Assembly (NCBI GenBank): GCA_015064025.1
Contig: SVSZ01000001.1
Span: 1,705-65,704 of the forward strand
Direction: 5' to 3'
Length of the DNA: 64,000 bases
DNA from: Oscillospiraceae bacterium
Lineage (GTDB): Bacteria > Bacillota > Clostridia > Oscillospirales > CAG-272
Positions 1 to 64,000 of this stretch are shown here, one piece after another (within the stretch, counting starts at the first letter, position 1; every line of letters begins with the position of its first letter). The notes under the pieces were generated by a model, which was given only the letters and a program-made list of their open reading frames with translations, did not search any database and had not been told where the DNA came from. Both the position numbers and the translations under genes were made by a program.

Positions 1-397
1 CGGTACGCCGCTCAAGACCTCCAAGATCCAAAAGGCCGGACAATTCCTCAAGCCGCGCCTCAAACGCCTTGCCCGTGATCCCGTAAAGAGATGCGCGGCT
101 TTCAAGATTGTCGCGCACCGACAGAGCACTGTCCAACACAGAGCTTTGAAACACTACGCCGATCTCGCGCTTGATCCTCATCGCCTCCCGATCAAGCTCC
201 ATACCGTCGATCCGTACGCTTCCACTGTCCTTTTGCAGCTCGCCGCAGATGATGTTGATGGTGGTAGACTTCCCCGCACCGTTGACGCCGAGAAACGCGA
301 AAAGCTCCCCCTCTCTGACGGAAAAGCTCAAATCCCTCACGGCATGCACATCGCCGAAGCTTTTGTTCAGCCGATCGATCTCTATCATATTTTTCAT
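1..397 (-). CDS. ABC transporter ATP-binding protein, N-terminal part (gene runs off the left edge)
   Basis: Absent from the ORF track because it is open-ended. My minus-strand translation from ATG 397-395 reads MKNMIEIDRLNKSFGDVHAVRDLSFSVREGELFAFLGVNGAGKSTT..., with Walker A GVNGAGKST. A GGAGGT RBS lies 7 nt upstream. Confidence 0.85.
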   Translation of the reverse strand, partial: MKNMIEIDRLNKSFGDVHAVRDLSFSVREGELFAFLGVNGAGKSTTINIICGELQKDSGSVRIDGMELDREAMRIKREIGVVFQSSVLDSALSVRDNLESRASLYGITGKAFEARLEELSGLLDLGGLERRT

Positions 398-538
398 AGA
401 TTACCTCCAAAGGTCTCTTTGCCTCTTTATAACATGCAATCTTCAAAAATGCAAGTGTTTTTCACCAATCGGTACTTTTTTTGCACTGTTCGGATAGGAG
501 CTCGGCAGATTTATGCGAGAAGCGTCGAATGTGAAGCC

Positions 539-1519
539 CTACCCGTTTTTCTTATCCGATATCCCGTTTGTGATCAGCAGAACTAACGGAAACAGAACTC
601 CGCCTGCCACAAAAAGGATCCATGAAACGTGCCATGCACCTCCCAAAAAGCTCCATGCAAGGTAAGCAAGCGTGATCAGTCCCCAATATGCGGAACCGAC
701 CGCCTCCGCAAGCGGTGTTCTTTTTTTCTCCTTTGGAGAAAACTCCCCTTCCTGCAAAAGCTTTTCCATGCTCGCATTTTGCACGCCCGCAAGGATAAAG
801 AAAACAACGCCGATTCCCGCCACTGCCAAGGTAACCCCCAGCATGATCACGCAAAGAAGCTCGTTTTCGGCAAAAGCGGACACGATAAGAGGTACGGGAG
901 AGAACACACAAATACAGGTACCGAGAAGATTAAAAAGCACATAGGTGTCCCGAAAGGTACGTTTTCTCTCCTCCACCATGGCTCGCACACCGTGGGAGAG
1001 AGAGAACGGAACGTTCTTTTCAAGAAATTCATACGGTGCGTTTTGAAAGCCGCACAAAGCGAACATGGGAACGGCACACAGAACAAAGGCAAAGAGAGTC
1101 CCAAGTCCGATCGCCCCCGCCATTGCCTCACTCAAAAAAGAACCTCCAAGCTCCGAGACGCCTCCCAGGATCAGCAGCGTGATGGGGGAGAGGATGCATA
1201 GAAAGGTTGCCAGCGCAATCTTCACGGAAGCCCGCTTCCGAAGCTCCAGATAAGCTTCTGCCATCTCTGCCGAAACGTATCTTCTCTCCTCCCCCGTATC
1301 GCGCACGGAAGCGTCCGTCTCTCGGGGGTCCCTTAGAAGATAGTCCGTGCTCACGTCAAATATCTCACTCAGCATCACGATCCTTTCGGTATCGGGAAGA
1401 GCCTGACCGCTCTCCCACTTGGACACCGCTTGCCGCGAGACGTTCATTCGCTCCGCAAGCTCTTCCTGCGACCATGCATTCTTTTTTCTCAGCATGACGA
1501 TCTTCTCTGCTATACTCAT
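539..1519 (-). CDS. XRE-family HTH regulator fused to a multi-pass membrane domain
   Basis: The N-terminus LRKKNAWSQEELAERMNVSRQAVSKWESGQALPD is a typical HTH_3 motif. The C-terminal ~220 aa form several hydrophobic helices. GAGGTG RBS. Confidence 0.8.
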   Translation of the reverse strand: MSIAEKIVMLRKKNAWSQEELAERMNVSRQAVSKWESGQALPDTERIVMLSEIFDVSTDYLLRDPRETDASVRDTGEERRYVSAEMAEAYLELRKRASVKIALATFLCILSPITLLILGGVSELGGSFLSEAMAGAIGLGTLFAFVLCAVPMFALCGFQNAPYEFLEKNVPFSLSHGVRAMVEERKRTFRDTYVLFNLLGTCICVFSPVPLIVSAFAENELLCVIMLGVTLAVAGIGVVFFILAGVQNASMEKLLQEGEFSPKEKKRTPLAEAVGSAYWGLITLAYLAWSFLGGAWHVSWILFVAGGVLFPLVLLITNGISDKKNG

Positions 1520-1643
1520 ATCCGTTCACCTCACGTAAAGTCGGGGGCATCCCCGTATACCGTATTGTAGCACAACCGCAGGAAAACGTCTACCATTTTG
1601 CCCTTTCAATTTGTCAACCGCAGGTTGCGCGTTCGATTTCGTA

Positions 1644-2153
1644 TTACGCATCAACCTCGATCTGAACCGCACGCATCGCATCCAGTGCCGTTCGGTGGCT
1701 CTCCTCGGAAACACCTGCACAGGCGGCAGCATCGACAGTGATCCTCACCTCCGGGAACGCTGCCTTGAGCAACATCGCGTTAGAAATCACACAAATATCC
1801 GTACACAGTCCGCAGAGCTCGATCCCGTCGATGTCCTCACCGTAAGAACGAATCACTCCGGGAAGCTCGATGCTTCCAAAGGTCACCTTATCGACGGTTT
1901 TTTGGGCGTACGGGAGCAACTCCTTACAGATCTGCCAGCCGTCGCTGTCCTTGACGCAATGTTCCACGGGAAGCTTGCGTCCCTCCTGCGTCAAAAGATA
2001 ATCCGCTCCGTGTGTATCGCGCGTAAAGATCACTGTACCGTCAAAACGCTTTACCTTTTCGAGAACGTAAGGAACGATTGCCTGCGCCATGGCACTGCCG
2101 AGACTGCCCGAAATAAAATCCACCTGCATATCTACAACGATCAAAAATTTCAT
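1644..2153 (-). CDS. Isochorismatase-family cysteine hydrolase (nicotinamidase-like)
   Basis: MKFLIVVDMQVDF... and LCGLCTDICV (Asp/Lys/Cys hydrolase signature). 169 aa. AAGGAG RBS. Confidence 0.8.
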   Translation of the reverse strand: MKFLIVVDMQVDFISGSLGSAMAQAIVPYVLEKVKRFDGTVIFTRDTHGADYLLTQEGRKLPVEHCVKDSDGWQICKELLPYAQKTVDKVTFGSIELPGVIRSYGEDIDGIELCGLCTDICVISNAMLLKAAFPEVRITVDAAACAGVSEESHRTALDAMRAVQIEVDA

Positions 2154-2164
2154 GTGTCTTCTCC

Positions 2165-2662
2165 TTATTTTTTCAAGCTCTCAAACCACTCAGCAAACGC
2201 TTTCGTATGCATTTCGGACACATAATTTGTGTCATGCGTCAAAAGCTCCAGCATACGGCGGTCATCCTCGGTGGGATCCTTCTTCCCCGCCACGCTTTTT
2301 GTCAGTGCACCGATCATAAATTTGTTGATCCCTTTGAGCTTTTTACGGTCGATTCCACCCTGCATGGTGAAAAGAGGTACGTCCTCGGGAAGCGAGATCG
2401 CCGCCCGCACCTCCTCCAAAAGAGCCCCCGTATCGCAAAGCCCCACGCCGCAAACGGCACGGACCGAAAAGCGCTTCGCGGCTTTCTTGTATCCTTTAAC
2501 GCTGTTGGCAAACAGCCAACCCATATAAACGATCTCTGTCCCGCGAGGAAGCACGGTCAGTGCTTCGTCGAGGAAGAACACGGGAAGTCCCGTTTGTTTT
2601 CCAAGGATCTTTGCGTACTGTGCAGTGTGTCCCGTGTTGGACGTATAAACGATTGCTTTCAT
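2165..2662 (-). CDS. Flavodoxin-like protein
   Basis: MKAIVYTSNTGHTAQYAKILG is a flavodoxin-type N-terminus. I placed the start at the internal ATG preceded by AAGGAG; the ORF itself extends to 2716. Confidence 0.65.
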   Translation of the reverse strand: MKAIVYTSNTGHTAQYAKILGKQTGLPVFFLDEALTVLPRGTEIVYMGWLFANSVKGYKKAAKRFSVRAVCGVGLCDTGALLEEVRAAISLPEDVPLFTMQGGIDRKKLKGINKFMIGALTKSVAGKKDPTEDDRRMLELLTHDTNYVSEMHTKAFAEWFESLKK

Positions 2663-2861
2663 GCGTTTCTCCTTTTCTGCTTTGGTTTCATGAAAAGTAT
2701 ACCACTTTTTTTGCATTTTGTCAATTTTTACGCATCAAAAGCAAAAATAAGTGATGAAATACAAGAATTTGCAAAAAAGACTTGAAAAAAGACAAAACTT
2801 CATATATAATGATAAGTGGCACTTTGATTTCGTGCCTGTCTCAAAAAAGGAGGACGTTCCG

Positions 2862-3107
2862 ATGAGTTCCGAAAATCAAACCGCGATCCAAAAGGAAAAC
2901 GCGGACGCGAAAAAGATCCTGCGTGAGGTCTATGATATTTTAAGTGAAAAGGGCTACAATCCAATCACGCAGATCGTGGGATATTTGCTTTCCGAGGACC
3001 CGACCTATATCACCAACTGTAACAATGCGCGCGCGCTGATCCGTCGTGTTGACCGCGACGTTCTGATGTGCGAGCTGGTGAAGAGCTATCTGTCTCTGGA
3101 TGAATAA
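2862..3107 (+). CDS. ireB: IreB-family regulatory phosphoprotein (UPF0297)
   Basis: [38 protein letters not shown] is the family signature. AAGGAGG RBS before ATG 2862. Confidence 0.85.
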
Positions 3108-4038
3108 AACGATGCCCGGGACCGAAATCATTTCCCTTCAAGAATCCCATATCTTCAAAATGCCCGAGGCAACCGTGCTTTGCCTCGGCAATTTTGACGG
3201 CGTTCACGTGGCGCACCGCACGCTTTTGAGAAAAGCCAAACAGATCAGAGACACGCGTTTTCCGCACGCAGCATGCGGTGTACTTTGCTTTCACGGACTT
3301 TCCTCCGATTTTTTGCAAGGTACCCCTGTCCCCCATCTCTCCGATGAAGGCGCACGACTTGACGCATTTCGGGAGGAGGGGATGGATTTTGCGGTGCTTT
3401 GTGACTTCCCCACCGTCCAACACATGAGTGCGGAGCAATTCATCGACCGCATTCTGCTTGACGAATGCCATTGCGTTGCCACAGTCTGCGGCTTCAATTA
3501 CCGCTTCGGGGAATACGGAGCGGGCACTCCCGAAACGCTTGAAGCGCATTTTGGCAACGCCGCACATACAGAGCCCGCGTTTATGCTTGACGGCGCGCCC
3601 GTCAGCTCCACGCGCATCCGCACGTGTCTGCTTGAGGGTGACGCAAAAACAGCCGCCACACTTCTCTCTCACCCTTACCGTTTCGTCTCCCCCGTGCTCC
3701 ACGGCAAAAAGCTCGGACGCACCATCGGGATCCCCACGGTCAATCAAGTCATCCCCCGCAGTCTCCTCGTACCTCGCCACGGCGTCTATATTACCGATTG
3801 CAAAATCGGAGATCGAGTCCTTCGCGGTGTCACGAACGTAGGCGTGCACCCGACGGTGGATGAAAACGCCCCCGTCAATTGCGAGACCTATCTTCTTGAT
3901 TTTCACGAAGAAATATACGGTGAGGAGATCGAGCTCTCCTTTTTGCGCTATCTGCGTCCCGAGGAGAAATTTTCTACGCTTGAGGCGCTTCGGTCACGCA
4001 TTGCGCTTGATATTGAGGAAGCGCGAAATTACAAATAA
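3100..4038 (+). CDS. ribF: Bifunctional riboflavin kinase / FAD synthetase
   Basis: 312 aa. [14 protein letters not shown] nucleotidyltransferase motif, and a C-terminal riboflavin kinase region GIPTVN...HGVY...G..NVG. Confidence 0.9.
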
Positions 4039-4064
4039 AAACAAATGCAGAGGAGGAATCGCAA

Positions 4065-5405
4065 GTGAAAAAGCAGCTTATACTTCGCACGCTTGTCTTT
4101 TGCCTCTGCCTTTTTATGCTCTTCTCCGCCGCAAGCCCTCTCGCATTCGCCCAAGAGGAAGAATCCCCCCCCTCCATGGAGGAGGTAAGTGCCGCGTATC
4201 TTTACCATCTTGAACGCGGCACGGCAGTCGCGCAAAAGAATGCGGACACCCCCGTGGGAGCCGGCTCTACCGTCAAGATCATGGCAGGTCTTCTTTTGTG
4301 CGAGGAGCTTTCCTCAAGACTGGAGACAAGAATCGAGATCACCGAGGAGCTGATGGCAGAGGTTCCTCTCTCCCCCGGCTTTAGTCTGAAGATCGCGGTC
4401 GGAGACGTCTTTACCGCCGAACAGCTTCTTTACACAGCGCTTTGCGGTAGCTACAACGATGCCTACTATCTGCTTGCTGCATATACCTTCGGCTCGGTGG
4501 ATGCCATGCTTCAGAAAATGAATCAAAGAGCGAGAGATCTGGAAACGGAGCACACCTTTTACCGCGACGTCACAGGCATTCAAAGCGGCTCTCAGACAAC
4601 CGCCTGTGAGCTTGCGCGCATCGCGACTGAGGCATACGAAAACAAGCTTTATATGAAGCTTTGCGACACCGATGCTTACATGCTCAAATCAAAAAACATC
4701 TCGCGCACCGTCTACAACCGAAACGCACTGATCTCCACGCAGGGCGGCACCGTTACAAAATACTATGACAAAAACTGTTACGGCATGAGTGCGGGAAGCA
4801 CCCCCACGGACGGAAACTGTGTCGTTACAGCCGCAAAGCACGAGACCGAAACCTATCTCTGTATCACGCTGGGCGGCAATGAAACGGAAGCGTACGAATA
4901 CGGTTACGTTGTCGTCAAACGCCTGATCGATTGGGTGTTTGATACCTATTCCTACGTAGAGGTCATTTCCGCGGACAAGGACGTATGGAGGATCCCCGTC
5001 ACGGTCTCCGAGCTTGTCAGTGAAATCCCCTTGCGGACTCACGAATCCTTCTCGGCTTACATCCCCAAGGGAACAGACGTTGAAAAGGAGATCACCTACA
5101 GCATCCGACTGGAGAGCGAAACACTCGAAGCCCCTGTAGAAAAGGACACCTTCGTCGGCTACGTAGCGATCGTTTATCAAGGAAAAACCCTCAAAACACT
5201 TCCCCTTTACACCACGGAGGAAGCGGAAAGAAGTAGCTTCATCGGCACTATAAAGCTCATGCAAGAATTGCTCGGAAACCGCGCCTCTCTTGCGGGCATC
5301 CTCTTTTTCTGTGCGGCACTCACCGCATGGATCGTAACGGAGGTGACGCTCTCACGCAAAAGACGGCGCCGCTGGGATAAATATTTCAGCGACAAGATGA
5401 CTTGA
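4065..5405 (+). CDS. D-alanyl-D-alanine carboxypeptidase (S11 family) with signal peptide and C-terminal membrane anchor
   Basis: GTG start after AGGAGGAA. Signal peptide, then GAGSTVKIMAG (SxxK active site). C-terminal hydrophobic helix followed by RKRRRRW. Confidence 0.85.
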   Translation: MKKQLILRTLVFCLCLFMLFSAASPLAFAQEEESPPSMEEVSAAYLYHLERGTAVAQKNADTPVGAGSTVKIMAGLLLCEELSSRLETRIEITEELMAEVPLSPGFSLKIAVGDVFTAEQLLYTALCGSYNDAYYLLAAYTFGSVDAMLQKMNQRARDLETEHTFYRDVTGIQSGSQTTACELARIATEAYENKLYMKLCDTDAYMLKSKNISRTVYNRNALISTQGGTVTKYYDKNCYGMSAGSTPTDGNCVVTAAKHETETYLCITLGGNETEAYEYGYVVVKRLIDWVFDTYSYVEVISADKDVWRIPVTVSELVSEIPLRTHESFSAYIPKGTDVEKEITYSIRLESETLEAPVEKDTFVGYVAIVYQGKTLKTLPLYTTEEAERSSFIGTIKLMQELLGNRASLAGILFFCAALTAWIVTEVTLSRKRRRRWDKYFSDKMT

Positions 5406-5477
5406 AAAAATCCATAACAAAAAGCGTTCACGCCTCGGTTCTTACCTTGGCGCGAACGCTTTTTCTGTGGATTTTTT
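5405..5477. terminator. Bidirectional terminator between convergent genes
   Basis: Long imperfect inverted repeat aaaaaatccataacaaaaagcgttcacgcc / ggcgcgaacgctttttctgtggatttttt, with A/T runs on both sides. Confidence 0.7.
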
Positions 5478-5484
5478 GGGTAGC

Positions 5485-8400
5485 TCAAATGACAAGTCTC
5501 AATACAGGCACCACCCCGGGTTTGTCGGAAGTGATAACCTCTCGAGAAGTAGCCCCGTTGTTGCCGACCACAGTCACCATTTGAGAAGAATCCTCCATAG
5601 GTGAACGAAGCCACCAAACTCCGTTACCGGTTTTACCGGTGAGCTTACTTGTATACGCTCCCTGTGACTGCGCGTAATCGGTGGACTTTTTCATTCTTGC
5701 AGCGTCAGTCCCCGACGCATCAGAGGAAAAGCCATAGTCACCATAGATCACATCCTGATGGGAAAGCAGGAATATCTTATCCTCCGTAGCTTCGCAAACG
5801 TAGGAATTTGAAATGCTGCCTGTACTTGTTATGCTGTTGTCTACCAAAGTTGTAAGTATGACCTTTTGCTGGAGACTGTCAAAGGCTGTATTCATGAAGG
5901 TCTCGTTGAGCCATTTCCTTATCGTACTGTAGGCATAATTGGAAGCATACGTATTGCTCGGCACTCCGTTTGAGGAATTATAAGATTCGTTCCCCACGGA
6001 AGAAGATACATTCTGGTACGCCTGCGCATCTATGATCATATCACAAATGACCAGTGCTGTGCCATTGGCGGTATCCTCACTAAGGATCGTCCAAGCAATC
6101 GGCTCATATTTGAACCAGTAGACCGTACTTTTAGAATAACCGTTTTCCGTCTGGGTCAGATTACGGGCGGAGGTGAAATACACACCTCGGTAGCGCTCTC
6201 CTCCCTCTGACACGTCAATATACCACATAAAGTTACTGACACTGCCGTTCAGATAATAGCCGTACGACGTCCATGCTCGCGAATTCGAGCTTGATGGAAG
6301 TGTACCTGCTTTGGTTGTAAGGGACCTGATCAGATCCCTATCGGTCACCTTACTTTGCGGATAGGTTCCGAAGTAGACGGTATTGCCGTCACGCTTCAAT
6401 CCGCAAACCGTGCAAATCCCCTCCACATAGTCGTGCTCATGTACGTCATTCGCAACCGACAGAGATGTGCCGCATACATCGCACGTTCCGTCCGAATCCA
6501 AATCGGCACATTCGCTGATTTTATCGCCACAATAATCGCAGATATGATTCTTATCATTGTCGGCACAATCACAAAGCTTGATCCGCAACGCAGGCACAAC
6601 GCCGATAGCGGTTAAGTAAACATTGCCTGTTTTGTTGACATAGCCGTTGGTTGCAACGTTGCGTACGTTCGTCCCGTTTGTATTATAAGGAGAACGGAGC
6701 CACCATTGACCGTAACCGTTTACACACATTGTTCCCTGTGCCTGTGCGTAATCGGTAGCTTTTCTGGACAAATTGTAAGCGATGTCTGCAGCTTCCAAGG
6801 CAGAGATCAGGAAGATCCGATCCTCGGTGTTTTCGCATGCGTGGGAATTCGCGCTGTATCCCGTGCTTGCCACACTGTTATCCACCGTCGTCACGAGAAT
6901 GAGCGATGCTTGCAGCTCGTTAAAGGCGGTCTCCATAAAGGTCTCGTTGAGCCACGTTCTTATCGTGCTGTACGCGTAATTGTTGGGATCCACCGTTTTT
7001 CCGCCCACCGTTCTCGTACCGCTGTCGGTGAGATAATACTCTTGCGAATCTATGATCATGTCGCACAGGATCATTGCAGTACCTTCGAAGGTGTCCTCGG
7101 AAACGATCTTCCAGGAGATCGGCTCATACTTAAACCAATACACCGTGCTTGTAAAATAACCGTTCTCATACTGATACGTGGTGGATTCCGAAGAGGCAGC
7201 CACCGTATACCACGGACGGTAAGACGAGAAATATACTCCTCGATACTTCTCTCCGCCCTCTTCAACGTCAATATACCACATAAAATTGCTGACGTTGCTG
7301 TTGATATAATAGCCGTAAGACGTCCACGCCTGCGAATTACTCTCTGTCGGAAGCGTCCCTGCTTTGGAATTGAGTGTACTCTTCAAGGCATCATCCGTTA
7401 CCTCACTCTGCGGATAGGAGCCAAAAGTGATCTTGTTACCGTTACGGTCGTACGGACGCTTGACACTGCAAAGCGTACAATAACCGTTTTCGTAAGTATG
7501 CCGCGTGAATTCTTCGCACTCTTCACAAATGTGATCCTTATTTGCATCAACACACTCTGTGATCACTGTGCCGCACACATCACAAGCATGATCGTGATCA
7601 GCGTCGGTACAATTACAAAGTCTGATCTGCAATGCAGGCACCACTCCAAGGCCTGCATTAAGCGAAGCGCTGGAAACCGTACCGTTGGGTTCTATGTTGC
7701 GCACGAAGCCGGCTTCACTGTTACCGGGTGAGCGGAGGAACCACCATACGTTTCCGTCGCTTGTATTCACATGTACGCCCTGTGCCTTTGCATAATCGGT
7801 AGCCGCTTTCCCCTGTGCGACAGCGCTGCCATTTGCTTCCTTGTAAGACAGCAGGAATATCTTATCGTGCGTATCCTCACATGCATAGGAATTTGTGGCA
7901 GTTCCGGTGCTTGCCGCACTGTTATCTACCGTCGTTGTGAGAATGTGCGATGCTTGCGCCTCATCAAAGGCGGTTCCTATAAAGCTTTCGTTAAGCCATG
8001 CTCTTACCGCGCTGTGCGCATAGTTGTTGGGATACACCGTTTCTCCGTTCAAGAGTCTGGTACCGCTGTTGGTGATATAGTACACCTGGGAATCCATGAC
8101 CGCGTCACACACGATCATCGCGGTACCGCCCGCAGTATCCTCGGAAAGGATAGTCCAGGCAATCGGTTCATACTTGAACCAATACACCGTACGTGTGGAA
8201 TAACCGTTATCATCCTGATACGTGTAAGCCGTCGACGAGGACTGCGACGGATTATAAGGACGGTAGTAGGTAAAATATACGCCCCTATATTTTTCGCCGC
8301 CGTCTTCTACGTCAATATACCACATGGTATGACTCACGTTACCGCCGATATAGTAGTTGTAAGACGTCCATTTTTGCGGAGTGTAAACCGTCGGAAGCTT

Positions 8401-10899
8401 CCCTGCTCTGGAGTTCAGCGTACTCTTCAGTGCCTCGTTCGTTACCTCGCTTTGAGGATAGGAGCCAAAGTATACGGTCCCACCGTCACGTGTAAATAAC
8501 GGCGGTTCTTCCTTTCCGCAAACTGTGCAACAGCCATCCTCATAAGCATGCGACGTGGTGGCATCGCACTCGTCACAATCATGATCTCTATCTGCATCTG
8601 TGCAGGCTGTGAGATGTTTTTTGCAGTAATCACAGAGGTGATCGCCGTCTCCCGTCGCATCGGAATGCGAACCAACGTCTCCCCCGCACTCGTCACAGTC
8701 GTGATCCCTGTTTGCGTCCGTGCAAGCAGTGAGCGTTTCTCTGCAGTAATCGCAGAGGTGGTCACCGTCGCCTGCGCTATCGGCATGAACGCCAATGGTG
8801 GCTTCGCACTCGTCACACTCATGATCCTTGCCTACGTCAACGCAATCACTTGCGTTTTCTCCGCAGTATTCGCAAAGATGATCTCCGTCGCCCTCTGCAT
8901 CCGAATGCGCACCGACAGGCTCTCCGCATTCATCGCAAACGTGATCCGTGCCCGGATCTGTACAAGACGTGAGCGTTGCTCTGCAGTAATCACAAAGGTG
9001 GTCACCGTCGCCTGTGCTATCGTCATGATCACCAACGGTTCCTTCGCACTCGTCACAAACATGATCCTTGCCTATGTCAACGCAATCACTTGCGTTTTCT
9101 CCGCAGTATTCGCAAAGATGATCTCCGTCGCCCACTGCATCCGAATGCGAACCGACGTTCGCATTGCAATCGTCACAGTGGTGGTCCGTGTCTTCGTCTT
9201 CACAACCCGTAAGGGTTTCTCCGCAGTGATCGCATACGTGATCACCGTCGCCCGCTGTATCGGTGTGACTTCCAAAGCTCTCACCGCACTCGTCACAGGA
9301 GTGGTCCGTGTCTGCGTCTGTGCAAGCTGTGAGCGGTTCTCTGCAGTAATCGCAGAGGTGGTCTCCGTCGCCTGCGCTATCTTCATGCACACCCACGGGC
9401 TCTTCGCACTCATCACACTCATGATCCTTGCCTACGTCAACGCAATCACTTGCGTTTTCTCCGCAGTATTCGCAAAGATGATCTCCGTCATTTGCACGGT
9501 CTGAATGTATTCCGACGTTTTCACCGCACTCATCGCAGTCGTGATCCGTGTTTGCGTCTGTGCAAACGGTAAGGGTTTTTCTGCAGTAATCGCAGAGGTG
9601 GTCACCGTCGCCCACCGCATCCGTATGATCTCCCATCTCAGCGCCGCAATCGTCGCAGTCGTGGTCCTCGTCTTCGTCTTCACAAACAGTGAGGGTTTCT
9701 CCGCAGTGATCGCATACGTGGTCACCGTCACCCGCAGCATCGGTGTGACTTCCAAAGCTCACACCGCACTCGTCGCAGGAGTGGTCCCTGTTTGCGTCCG
9801 CACAAGCAGTGAGCGTTTCTCTGCAGTAATCGCAAAGGTGGTCGCCGTCGCCCACAGTATCGGCATGAACGCCAACGTTTCCTTCGCACTCATCACACGT
9901 GTGATCTTGATTCACATCCGTACAAGCAGTTGCACTTTCATTGCAATATTCGCAAAGATGATCTCCGTCATTTGCAAGGTCTGCATGTATTCCGACGTTT
10001 GCACCGCACTCGTCGCAGTCGTGATCCCTGTCTGTGTCTGCGCAAACAGTGAGTGTTTCTCCGCAGTGATCACAAACGTGGTCACCGTCGCCCGCAGCAT
10101 CGGTATGCCTTCCGACCAACACACCGCACTCATCGCAACCATGGTTTCGATCCGCATCAACACATCTTGTCAAGGGCTCTCTGCAATAATCGCAGACGTG
10201 GTCACCGTCCCCCACAGTATCTGCATGAACACCAACGTTCGCACCGCATTCATCACAGTCATGATCTGTATTCCCGTCAATACAACCGTTCACGTTTTCT
10301 CCGCAATATTCGCAAAGATGATCCCCGTCGCCCGTTGCATCCTCATGCACGCCGACGCTCGCACCGCACTCATCGCAGCCATGGTTTCGATCCGCATCAA
10401 CACAGCTTGTCAAGGGCTCTCTGCAATAATCACAGTCGTGATCGCCGTCATTCGCAATATCCGTATGATCTCCTACGTTCCCATTGCAAGCATCACAGGC
10501 ATGATCGTTATTCGCATCGGTATGAATACAGGCATATTCACACTTCAAGCAAACACCGTTCACCCACTCGTGCGGCTCCTCCGCTACGGCAATGGTGTCA
10601 CAGCAAGTATACGTCTTCTTATGTACGGTTTCATTTTTTGTCCAAACAGCCTCATTTGCATGGTTGTTGGCGTTAAAATCCCCGTAAGCCTCTCCGCATG
10701 CGGTGCAAACGGCATGGTCGTTACAGGTTGCGGTGCCTCCCGCATGAGAGCAGGATGCTCCGCTGTCTCCACTGTCATCGCCTTGCGAATTCTGCTCGCC
10801 GCGATCTCCCGTATGATCGTGTGAAGGTTCCTGTGTGCAGGACGAAAAGACACCGACCAACATCAAAAGAGCCAACACAAGTGCTAAAAACCGTTTCAA
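5485..10899 (-). CDS. Giant lipoprotein: Asp/His/Cys-rich 40-aa tandem repeats plus three DUF6273-like modules
   Basis: The ORF is open to 10917. The likely start is TTG 10899, 8 nt after GGAGG, giving MKRFLALVLALLMLVGVFSSC (lipobox). There are 16 copies of the unit GDGDHxC[DE][YH]Cx5CxDx3DHxCD[ED]Cx5HxD. Three modules follow, each with FG[ST]YPQS, YRGVYF, VYWFKYEPI, WLRSP and GVVP[AV]L. Confidence 0.9.
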   Translation of the reverse strand: MKRFLALVLALLMLVGVFSSCTQEPSHDHTGDRGEQNSQGDDSGDSGASCSHAGGTATCNDHAVCTACGEAYGDFNANNHANEAVWTKNETVHKKTYTCCDTIAVAEEPHEWVNGVCLKCEYACIHTDANNDHACDACNGNVGDHTDIANDGDHDCDYCREPLTSCVDADRNHGCDECGASVGVHEDATGDGDHLCEYCGENVNGCIDGNTDHDCDECGANVGVHADTVGDGDHVCDYCREPLTRCVDADRNHGCDECGVLVGRHTDAAGDGDHVCDHCGETLTVCADTDRDHDCDECGANVGIHADLANDGDHLCEYCNESATACTDVNQDHTCDECEGNVGVHADTVGDGDHLCDYCRETLTACADANRDHSCDECGVSFGSHTDAAGDGDHVCDHCGETLTVCEDEDEDHDCDDCGAEMGDHTDAVGDGDHLCDYCRKTLTVCTDANTDHDCDECGENVGIHSDRANDGDHLCEYCGENASDCVDVGKDHECDECEEPVGVHEDSAGDGDHLCDYCREPLTACTDADTDHSCDECGESFGSHTDTAGDGDHVCDHCGETLTGCEDEDTDHHCDDCNANVGSHSDAVGDGDHLCEYCGENASDCVDIGKDHVCDECEGTVGDHDDSTGDGDHLCDYCRATLTSCTDPGTDHVCDECGEPVGAHSDAEGDGDHLCEYCGENASDCVDVGKDHECDECEATIGVHADSAGDGDHLCDYCRETLTACTDANRDHDCDECGGDVGSHSDATGDGDHLCDYCKKHLTACTDADRDHDCDECDATTSHAYEDGCCTVCGKEEPPLFTRDGGTVYFGSYPQSEVTNEALKSTLNSRAGKLPTVYTPQKWTSYNYYIGGNVSHTMWYIDVEDGGEKYRGVYFTYYRPYNPSQSSSTAYTYQDDNGYSTRTVYWFKYEPIAWTILSEDTAGGTAMIVCDAVMDSQVYYITNSGTRLLNGETVYPNNYAHSAVRAWLNESFIGTAFDEAQASHILTTTVDNSAASTGTATNSYACEDTHDKIFLLSYKEANGSAVAQGKAATDYAKAQGVHVNTSDGNVWWFLRSPGNSEAGFVRNIEPNGTVSSASLNAGLGVVPALQIRLCNCTDADHDHACDVCGTVITECVDANKDHICEECEEFTRHTYENGYCTLCSVKRPYDRNGNKITFGSYPQSEVTDDALKSTLNSKAGTLPTESNSQAWTSYGYYINSNVSNFMWYIDVEEGGEKYRGVYFSSYRPWYTVAASSESTTYQYENGYFTSTVYWFKYEPISWKIVSEDTFEGTAMILCDMIIDSQEYYLTDSGTRTVGGKTVDPNNYAYSTIRTWLNETFMETAFNELQASLILVTTVDNSVASTGYSANSHACENTEDRIFLISALEAADIAYNLSRKATDYAQAQGTMCVNGYGQWWLRSPYNTNGTNVRNVATNGYVNKTGNVYLTAIGVVPALRIKLCDCADNDKNHICDYCGDKISECADLDSDGTCDVCGTSLSVANDVHEHDYVEGICTVCGLKRDGNTVYFGTYPQSKVTDRDLIRSLTTKAGTLPSSSNSRAWTSYGYYLNGSVSNFMWYIDVSEGGERYRGVYFTSARNLTQTENGYSKSTVYWFKYEPIAWTILSEDTANGTALVICDMIIDAQAYQNVSSSVGNESYNSSNGVPSNTYASNYAYSTIRKWLNETFMNTAFDSLQQKVILTTLVDNSITSTGSISNSYVCEATEDKIFLLSHQDVIYGDYGFSSDASGTDAARMKKSTDYAQSQGAYTSKLTGKTGNGVWWLRSPMEDSSQMVTVVGNNGATSREVITSDKPGVVPVLRLVI
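8520..10540 (-). repeat. In-frame 120-bp tandem repeat array (16 units) inside the giant lipoprotein gene
   Basis: The 60-nt blocks starting at 8821, 9061 and 9421 are identical except for one C/T. Their spacing is a multiple of 120 bp. Confidence 0.9.
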
Positions 10900-10983
10900 A
10901 TCAAATTCCTCCATCACACTAAAAATTCAAATGAGATATCCGAGGGAATGATATCAAATACGCGGGGATTCCGCGTATTCGTT

Positions 10984-11799
10984 TTACTTTTTCAACTCCA
11001 ACGTTCTTTCATATGCCGCTGTCACGGCATCCATGCAGGACGCACGGAAGCCGTTTGCCTCCAGGGCGTGGACCCCTGCAATGGTAGTTCCTCCGGGGCT
11101 GCATACCGCATCCTTGAGCTCTCCCGAATGCTTTCCGCTTTCAAGAAGCAATCTTGCGCCTCCCAAAAGGGTCTGTGCCGCATAAAGACGCGCGCGGTCT
11201 CTCGTCAGTCCGCATTCCACGGCACCGTCTGCCAAGCCCTCGGCAAAAAGGTAAACAAACGCAGGTCCGCATCCCGACAGCGCGCTTGCCGCGTCGATCA
11301 TGCCTTCGGGAAGCTCGTCAAGCTTGCCCGATGCCGACATCGCGTCAAGAAAGGCTTGCTTTTCATCCTCGCGCACCTCGCTGCCAAGCGCATAGAGCAC
11401 CATACCCTCCCCCACGGAAACGGGAGTATTGGGCATGATGCGAATGATGGGATAACTCTCACCCACCATTCGCTCGACGTCCGAAAGCGAGATCCCTGCC
11501 GCCATGCTGATCAATACCGTGCGCTCCTTCTTCTCTTCCAGAATCGGGCGCAAAGTATCGAACAATGCTTCAAAGCCCTGCGGCTTGACGCCGAGGAAGA
11601 TGAATGAGGAATGCTCCGCAAGCTCCGAAAGTGCGACAGCTTCGCCGCCTGTCAACGTTGCCAGCTCCTCAGCCTTCGCGGCATCGGAATCACAAAACGC
11701 CAAGAGCTCGCCACCGACACGCTTTCCGACTGCGCGTGCGATCGCGCCGCCCATATTTCCGCATCCGATAAAACCAAACTTATATTTCATCCTTTTCAT
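10984..11799 (-). CDS. proC: Pyrroline-5-carboxylate reductase
   Basis: FGFIGCGNMGGAI NAD(P)-binding motif and a conserved C-terminal SPGGTT. An alternative start at ATG 11790 has a better-spaced RBS. Confidence 0.9.
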   Translation of the reverse strand: MKRMKYKFGFIGCGNMGGAIARAVGKRVGGELLAFCDSDAAKAEELATLTGGEAVALSELAEHSSFIFLGVKPQGFEALFDTLRPILEEKKERTVLISMAAGISLSDVERMVGESYPIIRIMPNTPVSVGEGMVLYALGSEVREDEKQAFLDAMSASGKLDELPEGMIDAASALSGCGPAFVYLFAEGLADGAVECGLTRDRARLYAAQTLLGGARLLLESGKHSGELKDAVCSPGGTTIAGVHALEANGFRASCMDAVTAAYERTLELKK

Positions 11800-11805
11800 C
11801 CCTTC

Positions 11806-13062
11806 TCAACGGATCTGTCCGTTTCCTTTGATCACGTATTTGTAGGAGGTAAGCTCCTCAAGCCCCATCGGTCCTCTTGCGTGGAGCTTTTGCGTGGAAA
11901 TTCCGATCTCGCACCCAAGCCCGAACTCGCCGCCGTCCGTAAAGCGCGTGGAGGCATTGACGTACACCGCCGCACTGTCCACCGCACGGGTAAAGAGGTC
12001 TGCCGCTTCGGCGTTTTCCGTAACGATCGCTTCGCTGTGGTGTGTGGAATGTGCTGCAATATGCAGGACCGCCTCTTGCACGTCCTTTACAACCTTGACC
12101 GCGAGAATGTAGTCGAGAAATTCGGTATCAAAATCCGCGTCTGTCGCAGGTGTTCCCTCAATGATCCTTCCTGCTTCCCCGTCAAGGCGCAATTCCACGG
12201 AGGGAAGTCCCGCCGCCGCGCGATCTACGACAAGGCGCTTTTTGAGCATCGGCAAAAAGACGTCCGCCACCTTACGGCTGACAAGACAGACCTCCTCCGC
12301 ATTGCAAACGGAGGGACGGCTTGTTTTTGCGTTTTCAATGATGCGCACAGCCATTTCAAGATCGGCATCCGCATCCACGTAAACGTGACAGATGCCCGTT
12401 CCCGTCTGAATGCAGGGAACCTTCGCATTCTCGACGCATGCGCGGATCAGTCCCGCACCTCCGCGCGGAATCAAAAGATCGACGTAATCCACCGCAGTCA
12501 TAAGCTCATTCGCTCCCGTGCGCGTTGTATCCTCCAGCATATTCACAAGCGTTACGGGCAATCCGCATGCTGCAAGACCTGCACGAAGTGCCTTGACGAT
12601 CGCCGCTGAAGAACGGTATGCTTCCTTGCCACCGCGCAAAACGCAAACGTTTCCGCTCTTGAGTGAGAGCGCCGCCGCATCGGAGGTAACATTGGGACGG
12701 CTTTCATAAATGATCGCAACAACGCCCATGGGCACGCGCGTCTTTGTCACTGTGATGCCGTTCGGTCTTTGAAAGGAATCCACGCACTTGCCTACGGGAT
12801 CGGGGAGAGAGACCACGTCGCGAATTCCCTCTGCCATCGCACGGATCCGTTTTCCGTCAAGACGCAAACGGTCGATCATCACCTCACTGACGCTTCCCGT
12901 CACTGCTTCGACGTCCTCTGCGTTCGCCGCAAGGATCTGTGCCTCTGCCGCCTCCAATGCATCTGCCATGGAGAGCAGTGCCTCATTTTTCTCCTTTTCG
13001 GAAAGCAAGGAAAGGTGCGTTGTCGCCGCCTTCGCCGCCTTCAGTATTTCAAGCGTTGTCAT
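11806..13062 (-). CDS. proA: Glutamate-5-semialdehyde dehydrogenase
   Basis: Start [11 protein letters not shown] overlaps the proB stop (ATGA). Catalytic region [10 protein letters not shown]. The ORF extends to 13101. Confidence 0.9.
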
Positions 13063-13835
13063 ACAGTATCTCCTTTTTTGGAAAACAGGGTTCCCACGCA
13101 CTTGCCGTCAAAGAGGTCGTACAAAAGCGACGGCTCGGCACCGTTGAGGATCACCATCTCGCATCCCGCCTCCATGCAAAGGCTTGCCGCATGCAGCTTT
13201 GTCCGCATGCCGCCCGTACCCAGAGCCGAGCCCTCGTCACCGCCCAAAGCCATGATCTCATCGGTCAATTCGTCGACCCTTTCAATCAGCATTGCGTCGG
13301 GATAGCGGTGCGGATCCTTTGTATAAAGTCCGTCGATATCCGAAAGAAGGATCAAACGGTCGGCATTGACACTGACCGCCACCATTGCGGAGAGCGTATC
13401 GTTGTCGCCCACCTTGATCTCCTCGGTCGCGATGGTATCGTTTTCGTTGATGATCGGCAAAACGTCCAGCTCAAGAAGCCGTTGCAGAGTATTCTGAAAG
13501 TTATGATAGCGGTCATCGTGTCTGAAGTCCGCTCCCGTCAGAAGGATCTGTGCCACGGTGTGATGGTATTTTTGAAACAGACGGTCATACGTATACATCA
13601 ATTCGCACTGCCCCACTGCCGCCGCGGCTTGCTTTGTGGGAATATCCTTCGGCCGCTCCTTAAGAGAGAGTTTTCCAACGCCCATACCGATCGCTCCCGA
13701 GGAAACGAGAATGATCTCATGCCCCGAGTTTTTCAGATCACTGAGTACTTTGCAAAATTCCTCAACGCGGCGAATATTCAAAAGCCCTGTCGGATGCGCC
13801 AACGTCGACGTACCGATTTTTACTACAATTCTCAT
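13059..13835 (-). CDS. proB: Glutamate 5-kinase (short form, no PUA domain)
   Basis: [12 protein letters not shown]..., [28 protein letters not shown]. Confidence 0.9.
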
Positions 13836-13879
13836 GGAAAAACGCCCCTCTTTCGGTTTACTGTTCCTATATTATATCT

Positions 13880-13908
13880 ATTATATATGAAAAAGCAGAG
13901 TTCGTCAA
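13880..13908 (-). promoter_or_regulatory. proBAC promoter
   Basis: On the minus strand: TTGACG, 17 nt, TATAAT (-35 at 13908-13903, -10 at 13885-13880). Confidence 0.65.
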
Positions 13909-13918
13909 GAGGTTTTGC

Positions 13919-13957
13919 AAAAAAGCGGCTGTCTCAAACCGATGATTTGAGACAGCC
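13919..13957 (-). terminator. Intrinsic terminator after the 454-aa gene
   Basis: Arms GGCTGTCTCAAA / TTTGAGACAGCC, followed by a T-run on the minus strand. The same arm sequence occurs at 42238-42281. Confidence 0.8.
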
Positions 13958-13984
13958 TAATGTTACAAGATATACAATTTTCAG

Positions 13985-15349
13985 TTAAACTCTGCGCAAA
14001 AATGCAAGTCCGCCCTCGGGAAGTGTGACCGTATCGATCATCGCACCCGTTTCGCGGTTTTCCCACGGATGTGTCAGCGTTACAGTCTGCGTCTCGCTTG
14101 TAAGGTTCGAGATGCAAAGATACTGCTCATTACCCGTGAAAAGGCTCATGTACACGTGCTTCGGAAGCTGACCGTGTATCAGCGTGCTATCGGTCACGTT
14201 CATATGGCAAACGTTGTTCTCCTCGACCATGGGCTTATAGAGAGCAAGATATTTGAACCAATTGGCACGGTACTCCTCATTATCGGGGATCCCCGACCAG
14301 TCGCTGTAGGAATAGGGACCCTCCGGATGCTCCTCATCGTACTTCGCCATTTCCTGATAGGTTTCATACATTCCCGTTGTCTTGTACTTGACGCCCGGTA
14401 CGGAAATGATTTTTCCCGCCTGATAGGGACGGCCGTCGGGACGAAGCGGGAACTGCAAAAACGGGATCGTCTGTGCAAACATTCTCTTGACTGCCGTCTC
14501 CCCTGTCCAACGAAGATCCGGACACGGAATGAGATAGGGATCAAATTCGACGGTGCCGAGAAGATCGTCAAGATCGGACACACCCTCTCCTACCCAGAGA
14601 TAATCATAAAGCTTTTCGTCCGACGCGGGGCGGCAGACGTTGGAATAATGCATCTTCATAATGCCGTGATTTTCTTTGACAAAGGAATACATACGGGCAT
14701 AGAAGTCCTCTTCAAACGGATCGTAGCCGATATCAGACTGCACGCAGCTCTTTCTGCCTTCAGCTCTCACTCTGGCATGCGCCTTTGCAAACTCCTCACA
14801 GCCCGTGTCGTTATAAATACCGTCAAACTCATATTCATCAAAGACACGCTTCATCTTGTCAAAGAAATAGGTTGCCCACGTCTCGGACTCTGCGGAGCAA
14901 TTGGCGTACTCAAAGTGTACGCTGATAAGATATGATCTGTAGCGCATGAAATCCTCGCGGAAATCGGGGTCGCGGCGATCAAAATAGAAGGAGGAAAGGT
15001 ACGGGAGCACCTTGATCCCGAAATCGTGGCAAAGACTGATGAATTTTTTCATGCCCTCGGGATCGTGCGAGGAATACTTGTCCGCGCCGTAAAGACGGAT
15101 ATGATCGTTCCACTCCTCGTGCACCTGAATGAGTCCCACGCCCTGCTCGGCAAAGCTTTTGATCAGGTTATAGTCGTATTCGGTGGGCTCAATGGAAAAC
15201 CTTGCGGGATAAGGACCGAGATTGTAGGTCACCTGCCCGGGAAGATAATCCCTGATACGGATATGCTTCGCGCAAGCCTTGACGTGCTCCTGTGCATAAC
15301 GGATATTGTCAAGTCTCTTTTTTTGTTCTTCAAGACTCCACAGCTTCAT
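13985..15349 (-). CDS. Hypothetical protein, glycoside-hydrolase-like TIM-barrel candidate
   Basis: 454 aa with a GGAGG RBS. Strand-acid patterns (LIQVHEEWND, FGIKVLPYLS, FDGIYNDTG, YLWVGEG) resemble GH-like barrels. I cannot name a family. Confidence 0.45.
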   Translation of the reverse strand: MKLWSLEEQKKRLDNIRYAQEHVKACAKHIRIRDYLPGQVTYNLGPYPARFSIEPTEYDYNLIKSFAEQGVGLIQVHEEWNDHIRLYGADKYSSHDPEGMKKFISLCHDFGIKVLPYLSSFYFDRRDPDFREDFMRYRSYLISVHFEYANCSAESETWATYFFDKMKRVFDEYEFDGIYNDTGCEEFAKAHARVRAEGRKSCVQSDIGYDPFEEDFYARMYSFVKENHGIMKMHYSNVCRPASDEKLYDYLWVGEGVSDLDDLLGTVEFDPYLIPCPDLRWTGETAVKRMFAQTIPFLQFPLRPDGRPYQAGKIISVPGVKYKTTGMYETYQEMAKYDEEHPEGPYSYSDWSGIPDNEEYRANWFKYLALYKPMVEENNVCHMNVTDSTLIHGQLPKHVYMSLFTGNEQYLCISNLTSETQTVTLTHPWENRETGAMIDTVTLPEGGLAFLRRV

Positions 15350-15455
15350 AGACAGCCTCCTTCAAATCAGATATCAGACAGTTATATTATAGCAATTCAA
15401 CGCTTCGGAAACAATTGCATTTTTGGGCATAAACATTGCAAATATTGCGGTTGTT

Positions 15456-17411
15456 TCAATGCAAGATAAGGATCACGGGGTAAAGGTGCTCGCAGACAAG
15501 ATCCATTGTGTATGCGCCGAACTCCCCTTCTTCAAATTTGACAGACTCAAGCGTGCCGTCGGGACAGAGACGCTCGACACTTGAAAGCTTTTTCTTTGAT
15601 ATGAGCACGGGCTGCTCGATGGGATCGCAGGAAAGATTGAAGACAGCACAGAACATGCCTCCGTCCTCCATATCCGCCGCGCGGAAATAGACCTCTTCAT
15701 CCCCGGGATAATACAGCGGCAATTCTCCCGCCACGTCAAGGATGCGGATCAATTGCTGTTTTCTCGAAAAGTTGAGAAAGGAAAACGCCTCTTGAATATT
15801 GAACGCCACCTTCGGTGAGCCCGCAAAAGTGAAGATCTTACCGCCAAGCGCATTGTCGAATACAAGAGAACCCGGGAACAGGCGTTCAAAGTTGACCTTG
15901 TCCACCGAATTCGTCACCGTTGAAAGCTCGCGCACAGAATCAAAGAGAGGGACAAGCTCGCGCACTCTTTGCTGTACTGTGCATTTATTTCCGTTCCCCC
16001 CAAGAAGCTCGTGCGTGGGAGTTTTCCCCGTCCACGCGCGAACACGCACGCCGATATGCTTCTCAAATCCGCGTTCGGCAAGATGCGCGGCGGCATCCGA
16101 TGCCAGCATCATGTTGCCGCGAAGCATTTCAAGGATCTCCTCATCCGAAAAAGCGGTATCACGCGTTCCCTCAAGACAAGCAACGCCGCCCGACTGCGTC
16201 GAAAAATACATGGGAAGCCCCAATCTTTCAAGAAGACATTTGCTCCAGTGATCGACGCCGTCGGAAGACTCCACCCAAGCGTCTCCCAGGGGAAACCTCG
16301 GCGTTGCACTGACAGGAATACGGAAGCCACGGTGCCTGAGTGTCGGAGCAAGCTCGGAAAGTGTCTGATAAAAGCCACGGTGCTTTCCGAGAATACGGCG
16401 GTACGCCTTGCCGCTTTCGGGCTCGTAAGCCGCCAAGCGTGTGATCCAGTGCTTAGCCCCCGTCGCACCTTCGATGATCGATCCCGTAAAATGTGTATGC
16501 AAAGAGCGCGCACCCGTGCTGTAGCGATTTTGCGGGCAGGTGTCGGTTTCGGCAAGCACCACGTCTGCCTTGCCCTCAAGCTTTGCGATGGAAGCTGCAC
16601 ATTTCAAAAAGCTGTGGCTGAAATACTTGGCACCCATAGGGGTATAGTTGGCGTTATTGATACGAAGCACCACGGGATTTCCTTCTCCCGCCATGATCTT
16701 GGCAATCTCCACACCAAATTCCACGCTGCTGCCGACCGTGCAATAAGAGCCGGGAATGGTGGGATCCACGCTGTCGATCGCCGCGCGCATAACACGTGCG
16801 CACTCAAGAAGAGAGTCCCTTTGCGTCTGCACAAACAGCTCCGACACCGCTCTTGCGCTCTCGGTTCGCTCGCTTACTGCGGCAAGAAGCGCTTCTCTTT
16901 CCATACGTACACCGAGGCTTCTTTCAAGCCTGTCCAGATGCAAGGGGCAGGCACATCCTCCACCCGTACGGTAAAGGAGTCTGAAATCATCATCCAGCAT
17001 AATATGCGACGGTGCATACGACGCCAATTTCTCAAACGTACGGCGGATATATTCACGAAAGCCCTCGTCCGCAGGACAGACAGTAAAGGTCTTTTCTCCG
17101 TCGACAAGCTTTACGTACTGCTGATACGGAAACAATTCCCCAAGCATCCAGCCATGCCCTATACTCGCCTGAACCAGAATTCCGTTCGGGATTCCCATTT
17201 GCGCAAGCCGCTCACGAAAAAGAGCATACTTCTCGCCAAGGATTCTTGCCTTATCTACGGGCGGATCTCCCTCGGGGACCAGCGTCATGGAAAACAGTGC
17301 ACAGGTCGCTACACCGCTCTCGTACTGCTCTTTGATATCCTCGCAGATTTCCTCCAAATGCTCCACGTCCAAAGGCATGACCGTATACAGCTGTAATTTT
17401 TGCTTTTCCAT
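15456..17411 (-). CDS. Hypothetical protein, 651 aa, unknown family
   Basis: I placed the start at ATG 17411 (MEKQKLQLYTVMPLDVEHL...) after a G-rich RBS. It has coherent composition and the same orientation as the 454-aa gene, which lies 106 nt downstream. No signal peptide. Confidence 0.6.
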   Translation of the reverse strand: MEKQKLQLYTVMPLDVEHLEEICEDIKEQYESGVATCALFSMTLVPEGDPPVDKARILGEKYALFRERLAQMGIPNGILVQASIGHGWMLGELFPYQQYVKLVDGEKTFTVCPADEGFREYIRRTFEKLASYAPSHIMLDDDFRLLYRTGGGCACPLHLDRLERSLGVRMEREALLAAVSERTESARAVSELFVQTQRDSLLECARVMRAAIDSVDPTIPGSYCTVGSSVEFGVEIAKIMAGEGNPVVLRINNANYTPMGAKYFSHSFLKCAASIAKLEGKADVVLAETDTCPQNRYSTGARSLHTHFTGSIIEGATGAKHWITRLAAYEPESGKAYRRILGKHRGFYQTLSELAPTLRHRGFRIPVSATPRFPLGDAWVESSDGVDHWSKCLLERLGLPMYFSTQSGGVACLEGTRDTAFSDEEILEMLRGNMMLASDAAAHLAERGFEKHIGVRVRAWTGKTPTHELLGGNGNKCTVQQRVRELVPLFDSVRELSTVTNSVDKVNFERLFPGSLVFDNALGGKIFTFAGSPKVAFNIQEAFSFLNFSRKQQLIRILDVAGELPLYYPGDEEVYFRAADMEDGGMFCAVFNLSCDPIEQPVLISKKKLSSVERLCPDGTLESVKFEEGEFGAYTMDLVCEHLYPVILILH

Positions 17412-17518
17412 GCACAAACCCCCGTGAATAGAATACACTTTGGTTACATTATAGCGTACCGTCAGTAAAAAATCAAGGGATTTTCTTCGAATTTTTTTCG
17501 TCAATCCGGCGCCCCTTC

Positions 17519-17547
17519 TTGACAAACAGAGCCTTTTGCGGTATAAT
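17519..17547 (+). promoter_or_regulatory. rnpB promoter
   Basis: Perfect TTGACA (17519-17524), 17 nt, TATAAT (17542-17547). Confidence 0.85.
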
Positions 17548-17550
17548 AAG

Positions 17551-17905
17551 GCGTAGCTTCGTTAAACGGTCGCGCGGTATGTTGCCGTAAGGTATTACCG
17601 TGAGGAAAGTCCGGGCTTCACAGGACAGGATAACTGATAACATCAGCCACGGGTAACCGTCGGGAAAGTGCAACAGAAATAAACCGCCGCCTATGCGGTA
17701 AGGATGGAAAGGCGAGGTAAGAGCTCACCCGTTCCTATGGTAACATAGGTCCGCTGTAAACCCTATCCGAAGCAACACCCCGTGAATTGCTCGTCCGGCA
17801 TATATTCGGGGGTGGCACGAAACCTCGGTTTCGAAGCTTCGCGGTGACGCGGAGCGAAGATTGATGACCGTTCACGACAGAACCCGGCTTACAGACGAAG
17901 CTATC
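17551..17905 (+). ncRNA. rnpB: RNase P RNA, bacterial class A
   Basis: P4 strands GAGGAAAGTCCGGGC and ACAGAACCCGGCTTA. GGTAAGAGCTCACC element. P1 pairing TAGCTTCGT / ACGAAGCTA. Ends are accurate to a few nt. Confidence 0.93.
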
Positions 17906-17947
17906 AAAAAAGCTGCCGCAAGCGAAAACCGTTTGCGGCAGCTTTTT
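17906..17947. terminator. Bidirectional terminator after rnpB
   Basis: aaaaa-AGCTGCCGCAA...TTGCGGCAGCT-ttttt. Confidence 0.85.
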
Positions 17948-17985
17948 ATCTAAAAAATGGAATAATTAAAAGCTTTCTCTAACCA

Positions 17986-18933
17986 CTATTCAAGTACAGT
18001 CTCTAAGCGGTACACCTCTAAGTACAGTTCGTGTCCGTAGTACGGTTGTATGGTTTTTTCGGCGTACAGCATAATCCCTTGCTTGGTTGCATACAAGTAA
18101 AAATCTGTATTGTCTTCTGTCTGGTCCTTGTTGTAACCGGCAATTTTTCGCCGCAAAAAATCCACGTCAATGCTTTCCAGATCCATATTGCGATTCCAAT
18201 AATGAATCCCAACAACATCACCGTTTTCTTTAAGTGAAACAATGAGGCGTTCCCCGGTATACACTTCACCAACGTAAATATCGTAACGAAGACCATATTG
18301 AAGAACACGCTCGGAAGAATCCTCGGGAACATAAAAACCGTCGTAACGCGTCCCCCCCACCATATACGTATAGCAAGAAAGGGTATACTTCTCAGGATGC
18401 CAACCGTATATATACTTCTCCATATACGTCTCCACCCATTCCACATATGCCTTAGAATCTGTCGGTGAAACGGGATTTCTTGCAATAGGATCATCTTCGC
18501 AACTTAACCGAAATGAAGTGTCATCCGGAGAAAGCCAAAGCTCTCCCCACCCGTTCTCTTGCTCATAGAAATCCCATGAATAATCGTAAGACGGATACTC
18601 TTTCGTTCTTTTGTATTCAAACCGATAGCTCTTTGAGCCAAAAATGAAGTTTACAGATTTGTCCATTCCTTCTTTCGTCTTTATTACACTATCGGGTCCT
18701 TGAGGCATCAAACGCCAAACGTTGCCTCGGACAAATTTGCATGGTTCCACAGGAGAGGAGGGTGGTTGGGATGGATCGACCGTCACGGTAAGGTCTTCAT
18801 TCATACTCGGATCGTTACCTTGCGTTTCGAGCAATGTGTCCGAGCTTCGGATTTCATTTTCGCAGGAAAGTATCGAAGCAGACAAGGCAAGCAAAAGAAG
18901 CAGACACAACATTCGCAAAAGCTTATTTTTCAC
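17986..18933 (-). CDS. Lipoprotein of unknown function
   Basis: Likely GTG start 18933, 5 nt after GGAGGG, giving VKNKLLRMLCLLLLLALSASILSC (lipobox). No motif I recognise. The ORF extends to 18954. Confidence 0.7.
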   Translation of the reverse strand: MKNKLLRMLCLLLLLALSASILSCENEIRSSDTLLETQGNDPSMNEDLTVTVDPSQPPSSPVEPCKFVRGNVWRLMPQGPDSVIKTKEGMDKSVNFIFGSKSYRFEYKRTKEYPSYDYSWDFYEQENGWGELWLSPDDTSFRLSCEDDPIARNPVSPTDSKAYVEWVETYMEKYIYGWHPEKYTLSCYTYMVGGTRYDGFYVPEDSSERVLQYGLRYDIYVGEVYTGERLIVSLKENGDVVGIHYWNRNMDLESIDVDFLRRKIAGYNKDQTEDNTDFYLYATKQGIMLYAEKTIQPYYGHELYLEVYRLETVLE

Positions 18934-18950
18934 ACTGCACCCTCCGTTTC

Positions 18951-21900
18951 TCAATTAAACGTTGCATTGACATTTCCGGCAATATAAGGATCTATGGTTG
19001 TATTATTCTCACCATAAACCTCATTCATTTTAAGATCAACCGCTTCACACGCTTCCTTTACTGTCTTTCCTGCTTCTAATTCCGCGAAGAAATATTCACA
19101 CCAATCATTCATTTGATTTGAAAGCACACTCAACTCAAACCCTATAACTACTTTCGCCCCCTTAGCATGCGTTGCGTTTACGAGATTATTGGAATCCTCC
19201 CTGCCCTCACCGGTCGAACACGCACCGTAAATAATCAAATCTATATTGGACAGGGCATCGTTCGGCAAACTTTGAAGCATAGATATATTTATTGGTTCAT
19301 TGGATGTTTCAATCCCGGTTTGAAAACCGTGTGTTCTGACAACAACAATTTCCGATTTTGTCATGTGATTGAGCAAGAAATTTTCATTCATACAAGTTTG
19401 TTTTGCATAAATATCCGTATATCCCATAGCTTCAAGATTTCCTATAACGGATGAATAAAACTTTGTACGATTATAAGCTTCGGGAATTGATATGATAGAA
19501 ACCTCATGATCAATTTCAATCAACCATTCATCAAGCGTATTACTATCCTGTGGATCCGCTAATTGCACCAAATCCACTCCACTTGAGGTGCTATTATACG
19601 GTAACGAAAGCGCCATTCCGCTTGCTTCCGAGCATTTTGGAACAAAGCGATAATTTCCACCATCTGTAATTTGCAGCTTCCACCTTCCGGCGTCACTAAC
19701 AGTGGACATTTGTACAATGGAAGCTCCGCTTGCAGTAGATCCGTTGGCAACGGAAACATATTTTGATGAATACAAAGATTTAATTGTATAATATCCGAGA
19801 CCAACATGATTAAAAACCCACTTTGCTTGAGGGCTCGTATGATATGCCCACTGTTGAATCCGCGCCGAATCCGCAGTTGACGGTCCCTCCACATCCATGT
19901 ATCTTTGAGAAGAAATATTTTGTACATGATACGTTCCGCTCGGTATGACTTGACCTACCATAATAGAAAATTTGTATTGATAATCGTTGTCGCCACTATC
20001 AGTAACAATAATATTGGTATACCCGTGCCCAACGCCTGTGATGCGACCGCTTGCATCAACTGTTGCAACATCGGTATTCTCGCTTTTCCAATGATGGGAG
20101 CTATTTGTTTTCCATGTCGCGTTGCTAGGTTGTACGGAAAGAGTAGGTGTATGAGAAGCACCTACAGCCATCCACGTCAACGTATCCGAGGCGGCTCTTG
20201 AAGTAGATTGCACCTCGATGATATTGTTTGCAAGTTTAGTCAGATACCATACGGTTTGGTTATAGCTTGATGAACTTGAGCTTTGTGCAGACATCATTCC
20301 CAATTCAAGTGCACTATCATTTTGAAGGTATGTAAGCACTTTGCTGTTGGCTTTGTTTTTTAAAATTGCGCCTCCGCCGGTTGCATAAGAAATCTGCCAA
20401 TGAAAGCCCGTATTCGCCTTATCATATCTTTTCAACTTCGAATCCTTATAAACGGCATATGTTGTCTTCCAATATGGGCGTATTACATAGCCAAGGGTAT
20501 CACGATATTCTATAATCCAACAACCACTTTCGTTCACTGACGATTGAAAGGTTGTTTCTGGTTCCGTTAACGAATCTCTTTTTTGAAGTTTCGAAATGTA
20601 AGTCCCCAAAACCTTGTTGCGTATTGTGTAATGTCCTCCAATATCACTTGTGACAATTTCAAGATATACGTTGCTATTCCCGGTGGCTTCCGTTGAATAA
20701 ATCGCACCTTCGTCTATCAAGTCCTCCGTTTGGCTCAATGCAAAACCATTTCTGGGGTTATTTTCTGCATTTGAAGTCGCGCCTGTATTGTACTTGGCCC
20801 ACCCGCGAACAATGTCGGTAACATCCATACTAAATGTATCACCGTATGTTACAACAACATTCGATGACACTCCGTCTGTGGTTGAGGCACCAGAAAACAA
20901 AGTGGAATTATTCACTGCAATTTGGGATTCATAATTTTGAGAAGATTGTACCATGGGATGTATATTCATTTGGGAGCGAATCTGTGCAACAGGAGTAAAA
21001 GAGACAGTCGCTCTTCCAATTTGATAGGGATTTAGGCTTTTAAACTGTCCTTGTGTCCCATAGAAATCGTAAAACTTATAAATAACCTTTCCTTGCCCCT
21101 CGGATAGGTTATGTTGTGACGAGTTAGATAATGCATAATTGTACAAAGAGCTGTTATTATAAAGTCCAATATCAATAATTGCATCGTATTCCGTATAAAC
21201 AGGTTCGCTTCCTTCATAAGTAACGTAAGAATTTTTCTCATTCACTATCACTGTCGGATCCACAAAAACAGGATATACAGTGTCCGCTGCTTTTAAAAAT
21301 GCCGCAGGAACGGTAATTAACATGGTATAACCGCCAGTGGCATTTTCCGTTATATCCAAATCACCGTATGCTGTTTTTCCGTTACTATCTTCGATGAGTA
21401 TTTTTTCAAAGTCGAACAGAAAATTTCCCTCCTCATCCAAAAGCCGCCATTCACCTTGTTCGGTTTTTATTGGAGCCAATCCAGAGGTTGTCAAAAGAAA
21501 TCTGAAGGAATATTTTCCGATATTTGACATTAAAACAATATCTTCTTTTATTCCTGAAAGTTGCGTTTGATATCTCAAAGCCGTGTTTGCACCAAATACT
21601 CCATTATAAACTATACTCTTTCCATCCGCACCAAGCTTCACAGGAGAAACAATGAGCGAGTTTTCCGGTTTCATGGACATAGAGTGATTTTCAAACGATA
21701 TCATAATACCGTTGGAAGCATTATTTCCAAAATATGCACTAAAACTATTTTCGGTCATTGCGTACGAATATCCTGCAAGTCCTGTTTCGGAAATACTCGT
21801 GTTCTTATCTCTGATTTCTCCATCAGATGTTATGTATTTTACAGGCTTATCGTATACGTATGAGGTTTTTGAACCATTTTGATTTTGATAAATTACAGTT

Positions 21901-21986
21901 TGTAAACTCTTCTCTTGCGCAAATAAACGATTAACGTGTCCCTTTTCAATTGTCTGTTCCAAGCTTACAGTTTCAGGTCTTGACAC
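18951..21986 (-). CDS. DNRLRE / ricin lectin / Big_2 / ricin lectin / CHAT-like (caspase-fold) protein; body of an interrupted gene
   Basis: YPVFVDPT; MDVTDIVRGWAKYNTG (DNRLRE-type); VATVDASGRITGVGHGYTNIIVT (Big_2); IQQWAY, GRWKL, DEWLI (ricin QxW-type). The C-terminus has IVVVRTHG ... LIIYGACSTGEG ... AKGAKVVIGF. Confidence 0.7.
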   Translation of the reverse strand: MSRPETVSLEQTIEKGHVNRLFAQEKSLQTVIYQNQNGSKTSYVYDKPVKYITSDGEIRDKNTSISETGLAGYSYAMTENSFSAYFGNNASNGIMISFENHSMSMKPENSLIVSPVKLGADGKSIVYNGVFGANTALRYQTQLSGIKEDIVLMSNIGKYSFRFLLTTSGLAPIKTEQGEWRLLDEEGNFLFDFEKILIEDSNGKTAYGDLDITENATGGYTMLITVPAAFLKAADTVYPVFVDPTVIVNEKNSYVTYEGSEPVYTEYDAIIDIGLYNNSSLYNYALSNSSQHNLSEGQGKVIYKFYDFYGTQGQFKSLNPYQIGRATVSFTPVAQIRSQMNIHPMVQSSQNYESQIAVNNSTLFSGASTTDGVSSNVVVTYGDTFSMDVTDIVRGWAKYNTGATSNAENNPRNGFALSQTEDLIDEGAIYSTEATGNSNVYLEIVTSDIGGHYTIRNKVLGTYISKLQKRDSLTEPETTFQSSVNESGCWIIEYRDTLGYVIRPYWKTTYAVYKDSKLKRYDKANTGFHWQISYATGGGAILKNKANSKVLTYLQNDSALELGMMSAQSSSSSSYNQTVWYLTKLANNIIEVQSTSRAASDTLTWMAVGASHTPTLSVQPSNATWKTNSSHHWKSENTDVATVDASGRITGVGHGYTNIIVTDSGDNDYQYKFSIMVGQVIPSGTYHVQNISSQRYMDVEGPSTADSARIQQWAYHTSPQAKWVFNHVGLGYYTIKSLYSSKYVSVANGSTASGASIVQMSTVSDAGRWKLQITDGGNYRFVPKCSEASGMALSLPYNSTSSGVDLVQLADPQDSNTLDEWLIEIDHEVSIISIPEAYNRTKFYSSVIGNLEAMGYTDIYAKQTCMNENFLLNHMTKSEIVVVRTHGFQTGIETSNEPINISMLQSLPNDALSNIDLIIYGACSTGEGREDSNNLVNATHAKGAKVVIGFELSVLSNQMNDWCEYFFAELEAGKTVKEACEAVDLKMNEVYGENNTTIDPYIAGNVNATFN

Positions 21987-21989
21987 ATC

Positions 21990-22238
21990 TTACGGTTCAA
22001 GAGACTGCAATTGTGAAAGAGGGAGTTCTCCTTCTCCAAGAGTAAAAAGTAGATTTTCATCAACCAAAGAAACTGAATTTGTAGCAGTATTTGCATCTAT
22101 CACTACTGTTGTCGAATCATTTAAAGTCTGGTCGGCAGCTACAACTGAAAGCGATGCAGAAAGGATCAATAACGTAACGCAAAGAAATGCAGATACAATT
22201 CTAAGCCACTTCATTTTCAATGTATACGATTTTTTCAT
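21990..22238 (-). CDS. Signal-peptide fragment in frame with the downstream 1,011-codon ORF
   Basis: AAGGAG RBS. MKKSYTLKMKWLRIVSAFLCVTLLILSASLSVVAADQ... It ends at TAA 21992-21990, and the same frame continues. Confidence 0.7.
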   Translation of the reverse strand: MKKSYTLKMKWLRIVSAFLCVTLLILSASLSVVAADQTLNDSTTVVIDANTATNSVSLVDENLLFTLGEGELPLSQLQSLEP

Positions 22239-22288
22239 AGCAATATGTCTCCTTTTCAAAAATGTTTTTTCGGTTCCAAAAAACACTT

Positions 22289-22348
22289 TTGGCGCATAGG
22301 CAACCGGAACCGCACATACGCAAATTAATTTAAGCCTATGCGCGCCAA
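22289..22348 (-). promoter_or_regulatory. Terminator-like / attenuator hairpin in the 5' leader of the cassette
   Basis: Arms 22348-22334 and 22301-22289 give 14-15 bp with a 2-nt bulge and a 32-nt loop. TGTTTTTTGG follows on the minus strand. Confidence 0.6.
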
Positions 22349-22407
22349 AGCAGCAAGAGCATACGGGGGCATATGCAGAACAACGTTATTACACAACATT
22401 TTTTCAT
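22336..22407 (-). CDS. 23-codon Cys-rich mini-ORF (candidate leader peptide)
   Basis: AGGAGG, 8 nt, then ATG. The peptide is MKKCCVITLFCICPRMLLLLWRA. The TAG stop lies inside the 5' arm of the hairpin. Too short for the ORF track. Confidence 0.5.
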   Translation of the reverse strand: MKKCCVITLFCICPRMLLLLWRA

Positions 22408-22483
22408 AACAAATACCTCCTCTTATCGTATTTTTGAAAATCACGAGCAGATTTTATTCACTATGCGCATGATTTTCACCATT

Positions 22484-22537
22484 ATTATATCAAAAATTGG
22501 TCACTTTGTCAAGGCTGTGTTTTGGTCAACTTGTCAA
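22484..22537 (-). promoter_or_regulatory. Consensus promoter with two 16-nt direct repeats
   Basis: On the minus strand: TTGACA (22512-22507), 17 nt, TATAAT (22489-22484). The repeats are TTGACAAGTTGACCAA (22537-22522) and TTGACAAAGTGACCAA (22512-22497). Confidence 0.75.
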
Positions 22538-22551
22538 CTTATCAGTAGTCA

Positions 22552-22591
22552 AGAAAAAAGAGGACAGAGAACATCACATCATTCTCTGTCC
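22552..22591 (-). terminator. Intrinsic terminator downstream of the LRR gene (inside the insertion)
   Basis: GGACAGAGAA / TTCTCTGTCC stem, then TCTTTTTTCTT on the minus strand. Confidence 0.8.
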
Positions 22592-22662
22592 CATTTAGCC
22601 GGTAGAAATTACGTTTTAAAGGCTGTCCTCTGCAAAAATCTTTGATGCAGCTTTTTGTTATT

Positions 22663-24075
22663 TTATTTTACTTCAAGAGCACTTTCAACACTTTCATTTC
22701 CCTTTTCAAAGGTAACGGAGCCCGCGGCGCTGACCGTTTCGACGGAGGTGCAACCGCGGAACGCCTCAGCCTCCACCGTCCGCACACCGCCGAGATCGAT
22801 CTCGGAAAGGGCGGAGCACCCCGAAAACGCGGATGCGGGAAGCACGGAAAGGCTTTGGGGCAGAACGACCCTTTCAAGTGAATCACAATTCATAAAGGCA
22901 TTGATTCCCATGGAAGAAAGACCTTTTCCGAAATCCACGGACACAAGCCCGTCACAGGCGAGAAAGGCGTTCTCACGTAAGGTCTTCAGCGAATTGGGAA
23001 GGACGACGGTGTAGAGCGCGTCACAGCCATAAAAGGCGCGGATACCGATCTCTGTAAGTCCCTCGGGAAGCACGACCTCACGCAGGCTCTTGCACTCGTA
23101 AAACGCATTGGTACCAAGTGTGCGGCATACGGGAAGCAACGTCACGCGCGAGAGAGAGAAAGGATAGTAACCTTCGGAAAAATCTGCGTATCTTGCACCG
23201 AATACGTACCCAAGATAGGTATTTTCCGTTTTCGTTCCGCCGACAAAGGGCAGGGTCATCTCCCGCAGGGCAATGCTCCCCTCAAGAGCGGCGAATTCGA
23301 TCTTTTCAAGCGCGTCACCAAAGGAAATTTTGGTGAGAGAGGTACAGTAGGACAAGGCATGCTCACCGACGAAGGTAAGCCCCTCCAGCCCTTCGATCAC
23401 CTCGAGAGACGCGCATTTTGTGATGGAAAACTTCTCAAGCCTTTCAAGGGACGAAGGCAGTGAAAGCGTGACCAGATCGTTACAGTCGTAAAGCGCGTAT
23501 GCGGGTAGGACGGTCATGTCTCCCGTCAAACGAAGATGCGCAAGACTTGCGGGAATGTCCAGCGGATTGTCTTCAAATCTCTCGGCGCCGAACAGCGTTC
23601 CGAGGAAGCAGTCCCCCTCCCCGTTCTTCCCCATCACGGGCGTTTCCAAGGCAAGAAGGCTCTTGCATCCCGCAAGGATCTCCTTCCCAACGCTTGTAAC
23701 GCTTTCGGGAATCACCAGCGCCTGAAGCGCCGTAAGATCACGAAAGGCACCGTCTCCGATCGCGACCACGGGCAAGCCCTCAATGCTTTTCGGAATCGAG
23801 ATCACCGTTGCGTCACCCGTATATCCCGTTACGGTGACCCCCTTTGCGTTCTTCGTGTAGGTCAGCGCCTCCGTCTCTGTGCTCTGTGTATCCAGAAGCG
23901 CCGATATCTCCTCGGTATAATCGGGCAAGCTCACAGGCTCCTCCGGGGTCGTATCGATCGGTGCGTCGCTCGTCGGCGTTTCGGGCTCGGCAGTCGGCAC
24001 CGCCGTACAGGAAACAAGCATGAGGAGGCACAGGAGCGTGCTGACGATATATATAAGAATACTCTTTCGATGCAT
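22663..24075 (-). CDS. BspA-type leucine-rich-repeat lipoprotein
   Basis: Start ATG 24075 gives MHRKSILIYIVSTLLCLLMLVSC (lipobox). Repeated I/VPxSVxxIGxxAFxxCxxL units follow. The ORF extends to 24390. Confidence 0.85.
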   Translation of the reverse strand: MHRKSILIYIVSTLLCLLMLVSCTAVPTAEPETPTSDAPIDTTPEEPVSLPDYTEEISALLDTQSTETEALTYTKNAKGVTVTGYTGDATVISIPKSIEGLPVVAIGDGAFRDLTALQALVIPESVTSVGKEILAGCKSLLALETPVMGKNGEGDCFLGTLFGAERFEDNPLDIPASLAHLRLTGDMTVLPAYALYDCNDLVTLSLPSSLERLEKFSITKCASLEVIEGLEGLTFVGEHALSYCTSLTKISFGDALEKIEFAALEGSIALREMTLPFVGGTKTENTYLGYVFGARYADFSEGYYPFSLSRVTLLPVCRTLGTNAFYECKSLREVVLPEGLTEIGIRAFYGCDALYTVVLPNSLKTLRENAFLACDGLVSVDFGKGLSSMGINAFMNCDSLERVVLPQSLSVLPASAFSGCSALSEIDLGGVRTVEAEAFRGCTSVETVSAAGSVTFEKGNESVESALEVK

Positions 24076-24250
24076 AACGTATTCCCTTTCTTCATATAGT
24101 TTACGGTTTATTGTACCATAAAAAGGCGCGCTGTGCAAGAGGAGTTTGCGATAATTTGCAATTATTTCAAATCCTTCACGCTTTCTTCTTGTAAAGTACG
24201 CAAAAACGTGGTACAATATTGTAAATACAGCAAACAGGGAGGAGGATCTT

Positions 24251-25216
24251 ATGCAAATCATTGCAGAGGGCGCGCTTGTCGGAATGTGCGTTCGTGACGT
24301 ATTGAAAAAACACCTCTCCCTTTCCACAAAAATGATGAAATACCTCAAATATGAAAACAACGGGATCGAGGTCAACGGAAAGCACTGCACGGTACGTTAT
24401 GTTCTTTGCAAGGGCGACGTGCTCACGGTCAGTACACAGGATCGGGAATCCTCCCCTGCGGTGGAGGCTGTTGATCTTCCCCTGGATATCCTCTATGAGG
24501 ATGACGAGCTTGTCGTTCCCGCCAAGGGAGCAAATATGCCGACGCATCCCTCGCATGACCATCACAGCGACACCGTAGCAAACGCGCTTGCTTACCGTTA
24601 TCTCAAAAGCGGAACGCCCTTCGTTTTCCGTCCCATCAACCGCCTTGACCGTAACACAAGCGGACTTTTGCTTATCGCGCGGAATAAGCGTACGGCGGCA
24701 CTGCTCACGCGTCAGCTGCAATCGGGCAACATTCGAAAGACCTATCTTGCTGTGCTTGACGGTGAAATGGAAACGGAGGGAGGCATCATTGATGCATGTC
24801 TTCACCGCACGCCCGAGAGCATCATCGTCCGCGAGGTCTGCCCACCCGACGCGCCCGACGCAGCCCCCGCAAGAACCGAATACACGGTGCTTTCCACGGG
24901 AAACGGGCATACGCTGGTGCTCGCTCATCCCATCACGGGGCGCACCCATCAGCTCCGCGTACATTTTTCGCACCTGGGCTATCCCATCACGGGAGACAAC
25001 CTTTACGGGACCCCCTCCCACCACATCGGGCGGCATGCGCTCCACGCATATGCCCTTTCCTTTTCACATCCGATCAGCGCATCTCCCATGCAGCTTTGCG
25101 CGCCGTTACCGCAGGATATGCAGGATTTGATCGCTCTTTTCTTCCCGAACTCACTCATGGAGGTATTGAATGAACACAGCCGAGAAAAGGAAGCACCGTC
25201 TTCCTCTCTTTTGTAA
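24251..25216 (+). CDS. RluA-family pseudouridine synthase with S4-like N-terminus
   Basis: HPSHDH..., NRLDRNTSGLLLIARN, GRTHQLRVH. Confidence 0.9.
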   Translation: MQIIAEGALVGMCVRDVLKKHLSLSTKMMKYLKYENNGIEVNGKHCTVRYVLCKGDVLTVSTQDRESSPAVEAVDLPLDILYEDDELVVPAKGANMPTHPSHDHHSDTVANALAYRYLKSGTPFVFRPINRLDRNTSGLLLIARNKRTAALLTRQLQSGNIRKTYLAVLDGEMETEGGIIDACLHRTPESIIVREVCPPDAPDAAPARTEYTVLSTGNGHTLVLAHPITGRTHQLRVHFSHLGYPITGDNLYGTPSHHIGRHALHAYALSFSHPISASPMQLCAPLPQDMQDLIALFFPNSLMEVLNEHSREKEAPSSSLL

Positions 25217-26276
25217 GATCATATATCTGACGCTTGGGGTCAGTGTGCTTCTTTACGTACTCTTTCTTTTGAGCGCCGATTTTGCCGACTTTTTCAACAA
25301 CACCGTAGGTCTTGCGGGAAGAGTGCTTCTCGGCACTCTCACAAGCATCCTCCCCTTTTCTCTTGCGGAAGCACTTCTTTTATTGCTCCCCGTTCTTCTC
25401 GTTACGGCATGTGTCATCGGTTACCGCCGTTACTGCGATTCATGGCGCGGGGTCTTTACCTATCTTGGAATTCTTCTCTCCTTTGTCGCCGTGATCCTCA
25501 ATATTTTTGTCTGGAACTTCGCCGCGGGATATTATACCCCCACGCTTGACCGCAAGCTGGAGCTTGCGCGCACCCCCGTAAAGGCTGAGGAGCTTTACCA
25601 AACCGCAGAGCTGCTCGCGAATGAATTGCACACGCTCGCGCCGATGCTCACTGCCAAAGAGGACGGAGAGACCGTCATGCCCTACTCCTATGCGGAAATG
25701 AACAAAAAGCTTCTTGACGCTTATGAGATCGCCTCCGAAAAATACGGTGCCTTTTCCACGTTTTCCTCCTCTGTCAAGCCCGTCATGCTCAGTGAGCCGA
25801 TGTCCTATACCCATATCACGGGCGTCTACACCTTCTTCACGGGAGAAGCCAATATCAACGTGAATTTTCCCGACTACACGATCCCCTATACGGCAGCACA
25901 CGAGCTTGCACATCAAAGAGGGATCGCACGTGAGGATGAAGCAAACTTCGTTGCCTTCCTCGTCTGCATGGAAGCGGATGATAGCTATATCCGCTACAGC
26001 GGCGTTCTGAATATGTACGAATACGTGATCTCGGCACTCCGCACGGCAGACGTTGAATTGTACCGAGAATCCTATCTCTCCCTTCCCGCATCCGTCCGCG
26101 CAGAGGAAACGGCATACAGTGCGTTCTTTGACAAGTATCGCGAAAACGTTGCGGCGACCGTCACACAGACGACCAACGACACCTACCTCAAAACTCAAGG
26201 TGCCTCTGCGGGAACTAAAAGCTACAGCATGGTGGTGGATCTTGCCGTCGCACTTTACCGTCCGCAATTCGACTGA
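25170..26276 (+). CDS. DUF3810-family membrane metalloprotein
   Basis: N-terminal TM helices; AAHELAHQRGIAREDEANFVAFLVC motif. Overlaps the rluA-family gene by 47 nt. GGAGGT RBS. Confidence 0.75.
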   Translation: MNTAEKRKHRLPLFCKIIYLTLGVSVLLYVLFLLSADFADFFNNTVGLAGRVLLGTLTSILPFSLAEALLLLLPVLLVTACVIGYRRYCDSWRGVFTYLGILLSFVAVILNIFVWNFAAGYYTPTLDRKLELARTPVKAEELYQTAELLANELHTLAPMLTAKEDGETVMPYSYAEMNKKLLDAYEIASEKYGAFSTFSSSVKPVMLSEPMSYTHITGVYTFFTGEANINVNFPDYTIPYTAAHELAHQRGIAREDEANFVAFLVCMEADDSYIRYSGVLNMYEYVISALRTADVELYRESYLSLPASVRAEETAYSAFFDKYRENVAATVTQTTNDTYLKTQGASAGTKSYSMVVDLAVALYRPQFD

Positions 26277-26482
26277 TCCCGCGACGGGCAAATTCAAGCC
26301 TTTTCGCATATACTGACATTGTCTCCCCGATGCGGAAAGATTTTATGTAAAAATCCGTAAAAAAATCAAAAAAATACTTTTCTTTTTGTGGATACTGTGA
26401 TATAATTAATATAATATACCATTCGAACTCAAAATTTCGAGAAAAGGAGCGGGAACCGCACGTCAGTTCCCTTAACATATCT

Positions 26483-27772
26483 ATGTCAACAAGGATGATC
26501 GTTCAAGGAGGAAAGCCGTTGCAGGGCGAGGTATTCGTCAGCGGAATGAAAAACGCGGCGCTTCCTATCCTTTTCGCAACGATACTGGTCGGTGACGCTT
26601 GCACGCTGGAAAACATTCCGGGTGTCAGTGACATCTCCACCTCCTTGGAGCTGCTGCGGCAAATGGGGGCGCAGATCACCTACCTCACCCCTACCACCGT
26701 CCGCATCGACACCTCTTACATCAGGGAGGGGGGGGCGCCCGATGAGCTTGTGCGCAAGCTGCGCGGCTCCTCTTATCTTCTGGGAGCGGAGCTCGGCAGA
26801 TTCGGAAAAACCAGGATCGCATGGCCCGGCGGCTGTGATTTCGGCGGATTTCGCCCGCTTGACCTTCACTTGAAGGGCTTCCGCGCGCTGGGTGCCACCA
26901 CCGAAGCCGAGGGCGGCTTCATTTGTGCCGAGGCGATCGACTGCCTTTGCGGTGGCACGGTATATTTTGATATTGCCTCTGTGGGCGCAACCGTCAACGT
27001 CATTCTCGCCGCAACCAAGGCAGAAGGGACTACGGTCATCGAAAACGCCGCACGTGAGCCCCACATCGTGGACCTTGCCAATTTTCTCAACGCTTGCGGT
27101 GCCAACATCACGGGCGCAGGTACGTCGGTCATCAAGATCCATGGGGTCACCTCTTTGCGTGGCTGTACCTACACCATCATTCCCGACATGATCGAGGCAG
27201 GCACCTTTATGGTCGCCGCCGCGGCAACGGGAGGCAACGTCCGCATTCGTTCGGTGATCCCGAAGCATCTGGAATCGGTCACGACCAAGCTTTGTGAAAT
27301 GGGAGTTGAGGTCATCGAGGAAGACGATTCCGTCGTTGTCAAAAGCGAGGGACGGCTTCAGAACGTCAATATTCAAACCCTTTACTACCCCGGCTTCCCC
27401 ACGGATATGCACCCGCAATTCGCCGTACTTCTCTGCATTGCAAACGGCATCGGTAATATCCACGAAAGCATTTGGGCGAGCCGCTTCCGCTATGCGGAGG
27501 AGCTTCGCAAAATGGGAGCTACCATCACGGTCGATGCACAAAATGCGACCGTCGTCGGTGTGGAACGCCTGACGGGTTCCGTTGTTGACGCGACCGATCT
27601 GCGCGCGGGTGCCGCTCTCGTCATTGCGGGACTTTGCGCAAAAGGAAAAACAGAGATCCGCGGCGTGGAGTATATCCGACGCGGATATGACAGCATCGTG
27701 GAAAAGCTTCAAGGGCTTGGAGCTGAGATCTCGGAGATCACCGTAGACGACACGACCGAATCTGAACAATAA
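26483..27772 (+). CDS. murA: UDP-N-acetylglucosamine 1-carboxyvinyltransferase
   Basis: VSGMKNAALPIL, WPGGCDFG (catalytic Cys loop), DLRAGAALVIAGL. Confidence 0.92.
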   Translation: MSTRMIVQGGKPLQGEVFVSGMKNAALPILFATILVGDACTLENIPGVSDISTSLELLRQMGAQITYLTPTTVRIDTSYIREGGAPDELVRKLRGSSYLLGAELGRFGKTRIAWPGGCDFGGFRPLDLHLKGFRALGATTEAEGGFICAEAIDCLCGGTVYFDIASVGATVNVILAATKAEGTTVIENAAREPHIVDLANFLNACGANITGAGTSVIKIHGVTSLRGCTYTIIPDMIEAGTFMVAAAATGGNVRIRSVIPKHLESVTTKLCEMGVEVIEEDDSVVVKSEGRLQNVNIQTLYYPGFPTDMHPQFAVLLCIANGIGNIHESIWASRFRYAEELRKMGATITVDAQNATVVGVERLTGSVVDATDLRAGAALVIAGLCAKGKTEIRGVEYIRRGYDSIVEKLQGLGAEISEITVDDTTESEQ

Positions 27773-27898
27773 ACCAAAGAGGAACACGTAAGTGCCGAAG
27801 ATCGCACTGCGTGTTCCTCTTTGGTATTTAATGGCTTGAATATGCGTCCCCTCCCCCCGTCAATACTTTTGATATCAAAGCAAAACGGGGTTAAGGGA

Positions 27899-28672
27899 AT
27901 GTACTATAACAAGGTCGAGATCTGCGGTGTCAACACATCAAAGCTAAAGGTTTTGACAGACGAGGAAAAAAGCGCACTGCTTGCGCGCATTAAGGAGGGA
28001 GATGAAGAGGCACGCACCGAGCTGATCAACGGGAATCTGCGCTTGGTGCTTTCCATTGTACAGCGCTTTTCGGGAAGAAAGGAATGCATGGACGACCTGT
28101 TTCAAGTGGGCTGCATCGGACTTGTCAAGGCGGTCGACAATTTCAACACCGACCTCGACGTCAAATTTTCCACCTACGCTGTCCCCATGATCATCGGTGA
28201 AATACGCAGATATTTACGAGACAACAATGCCATTCGCATCAGTCGCTCCGTAAGGGATCTCGCCTACCGAGCACTCCAGGCACGCGAAGAGCTGATTTCG
28301 CAAAAGGAAAGTGAGCCGACGGTGGAGGAGATCGCAGCGCGTCTTGGCGAAAAGCGCGATGCCGTCCTTCATGCAATGGAGGCGATCGTGGAGCCGATCT
28401 CCCTTTACGAGCCCGTATTCAACGACAACGGCGACTCGCTTTATCTGATGGATCAGCTCTCCGACACCTCCTCGGGAGACGAGGTGTGGCTGGAGAATAT
28501 TTGTCTGAACGAAGCCATGAAGCACCTTGGCGAGCGTGAAAAAAAGATCATCAACCTGCGCTTTTACAAAAACAAAACGCAGATGGAGATCGCCGAAGAG
28601 ATCGGTCTTTCGCAGGCACAGGTCTCGCGGCTTGAAAAAGGGGCGCTGGAGAAGATTCGGAAGCAGCTGTAA
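27899..28672 (+). CDS. sigG: Sporulation sigma factor G
   Basis: NKVEICGVNTSKLKVL, GNLRLVLSIVQRF, FSTYAVPMIIGEIRRYLRDNN and GLSQAQVSRLEK are collinear with B. subtilis SigG as I remember it. Confidence 0.93.
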   Translation: MYYNKVEICGVNTSKLKVLTDEEKSALLARIKEGDEEARTELINGNLRLVLSIVQRFSGRKECMDDLFQVGCIGLVKAVDNFNTDLDVKFSTYAVPMIIGEIRRYLRDNNAIRISRSVRDLAYRALQAREELISQKESEPTVEEIAARLGEKRDAVLHAMEAIVEPISLYEPVFNDNGDSLYLMDQLSDTSSGDEVWLENICLNEAMKHLGEREKKIINLRFYKNKTQMEIAEEIGLSQAQVSRLEKGALEKIRKQL

Positions 28673-28852
28673 GCAACCCCAACGAGAAGTGAATCAATCT
28701 TACTCCTTTAAAAGCAAAATTTTATCATTTAAAGAATTAAACATCAAAAAATAGGCTCTATGTTTTTTATGTCTGAAAATTTGCGTTTTTTAATTAAAAA
28801 CGCTAAAAGCATGATGAAATGATGGACCAAAATGACGACATTCTGCCGGCAA

Positions 28853-28902
28853 GCAAAAAAATACGGGGTGTCGACCAATGCAAAATGCATTTTTGACACC
28901 CC
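28853..28902 (-). terminator. Terminator of the GLUG lipoprotein gene
   Basis: GGGGTGTC...GACACCCC stem, followed by GTATTTTTTT on the minus strand. Confidence 0.75.
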
Positions 28903-28941
28903 TTGTCTTTTATCGGATAAGAAGCATAAAGCAAATGGTTG

Positions 28942-30405
28942 TTATTTTAATCTTGGGAATTCCCCTTCAATCAAACACCAAATGTCGGTATCCCATTCCA
29001 TTCGATTTGAATAGAAATCAATTTTTTTAAAATCATCAATATGGGCAGGTGTACCGTTTTTAACAATCTCATTTCCCACAACAACTTGGGTATTTGAATA
29101 ATAACATGAAACAACTTCATTCTGAGACGGTATTATCGAACCGGCTTCACCTTCTTGTAAAATAACATCACCGACGGTCCAACAATGACTAATATTATTA
29201 TATCCTGTTCCAAAAAGCCCACCGGAACCAAGCAACCCTCCTGCATATCCGGAACTACTGCATATCTCAATATCACCGGTTGTATAACAATTTTTCACAG
29301 CAGAAGCAGAAATTCCAATCAGCCCGCCCGCTGTAATCGTACCCGTCCCATTTTGCGAATTGCTTATTTTTACTTCTGAATAGCAATTTTGAACTGTTGT
29401 TAAATTTCCGGAAGACTCTCCTATAAGACCTCCGATTCGAGCAGAAAAAGCCTTAGGTTGTTTTGATGGCACCACTGACGATACTGAAAAATCTATTATA
29501 CCTTGAGAATAACTAGTCTCGATAGGTTTATTTCCTGTATAGTACCCTGCCAAACCACCTAACCATTGACTCGAACCGCCGTTTTCGTGCGTAGCATCAT
29601 AATATGCATTAATAGATACATCAGACGAGCAATGCGCTATCCCGCCCGTACTTCCGGCGACTCCGCCAATGAAAAATTCTTTTCCAAAGGACAAATTTAT
29701 TTTCCCTTCCACAGAACAATTTTCAATACCGCCTGTATTTTCAGCTACAAGCCCCCCTACATAAACAGTTCCGTATTCGGTTGAATCTATATCAATAAGG
29801 AGACCGGTGATATTTAGATTTTCTATTTTCCCTTCTGCATAGCCAAAAAGCCCCGCCCATGATACGTCATATTCTCGTATCTGATTCTTTTCTTTTTTTA
29901 GCGATTTTTCAGTCAGCAGAACGTTTGAAACGGTATAACCATTTCCATCAAACCATCCGGAAAATACCGTTCTGGGTGTAGCACCAATGGGAGTGATCGA
30001 ACGATTATTCATATCAATATGATTTGCCAGTGAAATTTTTACACCCGCAAGATCAGAACCGCCATTCACTATATCGATCAATCCCGCGAATTGTTCCGCC
30101 GTAGAAATAACGAAATCCAATTCTATGACACTATACCATGATGTATCGCTCTCACCACTCCACAATGAACAATTACAGATTGAGCAAATATTATCGACAT
30201 AATTATGTGTAGAACAAAACTGCTCATGACCATTCAAATCATTGCTCATATCTAAATTTGAGATTTCCTCATTGGCATCTTTATTCGAATCGCTCTCTTC
30301 GGTTATAATACTATTTTTATGATTCAAAGCGTTTGACGTGCTATCGCATGCAATCATGGAAAATAACAAAAGTACTGTAAAAGCAAGTGCAAAAATCTTT
30401 TTCAT
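28942..30405 (-). CDS. GLUG-motif repeat lipoprotein
   Basis: GGAGG RBS. MKKIFALAFTVLLLFSMIAC (lipobox). Repeats GGLVAENTGGIENC, GGVAGSTGGIAHC, GGLIGESSG..VQNCY, GGLIGISASAVKNCY and GGLLGSGG. Low-GC region. Confidence 0.8.
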   Translation of the reverse strand: MKKIFALAFTVLLLFSMIACDSTSNALNHKNSIITEESDSNKDANEEISNLDMSNDLNGHEQFCSTHNYVDNICSICNCSLWSGESDTSWYSVIELDFVISTAEQFAGLIDIVNGGSDLAGVKISLANHIDMNNRSITPIGATPRTVFSGWFDGNGYTVSNVLLTEKSLKKEKNQIREYDVSWAGLFGYAEGKIENLNITGLLIDIDSTEYGTVYVGGLVAENTGGIENCSVEGKINLSFGKEFFIGGVAGSTGGIAHCSSDVSINAYYDATHENGGSSQWLGGLAGYYTGNKPIETSYSQGIIDFSVSSVVPSKQPKAFSARIGGLIGESSGNLTTVQNCYSEVKISNSQNGTGTITAGGLIGISASAVKNCYTTGDIEICSSSGYAGGLLGSGGLFGTGYNNISHCWTVGDVILQEGEAGSIIPSQNEVVSCYYSNTQVVVGNEIVKNGTPAHIDDFKKIDFYSNRMEWDTDIWCLIEGEFPRLK

Positions 30406-30484
30406 TTTTTCCTCCAAAAAATAACCATTAATAAAAGCACAACCAAATCATAAAATCACAATTCAAAATGTCTGTGCTTTTAAT

Positions 30485-30513
30485 ATTTTAACCTATTTCG
30501 GGTTAAATGTCAA
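30485..30513 (-). promoter_or_regulatory. Promoter of the GLUG lipoprotein gene
   Basis: On the minus strand: TTGACA (30513-30508), 17 nt, TAAAAT (30490-30485). Confidence 0.6.
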
Positions 30514-30521
30514 TAACCTAA

Positions 30522-30557
30522 AACAGATTATTCTATAATATTTAAAAATAATCTGTT
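30522..30557. promoter_or_regulatory. Operator-like inverted repeat around the XRE gene -10 box
   Basis: AACAGATTATT (30522-30532) and AATAATCTGTT (30547-30557) form a perfect 11-bp inverted repeat. The 14-bp spacer contains TATAAT (30534-30539). Confidence 0.6.
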
Positions 30558-30567
30558 GGAGCTAAAA

Positions 30568-30780
30568 ATGAAATATTCAAGAATTCGTGATCTAAGAGAA
30601 GATAGAGATATCAACCAAACTCAAATTGCCAAAATGTTGGGGATGTCACAAACCGGATATTCGAAATATGAAACGGGCGAAAACGACATCCCAACTTCGA
30701 TTTTGATAAAGCTCGCAAGATTTTACAACACAAGCATTGATTATTTATTGGGAGAAACAAACGATCCAAAAAGGCATTAA
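30568..30780 (+). CDS. Small XRE-family HTH regulator
   Basis: MKYSRIRDLREDRDINQTQIAKMLGMSQTGYSKYETGENDIP. GGAG lies 7 nt before ATG 30568. Confidence 0.85.
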   Translation: MKYSRIRDLREDRDINQTQIAKMLGMSQTGYSKYETGENDIPTSILIKLARFYNTSIDYLLGETNDPKRH

Positions 30781-30839
30781 CAAAAAAGTATCCCGAACAC
30801 AAAAAACAAGCTCGGAATTCTAAAAAAGTCTTGACTTCA

Positions 30840-30881
30840 GCGCAAAGCACATATTTTCAAGCGCCAAGCACATATTTTCAA
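30840..30881 (+). repeat. 2 x 21-bp tandem direct repeat upstream of the tRNA promoter
   Basis: GCGCAAAGCACATATTTTCAA followed by GCGCCAAGCACATATTTTCAA (one mismatch). Confidence 0.9.
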
Positions 30882-30888
30882 AATATAC

Positions 30889-30918
30889 TTGACAAACAAT
30901 TGCGTTCGATGTTATAAT
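30889..30918 (+). promoter_or_regulatory. tRNA-Ala promoter
   Basis: TTGACA (30889-30894), 18 nt, TATAAT (30913-30918). Confidence 0.75.
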
Positions 30919-30934
30919 AGTAGCGTTCAAGCAT

Positions 30935-31010
30935 GGGCTTGTAGCTCAGTTGGGAGAGCGCTGCGTTCGCAACGCAGAGGTCATGGGTTCGAATCCCACC
31001 AGGTCCACCA
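30935..31010 (+). tRNA. tRNA-Ala (anticodon CGC), CCA encoded
   Basis: I folded the cloverleaf by hand. Acceptor stem GGGCTTG/CAGGTCC carries the G3:U70 alanine identity pair. Anticodon loop is TTCGCAA. T-arm is ATGGG-TTCGAAT-CCCAC. Confidence 0.93.
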
Positions 31011-31015
31011 AAAAA

Positions 31016-31056
31016 GGAAGACACCGTTGGCATAGCCAATGGTGTCTTCCTTTTTT
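31016..31056 (+). terminator. tRNA-Ala terminator
   Basis: GGAAGACACCgTTGG / CCAATGGTGTCTTCC, followed by TTTTTT. Confidence 0.85.
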
Positions 31057-31161
31057 GGGGTCGGATTTTCATTGTACGATTCGAACCCCGAGAATTGCTT
31101 GCAATTCTCTTGAATTTGCGTAATCTTTCTGTAAAACCTGCACCGCACGTGGGCGCAAATT

Positions 31162-31189
31162 TGGGTTCAGAATCCCACCAGGTCCACCA
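31162..31189 (+). pseudogene. Orphan copy of the tRNA-Ala 3' end (T-arm, acceptor strand and CCA)
   Basis: TGGGTTCAGAATCCCACCAGGTCCACCA matches tRNA positions 30984-31010 (TGGGTTCGAATCCCACCAGGTCCACCA) with one inserted A. No 5' half lies upstream. Confidence 0.8.
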
Positions 31190-31192
31190 AAA

Positions 31193-31229
31193 GAAGCAGC
31201 CTCGGCTTTTGTCGAGGCTGCTTCTTTTG
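31193..31229. terminator. Bidirectional terminator (also serves araD)
   Basis: GAAGCAGCCTCG / CGAGGCTGCTTC, with T-runs on both strands. Confidence 0.75.
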
Positions 31230-31292
31230 TGAATCTGTTCATTAGTCGGTTCGAACCCCGAGAATGCAAAGCATTCGGCGTCAAAAAAAGTT

Positions 31293-31979
31293 TTATTTTT
31301 TCTGCCCGTAATAGGCATTCTCACCGTGCTTTCTGAAATAGTGTTTATCAAGAAGCTCCCGCTTCATATTCTCCGCCAACGGATTGATCACCAGTGCATG
31401 GTAGTTCATGAAGGCGATTTCCTCAAGGACAATGGCGTTGTGTACGGCCTCAGCGGCGTCCTTTCCCCATGTAAAGGGACCGTGATTCTTCACCAAAACA
31501 GCGGGAATCGACATAGGATCGGTGCCGCGGAAGGTCTCTATAATCATCTTTCCCGTTTCCCTTTCGTACTCGCCGTCGATCTGCTCTGCTGTCATATCCG
31601 CGGTGCAAGGAATCTCACCGTAAAAATAGTCTCCATGCGTCGTCCCCAAAGGGACAAGCCCGCGCGCAGCCTGCGCAAAGGAGGTTGCCCAACGGCTGTG
31701 CGTATGTACGACATCTCCAACCGATGAAAAGGCGCGGTAAAGCTCCAGATGCGTAGGAGTGTCGCTGGAGGGATTCCACTTCCCTTCCACCACTCTTCCG
31801 TCCTCAAGAGAGACCACCACCATATCCTCGGCAGTCATACCGTCATACTCAACGCCAGACGGCTTGATGACCATTACTCCAAGCCCACGGTCAACTGCGG
31901 AAACGTTTCCCCACGTAAAAGTGACAAGCCCATGGCGAGGCAGGAGAAGATTCGCGCGAAGCACTTCTTCCTTCAGCAT
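31293..31979 (-). CDS. araD: L-ribulose-5-phosphate 4-epimerase
   Basis: Collinear with E. coli AraD as I remember it: [69 protein letters not shown]. Confidence 0.92.
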
Positions 31980-33562
31980 ATGATCTCCTCCAATCTGCGC
32001 ACACCCTCAAGTCCCTTTTCAAAACGCTTGAAATATTCGTTGAATCCGCGCATGCCCTCTTCATCGGGGGAGATACACTCTGCCTTCATACTACCAAAAA
32101 CAGAGTCTCCGAGCCATTCACCCAAGGTCGCGTCCTTGCCATTTATCATGTAGGAAGCAAGCAATGCCATACCCCAAGCACCGCCCTCACCCGCCGTTTT
32201 CATGACAGCGACGGGAGTGTGTAATGCGTCGGCGAGGATCTGCTGCGCCACACCCTTGACCTTAAAAAGTCCTCCGTGTGCCAGAAAAACCTTTGCGTTG
32301 ACTTGCTCGCGCTCAAAAAGAATATCCATTCCCGATTTCAAGGTCGCCATGCTTGTATAGAGCTGTGCGCGCATGAAATTGGCAAGCGTCATGCGGCTGT
32401 CCGATGTGCGGAAGCACATGGGAACGCCCTTTTCCACACCGACAATATGTTCCCCTGAAAGATAGTTATAAGCGGTAACGCCGCCGCAATCAGCCTCACC
32501 CGTCATAGCGTGCTCGTAGAGCCTACGGTAAACCTCGGAGCGGTCTGCTTCCGTTCCCATAAGGCTTGAAAACTCAAGGAAGAGCTTTACGTAAGTATCA
32601 AGCTCCGAGCAGCAATTGTTGCAATGCACCATTGCAACGGGGGCACCGTCCGGAGTGGTTACGATATCGATCTCCTCATAAACGCGGGACAGGGGCTTCT
32701 CCAAGACCAGCATAGAAAAGATGGAAGTGCCCGCAGAGACGTTTCCCGTACGCGGTAGCACGGAGTTCGTTGCCACCATACCCGTGCCTGCGTCGCCCTC
32801 GGGGGGACAAAGCGGAATGCCCGCCCGCAAATTCCCCGTCGGATCAAGAAAGTGTGCGCCCTCCTCCGTCAGATAAGCCCCCGTCTCTCCCGCGCAGCGC
32901 ACCGTGGGAAAGATCCTGCCGATATCCAGTGCGACGCCCTTCTCCGCCGCTCTTTTGTTGAATCTCTCGATCATTTCGGGATCAAAAGCGCCATCCTTTA
33001 CGGGGAACATACCCGATGCCTCACCAAGCCCTACCTCGCGTCTTCCCGTCAAAAGAAAATGCAGATATCCCGCCACCGTAGTGACGAGAGAAACACGGGA
33101 TACGTGCTCCTCACCGTTCAGTATCGCCTGATACAGATGCGCTACGCTCCAGCGTTGCGGAATGTGGATATTGAAAAGCTCGGTCAATTCCCTCGATGCC
33201 GCCGCACAGGTTGTGTTTCTCCACGTGCGGAAGGGCACGAGAAGATTGTCCTCTGCATCAAACGCAAGATATCCGTGCATCATTCCCGAAATACCGATCG
33301 CCCCTATGCTTGTAAGAGGAACACCGTAGATCTCGCGCACGTTTTCCGAAAGACTGCGGTAGCACTCCCGAAGTCCCCGCCTTACCTCCTCCAGCGGATA
33401 CGTCCAGTATCCGTTTTCAAAGCGATTTTCCCAAGAAAAGCCACCGTTAGCAATGGGAGTACCGAAGGTGTCAATGAGAGACGCCTTGATACGGGTCGAT
33501 CCCACCTCGATCCCGAGATAGATTTTTCCGCTTTTTATGTATTCAACGACCGAGGATTTCAT
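31973..33562 (-). CDS. FGGY-family sugar kinase (ribulokinase-like)
   Basis: Start ATG 33562 overlaps the aldolase stop (ATGA). [13 protein letters not shown] is an N-terminal ATPase motif. 529 aa. The 3' end overlaps the araD start (ATGCTGA). Confidence 0.8.
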
Positions 33563-34371
33563 TGCTTCGCTCCCTCTTTCGGTTCTAGCGGACAGCGTTC
33601 TGATACATCCTTCATTTTCGCGAGGAGCGTTTTTGCCCCCATGAGAACACTCCACATATCCGTGCTCGCGGATATAAAATCGACGCCCTTGCTCATCCAA
33701 TGGAGGAGCTCTGCCTCATTGTCGGCTCCTGTGGAAAGGCCGATGGGCTTTCCGTGCGCATGCGCGATCCCGATCGCCCTCTCAATGAGTCGGTTGGTCT
33801 CCGCATCCTCCAATGCATGTCCGAGCGCCCCCACGGAGCCGCTCAGATTCATGGGACCAATCACAAATCCATCCACGTAAGGGATCTTGCAGATTTCATC
33901 AAGCGCTTCAACTGCATCGCGAGTCTCCACCTGCAAAAGGAGGCAAACCTCATAACTTCTCTCTTCGATATACTCGTTGATAGTATCAAGTCCGTAGCGC
34001 ACGGCACGACAGGGACCAAAACCACGCTTACCAAGAGGTGGGTAGATGCAGGTATCGATAGCCTTTTGCGCCTCCTCCACGCTGTTGACCATAGGAACCA
34101 CAATGGCTGCAGGCCCCATTTCAAGCACACGCTTGATGTCCGGAATATCGTTCCACGTCACTCTGACCATGCAAGGCGTACCTGCGGATTTCGCCGCAAT
34201 CAGATGCATTTCCACCACCTGAAAATCGGTGGAAAGATGCTCCATATCGATCCAGAGGTAATCAAAGCCAATGTAACCGAGCATTTCACACATACGGTAA
34301 TCCGTTAGATTGACGTGCGTGCCAAGCAAACGGCGCCCCGAGTTGAGCGCTTTACGAAATTCGTTTTCCAT
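33559..34371 (-). CDS. HpcH/HpaI-family aldolase (2-keto-3-deoxy-acid aldolase type)
   Basis: GFDYLWIDMEH, VRV....DIKRVLEMG, IVVPMVNS.EEA, YPPLGKRGFGP. Confidence 0.8.
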   Translation of the reverse strand: MENEFRKALNSGRRLLGTHVNLTDYRMCEMLGYIGFDYLWIDMEHLSTDFQVVEMHLIAAKSAGTPCMVRVTWNDIPDIKRVLEMGPAAIVVPMVNSVEEAQKAIDTCIYPPLGKRGFGPCRAVRYGLDTINEYIEERSYEVCLLLQVETRDAVEALDEICKIPYVDGFVIGPMNLSGSVGALGHALEDAETNRLIERAIGIAHAHGKPIGLSTGADNEAELLHWMSKGVDFISASTDMWSVLMGAKTLLAKMKDVSERCPLEPKEGAKQ

Positions 34372-34412
34372 GAAAATACTCCTTTATAACGATATATCCG
34401 TCTTATGCACCT

Positions 34413-35951
34413 TTACATTAAGGGTGCGAAAATACGGCAGACCTGTTGGAAAAGGCGTACGATAAAATTGCTCTTACAGTCAGGAGCTGTGATCTCGCGG
34501 CAGGATTCCAACGTTTTGAGAAAATCCTCCTCGACAGCGGCAACCGTGGTGGCACCGTAGAGGCACACACCGCATTCGAAATGCAGATACAGGCTTCGGT
34601 AGTCCAGATTCACAGTGCCAACCACCGCAAAGGTTCCGTCGGAAACCACATTTTTTGCATGCATAAAGCCGTCTGTAAATTCATAGACGCGGATCCCCGA
34701 CTCGACAAGCTCCCGATAATAGGAGCGTGTGGTAAAATGCACTGCGGGCTTATCGGGGATATGTGGCGTGATGATGCGGACATCCGCGCCGCTCTTTGCA
34801 CAAAACTTCAAAGCGGAAAGCAGCTCGTCTCCCACCATCAGATACGGTGTTGTGATATACAGATAGCGCTGTGTACGTGATGCGGCATGCAAAAAAACGT
34901 GCTCGCCGACGTTTTCACGATCCATCGGACTGTCAGAATATGGCTGAACCCAACCGTCCGACACCGAGCCAAAGCTTTGACTCGGAAGATAAGACAAAAG
35001 TGACTCCTCCGTTTGCGTCAGAAGACACCACATTCCAAGAAACATGGCAGTAAAGCTTGCCGCTCCTTCTCCGCAGAGACGGATCGCGCTGTCCTTCCAT
35101 ACCCCGAAGCGAATCTTCTCGCCAATATATTCATCGGCAAGATTCACACCTCCCGTATAAGCGACCTTGCCGTCGATCACTGTGATCTTGCGGTGATCGC
35201 GGTTGTTCTGAAGTGTTGTGAGAAAGGGGTGAAACTTATTGAAGATCTTGCACTTGATCCCCGCCTCGCGCATTTTTTTGTCATAGCGGGGCGGAAGCGT
35301 CAGAATAGAACCGAAGTCATCATAGATCAAGCGAACGTCCACGCCGTGTGCGGCGCGTTCCGTAAGGATCTCCAGGATTGAATCCCACATCAAGCCCTCC
35401 TCGATGATAAAATACTCCATGAAGATATAGCGCTCGGCGCGTCTGAGATCCTCCAAAAGAGATGCATGCATTTCTCGCCCCGAAGGAAAATAGCGGCTTG
35501 CCGTATTCTGATAGACCGGAAATGCGGGCACTCCCTGCAAATAATGCAAAAGCTTCCGATCCTCGGGAGCGGCTTCCGTCGCCCGAAGAAGTGCATCCTC
35601 GCGTCGCTCAAAGCCATCGCGCTGTTTTTTGGAAAAGCTCTCAAGTCTTTTACGGAATCCTACGTTCGCCGTTTGATAATGGAATACCCAATAAAACACA
35701 CCTCCGTAAAGCGGAAACAAAAGGATCAGAAACACAAGGGAAAGCTTAAAGGCACTTTTGTCCGAACGGATCATCAAATGGAGTGCGGTTGCAATGCTGA
35801 GCGCAGTGAAAAGCCCACCAAGCCAATAAAAGCGATTGGAGCTGAAGAGCATGAGCGCAAGAAGAACGATCTGAAATAAGATCGCCAGAATGATCAGAAG
35901 TCTGCGCCCGAAAATTTTACGAAGCCGACTTCTGTATTTCCGTTTTTTCAT
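34413..35951 (-). CDS. cls: Cardiolipin synthase
   Basis: N-terminal TM helices and two PLD HKD motifs (HRKITVIDGKVAYTGGVNL; HAKNVVSDGTFAVVGTVNLD). Confidence 0.9.
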   Translation of the reverse strand: MKKRKYRSRLRKIFGRRLLIILAILFQIVLLALMLFSSNRFYWLGGLFTALSIATALHLMIRSDKSAFKLSLVFLILLFPLYGGVFYWVFHYQTANVGFRKRLESFSKKQRDGFERREDALLRATEAAPEDRKLLHYLQGVPAFPVYQNTASRYFPSGREMHASLLEDLRRAERYIFMEYFIIEEGLMWDSILEILTERAAHGVDVRLIYDDFGSILTLPPRYDKKMREAGIKCKIFNKFHPFLTTLQNNRDHRKITVIDGKVAYTGGVNLADEYIGEKIRFGVWKDSAIRLCGEGAASFTAMFLGMWCLLTQTEESLLSYLPSQSFGSVSDGWVQPYSDSPMDRENVGEHVFLHAASRTQRYLYITTPYLMVGDELLSALKFCAKSGADVRIITPHIPDKPAVHFTTRSYYRELVESGIRVYEFTDGFMHAKNVVSDGTFAVVGTVNLDYRSLYLHFECGVCLYGATTVAAVEEDFLKTLESCREITAPDCKSNFIVRLFQQVCRIFAPLM

Positions 35952-36077
35952 GCGCTCCCCCCTTTTCCCAATACTGTTTTTATTTTACCACAAACTCGCA
36001 AAAAAGTCAACGCGCAAAGAATTTTCACATATTTTTTTACAATCTCTCCAAAAAGCAAAAAAACTTCAAAAAAGCTC

Positions 36078-36106
36078 TTGACAGAAAAAAGGTTCCGTGG
36101 TATAAT
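36078..36106 (+). promoter_or_regulatory. rpsF operon promoter; a structured ~85-nt leader follows
   Basis: TTGACA (36078-36083), 17 nt, TATAAT (36101-36106). The leader has hairpins ACGGGC-AAAA-GCCCGT and GCCATGC...GCATGGT, so an S6:S18-binding leader is possible. I did not verify that. Confidence 0.75.
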
Positions 36107-36192
36107 ACTGAATTGGTACGGGCAAAAGCCCGTCTCTCTGCCATGCAAAAAATATCACAGCATGGTCGAATAGTCCATAGGGAGGTAAAAAC

Positions 36193-36576
36193 ATGGAAAA
36201 GATTATCAACTCTTATGAAAGCATGTTCATCGTCAGCCTTGCAAACGGCGAAGAAGCCGCTAAAGCGACCGTGAACAAGTTCACCGGTCTGATCGCTGCA
36301 AACGCAGAGGTCATTCAGATCGATGAATGGGGCAAGCGCCGCCTTGCATATCCCATCGAGGATATGAACGACGGTTACTACACCGTAGCAACCTTCAAGT
36401 GCGAGGGTGATTTCCCCGCTGAGCTTCAGCGTTTGATGAACATCGACGAGAGCGTTATGCGCGTCATGGTTCTCAAGCTCGATCATGAGCCCGTTGTAAA
36501 GGCAACCGAGGCTCCTGCTGAAGAAGCTACCGAGGAAGCAGCTGCAGAAGAAGCTCCTGCAACCGACGCAGAGTAA
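36193..36576 (+). CDS. rpsF: 30S ribosomal protein S6 (Ala/Glu-rich C-terminal tail)
   Basis: YESMFIV..., GKRRLAYPI. Lies in the rpsF-ssb-rpsR context. Confidence 0.92.
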   Translation: MEKIINSYESMFIVSLANGEEAAKATVNKFTGLIAANAEVIQIDEWGKRRLAYPIEDMNDGYYTVATFKCEGDFPAELQRLMNIDESVMRVMVLKLDHEPVVKATEAPAEEATEEAAAEEAPATDAE

Positions 36577-36609
36577 TTCTTTACACTGCAAAAAAGGAGG
36601 CATTTTACG

Positions 36610-37080
36610 ATGTCAAGCTTGAATCTTAACAAGGTCGTTCTTTGCGGAAGACTGACCGCGGACCCTGAATTGAAGCAGACCACCAGCGGCATTGCCGTTG
36701 TCTCCTTCACACTGGCAGTCAACCGTCGGTTCCGTTCCGGATCCGCAGACGGTGCACAGTCCACCCAACAGCAGGCTGACTTTATCAGTGTCGTAGCTTG
36801 GAGACAAACTGCAGAGTTTATTTCTCGCTACTTTAAGAAAGGCTCTGCCCTTTGCATCACAGGCTCCATTCAGACGAGAACCTGGCAGGATGCGCAGGGA
36901 CAGAAGCGCTATGCTACCGAGGTTGTTGCCGATGAAGCAATGTTTGTTGACAGCAAGAACGACGGAAGCTCCGTCGGCGGTCAATTCGGCGACAGCTACA
37001 ATGCACCGTCCTACTCTTCCGCGCCCACTGCGGCACCGAAGTTTGAAGAGTTGAAGACGGATGACGATCTGCCCTTCTGA
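36610..37080 (+). CDS. ssb: Single-stranded DNA-binding protein
   Basis: LNKVVLCGRLTADPEL OB-fold start and an acidic DDDLPF tail. Confidence 0.93.
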   Translation: MSSLNLNKVVLCGRLTADPELKQTTSGIAVVSFTLAVNRRFRSGSADGAQSTQQQADFISVVAWRQTAEFISRYFKKGSALCITGSIQTRTWQDAQGQKRYATEVVADEAMFVDSKNDGSSVGGQFGDSYNAPSYSSAPTAAPKFEELKTDDDLPF

Positions 37081-37117
37081 TGAAGCGGCACACAAAATGA
37101 ATAGGAGGATTTGATAA

Positions 37118-37390
37118 ATGGATAACAACGTAACCAAGACGGAAGAAGTTGTACGCCCGGCTCGTCCCGCGAACAACCCCCGCAGAAGAAAAAAGGTTTG
37201 CATTTTCTGTGCAGACAAGGTTGCTTTTATTGATTACAAGGACAGCGCAAAGCTTCGCAAGTTCATCAGCGAGAGAGGTAAGATTCTTCCCAGAAGAATC
37301 TCCGGCACCTGCGCACTTCACCAGAGAGAGCTCAACACCGCGATCAAGCGCGCTCGTAACGTAGCTCTTCTTCCCTTCGTAACCGACTGA
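37118..37390 (+). CDS. rpsR: 30S ribosomal protein S18
   Basis: [13 protein letters not shown]...[31 protein letters not shown]. Confidence 0.93.
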
Positions 37391-37406
37391 TAGTCACATA
37401 AAAAAA

Positions 37407-37448
37407 GGTGGTTCAAATGCGTCTCGCATTTGAACCACTCTTTTTTTC
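37407..37448 (+). terminator. rpsR terminator
   Basis: GGTGGTTCAAATGCG / CGCATTTGAACCAC, followed by TCTTTTTTT. Confidence 0.85.
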
Positions 37449-37497
37449 ACCCCCTCCTTTTTTCGTCATATAATGACATTGAAGGAGGTGTCAACCT

Positions 37498-37740
37498 ATG
37501 CACAAGGACCTTGAGGGATGTGCGTGCATCATCGGCTCTATGACAGAGACCCTGCGGGCGCAAAGGGCGCTTGCAAGAGAAGCGATTCTCGCGGATACGG
37601 TCAAGGCTGACTCGGGTAAGAGCAGACGTGGCTGTGCTTATGCACTCTCCTTTTCCTGCACACAACAAAAGAACGTCCAAAGAATTCTTGAAAAAAACGG
37701 CATTCGCGTCAAAGCCTATATGGGAGGAGACGTGGAATGA
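37498..37740 (+). CDS. DUF3343-like small protein (putative S/Se carrier type)
   Basis: 80 aa. The core RRGCAYALSFSC and the trailing ILEKNGIRVKAY resemble DUF3343 members. Its stop overlaps the next gene's start (ATGA). Confidence 0.55.
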   Translation: MHKDLEGCACIIGSMTETLRAQRALAREAILADTVKADSGKSRRGCAYALSFSCTQQKNVQRILEKNGIRVKAYMGGDVE

Positions 37741-38891
37741 TCTATCTTGATAATGCCGCAACAAGCTATCCAAAGCCGCGCGCGGTCATCGAGGAGACCG
37801 CGCGCTGCATGCGTGAATACGGAGGCAATCCCGGGCGAGGCTCACATCCGCTCGCCCTCCGCGCCGCCGAAAAAATATACGAATGCCGTGAGGAGATCGC
37901 CCACCTTTTCGCCTCTCCCTTTCCCGAAAACGTCTCCTTTGCGATGAACGCCACCATGGCGCTCAACACGGTCATTAAGGGGGTACTGAAAAGAGGAGAT
38001 CACGTCCTCATTTCGGACATGGAGCACAACGCAGTATTGCGTCCCATCTACAGGCTTGCGCGTGAGAAACGCATTCGTTACACAGTATTTCCTACCTTCG
38101 CTCGCTTCCCGGAGCGCACTGACGAGGATATTCTGAATGCCATACGGGAGCGAATTCGCCCTTCGACCCGTCTTTTGGTCGCCTCACATGCATCCAACAT
38201 TTGCTCTGCAACGCTTCCGATTGAAAAAATCGGCGCTCTTTGTCGGGAGCACGGGATCTTTTTTTGCGTGGATGCCGCGCAATCGGCAGGACATTTGCCG
38301 ATCGACGTCGTCCGTATGCAGATCGATGCGCTTTGCTTCCCCTCGCACAAAGGACTTCTCGGTCCGCAAGGCGCAGGCGGGATCGTATGGGGTGACGGGG
38401 TGATTTCACAAGCATTGATTGAGGGAGGAAGCGGCTACGACTCCTTCAATCCCGAAATGCCGAACGATCCACCGGAAAGATACGAGGCAGGAACGCTTCC
38501 CACCCCAATCATCGCAGGGCTTTGCGAGGGGATCCGCACATTGCAGACACAGGGAATCGCAAGGATGCATGAACACGTGTGCTCTCTCAACAAACGTCTG
38601 TCCGCTCATCTTTGCGCCCTTCCCTTTGTTACGGTGCATGCAAAGCACCACGTGGGGGAGGTGCTTCTCTTCTCCGCTACAGGTGTCCCCTCCGACACGA
38701 TTGGGCAAAAGCTTTCTTCCCTTGGCTTTTGCGTACGCACGGGCTATCATTGCGCCCCCCTGGCACACACGTCTCTCGGAACTCCGGAGGGAGGAGCGGT
38801 GCGCGTCAGCCCTTCCTTTTGCACGGAGGAGGAAGAGATCGACGAATTTGCCAACGCGCTGGAGGATGCTTTGGAAAAGCTGAAAAAGTAA
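37737..38891 (+). CDS. Class-V aminotransferase-fold PLP enzyme (cysteine desulfurase / selenocysteine lyase family)
   Basis: IYLDNAATSYPKP, HASNICS, FPSHKGLLGPQGAGG (PLP lysine), RTGYHCAPLAH. Confidence 0.85.
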   Translation: MIYLDNAATSYPKPRAVIEETARCMREYGGNPGRGSHPLALRAAEKIYECREEIAHLFASPFPENVSFAMNATMALNTVIKGVLKRGDHVLISDMEHNAVLRPIYRLAREKRIRYTVFPTFARFPERTDEDILNAIRERIRPSTRLLVASHASNICSATLPIEKIGALCREHGIFFCVDAAQSAGHLPIDVVRMQIDALCFPSHKGLLGPQGAGGIVWGDGVISQALIEGGSGYDSFNPEMPNDPPERYEAGTLPTPIIAGLCEGIRTLQTQGIARMHEHVCSLNKRLSAHLCALPFVTVHAKHHVGEVLLFSATGVPSDTIGQKLSSLGFCVRTGYHCAPLAHTSLGTPEGGAVRVSPSFCTEEEEIDEFANALEDALEKLKK

Positions 38892-38892
38892 C

Positions 38893-38934
38893 AGAAACTG
38901 CGGTAAATGCAAAAACGCACTTACCGCAGTTTCT
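38893..38934. terminator. Bidirectional terminator between convergent genes
   Basis: AGAAACTGCGGTAA / TTACCGCAGTTTCT. Confidence 0.8.
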
Positions 38935-38940
38935 ATTCAA

Positions 38941-40017
38941 TCAATCAAAATAACCTTCTCTGTAAAGAAGCTCGGCAATCAGCACAGCTCCACCTGCGGC
39001 ACCGCGCAGGGTGTTGTGAGAAAGACCTACAAACTTGTAGTCGAAGAGCGTATCCTCACGGAGTCTGCCCACGGTAACCCCCATACCGCCCCAAATATCG
39101 CGGTCCAATTTTGCCTGAGGCCGATTATCCTCCTCAAAATAGGTGACAAACTGCTCGGGAGCGTGAGGGAGCTTCAATTCCTGGGGCTTTCCGGAGAAAT
39201 TCTTCCACGCCTCAAGGATCTCCTCGCGAGTAGGCTTATTCTCAAAGCGCACAAACACCGCAGCCGTGTGACCGTTGGTTACGGGAACGCGAATACACTG
39301 GGTGGTGATCAGAGGTGCATCTGCCTTGACGATCTCTCCGTTCTCCACGTGTCCCCAAACACGAAGGGGCTCCTGCTCGCTCTTTTCCTCCTCACCGCCG
39401 ATGTAAGGAATGACGTTATCGATCATTTCGGGCCACTCGTTGAAGGTCTTACCTGCACCCGAGATCGCCTGATACGTGGTCGCAACGACCTCCTTGATAC
39501 CGTACTTGAGAAGAGGCGTGAGGGCAGGAACGTAGGACTGGATAGAGCAATTGGGCTTGACAGCAATAAAGCCGCGCTTCGTCCCCAGACGCTTACGCTG
39601 TGCGGCGATCACCTCAAGATGTGAATCGTTGATCTCCGGGATCACCATGGGTACGTCGGGAGTCCAGCGGTTTGCGGAGTTGTTGGAAACCACGGGGATC
39701 TCCGCCTTCGCATACGCTTCCTCAAGAGCCTTGATCTCGTCCTTCTTCATATCAACGGCACAGAAGACGAAGGAGCACTTCGCTCCCACCTCTTTGATAT
39801 TAGCCGCATCGAGAACAACCATATCCTTATACTGCTCCGGCATCGGAATATCCAGCTTCCAACGCGCGCCGACCGCCTCGGCATAGCTCTTTCCCGCAGA
39901 TCTTGCGGAAGCCGCCAGAACGGAAACCTCAAAATAGGGATGGTCTGCAAGAAGCGTCAAAAAGCGCTGACCTACCATACCTGTCGCGCCGATGACACCA
40001 ACCTTCATTTTACTCAT
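38941..40017 (-). CDS. asd: Aspartate-semialdehyde dehydrogenase
   Basis: MSKMKVGVIGATGMVGQRF. KPNCSIQ (active-site Cys region). The ORF extends to 40041. Confidence 0.9.
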   Translation of the reverse strand: MSKMKVGVIGATGMVGQRFLTLLADHPYFEVSVLAASARSAGKSYAEAVGARWKLDIPMPEQYKDMVVLDAANIKEVGAKCSFVFCAVDMKKDEIKALEEAYAKAEIPVVSNNSANRWTPDVPMVIPEINDSHLEVIAAQRKRLGTKRGFIAVKPNCSIQSYVPALTPLLKYGIKEVVATTYQAISGAGKTFNEWPEMIDNVIPYIGGEEEKSEQEPLRVWGHVENGEIVKADAPLITTQCIRVPVTNGHTAAVFVRFENKPTREEILEAWKNFSGKPQELKLPHAPEQFVTYFEEDNRPQAKLDRDIWGGMGVTVGRLREDTLFDYKFVGLSHNTLRGAAGGAVLIAELLYREGYFD

Positions 40018-40100
40018 GATAACATTGTCCTTTCTTGACACTTATGATAAAAAGTATGTATTATATTATACATGAAACAATGTGAAATTGCAATACCTTC

Positions 40101-40129
40101 TTGACATTTTTTTGCGGAAATAGTATAAT
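40101..40129 (+). promoter_or_regulatory. Promoter of the THUMP methyltransferase gene
   Basis: TTGACA (40101-40106), 17 nt, TATAAT (40124-40129). Confidence 0.75.
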
Positions 40130-40171
40130 AAAAGATGAACGTTTTTTGATATTTTTTTAGGGAGAATGCTT

Positions 40172-41302
40172 ATGAAGTTAGAGCTGGTCGCCACCTGCCT
40201 ATTCGGCTTGGAAAAATTGCTGGGTGAGGAAATCGACGCGTTGGGACTGCACCGTCTTGACACAATGGACGGACGCGTCACCTTTCTGGGTGAGGAAATC
40301 GACGTGGCTCGCGCCAATCTTTCCTTGCGCTGTGCGGAGCACGTCTTCATCAAGCTCGGCACCTTCCCCACCACAAGCTTTGACGAGCTTTACGAGGGGA
40401 CCCGGGCACTCCCCTTTGAGGAATGGATCGGACGGCTCGATGCGTTTCCCGTAAAAGGACACGCCATCAAAAGTCGCCTGTATTCCGTGCCCGACTGTCA
40501 AAGCATCGTCAAAAAGGCAATCGTTGACAGGCTCTCCGCGCACTACGGCGTGAAGTGGTTTTCCGAAACAGAGATAAAATACCAGATCGAATTTTTCATC
40601 TTCAAGGACATGGCAACGCTGATGATCGACACCTCGGGAGTGCCTCTGCACAAGCGCGGATACCGCCCCGCGGCAGGTCCCGCCCCCTTGCGTGAAACGC
40701 TCGCGGCGGCTTTGGCGCTAACCTCCCGCCCTCGCGAGGATACCCTTTTCTGGGATCCCATGTGCGGCTCCGGTACCATCGCCATAGAGGCGGCGCTGAT
40801 CCTGTCAAATCGCGCCCCCGGTCTTGGGAGAAGCTTTGCTGCCGAAGCCTTCCCCACCATTCCGTCTGTCCTTTGGAAGGAAGCACGAGAGGAAGCCACG
40901 GACGAGATTCGCGCGGGCTCCCAATATGAAGTATATGCCTCGGACATCGACGAGGATATTCTGGACACAGTCTATGAAAACGCACTTCGGGCCGGTGTTG
41001 AGGAGCATCTGAACATCTTTTCTGCGGACGTGCGGAGAATCCAAAAGCCCGACGCAAGGCGCGGCACCGTTGTTTGCAACCCACCCTACGGGGAGCGATT
41101 GATGACCCCCGCCGAGGCGGAACAGCTCTACCGCGATATGGGACATGCATTTGAGGAGCTTTCCCCTTGGCAGATCTATATCATCACGTCGCACCCGCAG
41201 TTTGAACGCTGCTACGGTCGCCGAGCAGACAAAATCAAAAAGCTTTACAACGGAATGATCCCCTGCAATCTTTATCAGTATTTCAAGCCGAGAAACAAAT
41301 AA
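40172..41302 (+). CDS. THUMP-domain class I SAM-dependent RNA methyltransferase (RlmL/YpsC-like)
   Basis: LHKRGYR, PLRETLAAAL, DPMCGSGTIAIEA, VVCNPPYGERL. Confidence 0.85.
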   Translation: MKLELVATCLFGLEKLLGEEIDALGLHRLDTMDGRVTFLGEEIDVARANLSLRCAEHVFIKLGTFPTTSFDELYEGTRALPFEEWIGRLDAFPVKGHAIKSRLYSVPDCQSIVKKAIVDRLSAHYGVKWFSETEIKYQIEFFIFKDMATLMIDTSGVPLHKRGYRPAAGPAPLRETLAAALALTSRPREDTLFWDPMCGSGTIAIEAALILSNRAPGLGRSFAAEAFPTIPSVLWKEAREEATDEIRAGSQYEVYASDIDEDILDTVYENALRAGVEEHLNIFSADVRRIQKPDARRGTVVCNPPYGERLMTPAEAEQLYRDMGHAFEELSPWQIYIITSHPQFERCYGRRADKIKKLYNGMIPCNLYQYFKPRNK

Positions 41303-41318
41303 ACAGCGAGGTAACCGC

Positions 41319-42230
41319 ATGGAGGGACTCTCATACAATTTCAATAAAATAGAAAGAAAAAAGACCTTCGACGTCTCTGCCTTTGTCAGTGCCTATTATT
41401 TTTCCTACAAGCCGCGCTTTGTCCCCCGTCCCGAGACGTACGATTTTTCTCAGATCTTTCTCATTCTTGAGGGAGAAGGCCTTTATACAACCGAAAACGG
41501 CACATATCCCTTCTCCCCCGGTATGATGTTCTACCGTCCCGCCCATCACACCTCCTCTTATAAGTGGACAAGCGAGAACGTTCGCTTCGGTCTGATCAGT
41601 CTTGTTTGCGATTCCGAGGCGATGAACGCCTTGGGAAGCGCTCCCATTCCTCTCTTCGGCGACGAGATCGCAAGTCTTTTCGATCTGATACGCACAGGCA
41701 CACGCGTTTGCGAGGAGCTTCGCGCAACCGACGAAATGCTTGGTATGCGCTTCAAGCCCGATACCCCGGACGTAGTGATTGACTTCCTTTCCGCATCCAT
41801 TGAAAGATTTCTTTGCATGCTGTATTGCAGGATCTGCGGTGTTGAGCTGCTGATCGACGAATCTCAGAAATCGAATAAATATATTGATGAGACGGTATTT
41901 TCTGAAAACATCAAAAAATTTCTTGAGGAGCACATCACGGAGCAGTTGACCATCTCCCGCATTTGTGCGGAATTCGGCATCAGCCAGACCACGCTGATGA
42001 AAAAATTCCGTCGTGAGAACGGTCAAGGCATCATGGATTACTTCATGAATCGGAAGATCGCAGAGGCCAAGAGATTGATCCACGGCACGTCAAAAAGCTT
42101 TGCGGAGATTGCGGAATGCCTTGGCTTTAATTCCGCAAACTACTTCTCCCGCGTTTTTAAGGCGAGAGAAGGCATCACTCCCACGGAATACAGCAAATCC
42201 GTTTCCAAAAGGAACGTTACAAAATTATAA
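41319..42230 (+). CDS. AraC-family transcriptional regulator
   Basis: Cupin-like N-terminus and a C-terminal double HTH (ISQTTLMKKFRRENG...; FNSANYFSRVFKAREGITPTEY). Confidence 0.88.
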   Translation: MEGLSYNFNKIERKKTFDVSAFVSAYYFSYKPRFVPRPETYDFSQIFLILEGEGLYTTENGTYPFSPGMMFYRPAHHTSSYKWTSENVRFGLISLVCDSEAMNALGSAPIPLFGDEIASLFDLIRTGTRVCEELRATDEMLGMRFKPDTPDVVIDFLSASIERFLCMLYCRICGVELLIDESQKSNKYIDETVFSENIKKFLEEHITEQLTISRICAEFGISQTTLMKKFRRENGQGIMDYFMNRKIAEAKRLIHGTSKSFAEIAECLGFNSANYFSRVFKAREGITPTEYSKSVSKRNVTKL

Positions 42231-42237
42231 ACAAATC

Positions 42238-42281
42238 AAAGATCGGCTGTCTCAAATCGCGATTTGAGACAGCCGATCTTT
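42238..42281. terminator. 44-bp perfect palindrome; bidirectional terminator
   Basis: AAAGATCGGCTGTCTCAAATCG|CGATTTGAGACAGCCGATCTTT. Confidence 0.85.
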
Positions 42282-42283
42282 GA

Positions 42284-43429
42284 TCAGTCATCAACCCTCT
42301 CACCGAGGATGTTTCTGTATTTTTGATAGAAGCTTTCGAAATAACCTCCGTCAAGAGCCTCGCGGATCTTGCGCGTGAGATTGTTATAGAAATAGAGGTT
42401 GTGCGTGACAGCCAGCGTCATCCCCACCGTCTCCTTTGCCTTGAGCAGATGGCGGATGTATGCGCGGCTGTAGTTCTTGCACGCCTCGCACTCACAGCCC
42501 TCATCGATCGGACGGTCGTCAAGAGCGTATTTTTCGTTTGTGAGGTTCATCTTTCCGTGCCACGTAAAAACGTTTCCGTGTCGCGCGTTTCTTGTGGGCA
42601 TAACACAGTCGAAGAAATCCACGCCGTAGTGAACCGCTTCCAGAATGTTGCAGGGGGTTCCCACGCCCATCAGATATCTTGGCTTGTCGGCAGGCATATA
42701 AGGCTCTACCGCGTCAATGATGCGGTACATCTCCTCGGTCGCCTCTCCCACGGCAAGACCGCCGATGGCGTAGCCCTCACAGGGGACCTCACGGATCATT
42801 TTCATGTGTTCGATACGCAGATCCTCATAGGTGCCGCCCTGGTTGATACCGAAGAGCATTTGCTCGCGATTGATGGTATCGGGAAGAGCGTTGAGTCTGT
42901 CCATTTCCGCGCGGCAACGGAGGAGCCAACGATAGGTGCGCTCCATGCTCTGCTTACAGTATGCGTGCGGTGCGGGGTTTTCGACACACTCATCAAACGC
43001 CATAGCAATGGTAGACGCCAGATGCGATTGGATCTGCATGCTTTCCTCGGGTCCCATAAAGACAGCACTGCCGTCCAGATGTGAGCGAAAGCGCACCCCC
43101 TCCTCGGTGATCTTGCGGAGCTTTGCAAGCGAGAACACCTGAAATCCGCCGCTATCGGTAAGCACCGGACCGTCCCAGTTCATAAACTTGCGAAGCCCTC
43201 CCAGCTGATAGATTAGCCCGTCTCCCGGACGAAGATGGAGGTGATAGGTATTGGAAAGCTCGACCTGACAGTCGATCTTTCGCAAAGCCATGGTGTTGAT
43301 ACCGCCCTTGATGGCACCGCAGGTTCCCACGTTCATGAAGACAGGGGTCTGGATGTCACCGTGCACGGTATGCAAAACACCTCGGCGCGCGCGTCCGTCT
43401 GTGGTAAGTACCTCAAATTTTTTTGACAT
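42284..43429 (-). CDS. tgt: Queuine tRNA-ribosyltransferase
   Basis: GRARRG.LHT.HG.I.TP.FM.VGT, LTDSGGFQV, and the Zn site CECEACKNYSRAYIRHL. Confidence 0.93.
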   Translation of the reverse strand: MSKKFEVLTTDGRARRGVLHTVHGDIQTPVFMNVGTCGAIKGGINTMALRKIDCQVELSNTYHLHLRPGDGLIYQLGGLRKFMNWDGPVLTDSGGFQVFSLAKLRKITEEGVRFRSHLDGSAVFMGPEESMQIQSHLASTIAMAFDECVENPAPHAYCKQSMERTYRWLLRCRAEMDRLNALPDTINREQMLFGINQGGTYEDLRIEHMKMIREVPCEGYAIGGLAVGEATEEMYRIIDAVEPYMPADKPRYLMGVGTPCNILEAVHYGVDFFDCVMPTRNARHGNVFTWHGKMNLTNEKYALDDRPIDEGCECEACKNYSRAYIRHLLKAKETVGMTLAVTHNLYFYNNLTRKIREALDGGYFESFYQKYRNILGERVDD

Positions 43430-43490
43430 GATAAGAATATCCTTTCCGTTTGCAAGAGAACAGCTTGCAAATGTATATTAAAAACAAAGC

Positions 43491-45518
43491 TTAAAATCCC
43501 GTTCTGTCGAACTGCTTGTCCAATGCATGATGAGACATTTCGAGCGCCACGGGACGTCCGTGGGGACAGAAGGTGATGTCCGGAAGCTCCATGAGCTTTC
43601 CGATGATCCATTTGATATGCTCGTCGGCATAGGCTCTTCCCGCCTTGAGTGCCGCCTTGCAGGATGCTTGGTAAAGCGCTTTTTCAAAGATGATGTCACG
43701 CGTCAGCTTCACGCTTCCCGTAGCGGTGAGTATCCGCCCTGCCATGGTGCCGAGCATGTCGGCAACAGCGTCGGTCTCAACTCCCTCGGGAATCGCGTCA
43801 ACGGATACGGTGTTGCGCGCGAAGCGCACGGAAAAACCAATATCGGAAAGCTCGGACTCATAGTCCCGCAACGCCTCCACCTCACCGCTCGTCATCATCA
43901 CATCGATCGGAAGCATCAGCATTTGTGAGCAGATCTCGGCGTTCTTAAGTCCTGCCTTGAGGGATTCGAAGATGATCCGCTCGTGCGCCGCGTGCTTATC
44001 GACAAGAAGCATTTTATCCTCGCACTCCACGATCACGTAGGTGTGGAAAACCTCACCGACAATTCGGTACTCGGGACTCACGCGCTCCTCCTTTGAAGAA
44101 GGTAAAGGCTCCTCGTGTACAACGTGCGCAGGCTCGACAGCAGATTCCGGCGTGGGAACGGGGGTGCTTTCGTCACAAGTCACCCGCTTAGGCTCACCGC
44201 CCGGCACTTGCACGGGAGCAGCGGGAGTAGCCGCAGGCACGTCGATCGGCGTGTTTGAAGGCTCTGAGGGTTTTGCGTGAAGATCAAAACGCGAGGCTTG
44301 GATCCGATCGGCGCGGGGACGCTCTTCCTTTGCGTAAAGCGAGCGGTATTCCTCCGCAGTCATGCGACCGGACGCTCTTGCTGCGGGCGTCTCCTTGTAG
44401 GAGATCTGACGTGCGGCAAGGGATTCCCCTGCCCCTTCCCTTACGGGAAGAGCGCTATCCGACACTCGTCCCGCAAAAGGGGAGATCTTGGTTTTCTTTT
44501 GAAAGCTCAATTCCACGTTGGGACGCGTCGCGTTGCTCTCAAGAGCGGTTCGAACGGTGTAATAGATCGCCTCGAACACCGCTTTTTCGTTGGAAAACTT
44601 GACCTCCAGCTTGGCGGGATGAACGTTCACGTCCACACGTGAAGGATTGATCTTGATATACAGCACACAGCAAGGGAACTTTTCGGGAGGCATATAAGAG
44701 GTATACGCCTGCTCAAGAGCCGCCATAGCAGTCTTGCTTTTGACAAAGCGTCCGTTGATGAAAAAGTTCTGATAGTTGCGGTTTGCCTTGAAATTGTCGC
44801 TCCGTCCGATAAAGCCGGAAACCGAGATCCCGTCGCTCTCTGCATTGACGGTAATAAGGCGCGAGGCAAAATCACGCCCAAAAATTGCGTAAACGGTATT
44901 GTGAAGATTGCCGTCTCCCGCTGTCTCCAGCTTCATGTTGCCGTCAATAATGAGACGGAAAGCGATGTGAGGATTGGAGAGTGCAACCTTTTCTACGTTC
45001 GCAGTCACCGCCATCGCCTCCGTCACGTCCTTTTTGAGGAACTTGCGACGTGCAGGCACGTTGGCGAACAGATTCTCAATGATGACAGAGGTACCCGTAG
45101 AGCACCCTTGTTCCGTGACACCGACAATCTCACCGCCGTGCGCCTCAAGTACAGCGCCGAACTGTGCGTCGGCGGTTTTGGAGATGATACGCAGATCGGA
45201 TACCGACGCGATGGCGGCAAGCGCCTCTCCGCGAAAGCCCAATGTCATGATCCCGTCGAGGTCTTCGGCATTTTTGATCTTGCTGGTCGCATGGCGTCGG
45301 ATCGCCACGGGAAGATCCTCGGGGCTCATACCGCAGCCGTTATCCGTGACACGCATAAAGGTCACGCCGCCGTTTTGTATTTCGACCGTGATACGGTCGG
45401 CACCTGCGTCAATGGCGTTCTCCATCAGCTCCTTGATCACAGATGCGGGGCGGTCTACCACCTCGCCTGCCGCGATCAGATTTGCAACGGCGAACGGAAG
45501 CACATTGATCCTTCCCAT
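43491..45518 (-). CDS. mutL: DNA mismatch repair protein MutL
   Basis: VANLIAAGEVVDRPASVIKELMENAIDAG, GFRGEAL. Confidence 0.93.
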   Translation of the reverse strand: MGRINVLPFAVANLIAAGEVVDRPASVIKELMENAIDAGADRITVEIQNGGVTFMRVTDNGCGMSPEDLPVAIRRHATSKIKNAEDLDGIMTLGFRGEALAAIASVSDLRIISKTADAQFGAVLEAHGGEIVGVTEQGCSTGTSVIIENLFANVPARRKFLKKDVTEAMAVTANVEKVALSNPHIAFRLIIDGNMKLETAGDGNLHNTVYAIFGRDFASRLITVNAESDGISVSGFIGRSDNFKANRNYQNFFINGRFVKSKTAMAALEQAYTSYMPPEKFPCCVLYIKINPSRVDVNVHPAKLEVKFSNEKAVFEAIYYTVRTALESNATRPNVELSFQKKTKISPFAGRVSDSALPVREGAGESLAARQISYKETPAARASGRMTAEEYRSLYAKEERPRADRIQASRFDLHAKPSEPSNTPIDVPAATPAAPVQVPGGEPKRVTCDESTPVPTPESAVEPAHVVHEEPLPSSKEERVSPEYRIVGEVFHTYVIVECEDKMLLVDKHAAHERIIFESLKAGLKNAEICSQMLMLPIDVMMTSGEVEALRDYESELSDIGFSVRFARNTVSVDAIPEGVETDAVADMLGTMAGRILTATGSVKLTRDIIFEKALYQASCKAALKAGRAYADEHIKWIIGKLMELPDITFCPHGRPVALEMSHHALDKQFDRTGF

Positions 45519-45550
45519 GAAAACGTATTCTCCTTTCCGTAAAGCTCTTT

Positions 45551-48154
45551 TTAAAGTCTTTTCTTCAGATCAAACAAAAACGACATGCATTCAAAGGGAG
45601 AAAGGGTGTTCAGATCCACTGCCTTCAATTCAGCGATGATCTGCTCACGGATGCAATCGTCAAAGGAGATGAGGCTGTCGTCGCGCACCTCTTCCTTTTT
45701 CTTTCCCTTCGCCCCCGTGTCACTCTCTGCAACAGCGCGGGAGGTCGCCTCGACGGAGGCGAGAATTTCCTTGGCACGCTTTACGACCTCCGCAGGAAGC
45801 CCTGCCAACTTTGCGACCTCGATGCCGTAGCTGTCATCGGTAGAGCCGCGCACGATTTTACGAAGGAAGGTGACGCTGTCCCCTCTCTTCTTGGCGGCAA
45901 CGTTGTAGTTGACGATTCCTTCAAATTCCTCCTCCATCACCGTCAATTCGTGGTAATGAGTCGCAAAAAGAGTTTTGGCACCGATCTTCTTGCTGTTTGT
46001 ATATTCCACAATGGCACGCGCGATGCTCATGCCGTCAAAGGTGGAGGTTCCCCTTCCCACCTCGTCGTAAATGATGAGACTCTTGCGTGTCGCGTTCTTT
46101 AAGATGTAAGAGACCTCGTTCATCTCCAGCATAAAGGTAGACTGTCCCGATGCCAAGTCATCGGAAGCACCCACACGGGTAAAAACGCGGTCAACCAGCC
46201 CCAGCGTCGCCTCGCGCGCGGGAACAAAGGAACCGATCTGTGCCATGACCGTGATCAGAGCTACCTGGCGCATATAGGTGGATTTACCTGCCATGTTGGG
46301 TCCTGTGATCAGCATGAGCCTGTTCTTGTCGGTATCCAGATAGGCGTCGTTGGGAACGAAATACGTATCCTTGACAAACTGCTCCACCACGGGGTGTCTG
46401 CCGTCCTTGATATCGATCACATCGTCCTGCGTGATCTCGGGACGAACGTATTTGTTTTTGGATGCAACGGTGGCAAGAGAGAGGTATACGTCAAGCTCCG
46501 CCAGAAGCGCCGCTGTGTTCTGAATGCGAACACTTTCGGCAGATACGCGGTTGCGGACGTCCTGGAAAAGCTCGTATTCCAAAGCACAGATGCGATCAGC
46601 AGCCCCCAGAATGACGGATTCCATTTCCTTGAGCTCCTCTGTGATATAGCGCTCCCCGCCTGCCAACGTTTGCTTGCGGATATAGTGCGCGGGCACCTGA
46701 TCCATAAAGGATTTTGAGACCTCAATGTAATAGCCGAAAACCTTATTATAGCCTACGTGAAGCGTGCGGATCCCCGTTTTGTTGCGTTCCTCCTCGGCAA
46801 TCCGCTCAAGCCAACCCTTGCCGTCCTTCATAACGGAACGAAGCTTGTCAACGTCCTCGTTGTATCCGTCGGCAATGATGCCCCCCTCACGAAGAGAAAA
46901 GGGCGGCTCCTCGCAGATCGCGCTCGTGATCGTTGCGCAAAGATCCTCAAGGGTGTCCAGCTCGTGACAGATGCGCACAAGGCGTGCGCTTTGACACTTG
47001 GTAAGAAGAAGCTTGACCTCGGGAAGCACTGCGGCGGTTGCCGCGACAGCGCGCAGATCCTTACCGTTGGCACTTCCGTAAACGATGCGCGTCGTCAGTC
47101 TTTCCAGATCCAATACGTGAGAGAGCGCTTCTGCCAGCTCCTCACGAAGCATGAAATTGCCGAAAAGCTCTTCAACAGCCCCTTGGCGGCGCACGATGAC
47201 ACCCTGATTCATCAAGGGGTGCTCCACCCATTTGCGAAGCATACGGGCACCTGCGGCGGTCCTTGTTTTATCAAGAACCCAAAGCAACGTGCCGCGCTTG
47301 TCCTTGGAACGCATCGACTCGGTCAATTCAAGATTGCGGCGTGTGTTCAGATCCATATCCAGATATTGCCCGTCCGTATAGATGTTCAGTGAGCGAATAT
47401 AGGAAATGTCTCTTTTCTGCGTATCCTCAATATAGGAAAGGATCGCGCCCACCGCGCACATCAGAGCACGGGCGTTCAAATGCTCCTCGCGCACCCCCTC
47501 ACCAAACTGCGCAGCTACGCGTTCGATGCTCTTTACGGGATCAAAGCGCGCGGTCTCGCCGTCTGTGATCAGAATGTGCTTGTTAGAACTAAGATATTCT
47601 CCGATCTCCCCCATGTTTGCGCGGTTGAGATTGCAGATGATCTCACGCGGTGCGTAAGTGCCGATCTCGGTTTTCAGTCTCTGCGTCATGTTCTCGCCCG
47701 AGAGCACCGTGGCGTGCACCTCTGCCGTGGAGGCATCCGCAAAGCAAACGGCGCATTCGCGCTCGCACATATAAAGGGAGCAGAGGTAGTTGTTCATCTG
47801 CTCGCTCAACAGATCCGATTCAATGAGCGTTCCCGGAGTGACCACACGGATGACCTCTCGCTTGACCAGTCCCTTGGCAAGTGCGGGGTCCTCCACCTGT
47901 TCACAAATGGCGACCTTGTAGCCCTTCTCGATCAGCTTTCCGATATAGCTCTCCGACGAATGGAAGGGGACGCCGCACATGGGAGCACGCTCGGCTTCTC
48001 CGCAATCTCTTCCCGTCAGCGTCAGCTCCAGCTCACGCGAGGCAAGAATGGCGTCGTCAAAGAACATCTCGTAAAAATCACCGAGACGGTAAAAAAGGAG
48101 ATAATCCTTGTATTCATTTTTGATCTGGAAATATTGCTCCATCATCGGAGTCAT
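45551..48154 (-). CDS. mutS: DNA mismatch repair protein MutS
   Basis: TPMMEQYF.IK, FYRLGDFYEMFF, Walker A GPNMAGKSTYMRQ, TFMLEM. Confidence 0.95.
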   Translation of the reverse strand: MTPMMEQYFQIKNEYKDYLLFYRLGDFYEMFFDDAILASRELELTLTGRDCGEAERAPMCGVPFHSSESYIGKLIEKGYKVAICEQVEDPALAKGLVKREVIRVVTPGTLIESDLLSEQMNNYLCSLYMCERECAVCFADASTAEVHATVLSGENMTQRLKTEIGTYAPREIICNLNRANMGEIGEYLSSNKHILITDGETARFDPVKSIERVAAQFGEGVREEHLNARALMCAVGAILSYIEDTQKRDISYIRSLNIYTDGQYLDMDLNTRRNLELTESMRSKDKRGTLLWVLDKTRTAAGARMLRKWVEHPLMNQGVIVRRQGAVEELFGNFMLREELAEALSHVLDLERLTTRIVYGSANGKDLRAVAATAAVLPEVKLLLTKCQSARLVRICHELDTLEDLCATITSAICEEPPFSLREGGIIADGYNEDVDKLRSVMKDGKGWLERIAEEERNKTGIRTLHVGYNKVFGYYIEVSKSFMDQVPAHYIRKQTLAGGERYITEELKEMESVILGAADRICALEYELFQDVRNRVSAESVRIQNTAALLAELDVYLSLATVASKNKYVRPEITQDDVIDIKDGRHPVVEQFVKDTYFVPNDAYLDTDKNRLMLITGPNMAGKSTYMRQVALITVMAQIGSFVPAREATLGLVDRVFTRVGASDDLASGQSTFMLEMNEVSYILKNATRKSLIIYDEVGRGTSTFDGMSIARAIVEYTNSKKIGAKTLFATHYHELTVMEEEFEGIVNYNVAAKKRGDSVTFLRKIVRGSTDDSYGIEVAKLAGLPAEVVKRAKEILASVEATSRAVAESDTGAKGKKKEEVRDDSLISFDDCIREQIIAELKAVDLNTLSPFECMSFLFDLKKRL

Positions 48155-48189
48155 AGTCGGTACGCTCCTTTTTCGTTTTTATCGGGAGA

Positions 48190-48576
48190 TCAGTGGCAGC
48201 CTCCGCAGGTACTGCAATTGTGTGTGCAGCCGGAGGGCTCTTCCCCCGTGATCTGCGTCATGATGGTCTGATTGACCTTGTTCATCAGCTCGTTCACGAC
48301 CTCCTGCGTGCGGTTGAGCTCTGCAAACAGAGGATGCTCCGAAATCAGCGTGTAAAGCTCGTCAATACGGCGCTGAATGCTCTCGATCAGCTGCATATCA
48401 CGCTCCGGCTGTGTGACAGCCTTCTGCATTGCGATCTGCTGTACGTCATATTCGGTGAGATAGGTCTTAAGCTCCGTGCAGGCTTCATATGCGTTCTTTG
48501 CCTCCTCAAGAGCGACAAGACGCGCGTCCTCCTTCAGCTTCTTTCCAAGCTCGCTTGCAAGTTCAAAAATTTCCAT
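48190..48576 (-). CDS. YlbF/YmcA-family protein with C-terminal Cys cluster
   Basis: Helical N-terminal body typical of YlbF-like regulators. The tail is EEPSGCTHNCSTCGGCH. Confidence 0.7.
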   Translation of the reverse strand: MEIFELASELGKKLKEDARLVALEEAKNAYEACTELKTYLTEYDVQQIAMQKAVTQPERDMQLIESIQRRIDELYTLISEHPLFAELNRTQEVVNELMNKVNQTIMTQITGEEPSGCTHNCSTCGGCH

Positions 48577-48600
48577 GGTAATATCCTCAACTTTCTTATA

Positions 48601-50022
48601 TCACTGTATTTTTTTGCCGTACAGGGCGAACGCATCCGCCCGATCGGCTACAAAATTGACAAATTTACCCGTGTCCTCGGGCACACCTTCAAAAAAGGCG
48701 ATCTTATTCCCCTCCGTACGTGCGGAATAAAGGTTTGCGTTCTTCTTGCTCTCACCGTCGCAAAGCACACGCATGGGCTTTCCGAGAAGCGCTTGATTCT
48801 TCTCCAGTCCGATGGCATTCTGAACGGTAAGCAAACGCTCGAAACGCGCGCTCTTGACGTCCGCGGGCACCTGCTCCATTTCAGCCGCGGGTGTCCCCTT
48901 TCTCGGTGAATAGATAAAGGAATAAAGCATATCAAAGCGGACGCGCTCAAGGATAGAAATCGTCCCCTCAAAGTCCTCCTCGGTCTCCCCCGGAAATCCC
49001 ACAATAATGTCGGAGGTCAGCGTGACGTCGGGCATTTTCTCGCGCATATAGTCTACAATGTCAAGATAACGCGCTACGTCGTAGCGACGGTTCATAAGGC
49101 CGAGAATTCGGTCACTTCCCGATTGCACAGGCAGATGGAACTGATGCGCGATATGGCGTGATGACGCCATCACGTCGATCAGCTTGCGGCTTGCGTCCTT
49201 CGGGTGGCTTGTCATGAAGCGAAGAAGGAAATCGCCTTCAATGGCATCAAGCTCCGAAAGCAGATCCGCAAAGTCGTAACCAAACGCCGCATCCTTTGCG
49301 TAGGAATTGACGTTTTGTCCGAGAAGCGTGATATCACGGTATCCACGCAAAACAAGCTCACGCACCTCCTTGACGATCTCTTCCTTTTCGCGGCTGCGCT
49401 CCCGTCCGCGCACGTAAGGCACGATGCAATAGGAGCAGAAGTTATTACAGCCGTACATCACCGAGACCCATGCACGGTAGTCACTCTCGCGGTAAATGGG
49501 CTGCTCCTCGGCAACAAGATACTCTGTTTCCTCGGGGCAATAGAGTCTCTTTCCTGTGGCAAGCTTCTCAACAAGCAGCTCGGGAAAGCGGTGCAGTGAC
49601 GCGGTGCCAAAGATAAAATCCACGTAGGGATAGCGGAATTTGATATCGTTTCTGCGGTGCTCCTGCGCCACCATACAGCCCGCAACACAAATCACAAGAG
49701 AGGGCTTTTTTGCCTTGAGATGCTTGTACTGCCCTACGATGGAAAGCGCCTTTTGCTCGGCATGCTCGCGGATCGCGCAGGTGTTGACAACGATCAGATC
49801 GGCATCCTCGGGCGCGCCTGTCAGCTCATATCCCATCGCAATGGAAAGTCCCGAAAGCTTTTCGCTGTCCGCCTCGTTTTGCTGGCATCCAAAGGTCAGA
49901 ACGTATGCACGGCGACGAACACCCGATTCCGCAAAAAAGCGGTCGTTTTCCGCTCTCATGCGCGCAATGTATTCCCGTTGCCGAACCAACTCCGAAGCGG
50001 GGAGAATATTGCTTTTTTTCAT
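48601..50022 (-). CDS. miaB: tRNA (i6A37) methylthiotransferase
   Basis: Start ATG 50022 after GGGGGAAG. FGCQQNEADSE, radical-SAM GCNNFCSYCIVPYVRG, and a TRAM-like C-terminus. Confidence 0.92.
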   Translation of the reverse strand: MKKSNILPASELVRQREYIARMRAENDRFFAESGVRRRAYVLTFGCQQNEADSEKLSGLSIAMGYELTGAPEDADLIVVNTCAIREHAEQKALSIVGQYKHLKAKKPSLVICVAGCMVAQEHRRNDIKFRYPYVDFIFGTASLHRFPELLVEKLATGKRLYCPEETEYLVAEEQPIYRESDYRAWVSVMYGCNNFCSYCIVPYVRGRERSREKEEIVKEVRELVLRGYRDITLLGQNVNSYAKDAAFGYDFADLLSELDAIEGDFLLRFMTSHPKDASRKLIDVMASSRHIAHQFHLPVQSGSDRILGLMNRRYDVARYLDIVDYMREKMPDVTLTSDIIVGFPGETEEDFEGTISILERVRFDMLYSFIYSPRKGTPAAEMEQVPADVKSARFERLLTVQNAIGLEKNQALLGKPMRVLCDGESKKNANLYSARTEGNKIAFFEGVPEDTGKFVNFVADRADAFALYGKKIQ

Positions 50023-50167
50023 TTTCTTCCCCCTGTCAAAACAATAATATCTCATCTTATTATTATACACGAAGAGACAAAAAAAGTCAAGTGAAAAAAG
50101 CAAGTTTTCCCCCGGCTTACCGCTTTTATTGTGCTTTCACCGTTTCTTCTGCGGGCTCCCCGGTGCC

Positions 50168-50290
50168 TGTCGCGCCTTCCCCTCTCCGTCACGGATTCGC
50201 CTCCCCCCAAAGTGCGCGTGCACGAAGGGAGAGGCAAGGCTCCCCCTTTGGGGGAGCTGGCGAGCGAATGCGAGACTGAGAGGGCTTGCA
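50168..50290. repeat. GC-rich intergenic repeat, locus A (long imperfect hairpin)
   Basis: Arms CCCTCTCCGTCACGGATTCGCCTCCCCCCAAAG (50180-50212) and CTCCCCCTTTGGGGGAGC...GAGACTGAGAGGG (50241-50284). The 12-mer CCCTCTCCGTCA also occurs at 55119 and, reverse-complemented, at 63891. Confidence 0.8.
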
Positions 50291-50366
50291 TCTTAACCAT
50301 CAGTGCCTGTGGCAAACGTTATGCTCCCGTGAAAAACCACATTGCGAAATCGGTATTGGTTTCTTC

Positions 50367-50400
50367 AAAAAAGGAACCGCAAACAAACGTTTGCGGTTCC
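50367..50400 (-). terminator. Terminator of the 1,423-aa gene
   Basis: GGAACCGCAAAC / GTTTGCGGTTCC, followed by a T-run on the minus strand. Confidence 0.85.
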
Positions 50401-50445
50401 GAAAAAGCGTTATGCTGTTTTCATTTTAGATAAGTATCTGCGAGA

Positions 50446-53400
50446 TTACGCAAAGGTGATGTTCGCAGAAGCGTAACCGGCGATCACTTCATCCGAAGAA
50501 TTGACCACCCATATCTGGATCAATACCTCGGTCCCTGCTGTGAGCTCAACAGTCAAGGGATTCCTACGTTTAGCAACACCGCTTGCAAGCTCAAGACCGG
50601 TTGCCTTATCCGTAACAACGATCTTAATATTCGCACTGCTCGTAATCGGTGTCGTACGATCAAACGTCAAGGTTCCGTCGGCTGTTGCCGTATACTTAAA
50701 GTAATAGCCGTCCGTTGTAATGGGAGCACTCTGGGCACCTATTGCCACCTTTGTAGCGGTTGCACTCAGGGAAGCAATTTCTTCGGGGTTCGCCGCAGAG
50801 CCGAGTTTAATGTCGGCACTGAGAGAGATCGTACCGCTCACACCGCGGTTCACGACGAAGATCACAGGACCTGTACCCTCTTCTACGGGAGGAATCGGCT
50901 TTGTCGCCGTTGCATTCGGGTACAAGGATGTCTTGTTGTCGGGAGCTGTTGCAAGATAGTAAACAACCTCTGCATTGGTCTCTCCGTCAACCAACGTAAG
51001 TCCGCTTACGTCAACCGTAATTTCCTTACCTGTAAGCCCCAGAGAATAATACTTACCGGGATCTACTGTCCAGGAGGTTACCGTAGCATCAAGCACGATC
51101 GGATTGTATACCGTACCGGCTTCGGGAGTAAAGCCTGCAGTGAAGGTAATGTCAGCCGCTGCACGGTCACCCGTGAGCTCGTCTGCAATCACAATCACTT
51201 GAATCTTAACGGTCTCACTTGCTGCGACCGTCACGTTGAGAGCCCCTTCGGTCACGTCGCTGAGCTTGAAGGTGCCTGTAGCTGTCGTTACAATGATATC
51301 GGCAACAACACCGTCGGTGATGGTAGCAATATCAAAGGACGCGGTTCCGGGAACGTCGCTGTAAGGATTCTTCCAGGTGTAGTAGTAACCGTCCGCATCG
51401 TTCGCTTCAAGACTAAGGTCGATAGAAGCAACCTCATTCTTTACGCTCGGGATGCTTACAGGCTTATTCACAGAACCTACGGGATAATCGAAGGTATAAG
51501 TATATTCGCTTCCGTCTCCCACGATCTTAAAGCTCACCGACTCTTCGTCCGCCAAGAGGAAGGATATTCTGCCATCTGTATCGTTATAAGTAGTTCCGTT
51601 GTAGATTACAGAGAAGCCCGTGGGACCTGTGAAGGTCGCCTCGTTCTTATAAGCATTCGTGCTTTCAACGTAAAGTGCACTGTAATCTATCTGGAAGGAC
51701 ACGGTACCACTGACCGCCAGCACGTCGGAAAGCTTGCTGAGAGAGGCAGTAAAGGCAGTGGATAGCACAAGATCCGCCTCTGCGGGATAGGTATCGTCGG
51801 ATCCGGGATTGACAACAACGTGTACCGTGTATTCTGCGTTCTTTATTGCCTTGAAGCTAAGGACACCGTCCACTCCGTTTGCGCTCATCTTCTTATAGGG
51901 GGTAGTTCCCATCATTACGATAAGGTCGGTTTCTACATCTGCCGCCTCGCAAGTGAGCATAAATTCTACCGTACCCGTTGCACTGGGAACGAAGTCGAAG
52001 TAATATCCATCTTTGATATAGGTTCCGAGGTGAAGCTCCGTCTCACCAAAGGCAAGCGTATCATGTCTTGCGGCAGAGCCCAGAGGGTCGTTCACGTTGA
52101 TATTGTAAACACCGCATCCCTCGATCGCAAAGGTGATTGCATCGGTTTGATCGGTGCTAAGCTCGATCGTTGCAATTCCCTTTGCCTCAGCATCGGGATC
52201 GTCGTTGGGAATCAACGTGTCGGTGATCTCACCGTCGTTGTAGAGAAGCTTGAAGCCCGCAGGACCTGTAACGGTGATGACCTCACCCGGGAAAGCACCT
52301 TGATAATAAAGGGTCCCGTTTACAACAGCGGTGGTGTTGTTCTTGACGATGGTGATGGGATTGTTCTTGTTTCCGAGATCCGCATCTACGGTCACGTTAC
52401 CTGTAAATCCGCCGAGGATCGTCAACTGAGGATTCGTAAATGCATCGGAGCCTGCCGTGTTTGCGATCAGCTTTGCGGAAAGTCCGCGAATGTTCGCAAC
52501 AGCAAAGTTTCCGGAGTAAAGGGTTACCGTCTTTTCCCCGACCTTCAAGGTCATATAAGCGATCGCCGCAAAATCACGGTCAAGATTTTCGGGCTTGATA
52601 TCAATGATCGAAGCGGTCATATAGGTCTTGGAGGTATCCTCTTCGTCGATCTCGAAGCCTGCCGCTCCCTCGAAATCCTTTACGTATTTGACGTCAAGGT
52701 AATTCACGTCCTTGTCAAGGGTATCAAGGTTTTCCTTATTGAAGGAGCCTGCGGTCAATACGTAATCATAAGGAGCGATGAGCGTTCCGCGGTCAACGAT
52801 CGTGGCGCCAAGGGTCTCGGTGATCTCCTCAAGACGAGCCGTGTTGACTTCGGTTGCGAAACGCAAGCCGTTGGGAGTTTCGAAACGAACGGTGGTCTCA
52901 CCCAAGGTGTTGATAACGTCGTTGTACGCATCCAGCTCCGCTTCCTTCGTAAGATAGGAAAGGTGTTCGCCTTCCCCGTCCACGTAATTTGCGGGATCTG
53001 CCACTTCGACCTTGACGTTGTCGATACAAATGCCGCCCTTCAATTCACTTTCAAGGCTATTGGTTCTTTGAATCTTCGCAACGTTCCAATAGGAGCCCGC
53101 ATCCTTACCGATGGTAAGGTTGCCATGTCCGACCGTTCTCTCTGCCACGTAGGTGTCGTTAAGATAGATCTGATAGACACCCGTTTCAAGATTCAGAACA
53201 AGCTTGAGATTGTTCCACTGACCGATCTTCATGTAGGTCTCGGTAGCACCGATGGCAACCTGACCGTCGTTGTCGGACATCTTACCCGTTGCGATGTCGA
53301 CCTTGAAGATCTGCATCCAAGACTTTCTCTCGTTCTTATCCTCTGCAGTGCTTGCCGCATTGTAGCTGTAGAACGACTCAAACTGGGACTCTACAATTCC

Positions 53401-54717
53401 CTTGGAGCCATGCTCGATGAAGTAGTCCGCCGAAAGAACAACGGTCTTACCGGGATTCTCCGCATCGTTATATGCGAAGGTGGGGTGTACAAACTTGGAA
53501 GCCTTAGCAATGTTCTGTCCGCCGTTCGCGATCTCGGTGACCGCATCGGGAACGATGTAATATCTCTTCCCGTCGGTCAAAAGATCGCCCCAGCTGTCAT
53601 CGGTCACGTAATAGAAGCCGTTGTTTCTATCAAGCTTCAGATCAAAGTTCTCCACACCGTGCTCCTTGGTATCCAAAGACACGGTATTGCTTTTACCGTC
53701 CCATACGATGCCCGAAGCATAGGTCTTCTTGCAATCCGCACTGATGAGTGTGTAAGTATCGGTAGGAAGTGCCGCCGCCATAGGGATACGGCAAACGATA
53801 CTGCCATCCATACGCTCGTAGGTTGCAAGAGAAGGTGTGGAAACACCGCCTGCCTGGTAGCCTACGCTGTAGATGTAATCCTCGAAATCCTCATAGGGCT
53901 TGGATTCCCTGGGCTCAGCCGTCGGAGTGTCGCCTGCGAAGAACCTGATGTTGTCGATCTGAACAGAGCCGGCACCGGGATATTTATTGGGCTTTGTAAC
54001 AATGAACTTCCCTTCGGGGATGACAAGGTTGGTGCTAACCTTGGTCCCCATGTTGCTGACATTTTCAAAAACTTTTACACCGTTGATGTAAAGGTCGTAT
54101 CTGCATGCCTTCATGTCGAGCACCATGGAAACGGTGTTCCAGACACCGAGCTTCATGCTGTTCTCTGCCAGAGCAGTTCCAAAGGAACCGCCGCCCTCCG
54201 TCACCAAGAATGCCTTACCGTCCTGCAGCTGCACGCAGAAGAGAGAGATCCACGAAGCGTCTCCGGCTGCGGAACGCGCGTTCGTAAGCTGTGTCTGGAG
54301 TCTTCCCGTAGAGCCGGGACCAAAGAAGAGATCTACCTCGTATACGATCTTTTCATACGTTTCATGGCTGATCTCGGGATTGTTGATCGTTTGGCTGACG
54401 TCCTTGTTCAATTCGTCCGGAGCCTTATTGTTCGTCGTATCGTTGACCTTGTAATCAAAGCTCCACGCATTGGAACCAAAGGTATCGGAAATGACGGAAT
54501 TCGCAAGCGCCAGCTTCATCCCGGAGGTAGGCGCCTTGCCAACCGTTTCCGCTTCAAAATCCAGAGCGAAGATCGGAGTCGGCGTGGCGGGCGGCGTTTC
54601 CTGTTCTTCAAAGAGGACGCCGTTAAAATCCGCAAAAGTAGGGATGCTGATCAGAGGTAGAATCGTTACAAGTGCCAATGCAAACGCAAGGATCCTGCTG
54701 TGCTTTCTGATTTTCAT
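50446..54717 (-). CDS. 1,423-aa secreted surface protein (LamG-like lectin domains plus PPC-like beta-sandwich repeats)
   Basis: Signal peptide MKIRKHSRILAFALALVTILPLISIPTFA. Two lectin-type cores: GVWNTVSMVLDM....YDLYINGV and IGQWNNLKLVLNLETGVYQIYLND. A GLRFATEV...GTLIAPYDYV module. Several DGYY[FY].[FYW] units. Paralogous to 61033-63390. Confidence 0.85.
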   Translation of the reverse strand: MKIRKHSRILAFALALVTILPLISIPTFADFNGVLFEEQETPPATPTPIFALDFEAETVGKAPTSGMKLALANSVISDTFGSNAWSFDYKVNDTTNNKAPDELNKDVSQTINNPEISHETYEKIVYEVDLFFGPGSTGRLQTQLTNARSAAGDASWISLFCVQLQDGKAFLVTEGGGSFGTALAENSMKLGVWNTVSMVLDMKACRYDLYINGVKVFENVSNMGTKVSTNLVIPEGKFIVTKPNKYPGAGSVQIDNIRFFAGDTPTAEPRESKPYEDFEDYIYSVGYQAGGVSTPSLATYERMDGSIVCRIPMAAALPTDTYTLISADCKKTYASGIVWDGKSNTVSLDTKEHGVENFDLKLDRNNGFYYVTDDSWGDLLTDGKRYYIVPDAVTEIANGGQNIAKASKFVHPTFAYNDAENPGKTVVLSADYFIEHGSKGIVESQFESFYSYNAASTAEDKNERKSWMQIFKVDIATGKMSDNDGQVAIGATETYMKIGQWNNLKLVLNLETGVYQIYLNDTYVAERTVGHGNLTIGKDAGSYWNVAKIQRTNSLESELKGGICIDNVKVEVADPANYVDGEGEHLSYLTKEAELDAYNDVINTLGETTVRFETPNGLRFATEVNTARLEEITETLGATIVDRGTLIAPYDYVLTAGSFNKENLDTLDKDVNYLDVKYVKDFEGAAGFEIDEEDTSKTYMTASIIDIKPENLDRDFAAIAYMTLKVGEKTVTLYSGNFAVANIRGLSAKLIANTAGSDAFTNPQLTILGGFTGNVTVDADLGNKNNPITIVKNNTTAVVNGTLYYQGAFPGEVITVTGPAGFKLLYNDGEITDTLIPNDDPDAEAKGIATIELSTDQTDAITFAIEGCGVYNINVNDPLGSAARHDTLAFGETELHLGTYIKDGYYFDFVPSATGTVEFMLTCEAADVETDLIVMMGTTPYKKMSANGVDGVLSFKAIKNAEYTVHVVVNPGSDDTYPAEADLVLSTAFTASLSKLSDVLAVSGTVSFQIDYSALYVESTNAYKNEATFTGPTGFSVIYNGTTYNDTDGRISFLLADEESVSFKIVGDGSEYTYTFDYPVGSVNKPVSIPSVKNEVASIDLSLEANDADGYYYTWKNPYSDVPGTASFDIATITDGVVADIIVTTATGTFKLSDVTEGALNVTVAASETVKIQVIVIADELTGDRAAADITFTAGFTPEAGTVYNPIVLDATVTSWTVDPGKYYSLGLTGKEITVDVSGLTLVDGETNAEVVYYLATAPDNKTSLYPNATATKPIPPVEEGTGPVIFVVNRGVSGTISLSADIKLGSAANPEEIASLSATATKVAIGAQSAPITTDGYYFKYTATADGTLTFDRTTPITSSANIKIVVTDKATGLELASGVAKRRNPLTVELTAGTEVLIQIWVVNSSDEVIAGYASANITFA

Positions 54718-54956
54718 AGCATTTTTCCTTTCTTTGTTTCGGGAAAAACCCGTTTTTTCAGATCAAAGCAACGAAGTCTCACATGGTGCGTCCCGCGGGA
54801 GGATCGAACACCGATTGAAATATAGCTGTATGCCATAAGAAAACCAAGCCCGATTCCCCAAGATCGCCAAGCGCGAAACGACGGGAACACATGCAAGTAA
54901 GCTTCATTTTCTCCTGTTGACAACCGTGTGAAGACACACTGATTGATCCTACTTCA

Positions 54957-54985
54957 TATTATATCATTCGACCCGTATTTTGTCA
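54957..54985 (-). promoter_or_regulatory. Candidate promoter of the 1,423-aa gene
   Basis: On the minus strand: TTGACAAAAT...AATGATAAATA (-35 at 54985-54980, -10 TAAATA at 54962-54957). It resembles the promoter of the paralog. Confidence 0.5.
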
Positions 54986-55076
54986 ATTAACAAACGGCAC
55001 AAAAAGCCTCCCGACAAATTGTATTTTTTGAACAAAGGCATTTTGGAAGACTCTCTTCTGTGCCAGTCAACACCTT

Positions 55077-55560
55077 GCCCTCTCAGTCGCCTTACAGCGA
55101 CAGCTCTCACAGAGGGGTACCCTCTCCGTCAGCCTGCGGCTGCCACCTCCCCAAAGGCAATGTCGTCAACTTAAAGTTGCCGCCATTGCGTGAGGCACGA
55201 CGCTTTGCGTCGCATGATGCGTGCCGTTTTACGGCACAGTGATATCGCCGCTGTGTGGCTGTGAGGCGTGTTGCTTCGCAACACATTGAGGAAGAAAATT
55301 TCCGCGTTTTACAACGCTGAAATTTTCAAATAATTCTTAAGTTGACGACGTTGCCCCCAAAGGGGGAGCCTCTTGCGGTAGTGAGCCGGCGGCGAACGTT
55401 GAGGTGAGCTTTTTGCACAGCAAAAAGACGGAAGGAGTAATAGCATCCCTCTTTGAGGCGAGTTTGCGAAGCAAACTGCGATAGTGAGGCGAAAGCCGAA
55501 CGTTGAGGTGAGCTTTTTGCGCAGCAAAAAGACGGAAGGAGTATTTTTTAGAAATTTTAC
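55077..55560. repeat. GC-rich intergenic repeat mosaic, locus B (nested inverted repeats, 47-nt direct repeat, hairpin array)
   Basis: Family motifs at 55077-55157. Inverted repeat GTCGTCAACTTAAAG (55161-55175) with CTTAAGTTGACGAC (55336-55349). Direct repeats 55392-55438 and 55496-55542 (1 mismatch). Seven TGAGG motifs and eight short hairpins. Confidence 0.85.
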
Positions 55561-55603
55561 CGTCATTTTCGGCAGGCGTTCACATCACGGCATTTTATAT
55601 TAT

Positions 55604-55640
55604 TAAAAAAACCGTCCGCGGTGCGTTTTGCACCGCGGAC
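55604..55640 (-). terminator. glyQS terminator
   Basis: CGTCCGCGGTGC / GCACCGCGGACG, followed by TTTTTTT on the minus strand. Confidence 0.88.
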
Positions 55641-55692
55641 GATGGGGGTTGATAAGCGCCTGCTCTTCTCCGTCCGGCACACGCCGCGCGGA

Positions 55693-57108
55693 TCAGAATT
55701 CGATCTTCTTTTCGATATAGGACTTCAATTCGGAGATCGGGATGCGAACCTGCTCCATAGTGTCTCTGTCGCGTACGGTTACGCAGTTATCTGCTTCCTT
55801 CTCACCGTCACCTACCGTCTCAAAGTCAACAGTGATGCAAAGAGGTGTACCGATCTCGTCCTGACGGCGGTAACGCTTACCGATAGAGCCTGTTTCGTCG
55901 TAGTCTATCATGAAGTACTTGGAAAGCTCGTCATAGATCTCACCCGCCTTATCACCCAGCTTCTTTGAAAGTGGGAGGATCGCCGCCTTGAAGGGCGCGA
56001 GTGCGGGATGGAGATGCAGAACGGTACGAACGTCGTTCTTCTCCGCGTCGATGACCTCCTCGTCGTAGGCGTCAACAAGGAATGCAAGAGCGACGCGGTC
56101 AGCACCGAGAGAGGGCTCGATAACGTAAGGAATGTAATGCTCGCCCGTTTCCTGATCGAAATAGGTCATATCCTTACCGCTGTGGGTCTGGTGTTGACCA
56201 AGGTCGTAATCGGTACGGTCGGCAACGCCCCAAAGCTCGCCCCATCCGAACGGGAAAAGGAACTCAAAGTCGGTGGTTGCTTTGGAATAGAAGCAAAGCT
56301 CATCGGGATCGTGGTCGCGCAGACGGAGATTTTCGTCGCGCATACCGAGGTTCAGAAGGAACTGATGGCAGTAATCCTTCCAATATGCAAACCACTCAAG
56401 ATCGGTGCCGGGCTTGCAGAAAAATTCAAGCTCCATCTGCTCGAACTCACGGGTACGGAACACAAAGTTACCGGGGGTGATCTCATTGCGGAAGGACTTA
56501 CCGATCTGCGCGATACCGAAGGGGAGCTTCTTGCGCGTGGTACGCTGTGCCGCGGGGAAGTTTACGAAAATTCCCTGTGCCGTTTCGGGACGCAGATAAA
56601 CGGTGCTGGAGTTATCCTCGGTGACACCGATGAAGGTTTTGAACATGAGGTTAAACTTCTTGATATCGGCAAAATCATGACCGCCGCACTGGGGGCAGGC
56701 AATGTTCTTTTCCTTGATATAGGAAGCCATTTCCTCAAAGCTCCATGCCGCGGGGTTGTCGTTAAGACCGTTTTGGAAGGCATAATCCTCGATCAGCTTG
56801 TCCGCACGGTGGCGCATTTTGCACTGCTTGCAGTCCATCAAGGGATCGGAGAAGCCGCCGACGTGACCCGAAGCGACCCAAGCCTGGGGATTCATGATGA
56901 TGGCGCTGTCAAGACCGACGTTGTACTTGCTTTCCTGTACGAACTTTTTCCACCAAGCACGCTTGACGTTGTTCTTGAACTCAACGCCCAAGGGACCGTA
57001 GTCCCAGGAGTTGGCAAGACCGCCGTAGATCTCGGAACCGGGGAAAATGAAGCCGCGCGTTTTACAAAGCGCTACGATTTTATCCATTGTTTTTTCAGAA
57101 TTGTTCAT
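55693..57108 (-). CDS. glyQS: Glycine--tRNA ligase (dimeric class II type)
   Basis: Start ATG 57108 after [56 protein letters not shown]. Confidence 0.93.
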
Positions 57109-57144
57109 AATGATTCTCCTGCTGTGTTTGCTATAATACATTTT

Positions 57145-57173
57145 ATTTTATCATTTTTTCAACGCCTTGTCAA
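57145..57173 (-). promoter_or_regulatory. glyQS promoter (short ~30-nt leader)
   Basis: On the minus strand: TTGACA (57173-57168), 17 nt, TAAAAT (57150-57145). Confidence 0.7.
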
Positions 57174-57328
57174 GAGATTGTCAAAAATATGTAAGAAAAG
57201 AAACGTGTATTTTGTATCCGCCGTGAAAAACGCACTTCAAAAAAAGAAAAAAAGCCTTGAAAAAGGCAGAAAAGCGTGATAGAATAAGGGGTGGGAGAGA
57301 CTTCCCTATTTTATTACGGAGAAACAAC

Positions 57329-58084
57329 ATGAAGGACTTACTTGATTGTGCAATGGATATCGGTGAGGAGATGCTCGTTTCGGGCGCCGAGGTACACCGT
57401 GCTGAGGATTCCATCCGCAGAATGTGCACGGCTTTGGGAGCTGTGCGTACAGATATTTTCATCATCCCAAGCAGTATGGTGGCAAGCATCCATACAGAGA
57501 GCGGCGAATGCTTTACGCAAACGCGCCGCATCACCGTGTCGGGCACGAACATCGAAAAACTTCACCGCCTCAACGATCTTTCTCGCCGCATTTGCAACGA
57601 AAAGCTCACTATTTGCGACATCCGCGCAGAGCTTGACGACATCAAAAAATGCAAGAACTATCCGCTTTGGCTTGAATACGTTGCATACGCCGTGATCGCA
57701 GGCGCCTTTACCCTCTTTTTCGGAGGCGACTTCAAGGAAGCGGCAGTGTCACTCCTTGTGGGGATCCTCTTGAAATTTGTCGTCATGCTGACCGATCGAA
57801 CCATGCCCAATAAAATATTTGCAAAGTTCATCTGCACCTTTCTCGCAACCGCGTCGGCGTTTCTGGCTGTCAAGATCGGCTTCATCGGCGGCGTTGACAA
57901 GGTCATCATCGGAAACATTATGACTCAGATCCCGGGCATTGGTCTTACCACTGCACTGCGCGACCTCTTCACGGGAGACAGCATCGCGGGACTCTTGCGT
58001 TCTATTGAAGCGGTGCTTGTGGCGCTTGCCATTGCAGCGGGTTACTTTTTGTGCGTTCTTACGTTGGGAGGTGTCCTGTCATGA
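57329..58084 (+). CDS. Threonine/serine exporter family protein (ThrE/YjjP-like, large subunit)
   Basis: LLDCAMDIGEEMLVSGAEVHRAEDSIRRM, followed by multiple TM helices. Confidence 0.8.
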   Translation: MKDLLDCAMDIGEEMLVSGAEVHRAEDSIRRMCTALGAVRTDIFIIPSSMVASIHTESGECFTQTRRITVSGTNIEKLHRLNDLSRRICNEKLTICDIRAELDDIKKCKNYPLWLEYVAYAVIAGAFTLFFGGDFKEAAVSLLVGILLKFVVMLTDRTMPNKIFAKFICTFLATASAFLAVKIGFIGGVDKVIIGNIMTQIPGIGLTTALRDLFTGDSIAGLLRSIEAVLVALAIAAGYFLCVLTLGGVLS

Positions 58085-58542
58085 CGCAAGCTGAGATATT
58101 ACAGATCATCACGGGATTTCTCGGTTCCCTCTTCTTCGCTGTTCTTTTTAACGTCCGAGGAAAAAAGCTTATCTTTGCCGCGCTTGGCGGATTTTTGTCT
58201 TGGGCGCTCTTTGTCCTCTTCAAATTCATCACCCCGAATGAGGCATTCCGCTACTTCCTTGTTGCTGTTTTGATCTCTGTCTACGCAGAGATCTTAGCAC
58301 GTGTACTGAAAACACCCACTACCACGTTCATTATATCGGCGCTCATTCCGCTCATTCCCGGAGGCTCTCTTTATTATACAATGTCTTCCCTCCTGGAGGG
58401 GAGCAGTGAAAGCTTTTTGGAAAAAGGCATTTACACCCTGGAGCTTGCCGCCGCACTGGCACTCGGCATCGTCCTGACCAGCGCTGTGACAAAGATGATC
58501 ACCGCAGCGGGGATGCGAAAAAAAGAGAAAAAGGCGGGATAA
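58081..58542 (+). CDS. Threonine/serine exporter family protein (YjjB-like, small subunit)
   Basis: ATGA overlap with the upstream gene. Four to five TM helices. LIPLIPGGSLYYTM motif. Confidence 0.75.
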   Translation: MTQAEILQIITGFLGSLFFAVLFNVRGKKLIFAALGGFLSWALFVLFKFITPNEAFRYFLVAVLISVYAEILARVLKTPTTTFIISALIPLIPGGSLYYTMSSLLEGSSESFLEKGIYTLELAAALALGIVLTSAVTKMITAAGMRKKEKKAG

Positions 58543-58549
58543 GGGGAGG

Positions 58550-59104
58550 CTATACTTTTCTCCGTCGGGGCAGGTCGTGACGCAAAATGCCGATGACGAT
58601 GGAGCAAATAAGAAAGGTCTCTGTGGCAGCACCCGGAATCGATCCCTTGATGATATTGTAGGTCAACCAGCAGGGCGAGGAGAAAAAGCTGAGGAGGCGC
58701 ACACGGAAGGGATCTTTTTGCGCCAAAGAAAAGGTAGTAAAGAACATTCCTGCCATGGGAAGAAGCGCCAATGCCCCCTCCCCCTGTATCCACGAAAAGA
58801 CGGAGGCAGCGGCAAACAGCGCACAGAACACAGCGTACCAAACGTTTGACTGCGCCCACCCTTGATCCTTTCGAAAATAGAAAACGATACCGCGAAAAAT
58901 ACCGATGGCATTGAGCATTCCGCCCGCAAAGGCACCGAGAAGAAACATGTGCACGGTCCAAAGAACGTTGTTGATGATCTGCCATATGAGGATTCCACTT
59001 CTGCTCTTTTGCTGAAAGGAAAAGATGCCGAAAAAGGCAGCAAAGACACCGATGATCTGCGCGATGAGATAGATCGGATCGGCATTTTCGAAAAAGGCAG
59101 GCAT
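58550..59104 (-). CDS. YgjV-like inner membrane protein
   Basis: ATG 59104 after AAGGAG. Hydrophobic, with IAQIIGVFAAFFGIFSFQQK...LNAIGIFR, resembling the YgjV family. Confidence 0.55.
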   Translation of the reverse strand: MPAFFENADPIYLIAQIIGVFAAFFGIFSFQQKSRSGILIWQIINNVLWTVHMFLLGAFAGGMLNAIGIFRGIVFYFRKDQGWAQSNVWYAVFCALFAAASVFSWIQGEGALALLPMAGMFFTTFSLAQKDPFRVRLLSFFSSPCWLTYNIIKGSIPGAATETFLICSIVIGILRHDLPRRRKV

Positions 59105-59106
59105 TG

Positions 59107-60213
59107 TCAATTCTCCTTTTCAACGTAAAGGTTCAGATCCCACGCAGGGACGCCGCCAAAGCGGCGCAAATAATATCTGTTATAGTGCGGAAAAAGCTTG
59201 TGTATCAGAAGCGGAAGTGCAAACAGATCTTCACTTCTGTGGTAAAGCGATACCATCAGCATGGGCGCGTGACGTGCAAGCGTTTCGCGTGAACCAAGCA
59301 AGGCTTCCCTCTCTGCCCCCTCTACGTCATATTTAACGTACTGCACAGGAGCTCCGTTCAAAACCGCATCGAGCGGCATTGCCGTGATCTCTTCGGTTTT
59401 GGGAGGTCTTGCCGCAAGGGTTTCCGAGCGATTTTTCAAAAAGGAAGCATTGCGATTTCCGCTTTTGTCAAAGGAAAGCACCGCATTTTCCGACCATGCA
59501 CCCGCATGCACCGCACAAACCTGCGCGCGGATCTCGTCGGCGGCGTACGTCTGTAGCTTTTTGAAATTGCGTGTATCCGGCTCCATGGCATAGACCTTGG
59601 AAAGCGCGCCGCCACGCTCGATCAACTCACGCACCGTGTCTCCGTTGTAAGCCCCAAGGTCGGCGGCAAAGGAAAAACGCGCCGGGCGAATGAGTGTATT
59701 CCACGTTGCGTCTGCGTCACTCCGCGCCGCCAGCAGTGTTCCTATATCCCCTGTCAGCTTATAGGAAAGCACACCGTCAAATATGCGGCGGGATTCTTCA
59801 TCGGAAAGAAGCTCGCGTGCAGCCTTCAGCTCTTCCCTGTGCACATTGAAAAACGCACGGTCAAAAAGCCCCTCGCCAAAGGCAGGCACGTCGGGGGCGT
59901 ACAGCTCGCATTCGGAGCCGATACGGGCAATATTTTCAAGAACCTCGGGACGGGAGGAGCCAAAGGACAAAAGAGCTATGACGTTCTCTTGTCCGAATTT
60001 TTCCTTCATCGCGCTCCACGGGAGCACAGGCATTCCATGGAAAAGATTGCCGCGCGCAAAGCCGTCGGAGGCAAAGATACCCGAAACGGGAATACTGCGA
60101 CCGTCAAGAACGTCAAGGATCTTGTCGGCACCGTTCCCCATCCCCCAAAGAACTATTTTTTTGTTTGTCTGTTGCAGATGATCCCAAAGATCACGTTTGC
60201 ACTCTTCAAGCAT
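59107..60213 (-). CDS. FkbM-family methyltransferase
   Basis: ADLGAYNGDTVRE...AMEPD..NF.KL. I chose ATG 60213 (GAGG RBS) as the start, because ATG 60240 overlaps the hit promoter. Confidence 0.75.
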   Translation of the reverse strand: MLEECKRDLWDHLQQTNKKIVLWGMGNGADKILDVLDGRSIPVSGIFASDGFARGNLFHGMPVLPWSAMKEKFGQENVIALLSFGSSRPEVLENIARIGSECELYAPDVPAFGEGLFDRAFFNVHREELKAARELLSDEESRRIFDGVLSYKLTGDIGTLLAARSDADATWNTLIRPARFSFAADLGAYNGDTVRELIERGGALSKVYAMEPDTRNFKKLQTYAADEIRAQVCAVHAGAWSENAVLSFDKSGNRNASFLKNRSETLAARPPKTEEITAMPLDAVLNGAPVQYVKYDVEGAEREALLGSRETLARHAPMLMVSLYHRSEDLFALPLLIHKLFPHYNRYYLRRFGGVPAWDLNLYVEKEN

Positions 60214-60233
60214 ACCTACCTCACAGAAAGCAG

Positions 60234-60262
60234 TTGACATTTTTCACGTTTCGGTGTATAAT
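60234..60262 (+). promoter_or_regulatory. HIT gene promoter
   Basis: Perfect TTGACA (60234-60239), 17 nt, TATAAT (60257-60262). Confidence 0.8.
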
Positions 60263-60294
60263 GAATCCAGTACACCGAAAGGAAGGTTTTTTAT

Positions 60295-60636
60295 ATGAAC
60301 GATTGTCTGTTTTGCAAGATCATTGCGGGAGAGATCCCCTCAAAAAAGGTATATGAGGACGAGTATGTCTATGCGTTTTACGATATCGCTCCCATGGCAC
60401 CTGTCCACGTCCTTGTCGTCCCCAAGCTTCACATCGCGTCTGCCGACGGCGTGTCTGCCGACAACAGCGCCTACGTCGCGCGCATTTTTGAGGCGATCCC
60501 GAAGATCGCCGCTGCCGAAGGACTTGCGAACGGCTACCGCGTGATCACCAATTGCGGCGAAGACGGTTGCCAGAGTGTCCGTCACCTGCACTTCCACATT
60601 TTGGGCGGCAGAAAGCTCCCCGAGACACTGGCATGA
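60295..60636 (+). CDS. HIT-family (histidine triad) protein
   Basis: CLFCKII.GEIP...VYED, and HLHFHILGG. Confidence 0.92.
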   Translation: MNDCLFCKIIAGEIPSKKVYEDEYVYAFYDIAPMAPVHVLVVPKLHIASADGVSADNSAYVARIFEAIPKIAAAEGLANGYRVITNCGEDGCQSVRHLHFHILGGRKLPETLA

Positions 60637-60683
60637 GCCGAGGAATATTTTAGCACAAACGCCGGAAAAAGTCAATATACTGC

Positions 60684-60728
60684 AAAAAAAGAAACGTTTT
60701 TCGAAAAAAGCGAAAACGTTTCTTTTTT
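60684..60728. terminator. Bidirectional terminator
   Basis: AGAAACGTTTT / AAAACGTTTCT, flanked by an A-run and a T-run. Confidence 0.75.
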
Positions 60729-60813
60729 GCATACGTATGTAGCTTGTTAGTATGGAAGGTTGCCCTTTAGAAGATGGTCGATCATATCGCACACAGAAAA
60801 CCATGCTGAAAGA

Positions 60814-61032
60814 TCAATTCTCAACAGCGATTCTTTCCAGAATGATTTCGTCTATCGCGTTGCATACTCCAAAAAAACACCTATCCACTTCTTTATTGGA
60901 AAACCGCAACACACGCAACCCAAGGGATTCCATATACAAATCACGTTCCCCATCTTGCATGAAGCCGTCATCTGTATGATGTTGTCTACCGTCGATTTCT
61001 ATCACAAGCTTCGCAGACGCACAATAGAAATT
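60814..61032 (-). pseudogene. 5'-truncated DUF559 (Vsr-like endonuclease fold) remnant
   Basis: NFYCASAKLVIEIDGRQHH...GLRVLRFSNKEV is the C-terminal half of the DUF559 pattern. It begins at the codon right after the TAA of the upstream 785-aa gene and has no N-terminal half. Confidence 0.7.
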
Positions 61033-63390
61033 TTACGTCGCCGGAACTGTGCCGTTTGCAAAAGCGGTCAGGATATCAAGATTTTCCCGATTCCACTGAA
61101 TATTCTCATCCGCAAGAGCTGCGATCGCTACGTTTTTGATGCTCCGTTTCGTCATATCGGAGTAGAAGGTATACTCATCTCCATCGATTTCGAGGGTAAC
61201 GTATCCAATTGCCGCGAATTCACGACTGACGTTCGAGGCGCGGATATTTGTAATGCTTCCTGCCATATAGTCCCCTTCGGGAAGCCCTACCGCCTCCGCA
61301 TAGGGATAATAAACACCGTCAAACTTGACGTCCAGATAATTGGTTGCATTCCCAAGGGCATCCAAGGCTTCCTTGGTAAACGCTCCCGCACGGGTCACGT
61401 AGTCAGCAGGTGCAATCAACGTTCCCATGTCCTTGATCGCGGCGTCACCGAAAAGGTCGGACAGATGCTCCAGAACATGTGTATCAACCCGTGTCGCAAA
61501 GCGCAAGCCTGTGGGCTCTGCCAAACGAATTGACGCCCCCTCCACAATTTCCAACGCGCCCTGCACGTAACGGGAAAGCGCATTTTCGTCCAACACCTTA
61601 CCGTTCAAGTCGGCATTCGACAAATCCACCTTCGAGGTCACAAGGACATCATCGATATAAACGCCGCCCGAATACTCCGCACCTGTGATATTGGTCGATC
61701 TTTGTATTTTTGCAAAGCTCCATTTGGAGGTGTTGTCGTATCCCACGGAGAGATTGGTCGCCCCCACCGTTTCTTGCTTGGCAAAAACGTTGTTGACGTA
61801 CATGTCGTACACACCCGTCTCAAGATTGAAGAACACCGTTACTGTGTTCCATTCCCCTATGGAAAGATGCATATTTGTACCGTCAAAGCGTCCCGAATCC
61901 ATTTCGATCACGTACATCTGGATCCACGTTCCCGTGGAAGCTCCCGCATTGTACTTATATCCCTCAAATTGGATCTCAAGCTTCCCCGTAGAATTTTCTT
62001 CGATAAAATACTTTGCCTCCAAGAGAAGCTGAGGTGTAGTGTCATACGTAAAGCTTGTATGTCCCACCTTGAACGCCTTGGCTACGTTGGCAGCGCCACA
62101 GGCAGTCTCTGCAAGCGAATCCCTTACCACGTATACCACCGTGCCGTCGTAGGTGGTGATATATTTTCCTGTGCTCGGTTCCCACGTAAAGGTGTACGGG
62201 GTACCGTCCACAGTGCCTGTGGAGGGAGATGTGGGATCCCACTCAAGGTTCCACGCTTTCACGCTTCTTCCGTCGCGTGTGATCAGCGCGTAGGAATCCT
62301 CCGAGGAAGCTGCGGACATATCCAAGTACACCGCGCGATTTCCGTCCTCTGCGGTGACCGTCTTTGCCAAGGAAGGAACGGACGGGAAGAGCGATGCGTC
62401 CGTCAAGAGGACTCCCTCATCCGAAAAATCAACGTACGTCCTTGTAAATTCATCCTCATCGGCAAAATACATTTCTACGTTATCATATTGAACGTAACCG
62501 CCGTAGCTCGTGGGTGCGCCGCTGCGGTCGGTCTGGAAGCCGAACGACTTTTCAGTCAAGCTGATACTTGTATTGACGGGCGCGCTTGTATTTTGCTGTA
62601 CAGAAGCCATCGTTCCATTGACAAATACGGAGCGCTGTGCCGTAGAAAGGTCAATGAGGATCGCTACGCTGTGCCACTTACCCAGTGAAAGCGTTACAGC
62701 ACCGCCTGAAAGATCAACACCGTTTTCGTGATGATCAAAGGATGCCGCCGTTCCCGAGGACTTGATCTCAAAGAGCTCAACGTTCCCGCCCGAGGATCCG
62801 ATACGGGAGGAAATTCCCGCAGAGCATGCAAAATCAGCCGAAAGATAGAGATCAAGCTTGATGGCAACGTATCTTCCGTTGGTATTCGAAAAAGCGGGGT
62901 TATTCAGCACCGTCGCGGTTGCAATATTTCCGGCACCTACGTACGCATCCGCAAATGCACCGCTGACAACGCAGTAGGTCTTCCCACCCGACGTGAAGGA
63001 GCCGCTGACGGGTTTTGCCGTGTTGACGGTCGCATTCGTGAAGGCAACACCGTTTGCCGCCGTACCGCTAAGGAGAGAACCGTTAAGAGTTGGCGACGTG
63101 ATTTCAGAGAGCGAATTCGAAGCTGACTCCCATAGATAATAATCATAATTGCCTTGCGGCTTTACGTCCAATTGAAGAACGTCTCCGTGTGATGCGGAAT
63201 CATTCGTCGCGGCTGTCAGTGCGGCGCCGGATGCATGCCTTTCCTTAACAACGCTTGAAAGCTCTGCCCCGTCAAAGCTCTGTACGTATTCCTTTTGTGT
63301 CTCTGCAAATACAGACGTGGGCACAAGAGAGAACAGGAGCACGACCGAAAGAAGGACTGCCAAAGACCTACGCGTTTTTTGAAATTTCAT
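61033..63390 (-). CDS. 785-aa secreted surface protein, paralog of 50446-54717
   Basis: Signal peptide MKFQKTRRSLAVLLSVVLLFSLVPTSVFA. IGEWNTVTVFFNLETGVYDMYVNN, FAKIQR, GLRFATRV...GTLIAPADYV...NYLDVKF, all collinear with the 1,423-aa protein. Confidence 0.85.
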   Translation of the reverse strand: MKFQKTRRSLAVLLSVVLLFSLVPTSVFAETQKEYVQSFDGAELSSVVKERHASGAALTAATNDSASHGDVLQLDVKPQGNYDYYLWESASNSLSEITSPTLNGSLLSGTAANGVAFTNATVNTAKPVSGSFTSGGKTYCVVSGAFADAYVGAGNIATATVLNNPAFSNTNGRYVAIKLDLYLSADFACSAGISSRIGSSGGNVELFEIKSSGTAASFDHHENGVDLSGGAVTLSLGKWHSVAILIDLSTAQRSVFVNGTMASVQQNTSAPVNTSISLTEKSFGFQTDRSGAPTSYGGYVQYDNVEMYFADEDEFTRTYVDFSDEGVLLTDASLFPSVPSLAKTVTAEDGNRAVYLDMSAASSEDSYALITRDGRSVKAWNLEWDPTSPSTGTVDGTPYTFTWEPSTGKYITTYDGTVVYVVRDSLAETACGAANVAKAFKVGHTSFTYDTTPQLLLEAKYFIEENSTGKLEIQFEGYKYNAGASTGTWIQMYVIEMDSGRFDGTNMHLSIGEWNTVTVFFNLETGVYDMYVNNVFAKQETVGATNLSVGYDNTSKWSFAKIQRSTNITGAEYSGGVYIDDVLVTSKVDLSNADLNGKVLDENALSRYVQGALEIVEGASIRLAEPTGLRFATRVDTHVLEHLSDLFGDAAIKDMGTLIAPADYVTRAGAFTKEALDALGNATNYLDVKFDGVYYPYAEAVGLPEGDYMAGSITNIRASNVSREFAAIGYVTLEIDGDEYTFYSDMTKRSIKNVAIAALADENIQWNRENLDILTAFANGTVPAT

Positions 63391-63529
63391 GATTTTTCTT
63401 CCTTTCTTCGCGGATTCAAAAAGAAAAACGAATCAAATAAAAAGCTGTTATCAAAACGAAAATCCGTCTGTGAGTGAGTAGACGAACAGAAAATGCCCTT
63501 CCCTTTTTTCAAAAAGGATCTGACATTTT

Positions 63530-63558
63530 ATTTTATCATTTTTTACACATTTTGTCAA
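63530..63558 (-). promoter_or_regulatory. Promoter of the 785-aa gene
   Basis: On the minus strand: TTGACA (63558-63553), 17 nt, TAAAAT (63535-63530). It shares a 22-nt identical block with the glyQS promoter. Confidence 0.7.
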
Positions 63559-63608
63559 GAAGAAAAGGAAACAAAATGAACGTACGCAAATTGGTGCGGT
63601 TGCACAAC

Positions 63609-64000
63609 TCCTTCCGTCACAGCTTCGCCGCGAACCCCCAAAGCTCGCAAGCTCGCTTCGGGGAACCCCGTCGCCGCGAACCCCCAAAGCTCGCGAGCTC
63701 GCTTCGGGGAACCCCGGAGGGGGCTAACCTGCTGTCGTTTTGCAGATTTCATTGGAACAAAAGCAACCCACTACACCGCAGGTCGCCCCTACGGGTATAA
63801 TTGCCCTCCGTTCGTGCACGCCCACTCCTCCCCGCACCGCAAAGCGGTGTTCCCCTCCTCTCGGAGGAGGGCTAAAGCGCGGCGAAGCCGTGACGGAGAG
63901 GGTAGCCTCCCACTCTGGGGGAGGTGGCGCGGCGAACCGTGTTCGCACCCGATGATACGGTAGGGGCGACCTGCGGTCGCCCGCATAGCCTCCCTCTTTG
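63609..64000. repeat. GC-rich intergenic repeat mosaic, locus C (runs to the window edge)
   Basis: 46-nt tandem duplication at 63625-63670 and 63671-63716 (1 mismatch). 17-bp perfect inverted repeat CCGCAGGTCGCCCCTAC (63776-63792) with 63960-63976. Family motif TGACGGAGAGGG at 63891-63902. Confidence 0.85.

Follow-up and report, generated by a model that had tools for sequence, protein, structure and literature searches.

The segment 22537-22239 of the window, by which we mean the whole 64 kb stretch of DNA analysed here (Oscillospiraceae bacterium, GCA_015064025.1, SVSZ01000001.1), constitutes the promoter and leader of an operon with two genes that was acquired horizontally, all leader features being read on the minus strand. 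From the comparison with homologous loci, the short upstream ORF (uORF) within this segment most likely serves as a ribosome-sensing leader of an undescribed kind rather than being an ORF arisen by chance. We hold it to be reasonably probable that this is a translated cis-regulatory leader in which the terminating ribosome would melt a hairpin containing the stop codon and probably also a helix that covers the Shine-Dalgarno sequence (SD) of the main gene. An initial annotation of this stretch had likened the layout to a leader-peptide attenuator controlling the lectin/CHAT gene, and this class of explanation has turned out to be the best supported one, with the module found in 12 relatives, covariation in its stem and terminators of canonical build in nine relatives. 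The leader has no match in Rfam and appears to be a new form of ribosome-dependent attenuation.

The promoter and the downstream operon

The consensus TTGACA-17-TATAAT promoter of the initial annotation was found at the coordinates given there. It is of the sigma-A type (22484-22512), with a -35 box TTGACA at 22512-22507, a 17-nt spacer and a -10 box TATAAT at 22489-22484, and it reaches a score of 12/12; a TG at 22492-22491 makes the -10 box an extended one (TG-n-TATAAT). Only two sites with this score exist in the 10 kb that were scanned (17000-27000), the other one driving rnpB. Transcription would be expected to start near 22477. When 12 leaders were checked with a regular expression, nine of them showed a TTGACA or TTGACT -35 box together with a TAnnnT -10 box, 45-85 nt 5' of the uORF start codon.

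The main gene (18951-22238) encodes a signal peptide, an N-terminal part of ~600 aa without assigned function, a Big_2 domain, a ricin-type lectin domain and a weak C-terminal CHAT-like match. Its stop codon is overlapped by 4 nt by the start of a partner gene (17986-18954) for a protein of 322 aa with no family match, and a partner gene of 308-426 aa is also located 3' of the lectin gene in L001, L007, L143, L144 and L146. NCBIfam and PDB sequence searches with both cassette proteins returned lectin and Ig-like domains only, and an exact-protein look-up of the lectin/CHAT gene of the window gave no record. The island consists of the lectin gene and its partner and contains no regulator gene. 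Neither in it nor among the promoter-side neighbours checked, which encode an LRR_5 protein, a DUF3810 protein and an EPSP synthase, was an RRNPP/PrgX-type receptor gene found. The main gene carries an in-frame TAA at 21992-21990, which counts against the explanation preferred here.

The leader ORF and its hairpin

Direct reading bears out the 23-codon ORF of the initial annotation and its ribosome binding site. The ORF (22336-22407) begins with ATG at 22407, ends with TAG at 22338-22336 and encodes MKKCCVITLFCICPRMLLLLWRA; its SD AGGAGG (22416-22421) is placed 8 nt 5' of the ATG. Four of the 23 codons specify Cys, and Leu likewise occurs four times, each time with another codon (CUC, UUG, CUG and CUU). 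Tandem repeats are absent from this uORF, which contains A6 and C5 runs only.

The last codons of the ORF and its TAG stop belong to a conserved hairpin (22288-22349) and fall within its 5' arm, UUUGGC(GC)GCAUAGGC; the 3' arm is GCCUAUGCGCCAAA. In the core of this hairpin GCGCAUAGGC (22343-22334) pairs with GCCUAUGCGC (22301-22292), and the TAG starts at +5 of the core 5' arm. The extended stem (UUUGGC..GCCAAA) comprises 14 bp with a 2-nt bulge and has a dG of -22.6 kcal/mol, so the arms and the 32-nt loop had been described correctly; inside this 32-nt stretch, at 22321-22312, another sequence resembling the 3' arm is present, GCGUAUGUGC. RNA folding, which had been proposed as a check, gave z = -4.6 versus shuffles for the leader 22480-22225. 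Upstream of the hairpin, the leader begins with a 5'-terminal stem-loop (22436-22477, GAAAAUCAUG/CGUGAUUUUC, dG -14.2), the apical part of which holds an additional GCGCAUAG copy at 22468-22461, exactly where an extra copy of the arm core had been noticed before. Across the leaders, five additional GCAUAR copies are observed versus 1.4 expected (P ~0.015).

The hairpin had also been called terminator-like. As a hairpin it stands, but for the copy in the window terminator function is uncertain, because the U6 run (22283-22278) is offset and paired elsewhere: it is not adjacent to the stem, lying 4 nt past the extended stem and 7 nt past the core stem, and it forms the 5' side of another hairpin, rich in A/U (22257-22291, CAAAAGUGUUUUUU/AAAAAACAUUUUUG, dG -13.1), whose GAACCG(A/U)AAAAA block is common to L015. 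The folding models suggest that the window copy may be a poor terminator.

When the window sequence was left out of the covariance model, 22280-22355 still came out as the best match of the 64 kb (16.7 bits), albeit with an E-value of only ~0.04 and with a higher score on the wrong strand, an effect of the palindromic stem. A permissive Rfam search of 21500-23500 returned nothing below E = 0.85, with all matches far under the gathering scores, whereas the whole window at gathering score yielded rnpB and one tRNA only.

Conservation of the module in relatives

Relatives of the lectin/CHAT-like gene, with 25-49% identity, are found in MAGs of rumen and gut Clostridia. Absence of the ORF and the hairpin from homologous loci had been named by the initial annotation as evidence against its reading; the opposite is observed, as 12 distinct relatives share the module of promoter, SD, ORF and a stop codon in or at the base of the hairpin 5' arm. 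In detail, their uORFs have 22-35 codons, with the stop falling between -1 and +7 of the 5' arm, and 35-86 nt separate the hairpin from the main start. All 12 homologous uORFs are preceded by an SD-like match, which is never shorter than 4 nt and has 5-6 nt in most cases. The hairpin core is near-invariant (CGCAUAR/YUAUGCG). When 2.43 Mb were scanned on both strands, independently of any motif, for an SD and ATG followed by 15-40 codons and by a stop codon located within the 5' arm of a stem-loop with 10 bp or more, 13 distinct matches were obtained, 12 of them these leaders, the window included, which leaves a background of 1 match per 2.4 Mb. A metagenome scan returned mostly distant relatives and the hairpin in L081 only.

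Covariation in homologues, another check proposed earlier, was found in the stem. Of all cells in the stem alignment 94% are paired, both-side changes occur in 6 of the 12 pairs, and the covariation score was reached by 0/500 shuffles. Four sequences have U.G at one stem position, a combination that pairs on the sense strand only, and L149 shows a compensatory U-A to C-G change within the otherwise invariant core. A U-tract directly follows the stem in nine relatives (L003, L011, L018, L023, L053, L057, L058, L068 and L081), where stem and U-tract have the composition of a canonical intrinsic terminator. As in the window, an adjoining U-tract is missing in L001, L014, L015 and L069.

The reading frame of the uORF is preserved as well. 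L006 and L010 differ by one 3-nt indel within the uORF, whereas the indels outside it measure 2, 2, 1, 4, 1 and 4 nt; the uORFs of L053, L057, L058 and L068 all have 31 codons and no indel despite highly variable blocks. Their variable columns number 11, 7 and 13 at codon positions 1, 2 and 3, a weak bias. On the level of the peptides, the N-terminal halves vary freely and the C-terminal parts are conserved, and in most uORFs a Leu/Ile/Phe-rich stretch is located 3-8 codons before the stop. Hydrophobicity of the peptide is not conserved, L018 (MKMNQSNIHQAAGKRRLARPCMPA) and L069 (MRILNHTNRPSRAYARTHGNNTRA) being hydrophilic.

In L053, L057 and L058 the CGCAUAA core is kept out of frame, and in three to five further leaders, termed type 2 (L003, L011/L143, L146 and L023), the hairpin is kept with no ORF before it. 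The core must therefore be constrained by something besides the Ala and stop codons. A MAFFT alignment of the type-2 5' leaders revealed no clear global conservation; blocks conserved between L144, L146 and L003 are recognised by eye only, and none of the four type-2 loci searched against Rfam matched a relevant family.

The SD of the main gene and a predicted sequestering helix

The SD AAGGAG (22254-22249) and the start codon ATG (22238-22236) of the signal-peptide ORF, together spanning 22236-22254, had been annotated correctly. A second likely output of the leader, the pairing of this SD with uORF codons 15-18, had been missed. These codons form a pyrimidine-rich segment, GUAUGCUCUU (22355-22364), and in the predicted minimum free energy structure 22364-22355 pairs with 22253-22243. 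The probability of the SD being paired with the uORF is 0.95 for the window, a value reached by 17% of codon shuffles, so that for the window alone the pairing is not significant. The corresponding values are 0.77 for L014 (reached by 13% of codon shuffles), 0.85 for L149 (5%) and 0.99 for L015 (0/40). This pairing is absent from the folding models of L001, L006, L018, L053-L068 and L069. SD sequestration as a rule for the whole family was consequently dismissed, since it is limited to the sub-clade of the window and two type-2 loci.

Proposed mechanism and alternative explanations

We propose that the strong SD drives translation of the 23-codon ORF. The final codons of this ORF, together with its UAG, are part of the hairpin 5' arm (core CGCAUAG/CUAUGCG). 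A ribosome nearing the end of the ORF would unwind and then occupy the base of the hairpin, and the same ribosome would probably open the helix between codons 15-18 (CUCUU) and the main-gene SD. With the ribosome in place the hairpin would be blocked and the main SD free; with no leader translation the hairpin would form and the main SD would remain paired. The formed hairpin is predicted to terminate transcription in those relatives where a U-tract adjoins the stem, and possibly weakly in the window. Since the ribosome at the end of the ORF would control both hairpin and SD, expression of the operon would be tied to leader translation and ribosome dwell time. For Bacillus subtilis, uncoupling of transcription and translation has been reported; if these Clostridia behave in the same way, antitermination by the ribosome would require a pause of RNA polymerase, and none was identified.

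Several other explanations compete with this mechanism. The ribosome might not simply terminate but be arrested: in a nascent-peptide sensor the leader C-terminus (R or K at -9, a hydrophobic run, Ala-stop) would stall it at the UAG, possibly in answer to a small molecule, in the manner of TnaC, SecM or MifM; while stalled, the ribosome would prevent both the hairpin and the SD helix from closing. The conserved C-terminal parts next to variable N-terminal halves would suit such a sensor, as would the peptide lengths of 19-35 residues, which by estimate roughly fit within the ribosomal exit tunnel. R or K is found 9 residues before the stop in the window, L001, L006/L010, L014, L015, L018 and L069, i.e. 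in 7/9 independent in-frame uORFs at a position picked post hoc among few and related sequences; it is encoded by differing codons (CGU, AAA, CGC, AGG and AGA), and L149 has R at equal distance from its GCA codon. The type-2 uORFs end in PLLL[RL]x before the stop, with Pro and the first Leu varying synonymously. However, L068 and L081 are without R or K at -9, L053, L057 and L058 stop two codons sooner with another C-terminus, L149 lacks the UAG and reads on for four codons, and a known arrest motif is absent. The Leu codons CUC-UUG are almost fixed, which points towards a constraint at the RNA level, namely the anti-SD sequence. Taken together, we consider an arrest sensor unlikely. Equally unlikely is a wider version of it, in which the leaders belong to an undescribed nascent-peptide/hairpin family that moves with the mobile secreted-lectin cassette: the ribosome would be held at Ala-UAG within the CGCAUAR hairpin by the [R/K]-hydrophobic C-terminus, termination and SD unmasking would both be controlled, and type 2 would use the same hairpin as an expression platform behind a structured RNA. 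A metabolite or a core-recognising factor might also be involved.

An amino-acid-starvation attenuator, where stalling at the Cys codons (4/23) or at LLLL decides between terminator and antiterminator, seems to us more doubtful still. The window and L014 have four Cys each, and the initial annotation had called the mini-ORF Cys-rich, but the uORFs of the relatives contain 0-4 Cys, with several, such as L001, L006 and L069, having none. As the Cys count is not conserved, a Cys-sensing design is unlikely. The Leu/Ile/Phe-rich stretch of most uORFs speaks in its favour; the Leu run of the window, made up of four distinct codons, is not a run of one regulatory codon. A candidate antiterminator (GGCGGUUUAU:AUAAACCGCU) is present in L053, L057, L058 and L068, and L081 (z -4.0) and L069 (z -3.1) have a segment complementary to the 5' arm, whereas no significant antiterminator was found in L001, L006, L014 or the window, where the best upstream candidate partner of the 5' arm has z = -0.1 versus shuffles. 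Nor are the downstream genes, for a secreted lectin-type protein and its partner, biosynthetic ones.

Two further explanations are the least probable. In the first, the product of the mini-ORF would itself be functional, as a membrane peptide, a type-I toxin or an exported SHP/PrgQ-like pheromone, the hairpin would be the terminator of this small gene, and the operon would be expressed by read-through. The order of promoter, small ORF, hairpin and secreted-protein gene recalls prgQ-IRS1 of pCF10; the MKK and hydrophobic stretch of the window peptide resemble short hydrophobic pheromone precursors, and two repeats overlap the -35 box like operators. Membrane peptide and type-I toxin had already been offered as alternatives by the initial annotation and are disfavoured by the hydrophilic uORF peptides of L018 and L069 and by the promoter scan, which lists no promoter-like site on the plus (antisense) strand within 22225-22540. 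The freely diverging N-terminal halves, the lack of a regulator gene in the two-gene island and the lack of conservation of the promoter repeats also argue against a functional peptide, which we regard as very improbable. We would say the same of the idea that only the RNA matters, with the CGCAUAR hairpin as a terminator or processing site recognised by protein or RNA and the ORF incidental or untranslated. It would explain why the core hardly varies in L053, L057 and L058, where it is out of frame, why the hairpin is kept without a preceding ORF in type 2 and why leaders, L149 included, carry extra core copies. On the other side, an SD and ATG ORF ends at the hairpin in 12 of ~16 hairpin-bearing leaders, as compared with a chance rate of ~0.003 per site (a rough estimate) and the scan background of 1 per 2.4 Mb, and indels are in frame within the ORFs and not so outside. 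A precedent for the RNA alone is tet(M), where the long-assumed leader peptide has been reported to be without ribosome binding or regulatory effect (bioRxiv 10.1101/2021.03.24.436905).

If the preferred mechanism, a terminating ribosome that melts the hairpin and frees the main SD, is correct, the uncultured Clostridia of gut and rumen, in which few mechanisms of regulation have been described, would gain a cis-regulatory module that is easily recognised and widely distributed. It would be notable for a stop codon that is a fixed part of a hairpin whose core is invariant and for being co-inherited with a horizontally mobile secreted-protein operon. The module would provide a compact natural test case for ribosome-dependent antitermination in Firmicutes, where coupling is thought to be loose, and the conservation of the CGCAUAR core out of frame and without an ORF hints at a recognition step beyond current attenuation models. 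Its practical value would be modest, consisting of better annotation of small ORFs and leaders and of a part that could be reused for translation-gated expression.

Comparison with known systems

A close natural parallel is the pil1 operon of S. gallolyticus, which is turned on by leader peptides with a stop in or near the terminator (Danne et al. 2014, PMC3894217). There, a stem-loop terminator separates leader and operon, as a putative one does in the window, and in the ON state the leader stop is within or next to the terminator so that the ribosome prevents the hairpin; the window correspondingly has a promoter-proximal short ORF with its own SD and a stop in the stem. In contrast to pil1, which switches by phase-variable GCAGA repeats that shift the frame, the window is without such repeats, its stop is hard-wired in the 5' arm, its hairpin has a conserved core sequence and its U-run is not adjacent to the stem; there is no sequence similarity to pil1. 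The effect of stop proximity itself has been measured in E. coli, where relocating the stop codon so that it lay 5 bp ahead of a terminator reduced termination from ~90% to <10% in a translation-dependent manner (Li et al. 2015, PMC4824070). The physical principle, repression by a terminating ribosome of a terminator a few bp past the stop codon, is supplied by this case, but it is an engineered construct and not a natural family, and it relies on transcription-translation coupling.

Like the trp, his and leu attenuators, the leaders combine an ORF with a terminator or, in the window, a putative one, and L053-L068, L081 and L069 carry a complement of the 5' arm embedded in the ORF. They differ from these attenuators in having no conserved run of regulatory codons; moreover, the window is without a detectable antiterminator, its stop is in the arm of the putative terminator itself instead of upstream, and the regulated genes are not biosynthetic. 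With SecM-secA, MifM-yidC2 and ErmCL-ermC the window shares a uORF whose 3' part is predicted to pair with the downstream SD, which a lingering ribosome would expose. In the window, however, the helix strands are separated by ~100 nt and two hairpins, a Sec/YidC or antibiotic-resistance context and a known arrest motif are missing, the peptide is too short for reaching the translocon, and stalling is only proposed here. TnaC, a leader peptide of ~24 residues with a W12/D16/P24 motif, senses tryptophan and blocks Rho-dependent termination. The window leader resembles it in peptide length, in the proposed regulation with the ribosome at the stop and possibly in conserved residues at fixed C-terminal distances, but the W12/D16/P24 motif is not present. 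The short putative leader ORF orf12 of tet(M)/Tn916 likewise extends over terminator-like structures 5' of a mobile Firmicutes gene; it differs in being tied to the antibiotic response and has no sequence similarity, and recent data question its translation (bioRxiv 10.1101/2021.03.24.436905).

Repeats in and around the promoter

Two 16-nt direct repeats (22497-22537) consist of TTGACAAGTTGACCAA at 22537-22522 and TTGACAAAGTGACCAA at 22512-22497, the second one containing the -35 box. They had been described as operator-like; their presence and position are confirmed, but the operator idea was abandoned, as no counterpart exists in the 11 other homologous leaders. With up to 2 mismatches they are the sole matches within the 64 kb, with up to 3 mismatches 6 matches are found versus 2.0 expected, and by a looser 14-nt test some repeat arises in 2.4% of shuffles. 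A dispersed repeat of the REP/MITE type was also rejected, since GCGCATAGGC with at most 1 mismatch occurs three times in the 64 kb, which is chance level. Finally, an inverted-repeat match between 17518-17549 and 22482-22513 represents two consensus promoters, one of them that of rnpB, and not the ends of an element.

A conserved leader upstream of the lectin gene

All the features that the initial annotation had listed on the minus strand were found where it had placed them. The promoter (TTGACA at 22512-22507, a 17-nt spacer and TATAAT at 22489-22484, with a TG two bases upstream giving an extended -10) scores 12/12, as does only one further site in the scanned 10-kb region, which drives the RNase P RNA. 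Two 16-nt direct repeats (22537-22522 and 22512-22497, minus strand) are 14/16 identical and have no other close matches within the 64 kb; they had been described as duplicated and operator-like, and the duplication is indeed present but not conserved, with no counterpart in the 11 other leaders examined. Further down the same strand, AGGAGG (22421-22416) lies 8 nt ahead of the ATG (22407) of a 23-codon upstream ORF (uORF), the TAG of which (22338-22336) is held within the 5' arm GCGCAUAGGC (22343-22334) of a hairpin with the 3' arm GCCUAUGCGC (22301-22292). Its stem comprises 14 bp if a 2-nt bulge is allowed (dG -22.6 kcal/mol), and the fold of the whole leader is more stable than 200/200 shuffles (z = -4.6). 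Because the nearest U6 run (22283-22278) is 4-7 nt away from the stem and itself serves as 5' arm in another, A/U-rich hairpin (22291-22257), the term terminator-like is fair, but the copy in the window is not a canonical terminator. The leader also contains an extra copy of the hairpin core (22468-22461) and a second 3'-arm-like copy (22321-22312). A 90-codon ORF on the plus strand (22373-22645), opposite the leader, the promoter and an upstream terminator, is most likely spurious.

About 150 loci with relatives of the lectin gene (25-49% identical) were gathered by exact-protein look-ups, one genome scan and one metagenome scan; they are mostly MAG or metagenome contigs and their sequences are phylogenetically related. 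The same anatomy, consisting of a TTGACA promoter, a strong Shine-Dalgarno (SD) sequence, an ORF of 22-35 codons with its stop at -1 to +7 of the 5' arm and a distance of 35-86 nt from the hairpin to the main gene, is common to 12 distinct loci (the window, L001, L006, L010, L014, L018, L053, L057, L058, L068, L069 and L081), and variants of it occur in L015, L148 and L149. When the fetched DNA and the window (2.43 Mb over both strands) were scanned irrespective of motif for an SD and ATG followed by 15-40 codons with the stop within the 5' arm of a hairpin that has 10 bp or more, 13 distinct cases were obtained, 12 of which are these leaders. The ORF and the hairpin are thus present at homologous loci, and on sequence comparison a chance origin of this anatomy appears excluded.

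In L057, a 12-kb locus contains two copies of the whole leader with the gene start, inverted relative to each other (about 4530-4740, plus strand, and about 10800-11000, minus strand), which reflects either an inverted duplication or a fault of assembly. In L013 (about 4630-4715) a complete 29-nt promoter (TTGACA..TAATATAAT) is tandemly duplicated; the family member downstream of it lacks the uORF/hairpin module.

Conservation of the hairpin and of the uORF

Six near-invariant pairs form the foot of the hairpin (C-G, G-C, C-G, A-U, U-A or U.G, and A-U, i.e. CGCAUA/UAUGCG), and the pairs flanking this core vary jointly and freely between A-U, G-C, C-G and U-A. In an alignment of 12 sequences from which the window was left out, pairing was found in 94% of the cells and changes on both sides at 6/12 pairs; the covariation score was reached by 0/500 shuffles, and pairing fell to 21-57% in shifted registers. 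The U.G pair, present in four sequences, pairs solely on the mRNA strand. In L149 (268-400) a compensatory change from U-A to C-G lies within the core itself (GCGCACAG/CUGUGCGC); it abolishes the UAG, and the uORF runs on for four codons up to a UGA located in the loop, so that its end is still within the hairpin. A leave-one-out covariance model built without the window ranked 22280-22355 first in the window, with an E of only about 0.04. A dimeric DNA operator is ruled out because the arms are 6-59 nt apart. In nine relatives a U-tract directly follows the stem, making these hairpins intrinsic terminators; this adjacent tract is missing in the window, L001, L014, L015 and L069.

Translation of the uORF is indicated by evidence that is indirect but consistent. 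An SD-like sequence matching over 4 nt or more precedes the ORF in all members (5-6 nt in most). Between L006 and L010 the sole indel within the ORF is 3 nt long, and the six outside it are of 2, 2, 1, 4, 1 and 4 nt; L053, L057, L058 and L068 keep 31 codons with no indel despite very variable blocks. The window, L015 and L149 have a coding core CGU-xUG-CUC-UUx in identical frame, around which all length differences are multiples of three, as judged from a by-eye codon comparison that drew on the sequences, pairwise alignment not itself displaying such differences.

The peptide, which the initial annotation had alternatively taken for a small hydrophobic membrane peptide or a type-I-toxin-like product, is a different matter. 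The N-terminal halves diverge freely among members, hydrophobicity is not conserved (the peptides of L018 and L069 are hydrophilic) and the number of Cys residues ranges from 0 to 4, so that the Cys-richness of the window copy is no family trait; all this argues against a membrane peptide, a toxin or a pheromone and against Cys sensing. In 7/9 independent in-frame members the ninth residue before the stop is R or K, for which five different codons are used; this is suggestive but, like several other patterns described here, was noticed post hoc.

A probable ribosome-gated leader

In the shared design, a terminating ribosome would sit at the base of the hairpin. When a stop codon was placed 5 bp ahead of a terminator in E. 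coli, the efficiency of termination dropped from about 90% to less than 10%, an effect that required translation (PMC4824070), and in S. gallolyticus leader peptides stopping within or near a terminator turn on the pil1 operon (PMC3894217). Together with these precedents, the design makes translation-dependent antitermination the natural reading for relatives with an adjacent U-tract. Some relatives also carry, embedded in the ORF, a stretch with complementarity to the 5' arm (GGCGGUUUAU:AUAAACCGCU in L053-L068; L081, z -4.0; L069, z -3.1); no such ORF-embedded partner was found in the window (z -0.1).

In the minimum free energy fold of the window leader, uORF codons 15-18 (GUAUGCUCUU, 22364-22355) pair with the SD region of the lectin gene (AGGAG-A-CAUAU, 22253-22243), and this predicted helix, a feature of the sub-clade of the window, encloses both hairpins. 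Pairing of the SD with the uORF has a predicted probability of 0.95 in the window, 0.77 in L014, 0.99 in L015 and 0.85 in L149, values reached by 17%, 13%, 0/40 and 5% of codon shuffles, respectively; the prediction for the window alone is weak, and the four loci together are moderately persuasive. The Leu codons CUC-UUG are near-fixed, which would fit an anti-SD role, and they recur in the uORFs of the type-2 leaders (see below), which end in ..PLLL[RL]x-stop.

The suggestion that the layout resembles a leader-peptide attenuator has thus held up as a class, the ORF and hairpin being kept in 12 loci, and a ribosome-gated leader is, on computational evidence, the best model and a rather probable one for the window. 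It would have two possible outputs, the hairpin or weak terminator and the unmasking of the SD, each of these taken singly being less probable than the class. The pil1 leader/terminator is closest in its working, but its phase-variable repeats are absent here, and in the SD-pairing aspect there is a likeness to arrest-peptide systems such as SecM, MifM and ErmCL. The present element contains no known arrest motif. It has neither regulatory codon runs nor a biosynthetic target, and an Rfam search with the leader gave no match. We would class it as a variety of ribosome-dependent attenuation, which appears to define a leader family specific to the mobile lectin cassette.

Some features are left over by the ribosome-gated model. 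The CGCAUAR core is retained out of frame in L053, L057 and L058 and without a preceding ORF in the type-2 leaders (L003, L011/L143, L146 and L023). Extra core copies are more frequent in the leaders than expected (5 observed versus 1.4, P about 0.015), a pattern to which the copy at 22468-22461 in the window may belong; the extra GCGCACA copy of L149, 3' of the 3' arm, agrees with its own mutated core, and second 3'-arm-like copies are also found in L006 and L010. These observations suggest alternative pairings or a factor recognising the core.

The type-2 leaders (L003, 2500-2680; L143, about 640-820; L144, about 150-330; L146, about 1150-1340) begin with a conserved structured RNA of ~130 nt, followed by a CGCAUAA hairpin with U-tract, a 19-25-codon uORF and the main gene. 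The RNA, with the conserved blocks CGAACAACAA, CCCGACAACA and UUGUUGCCGAGUUGUU, had no match in an Rfam search and may represent an element not yet described, either riboswitch-like or protein-binding.

The cassette and its genomic surroundings

The main gene extends on the minus strand from ATG 22238 to 18951 (a frame of 1,096 codons) and encodes a signal peptide, ~600 aa without assigned function, a Big_2 domain, a ricin-type lectin and, at the C-terminus, a region with a weak CHAT-like match. An in-frame TAA interrupts the gene at codon 83 (21992-21990, minus strand), a position occupied by Leu in relatives (TTA to TAA), and the public annotation therefore starts from GTG 21986, without the signal peptide. 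In the closest relative, L010 (about 4840), CAA to TAA at codon 27 has arisen independently, so that early nonsense mutations are found in two separate cases in this gene family. For the overlapping downstream gene (322 aa) no family match was found.

The contig is assigned to a Ruminococcaceae/Oscillospiraceae MAG, and the gene pair lies in a stretch of low GC content (37-44% versus about 52%). This island (about 17950-22660) contains the leader and the two genes only, with no integrase or transposase gene, and is flanked by rnpB (17554-17907) and an LRR_5 gene. Homologous two-gene cassettes are found in unrelated neighbourhoods (alaS, thyA, aspartokinase, spo0A), which fits with horizontal transfer of cassette and leader as a unit. 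Both island edges (17925-17947 and 22634-22656) carry an imperfect 23-nt direct repeat (78% identity), which could be an insertion scar.

The neighbouring plus-strand RNase P RNA is of bacterial class A (231.7 bits), with a 12/12 consensus promoter at 17519-17547 and a terminator hairpin at 17907-17947. An apparent inverted repeat of 32 nt between this region and the promoter of the leader was rejected as a real repeat, as it merely reflects two consensus promoters. The start of the listed ORF 15456-17525 overlaps the rnpB promoter. A second low-GC stretch (29000-31007, 35-40%) adjoins a tRNA gene (30935-31007, plus strand) and is possibly another acquired segment.

Follow-up and report, generated by a model that had tools for sequence, protein, structure and literature searches.

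A hairpin array next to glyQS in an Oscillospiraceae bacterium: a probable mosaic of short palindromic DNA repeats

In an Oscillospiraceae bacterium, the spacer between glyQS and a gene encoding a 1,423-aa protein carries an array of short hairpins punctuated by TGAGG motifs. This raises the question of whether the array is a BIME-like mosaic of hairpins, a structured ncRNA presenting Shine-Dalgarno-like (SD-like) motifs or decayed repeat debris, and an earlier note on this DNA had left these three options side by side. We analysed the array within the whole stretch of 64 kb (the window), which belongs to the single 77-kb contig available for the organism.

Composition of the TGAGG array

The earlier note had described seven TGAGG motifs, eight hairpins and a 47-nt direct repeat at 55190-55545. 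We found all of these elements, but every coordinate was 1 nt too low, the eight hairpins included. On the plus strand TGAGG starts at 55191, 55262, 55287, 55400, 55454, 55485 and 55504. These seven motifs in 318 nt compare with 0.375 expected on one strand (P(>=7) about 1.5e-7), an expectation derived from the 151 occurrences on both strands of the whole window, and the runner-up cluster of the window comprises 3-4 motifs. Two of the seven motifs are located inside a recent duplication and thus the number of independent copies is about six. Each of the seven is followed by a hairpin at a distance of 0-5 nt, a point absent from the earlier note.

When we scanned for perfect hairpins (stem of at least 6, loop 3-5), we obtained 11 matches in 55150-55560 compared with 0.72 expected, which is the highest density of the 64-kb window. 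These 11 matches correspond to six distinct hairpins, since several were scored at two loop sizes, and the background rate was counted likewise. The coordinates of the individual units (u1 to u8) are given in Table 1. The two copies of the 47-nt repeat differ by 1 mismatch and are the core of a duplication that extends over about 68 nt (104-nt spacing, about 90% identical). In addition, u6 is a paralogue of u3, in which the stem changes are compensated and the loop is inverted.

A family of two-hairpin repeats in the window and in phages

Next to the array we found units of an interspersed repeat family. Its core reads CCCC-loop-GGGGAG(G/C)TG(G/T)C, followed by a variable hairpin and by GAC(G/T)GAG(G/A)GGG. 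Four parts make up a complete unit: P1, a hairpin formed by a C-run and a G-run; a 5' flank rich in G (GGGGAGGTGGC or GGGGAGCTGTC); P2, a short GC hairpin whose sequence is free and which mostly carries a C:G-closed GNA triloop; and a G-rich 3' flank (GACGGAGRGGG, GACTGAGAGGG, GACGGAAGGAG or GACGGATGAGGC). Two covariance models were employed. R1 was built from 112 training rows, one of which is the sequence at 55118-55163, and R2 from 54 training units of viral contigs and of the related locus L012, with the window excluded.

Table 1. Coordinates of the array, of the surrounding repeat units and of neighbouring features in the window
Feature	Position	Strand	Evidence or remark
Inverted pair of family units	50178-50234 and 50234-50287	- and +	R2 62.4 bits, E 8.6e-17 for 50234-50287
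Sigma-70-type promoter of the 1,423-aa gene, TTGACA-17-TATAAT, TG-extended	54958-54986	-	12/12 consensus matches
Bona fide type-2 unit, GGGTACCCCTCTGTGAGAGCTGTC-[GC..tgtaag..GC hairpin]-GACTGAGAGGGCAA	55075-55126	-	R2 37.4 bits, E 2.8e-9
Type-1 unit, CCTTTGGGGAGGTGGC-AGCC-gca-GGCT-GACGGAGAGGG	55118-55163	-	R1 40 bits, E 3e-9 (sequence is 1 of 112 training rows)
19-nt inverted repeat, left arm GGCAATGTCGTCAACTTAA	55156-55174		95% complementary, 162 nt between arms
u1, TGAGGC then CGACGC-ttt-GCGTCG	55191-55212	+	hairpin 55198-55212; motif and hairpin scans
u2, GTGCCGT-ttt-ACGGCAC	55221-55237	+	hairpin scan; no TGAGG directly ahead
u3, TGAGGC then GTGTTGC-ttc-GCAACAC	55262-55284	+	hairpin 55268-55284; minus strand reads GCGAAGC, a mini-hairpin motif
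u4, TGAGGAAG then nested hairpin GAAAATTTCCGCGTT-ttac-AACGCTGAAATTTTC	55287-55327	+	15-nt arms 55294-55308 and 55313-55327
19-nt inverted repeat, right arm TTAAGTTGACGACGTTGCC	55337-55355		partner of 55156-55174
P1-type palindrome TGCCCCCAAAGGGGGAGCCT	55352-55371		R2 partial matches, E 0.12 and 1.9
Duplicated block, copy 1, holds u5: TTGAGGTGAGC-TTTTTGC-aca-GCAAAAA-GACGGAAGGAGTA	55374-55441	+	47-nt repeat 55393-55439
Hairpin CTTTTTGC-aca-GCAAAAAG (in u5)	55409-55427	+	
u6, TGAGGC then AGTTTGC-gaa-GCAAACT	55454-55477	+	hairpin 55461-55477; canonical d(GCGAAGC) motif
Duplicated block, copy 2, holds u7 and u8	55477-55545	+	u8 is the 47-nt repeat 55497-55543, loop GCGCAGC
u7, TGAGGC-gaaa-GCC = GCGAAAGC	55485-55497	+	hairpin GGC-gaaa-GCC 55488-55497
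Hairpin CTTTTTGC-gca-GCAAAAAG (in u8)	55513-55531	+	
glyQS intrinsic terminator, 14-bp stem, 10 GC pairs, T-run	55611-55643	-	right edge of spacer
GlyRS-type gene	55693-57141	-	
Two family units	63822-63904 and 63905-63941	+	R1 E 1.4e-3 and 1.5e-5; R2 E 0.005

Within the window the family occupies three intergenic regions, including both sides of the 1,423-aa gene, and it comprises at least six units. P1, the G-rich flanks and a covarying P2 are found at 55075-55126, 55118-55163, 50178-50287 and 63822-63941. The type-2 unit beside the array matches many viral-contig units in BLAST, and the hairpin of the neighbouring type-1 unit is identical to that of the L108 and L183 units. The inverted pair is located on the far side of the 1,423-aa gene, between its terminator-like hairpin and the next promoter (R1 E 0.029 and 0.042, ssDNA fold z -4.9), and the third site lies upstream of the promoter of a 785-aa gene.

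Outside the window we counted 134 type-1 copies in 110 viral contigs, for which a back-of-envelope calculation resting on an assumed collection size gives a chance expectation of about 2, and at least 151 type-2 copies in at least 120 viral-contig stretches. Altogether, viral contigs hold more than 280 copies, with several copies per contig and also tandem arrays. P2 covaries: in each pair, both partners are changed in 33-53 of the 112 sequences, and the covariation score of 0.272 (0.092 in shuffles) was reached by none of 500 shuffles. With respect to genes the units take either orientation, they are also found in frame inside long ORFs, and otherwise unrelated phage records have only the unit of about 65 nt in common. 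Among Oscillospirales relatives the distribution is patchy, being dense in L012 (7 R1/R2 match positions at E<0.1 within 13 kb, plus weaker ones) with single copies in a few others. A Sphingomonas prophage carries a type-1 inverted pair between its terminase and portal genes. When we compared near-identical phage contigs, as well as orthologous loci, we observed empty, partial and full alleles. These data show that the family is scattered over genomes and phages and that even near-identical sequences differ by its gain or loss. Such filled and empty sites, which we also compared with the hallmarks of a DDE-type MITE, point to modular gain: the P1 module is flanked by direct TAAGCAG, other junctions are imprecise, and no clean or consistent TIR/TSD could be defined.

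A crude motif scan of the window and of 313 loci did not bring up an HUH-Tyr ORF as candidate transposase. There was no match of the type-1 doublet in BLAST against plasmids and none of the translated units in Pfam or NCBIfam; the family is absent from Rfam, and in the literature searched we found no description of such repeats. The family is widespread in bacteria and phages and apparently unnamed. A separate REP family of the GTAGGGGCG type coexists in these genomes.

The loops of P2 follow a strand-asymmetric rule. GNA triloops account for 41/59 and 22/35 cases, compared with 0 and 4 for TNC, with C:G as closing pair in 73/87 and 47/55. As DNA, the sequences d(GCGNAGC) and d(GCGAAAGC) have an extraordinary stability (Tm 76.5 C), whereas the RNA r(GCGAAAGC) has a melting temperature of 39 C (PMC13037366). 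The array itself contains four such mini-hairpin motifs, namely GCGAAGC at 55466 and at 55279 (minus strand), GCGCAGC at 55519 and GCGAAAGC at 55489. In its central segment the loops ttt, tttta, ttc and ttac depart from the GNA rule on the plus strand.

Organization of the spacer and origin of the array

The TGAGG array makes up the right half of a complex that extends over about 55040-55545. This complex is an inverted structure, in which the array is mirrored by two G-rich minus-strand units (55075-55163) and a 19-nt inverted repeat, for which 0.03 occurrences are expected by chance. The GC skew changes sign between the two arms, as expected for G-rich units arranged head-to-head, and an 18-mer of the palindrome at 55352-55371 recurs, inverted, at 50237-50254. 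The left arm, the 19-nt inverted repeat and the related units at the two other sites had not been part of the earlier note. Its description of the setting was accurate: the glyQS terminator lies on one side and the promoter of the 1,423-aa gene on the other, and this promoter marks the left edge of the repeat-filled spacer. The 1,423-aa ORF has a signal-peptide-like N-terminus and is predicted to encode a lineage-specific secreted protein. An exact-protein look-up led back to the source contig alone. Neither the intergenic region nor this gene was found downstream of glyQS in 80 species (GlyRS 74-95% identical). Similarly, none of 80 metagenome loci had a counterpart of the region downstream of glyQS, the closest among the matches listed in this GlyRS-anchored comparison being 84%.

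The geometry of the 19-nt inverted repeat, with arms of 95% complementarity and an interior of 162 nt, is typical of an inverton, and the segment 55175-55336 could be imagined as an invertible switch controlling the adjacent gene for a large protein with its signal-peptide-like N-terminus. However, this segment has no promoter-like site in either orientation, and for want of such an internal promoter the inverton was rejected. Moreover, a perfect promoter is located downstream of the segment, beside the gene, so that inversion would not uncouple it. The arms of the inverted repeat are the 5' parts of two inverted repeat-unit copies, L012 has a related AAGTTAC...P1 module, and the single contig presents one orientation. 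We consider such a switch hardly credible.

The second option of the earlier note had been a structured ncRNA whose GAGG/GGA motifs titrate an RNA-binding protein or ribosomes. We considered this for either strand of the array, with CsrA as an example of such a protein, and found no support for it. It would account for the regular placement of seven SD-like motifs beside hairpins, for the near-perfect complementarity of GAGGTGA and GGAAGGAG to the anti-SD region at the 16S 3' end and for the fold z-score of -6.3. However, the fold of the opposite strand is just as good (z -6.75). Consensus scans of both strands yielded only the promoters and terminators of the flanking genes, the array sits past a strong terminator, and on these scans the spacer is apparently untranscribed. 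There was no Rfam match at E<=1, CsrB/Rsm families included, no known RNA family or tRNA/tmRNA was found in the region, and nothing is conserved downstream of glyQS among 80 relatives. CsrB/RsmZ sponge sRNAs likewise alternate many GGA-containing motifs with hairpins, but the array shares neither their promoter and terminator nor their loop motifs, Rfam match and conservation; its GGA/GAGG motifs lie beside the hairpins and outside the loops (ttt, ttc, aca, gca, gaa, gaaa). In addition, members of the parent family are found in either orientation and within ORFs, and the family loops are of the DNA-stable, RNA-weak type. Taken together, these data make an RNA gene highly improbable. ARAGORN did not confirm a tRNA-like 3' end that had been suspected in the 5' UTR.

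The TGAGG hairpins look like AT-rich, locally duplicated derivatives of the family. This assignment is based on architecture, on shared flank motifs and on adjacency, with covariance-model E-values of only about 1: R1 aligned to 55345-55439 (u5) with E 1.2 and to 55496-55543 (u8) with E 1.1, and P1 is absent from the array units. The layout of u5 and u8 is GAGGTGAGC-hairpin-GACGGAAGGAGT, which compares with GAGGTGGC-hairpin-GACGGAAGGAGT in L012, and the 12-nt 3' flank is identical to that of bona fide L012 units. Relatives also carry the 3'-flank variants GACGGATGAGGC and GACTGATGAGGT. When we searched viral contigs for the subfamily pattern GAGGTGAGC..GACGGAAGGAG, we obtained three matches, which is chance level, in ordinary double-SD intercistronic contexts.

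The array could also have arisen by an independent, lineage-specific tandem or segmental duplication, a functionless hairpin 'stutter' beside family units and not derived from them. This would fit the lack of a homologue of 55190-55545 in about 3.5 Mb of fetched loci (n=393, BLAST), beyond a 22-nt match to the P1 palindrome, as well as the E-values, the internal paralogy (u3/u6, u5/u8 and the duplication with 104-nt spacing) and the AT-rich stems, which are unlike the GC-rich family hairpins. However, the array shares GACGGAAGGAGT and the 5' flank GAGGTG(A)GC with bona fide units of a related species, and its orientation mirrors the intact units across the 19-nt inverted repeat. It contains canonical GCGNAGC/GCGAAAGC loops, and TGAGG flank variants occur in relatives. 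We regard an independent origin as unlikely.

The region of about 55040-55545 is probably a BIME/REP-like mosaic, which is a local build-up of short palindromic DNA repeat units and not an RNA gene. The first option of the earlier note, with the hairpins as putative protein-binding sites, is favoured, because the family that has bona fide units in the same spacer (R2 E 2.8e-9, R1 E 3e-9) is dispersed, modular and polymorphic and occurs in both orientations. The third option, decayed debris, is in part compatible with the divergent, AT-enriched units and their E-values of about 1, but the stems are perfect and the block was recently duplicated, which argues against passively decaying sequence. 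The right arm, on the plus strand, would then consist of AT-enriched, P1-less derivatives of the family core (TGAGG, 0-5 nt and a hairpin), two of which appear to retain GACGGAAGGAGT. These may have multiplied in place by tandem duplication with 104-nt spacing and by palindrome-internal template switching, and such processes would account for the perfect stems, for the compensated u3/u6 paralogues and for the inverted loop. The family units presumably act and spread as ssDNA hairpins on the G-rich strand, via a trans-acting enzyme or a recombination process. The array itself is probably without dedicated cellular function, although side effects are conceivable, such as a hotspot of recombination at the edge of an acquired gene or a spacer/insulator role.

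Comparison with known repeats and significance

Like REP/BIME elements of Enterobacteria and Pseudomonas and like REPINs, the family units are short extragenic imperfect palindromes with variable stems. They form intergenic mosaics and inverted doublets that fold into longer hairpins, show patchy lineage-specific expansion and probably act as ssDNA hairpins. The three window sites are clusters of such short palindromes, all of them intergenic, in head-to-head and tandem arrangement. In contrast to REP/BIME, the family units combine two hairpins with G-rich SD-like flanks, begin with CCCC/GGGGAG and lack the GTAG/GTGG head of REP. Phage genomes contain them as well, ORFs harbour them in frame, the family spans Bacillota and Alphaproteobacteria, and the window clusters are located past terminators and not within operons. 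REP/BIME elements reach tens to hundreds of copies per genome, bind IHF, gyrase or Pol I at defined linkers and are associated with a cognate Y1 (HUH) RAYT transposase gene that REPs flank. The crude HUH-Tyr scan of the window and the 313 loci did not reveal a RAYT gene either.

For the BOX elements of Streptococcus pneumoniae (boxA-boxB(n)-boxC), the analogy to the family concerns modular behaviour, the modules being gained and lost separately. They are likewise interspersed repeats of a Firmicute, in which internal modules vary in number; they have a strong secondary structure and no transposase of their own, but they are commonly transcribed with neighbouring genes, whereas the family has different modules (P1, P2, G-rich tail) and a far wider distribution. 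Rickettsia palindromic elements share with the family the in-frame location in long coding genes, which remain unbroken. However, these elements are 100-150 bp in length and confined to Rickettsia, and the window copies of the family are all intergenic.

The d(GCGNAGC)/d(GCGAAAGC) motif that dominates the family P2 on one strand is also that of ssDNA origins, ssi priming sites and phage N4 early promoters. These known mini-hairpin signals are single functional sites, whereas here the motif sits in a repeated, mobile-looking unit. It is conceivable, although distinctly unlikely, that the units are substrates or signals of an unrecognised ssDNA system (e.g., HUH-type or primase/ssDNA-promoter-type, borne by temperate phages) which would recognise a C-GNA-G mini-hairpin framed by one-strand GGAGG-like flanks and which would have carried the element across phyla (Bacillota, Alphaproteobacteria) and into phage structural genes. 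On this view, local amplification and a shift towards AT would have turned the array into a landing pad or a hotspot of recombination, which would have helped to insert the gene for the 1,423-aa surface protein between glyQS and a MiaB-like gene.

For this window, our analysis removes a candidate ncRNA and describes a seemingly 'empty' spacer of 600 nt as repeat DNA bordering a lineage-specific gene. More generally, it delineates an interspersed repeat family which is common among gut Clostridia and the phages of these bacteria and which has a high-GC counterpart in Alphaproteobacteria. The family creates spurious ORFs and in-frame insertions (e.g., the peptides ALSV..DSSPKGGA and PSQS..APPEGEP), inflates RNA-structure and covariation signals and probably gives rise to assembly breaks and to rearrangements in MAGs. 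Its preference for DNA mini-hairpin loops on one strand offers a concrete, testable approach to the recognition of such repeats.

Genomic setting and the TGAGG-hairpin array

The window stems from an uncultured Oscillospirales/Eubacteriales bacterium, on a contig of a JGI metagenome. The TGAGG-hairpin array lies in a 975-nt intergenic region between the GlyRS gene and a 1,423-aa ORF, the product of which has a signal-peptide-like N-terminus and gave no domain in a Pfam search. When both strands of this region were scanned, no promoter- or terminator-like sites were found besides the glyQS terminator and the promoter of the 1,423-aa gene, and thus the earlier placement of the array between these two signals holds. 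All features listed in the earlier note, including the nested hairpin and GGC-gaaa-GCC, were recovered after a shift of +1 nt. TGAGG occurs 151 times in the 64-kb window, both strands counted; this predicts 0.375 per 318 nt of one strand, but seven were counted (P ~1.5e-7); elsewhere in the window, clusters hold 3-4 at most. A scan for perfect hairpins (stem of at least 6, loop 3-5) gave 11 matches in 55150-55560 (0.72 expected), the densest patch of the window; they represent six distinct hairpins, several scored at two loop sizes. The 47-nt direct repeat was confirmed and is the core of a ~68-nt duplication with a spacing of 104 nt.

The array belongs to a larger structure, of which it makes up one half. 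The stretch 55040-55480 as a whole folds into a long, imperfect palindrome, and the two strands fold equally well (z -6.3 and -6.75). From left to right, GC skew changes from negative to positive at ~55200, and therefore the G-rich units lie on opposite strands and point outward-in. The 240-nt 5' UTR of the 1,423-aa gene (54718-54957, minus strand) folds moderately better than its shuffles (z -2.8). It contains ...GGTGTTCGATCCTCCCGCGGGACGCACCA, which recalls a tRNA T-arm/acceptor/CCA end, for which ARAGORN and Rfam returned nothing; this string could be either the scar of a tRNA fragment or a chance resemblance.

Among 80 related species (GlyRS 74-95% identical), neither a region like the array nor the 1,423-aa gene was found downstream of glyQS (0/80 each), and in the closest relative the glyQS terminator leads straight into a convergent gene. 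Neither an Rfam match at E<=1 nor a tRNA or tmRNA was found in the region. The structured ncRNA or SD-like sponge considered in the earlier note is not supported, since a predicted promoter, a predicted terminator, conservation, strand preference and an Rfam match are all lacking. An inverton was rejected, as no promoter-like site was found inside the 162 nt between the 19-nt inverted repeats.

Distribution of the repeat family

Self-comparison showed that an 18-mer of the array region recurs inverted at 50237-50254, on the far side of the 1,423-aa gene. The unit recurring in both intergenic regions reads GGGGAG(G/C)TG.C - hairpin - GAC(G/T)GAGAGGG. A related rumen MAG (L012) carries many units in five intergenic regions, with large mosaic arrays. 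A degenerate type-1 pattern (GGGGAGGTGGC..GACGGARRGRG) matched 134 sites in 110 viral contigs, where rough chance expectation, on an assumed collection size, is ~2. The type-2 pattern (GGGGAGCTG..ACTGAGAGGG) matched at least 120 stretches of viral contigs, at least 151 sites being extracted, with up to 10 copies per contig including tandem arrays of 66-67 nt period. No Rfam family overlaps sites of either type, and median GC is 0.69 for type-1 and 0.61 for type-2 loci. Covariance models of the two types (R1, R2), of which R2 had no window sequence in its training set, place units in three intergenic regions of the 64-kb window, always after a terminator and ahead of the promoter that follows.

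Features of the window and of one comparison locus
Feature	Position	Strand	Remark
1,423-aa ORF	50446-54717	-	left neighbour of intergenic region
Promoter of 1,423-aa gene	54986-54958	-	promoter scan, 12/12 consensus
19-nt inverted repeat	55156-55174 / 55337-55355		162 nt enclosed
TGAGG motif starts	55191, 55262, 55287, 55400, 55454, 55485, 55504	+	motif search
47-nt repeat	55393-55439 / 55497-55543		one mismatch; R1 E ~1 for both copies
glyQS intrinsic terminator	55643-55611	-	terminator scan, strong
GlyRS gene	55693-57141	-	right neighbour of intergenic region
R2 match	50234-50287	+	62.4 bits, E 8.6e-17
R2 match	55075-55126	-	37.4 bits, E 2.8e-9
R2 match	63906-63970	+	E 0.005
R1 match	50178-50234	-	E 0.042
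R1 match	50233-50286	+	E 0.029
R1 match	55118-55163	-	E 3e-9; site is 1/112 training rows
R1 match	63822-63904	+	E 1.4e-3
R1 match	63905-63941	+	E 1.5e-5
Type-1 inverted doublet	L394 1350-1500		unannotated; Sphingomonas parapaucimobilis plasmid NZ_CP155752.1, prophage terminase-portal intergenic region

Among named Clostridia, R1 matches were seen, for example, in Pseudoflavonifractor phocaeensis and an Acutalibacteraceae MAG, and the Sphingomonas doublet fills the terminase-portal gap, ending ~20 nt before the Shine-Dalgarno sequence of the portal gene. Thus, the family spans two phyla. Outside L012, only about a dozen strong matches were found in ~1 Mb of Oscillospirales loci, so that its expansion is patchy.

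The 1,423-aa gene is bracketed by family units (50178-50287 and 55075-55163) that have the inverted 18-mer in common. These flanks, and the lack of such a gene downstream of glyQS in the 80 relatives, suggest that it was acquired or rearranged at repeat clusters. A 46-nt tandem repeat (63625-63716, 2.0 copies, 97% identity; TCGCCGCGAACCCCCAAAGCTCGCAAGCTCGCTTCGGGGAACCCCG) also lies in the third of the repeat-filled intergenic regions, which precedes the promoter of a 785-aa gene. At 63768-63792 (minus) and 63960-63985 (plus), two inverted copies of another REP were seen, classical in appearance and with a GTAG head (GTAGGGGCGACC-tgc-GGTCGCCC). Palindromes of the form GTAGGGGCG...CGCCCG with varied stems recur across many related loci and may be a RAYT-type REP family of Oscillospirales; GTAGGGGC sites number 78 there (52 expected), many with perfect palindromes.

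Unit anatomy and modular gain

In alignments of 112 (A1) and 54 (A2) sequences, the G-rich frame is invariant and the enclosed hairpin is free in sequence yet complementary. In A1, depending on the pair, 33-53 of the 112 sequences are changed at both positions. The A2 covariation score was 0.272 compared with 0.092 in shuffles (0/500 shuffles reach 0.272), and 89% of its cells are paired, versus 32-54% with the partner slid. Since such covariation of DNA palindromes can also come from arm-to-arm template switching, it is no argument for RNA. On the G-rich strand, GNA triloops prevail (41/59 type 1, 22/35 type 2) and the complementary TNC triloops are found in 0 and 4 cases, respectively; the loop-closing pair is C:G in 73/87 and 47/55. 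C-GNA-G and GCGAAAGC are 'mini-hairpin DNA' motifs, which have been described in ssDNA origins, in priming signals and in N4 promoters and melt at 76.5 C as DNA, whereas r(GCGAAAGC) melts at only 39 C (PMC13037366). Because the loops are one-sided and of this DNA-stable type, we infer that the folded, recognised form is the G-rich single DNA strand.

Either orientation to the adjacent genes was seen among the units, which frequently lie within 30 nt of a start or stop codon, and many lie in C-rich sense within long ORFs (a 478-aa Prp-like/scaffold fusion; ORFs of 2,500-3,200 aa). Unrelated human-gut phage records have only the ~65-nt unit in common. Alignment of near-identical gut phage contigs (L216/L226, L204/L240/L264 and L210/L214/L295) revealed three alleles of one site: P1+P2+tail, P2+tail and empty, where P1 is the C-run/G-run hairpin, P2 the variable GC hairpin and the tail the G-rich 3' flank. 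The P1 module comprises 29 nt flanked by direct TAAGCAG. One orthologous pair of loci differs by a whole type-1 unit. A crude motif scan of the loci showed no HUH/Tyr transposase candidate, and no consistent TIR/TSD was seen for the units.

In L295, the extra unit occupies the position of CTGTCATAAAAGACCTCCA in the others, which has the same CTGTC...GAC frame; this is a hint that templated conversion, and not simple insertion, was at work. One phage ORF (L210 3613-5049, with homologues) joins what we read from sequence as Prp-like N-terminal and scaffold-like C-terminal regions, with a type-2 unit translated in frame as linker (…SPSQSAQSAASSPEGGALG…); homologous proteins keep this unit, and their P2 stems differ and remain complementary. 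L187 (IMG/VR, minus strand) has five tandem type-1 units of ~212 nt period, each within a longer repeated block. L259 (IMG/VR contig 3300035505_000697) has tandem arrays of 3-5 type-2 units (1690-2010, 6465-6630; period 66-67 nt), in which neighbouring copies show compensated stem changes (TCTCGC..GCGAGA vs TCCCGC..GCGGGA) and all six frames give repetitive spurious peptides (…DSSPKGGAK…, …QLPQRGSQ…).

Relation of the array to the family

When the intergenic region was compared with 393 loci by BLAST and nhmmer, only 55074-55157 and a 22-nt P1 palindrome matched; 55190-55545 had no match in any locus, and thus its link to the family is architectural. All seven TGAGG motifs stand 0-5 nt ahead of a hairpin (TGAGGC-, TGAGGTGAGC- or TGAGGAAG-hairpin), a layout that parallels the GGGGAGGTGGC-hairpin of the family. 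The 3' end of the fifth and eighth hairpin units, GACGGAAGGAGT, is identical to that of high-scoring L012 units; flank variants in relatives (GACGGATGAGGC, GACTGATGAGGT) both contain TGAGG, and four array hairpins carry GCGAAGC, GCGCAGC or GCGAAAGC. The third unit is a paralogue of the sixth; the changes between their stems are compensated and their loops are reverse complements (ttc vs gaa), a pattern that palindrome-internal template switching would produce. The array stems are AT-rich, yet perfect, and one block was recently duplicated. The passive decay that the earlier note had offered as a third option is not borne out by these stems and this duplication, which argue for active turnover; the array is rather likely to be a derivative of family units that is still turning over.

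Taken together, the region is best explained as a mosaic of the BIME/REP kind, made up of interspersed palindromic DNA units; this is option 1 of the earlier note, which is favoured by intact family units, identified by model score, beside the array. These lie just outside the interval originally reported, which itself is probably a divergent, locally amplified offshoot. This kind of element is already known, but the family itself appears undescribed, being absent from Rfam 15 and from the literature searched. It is unusual in its spread across phyla and in phages, its one-strand mini-hairpin signature, its gain module by module and its in-frame copies within ORFs.
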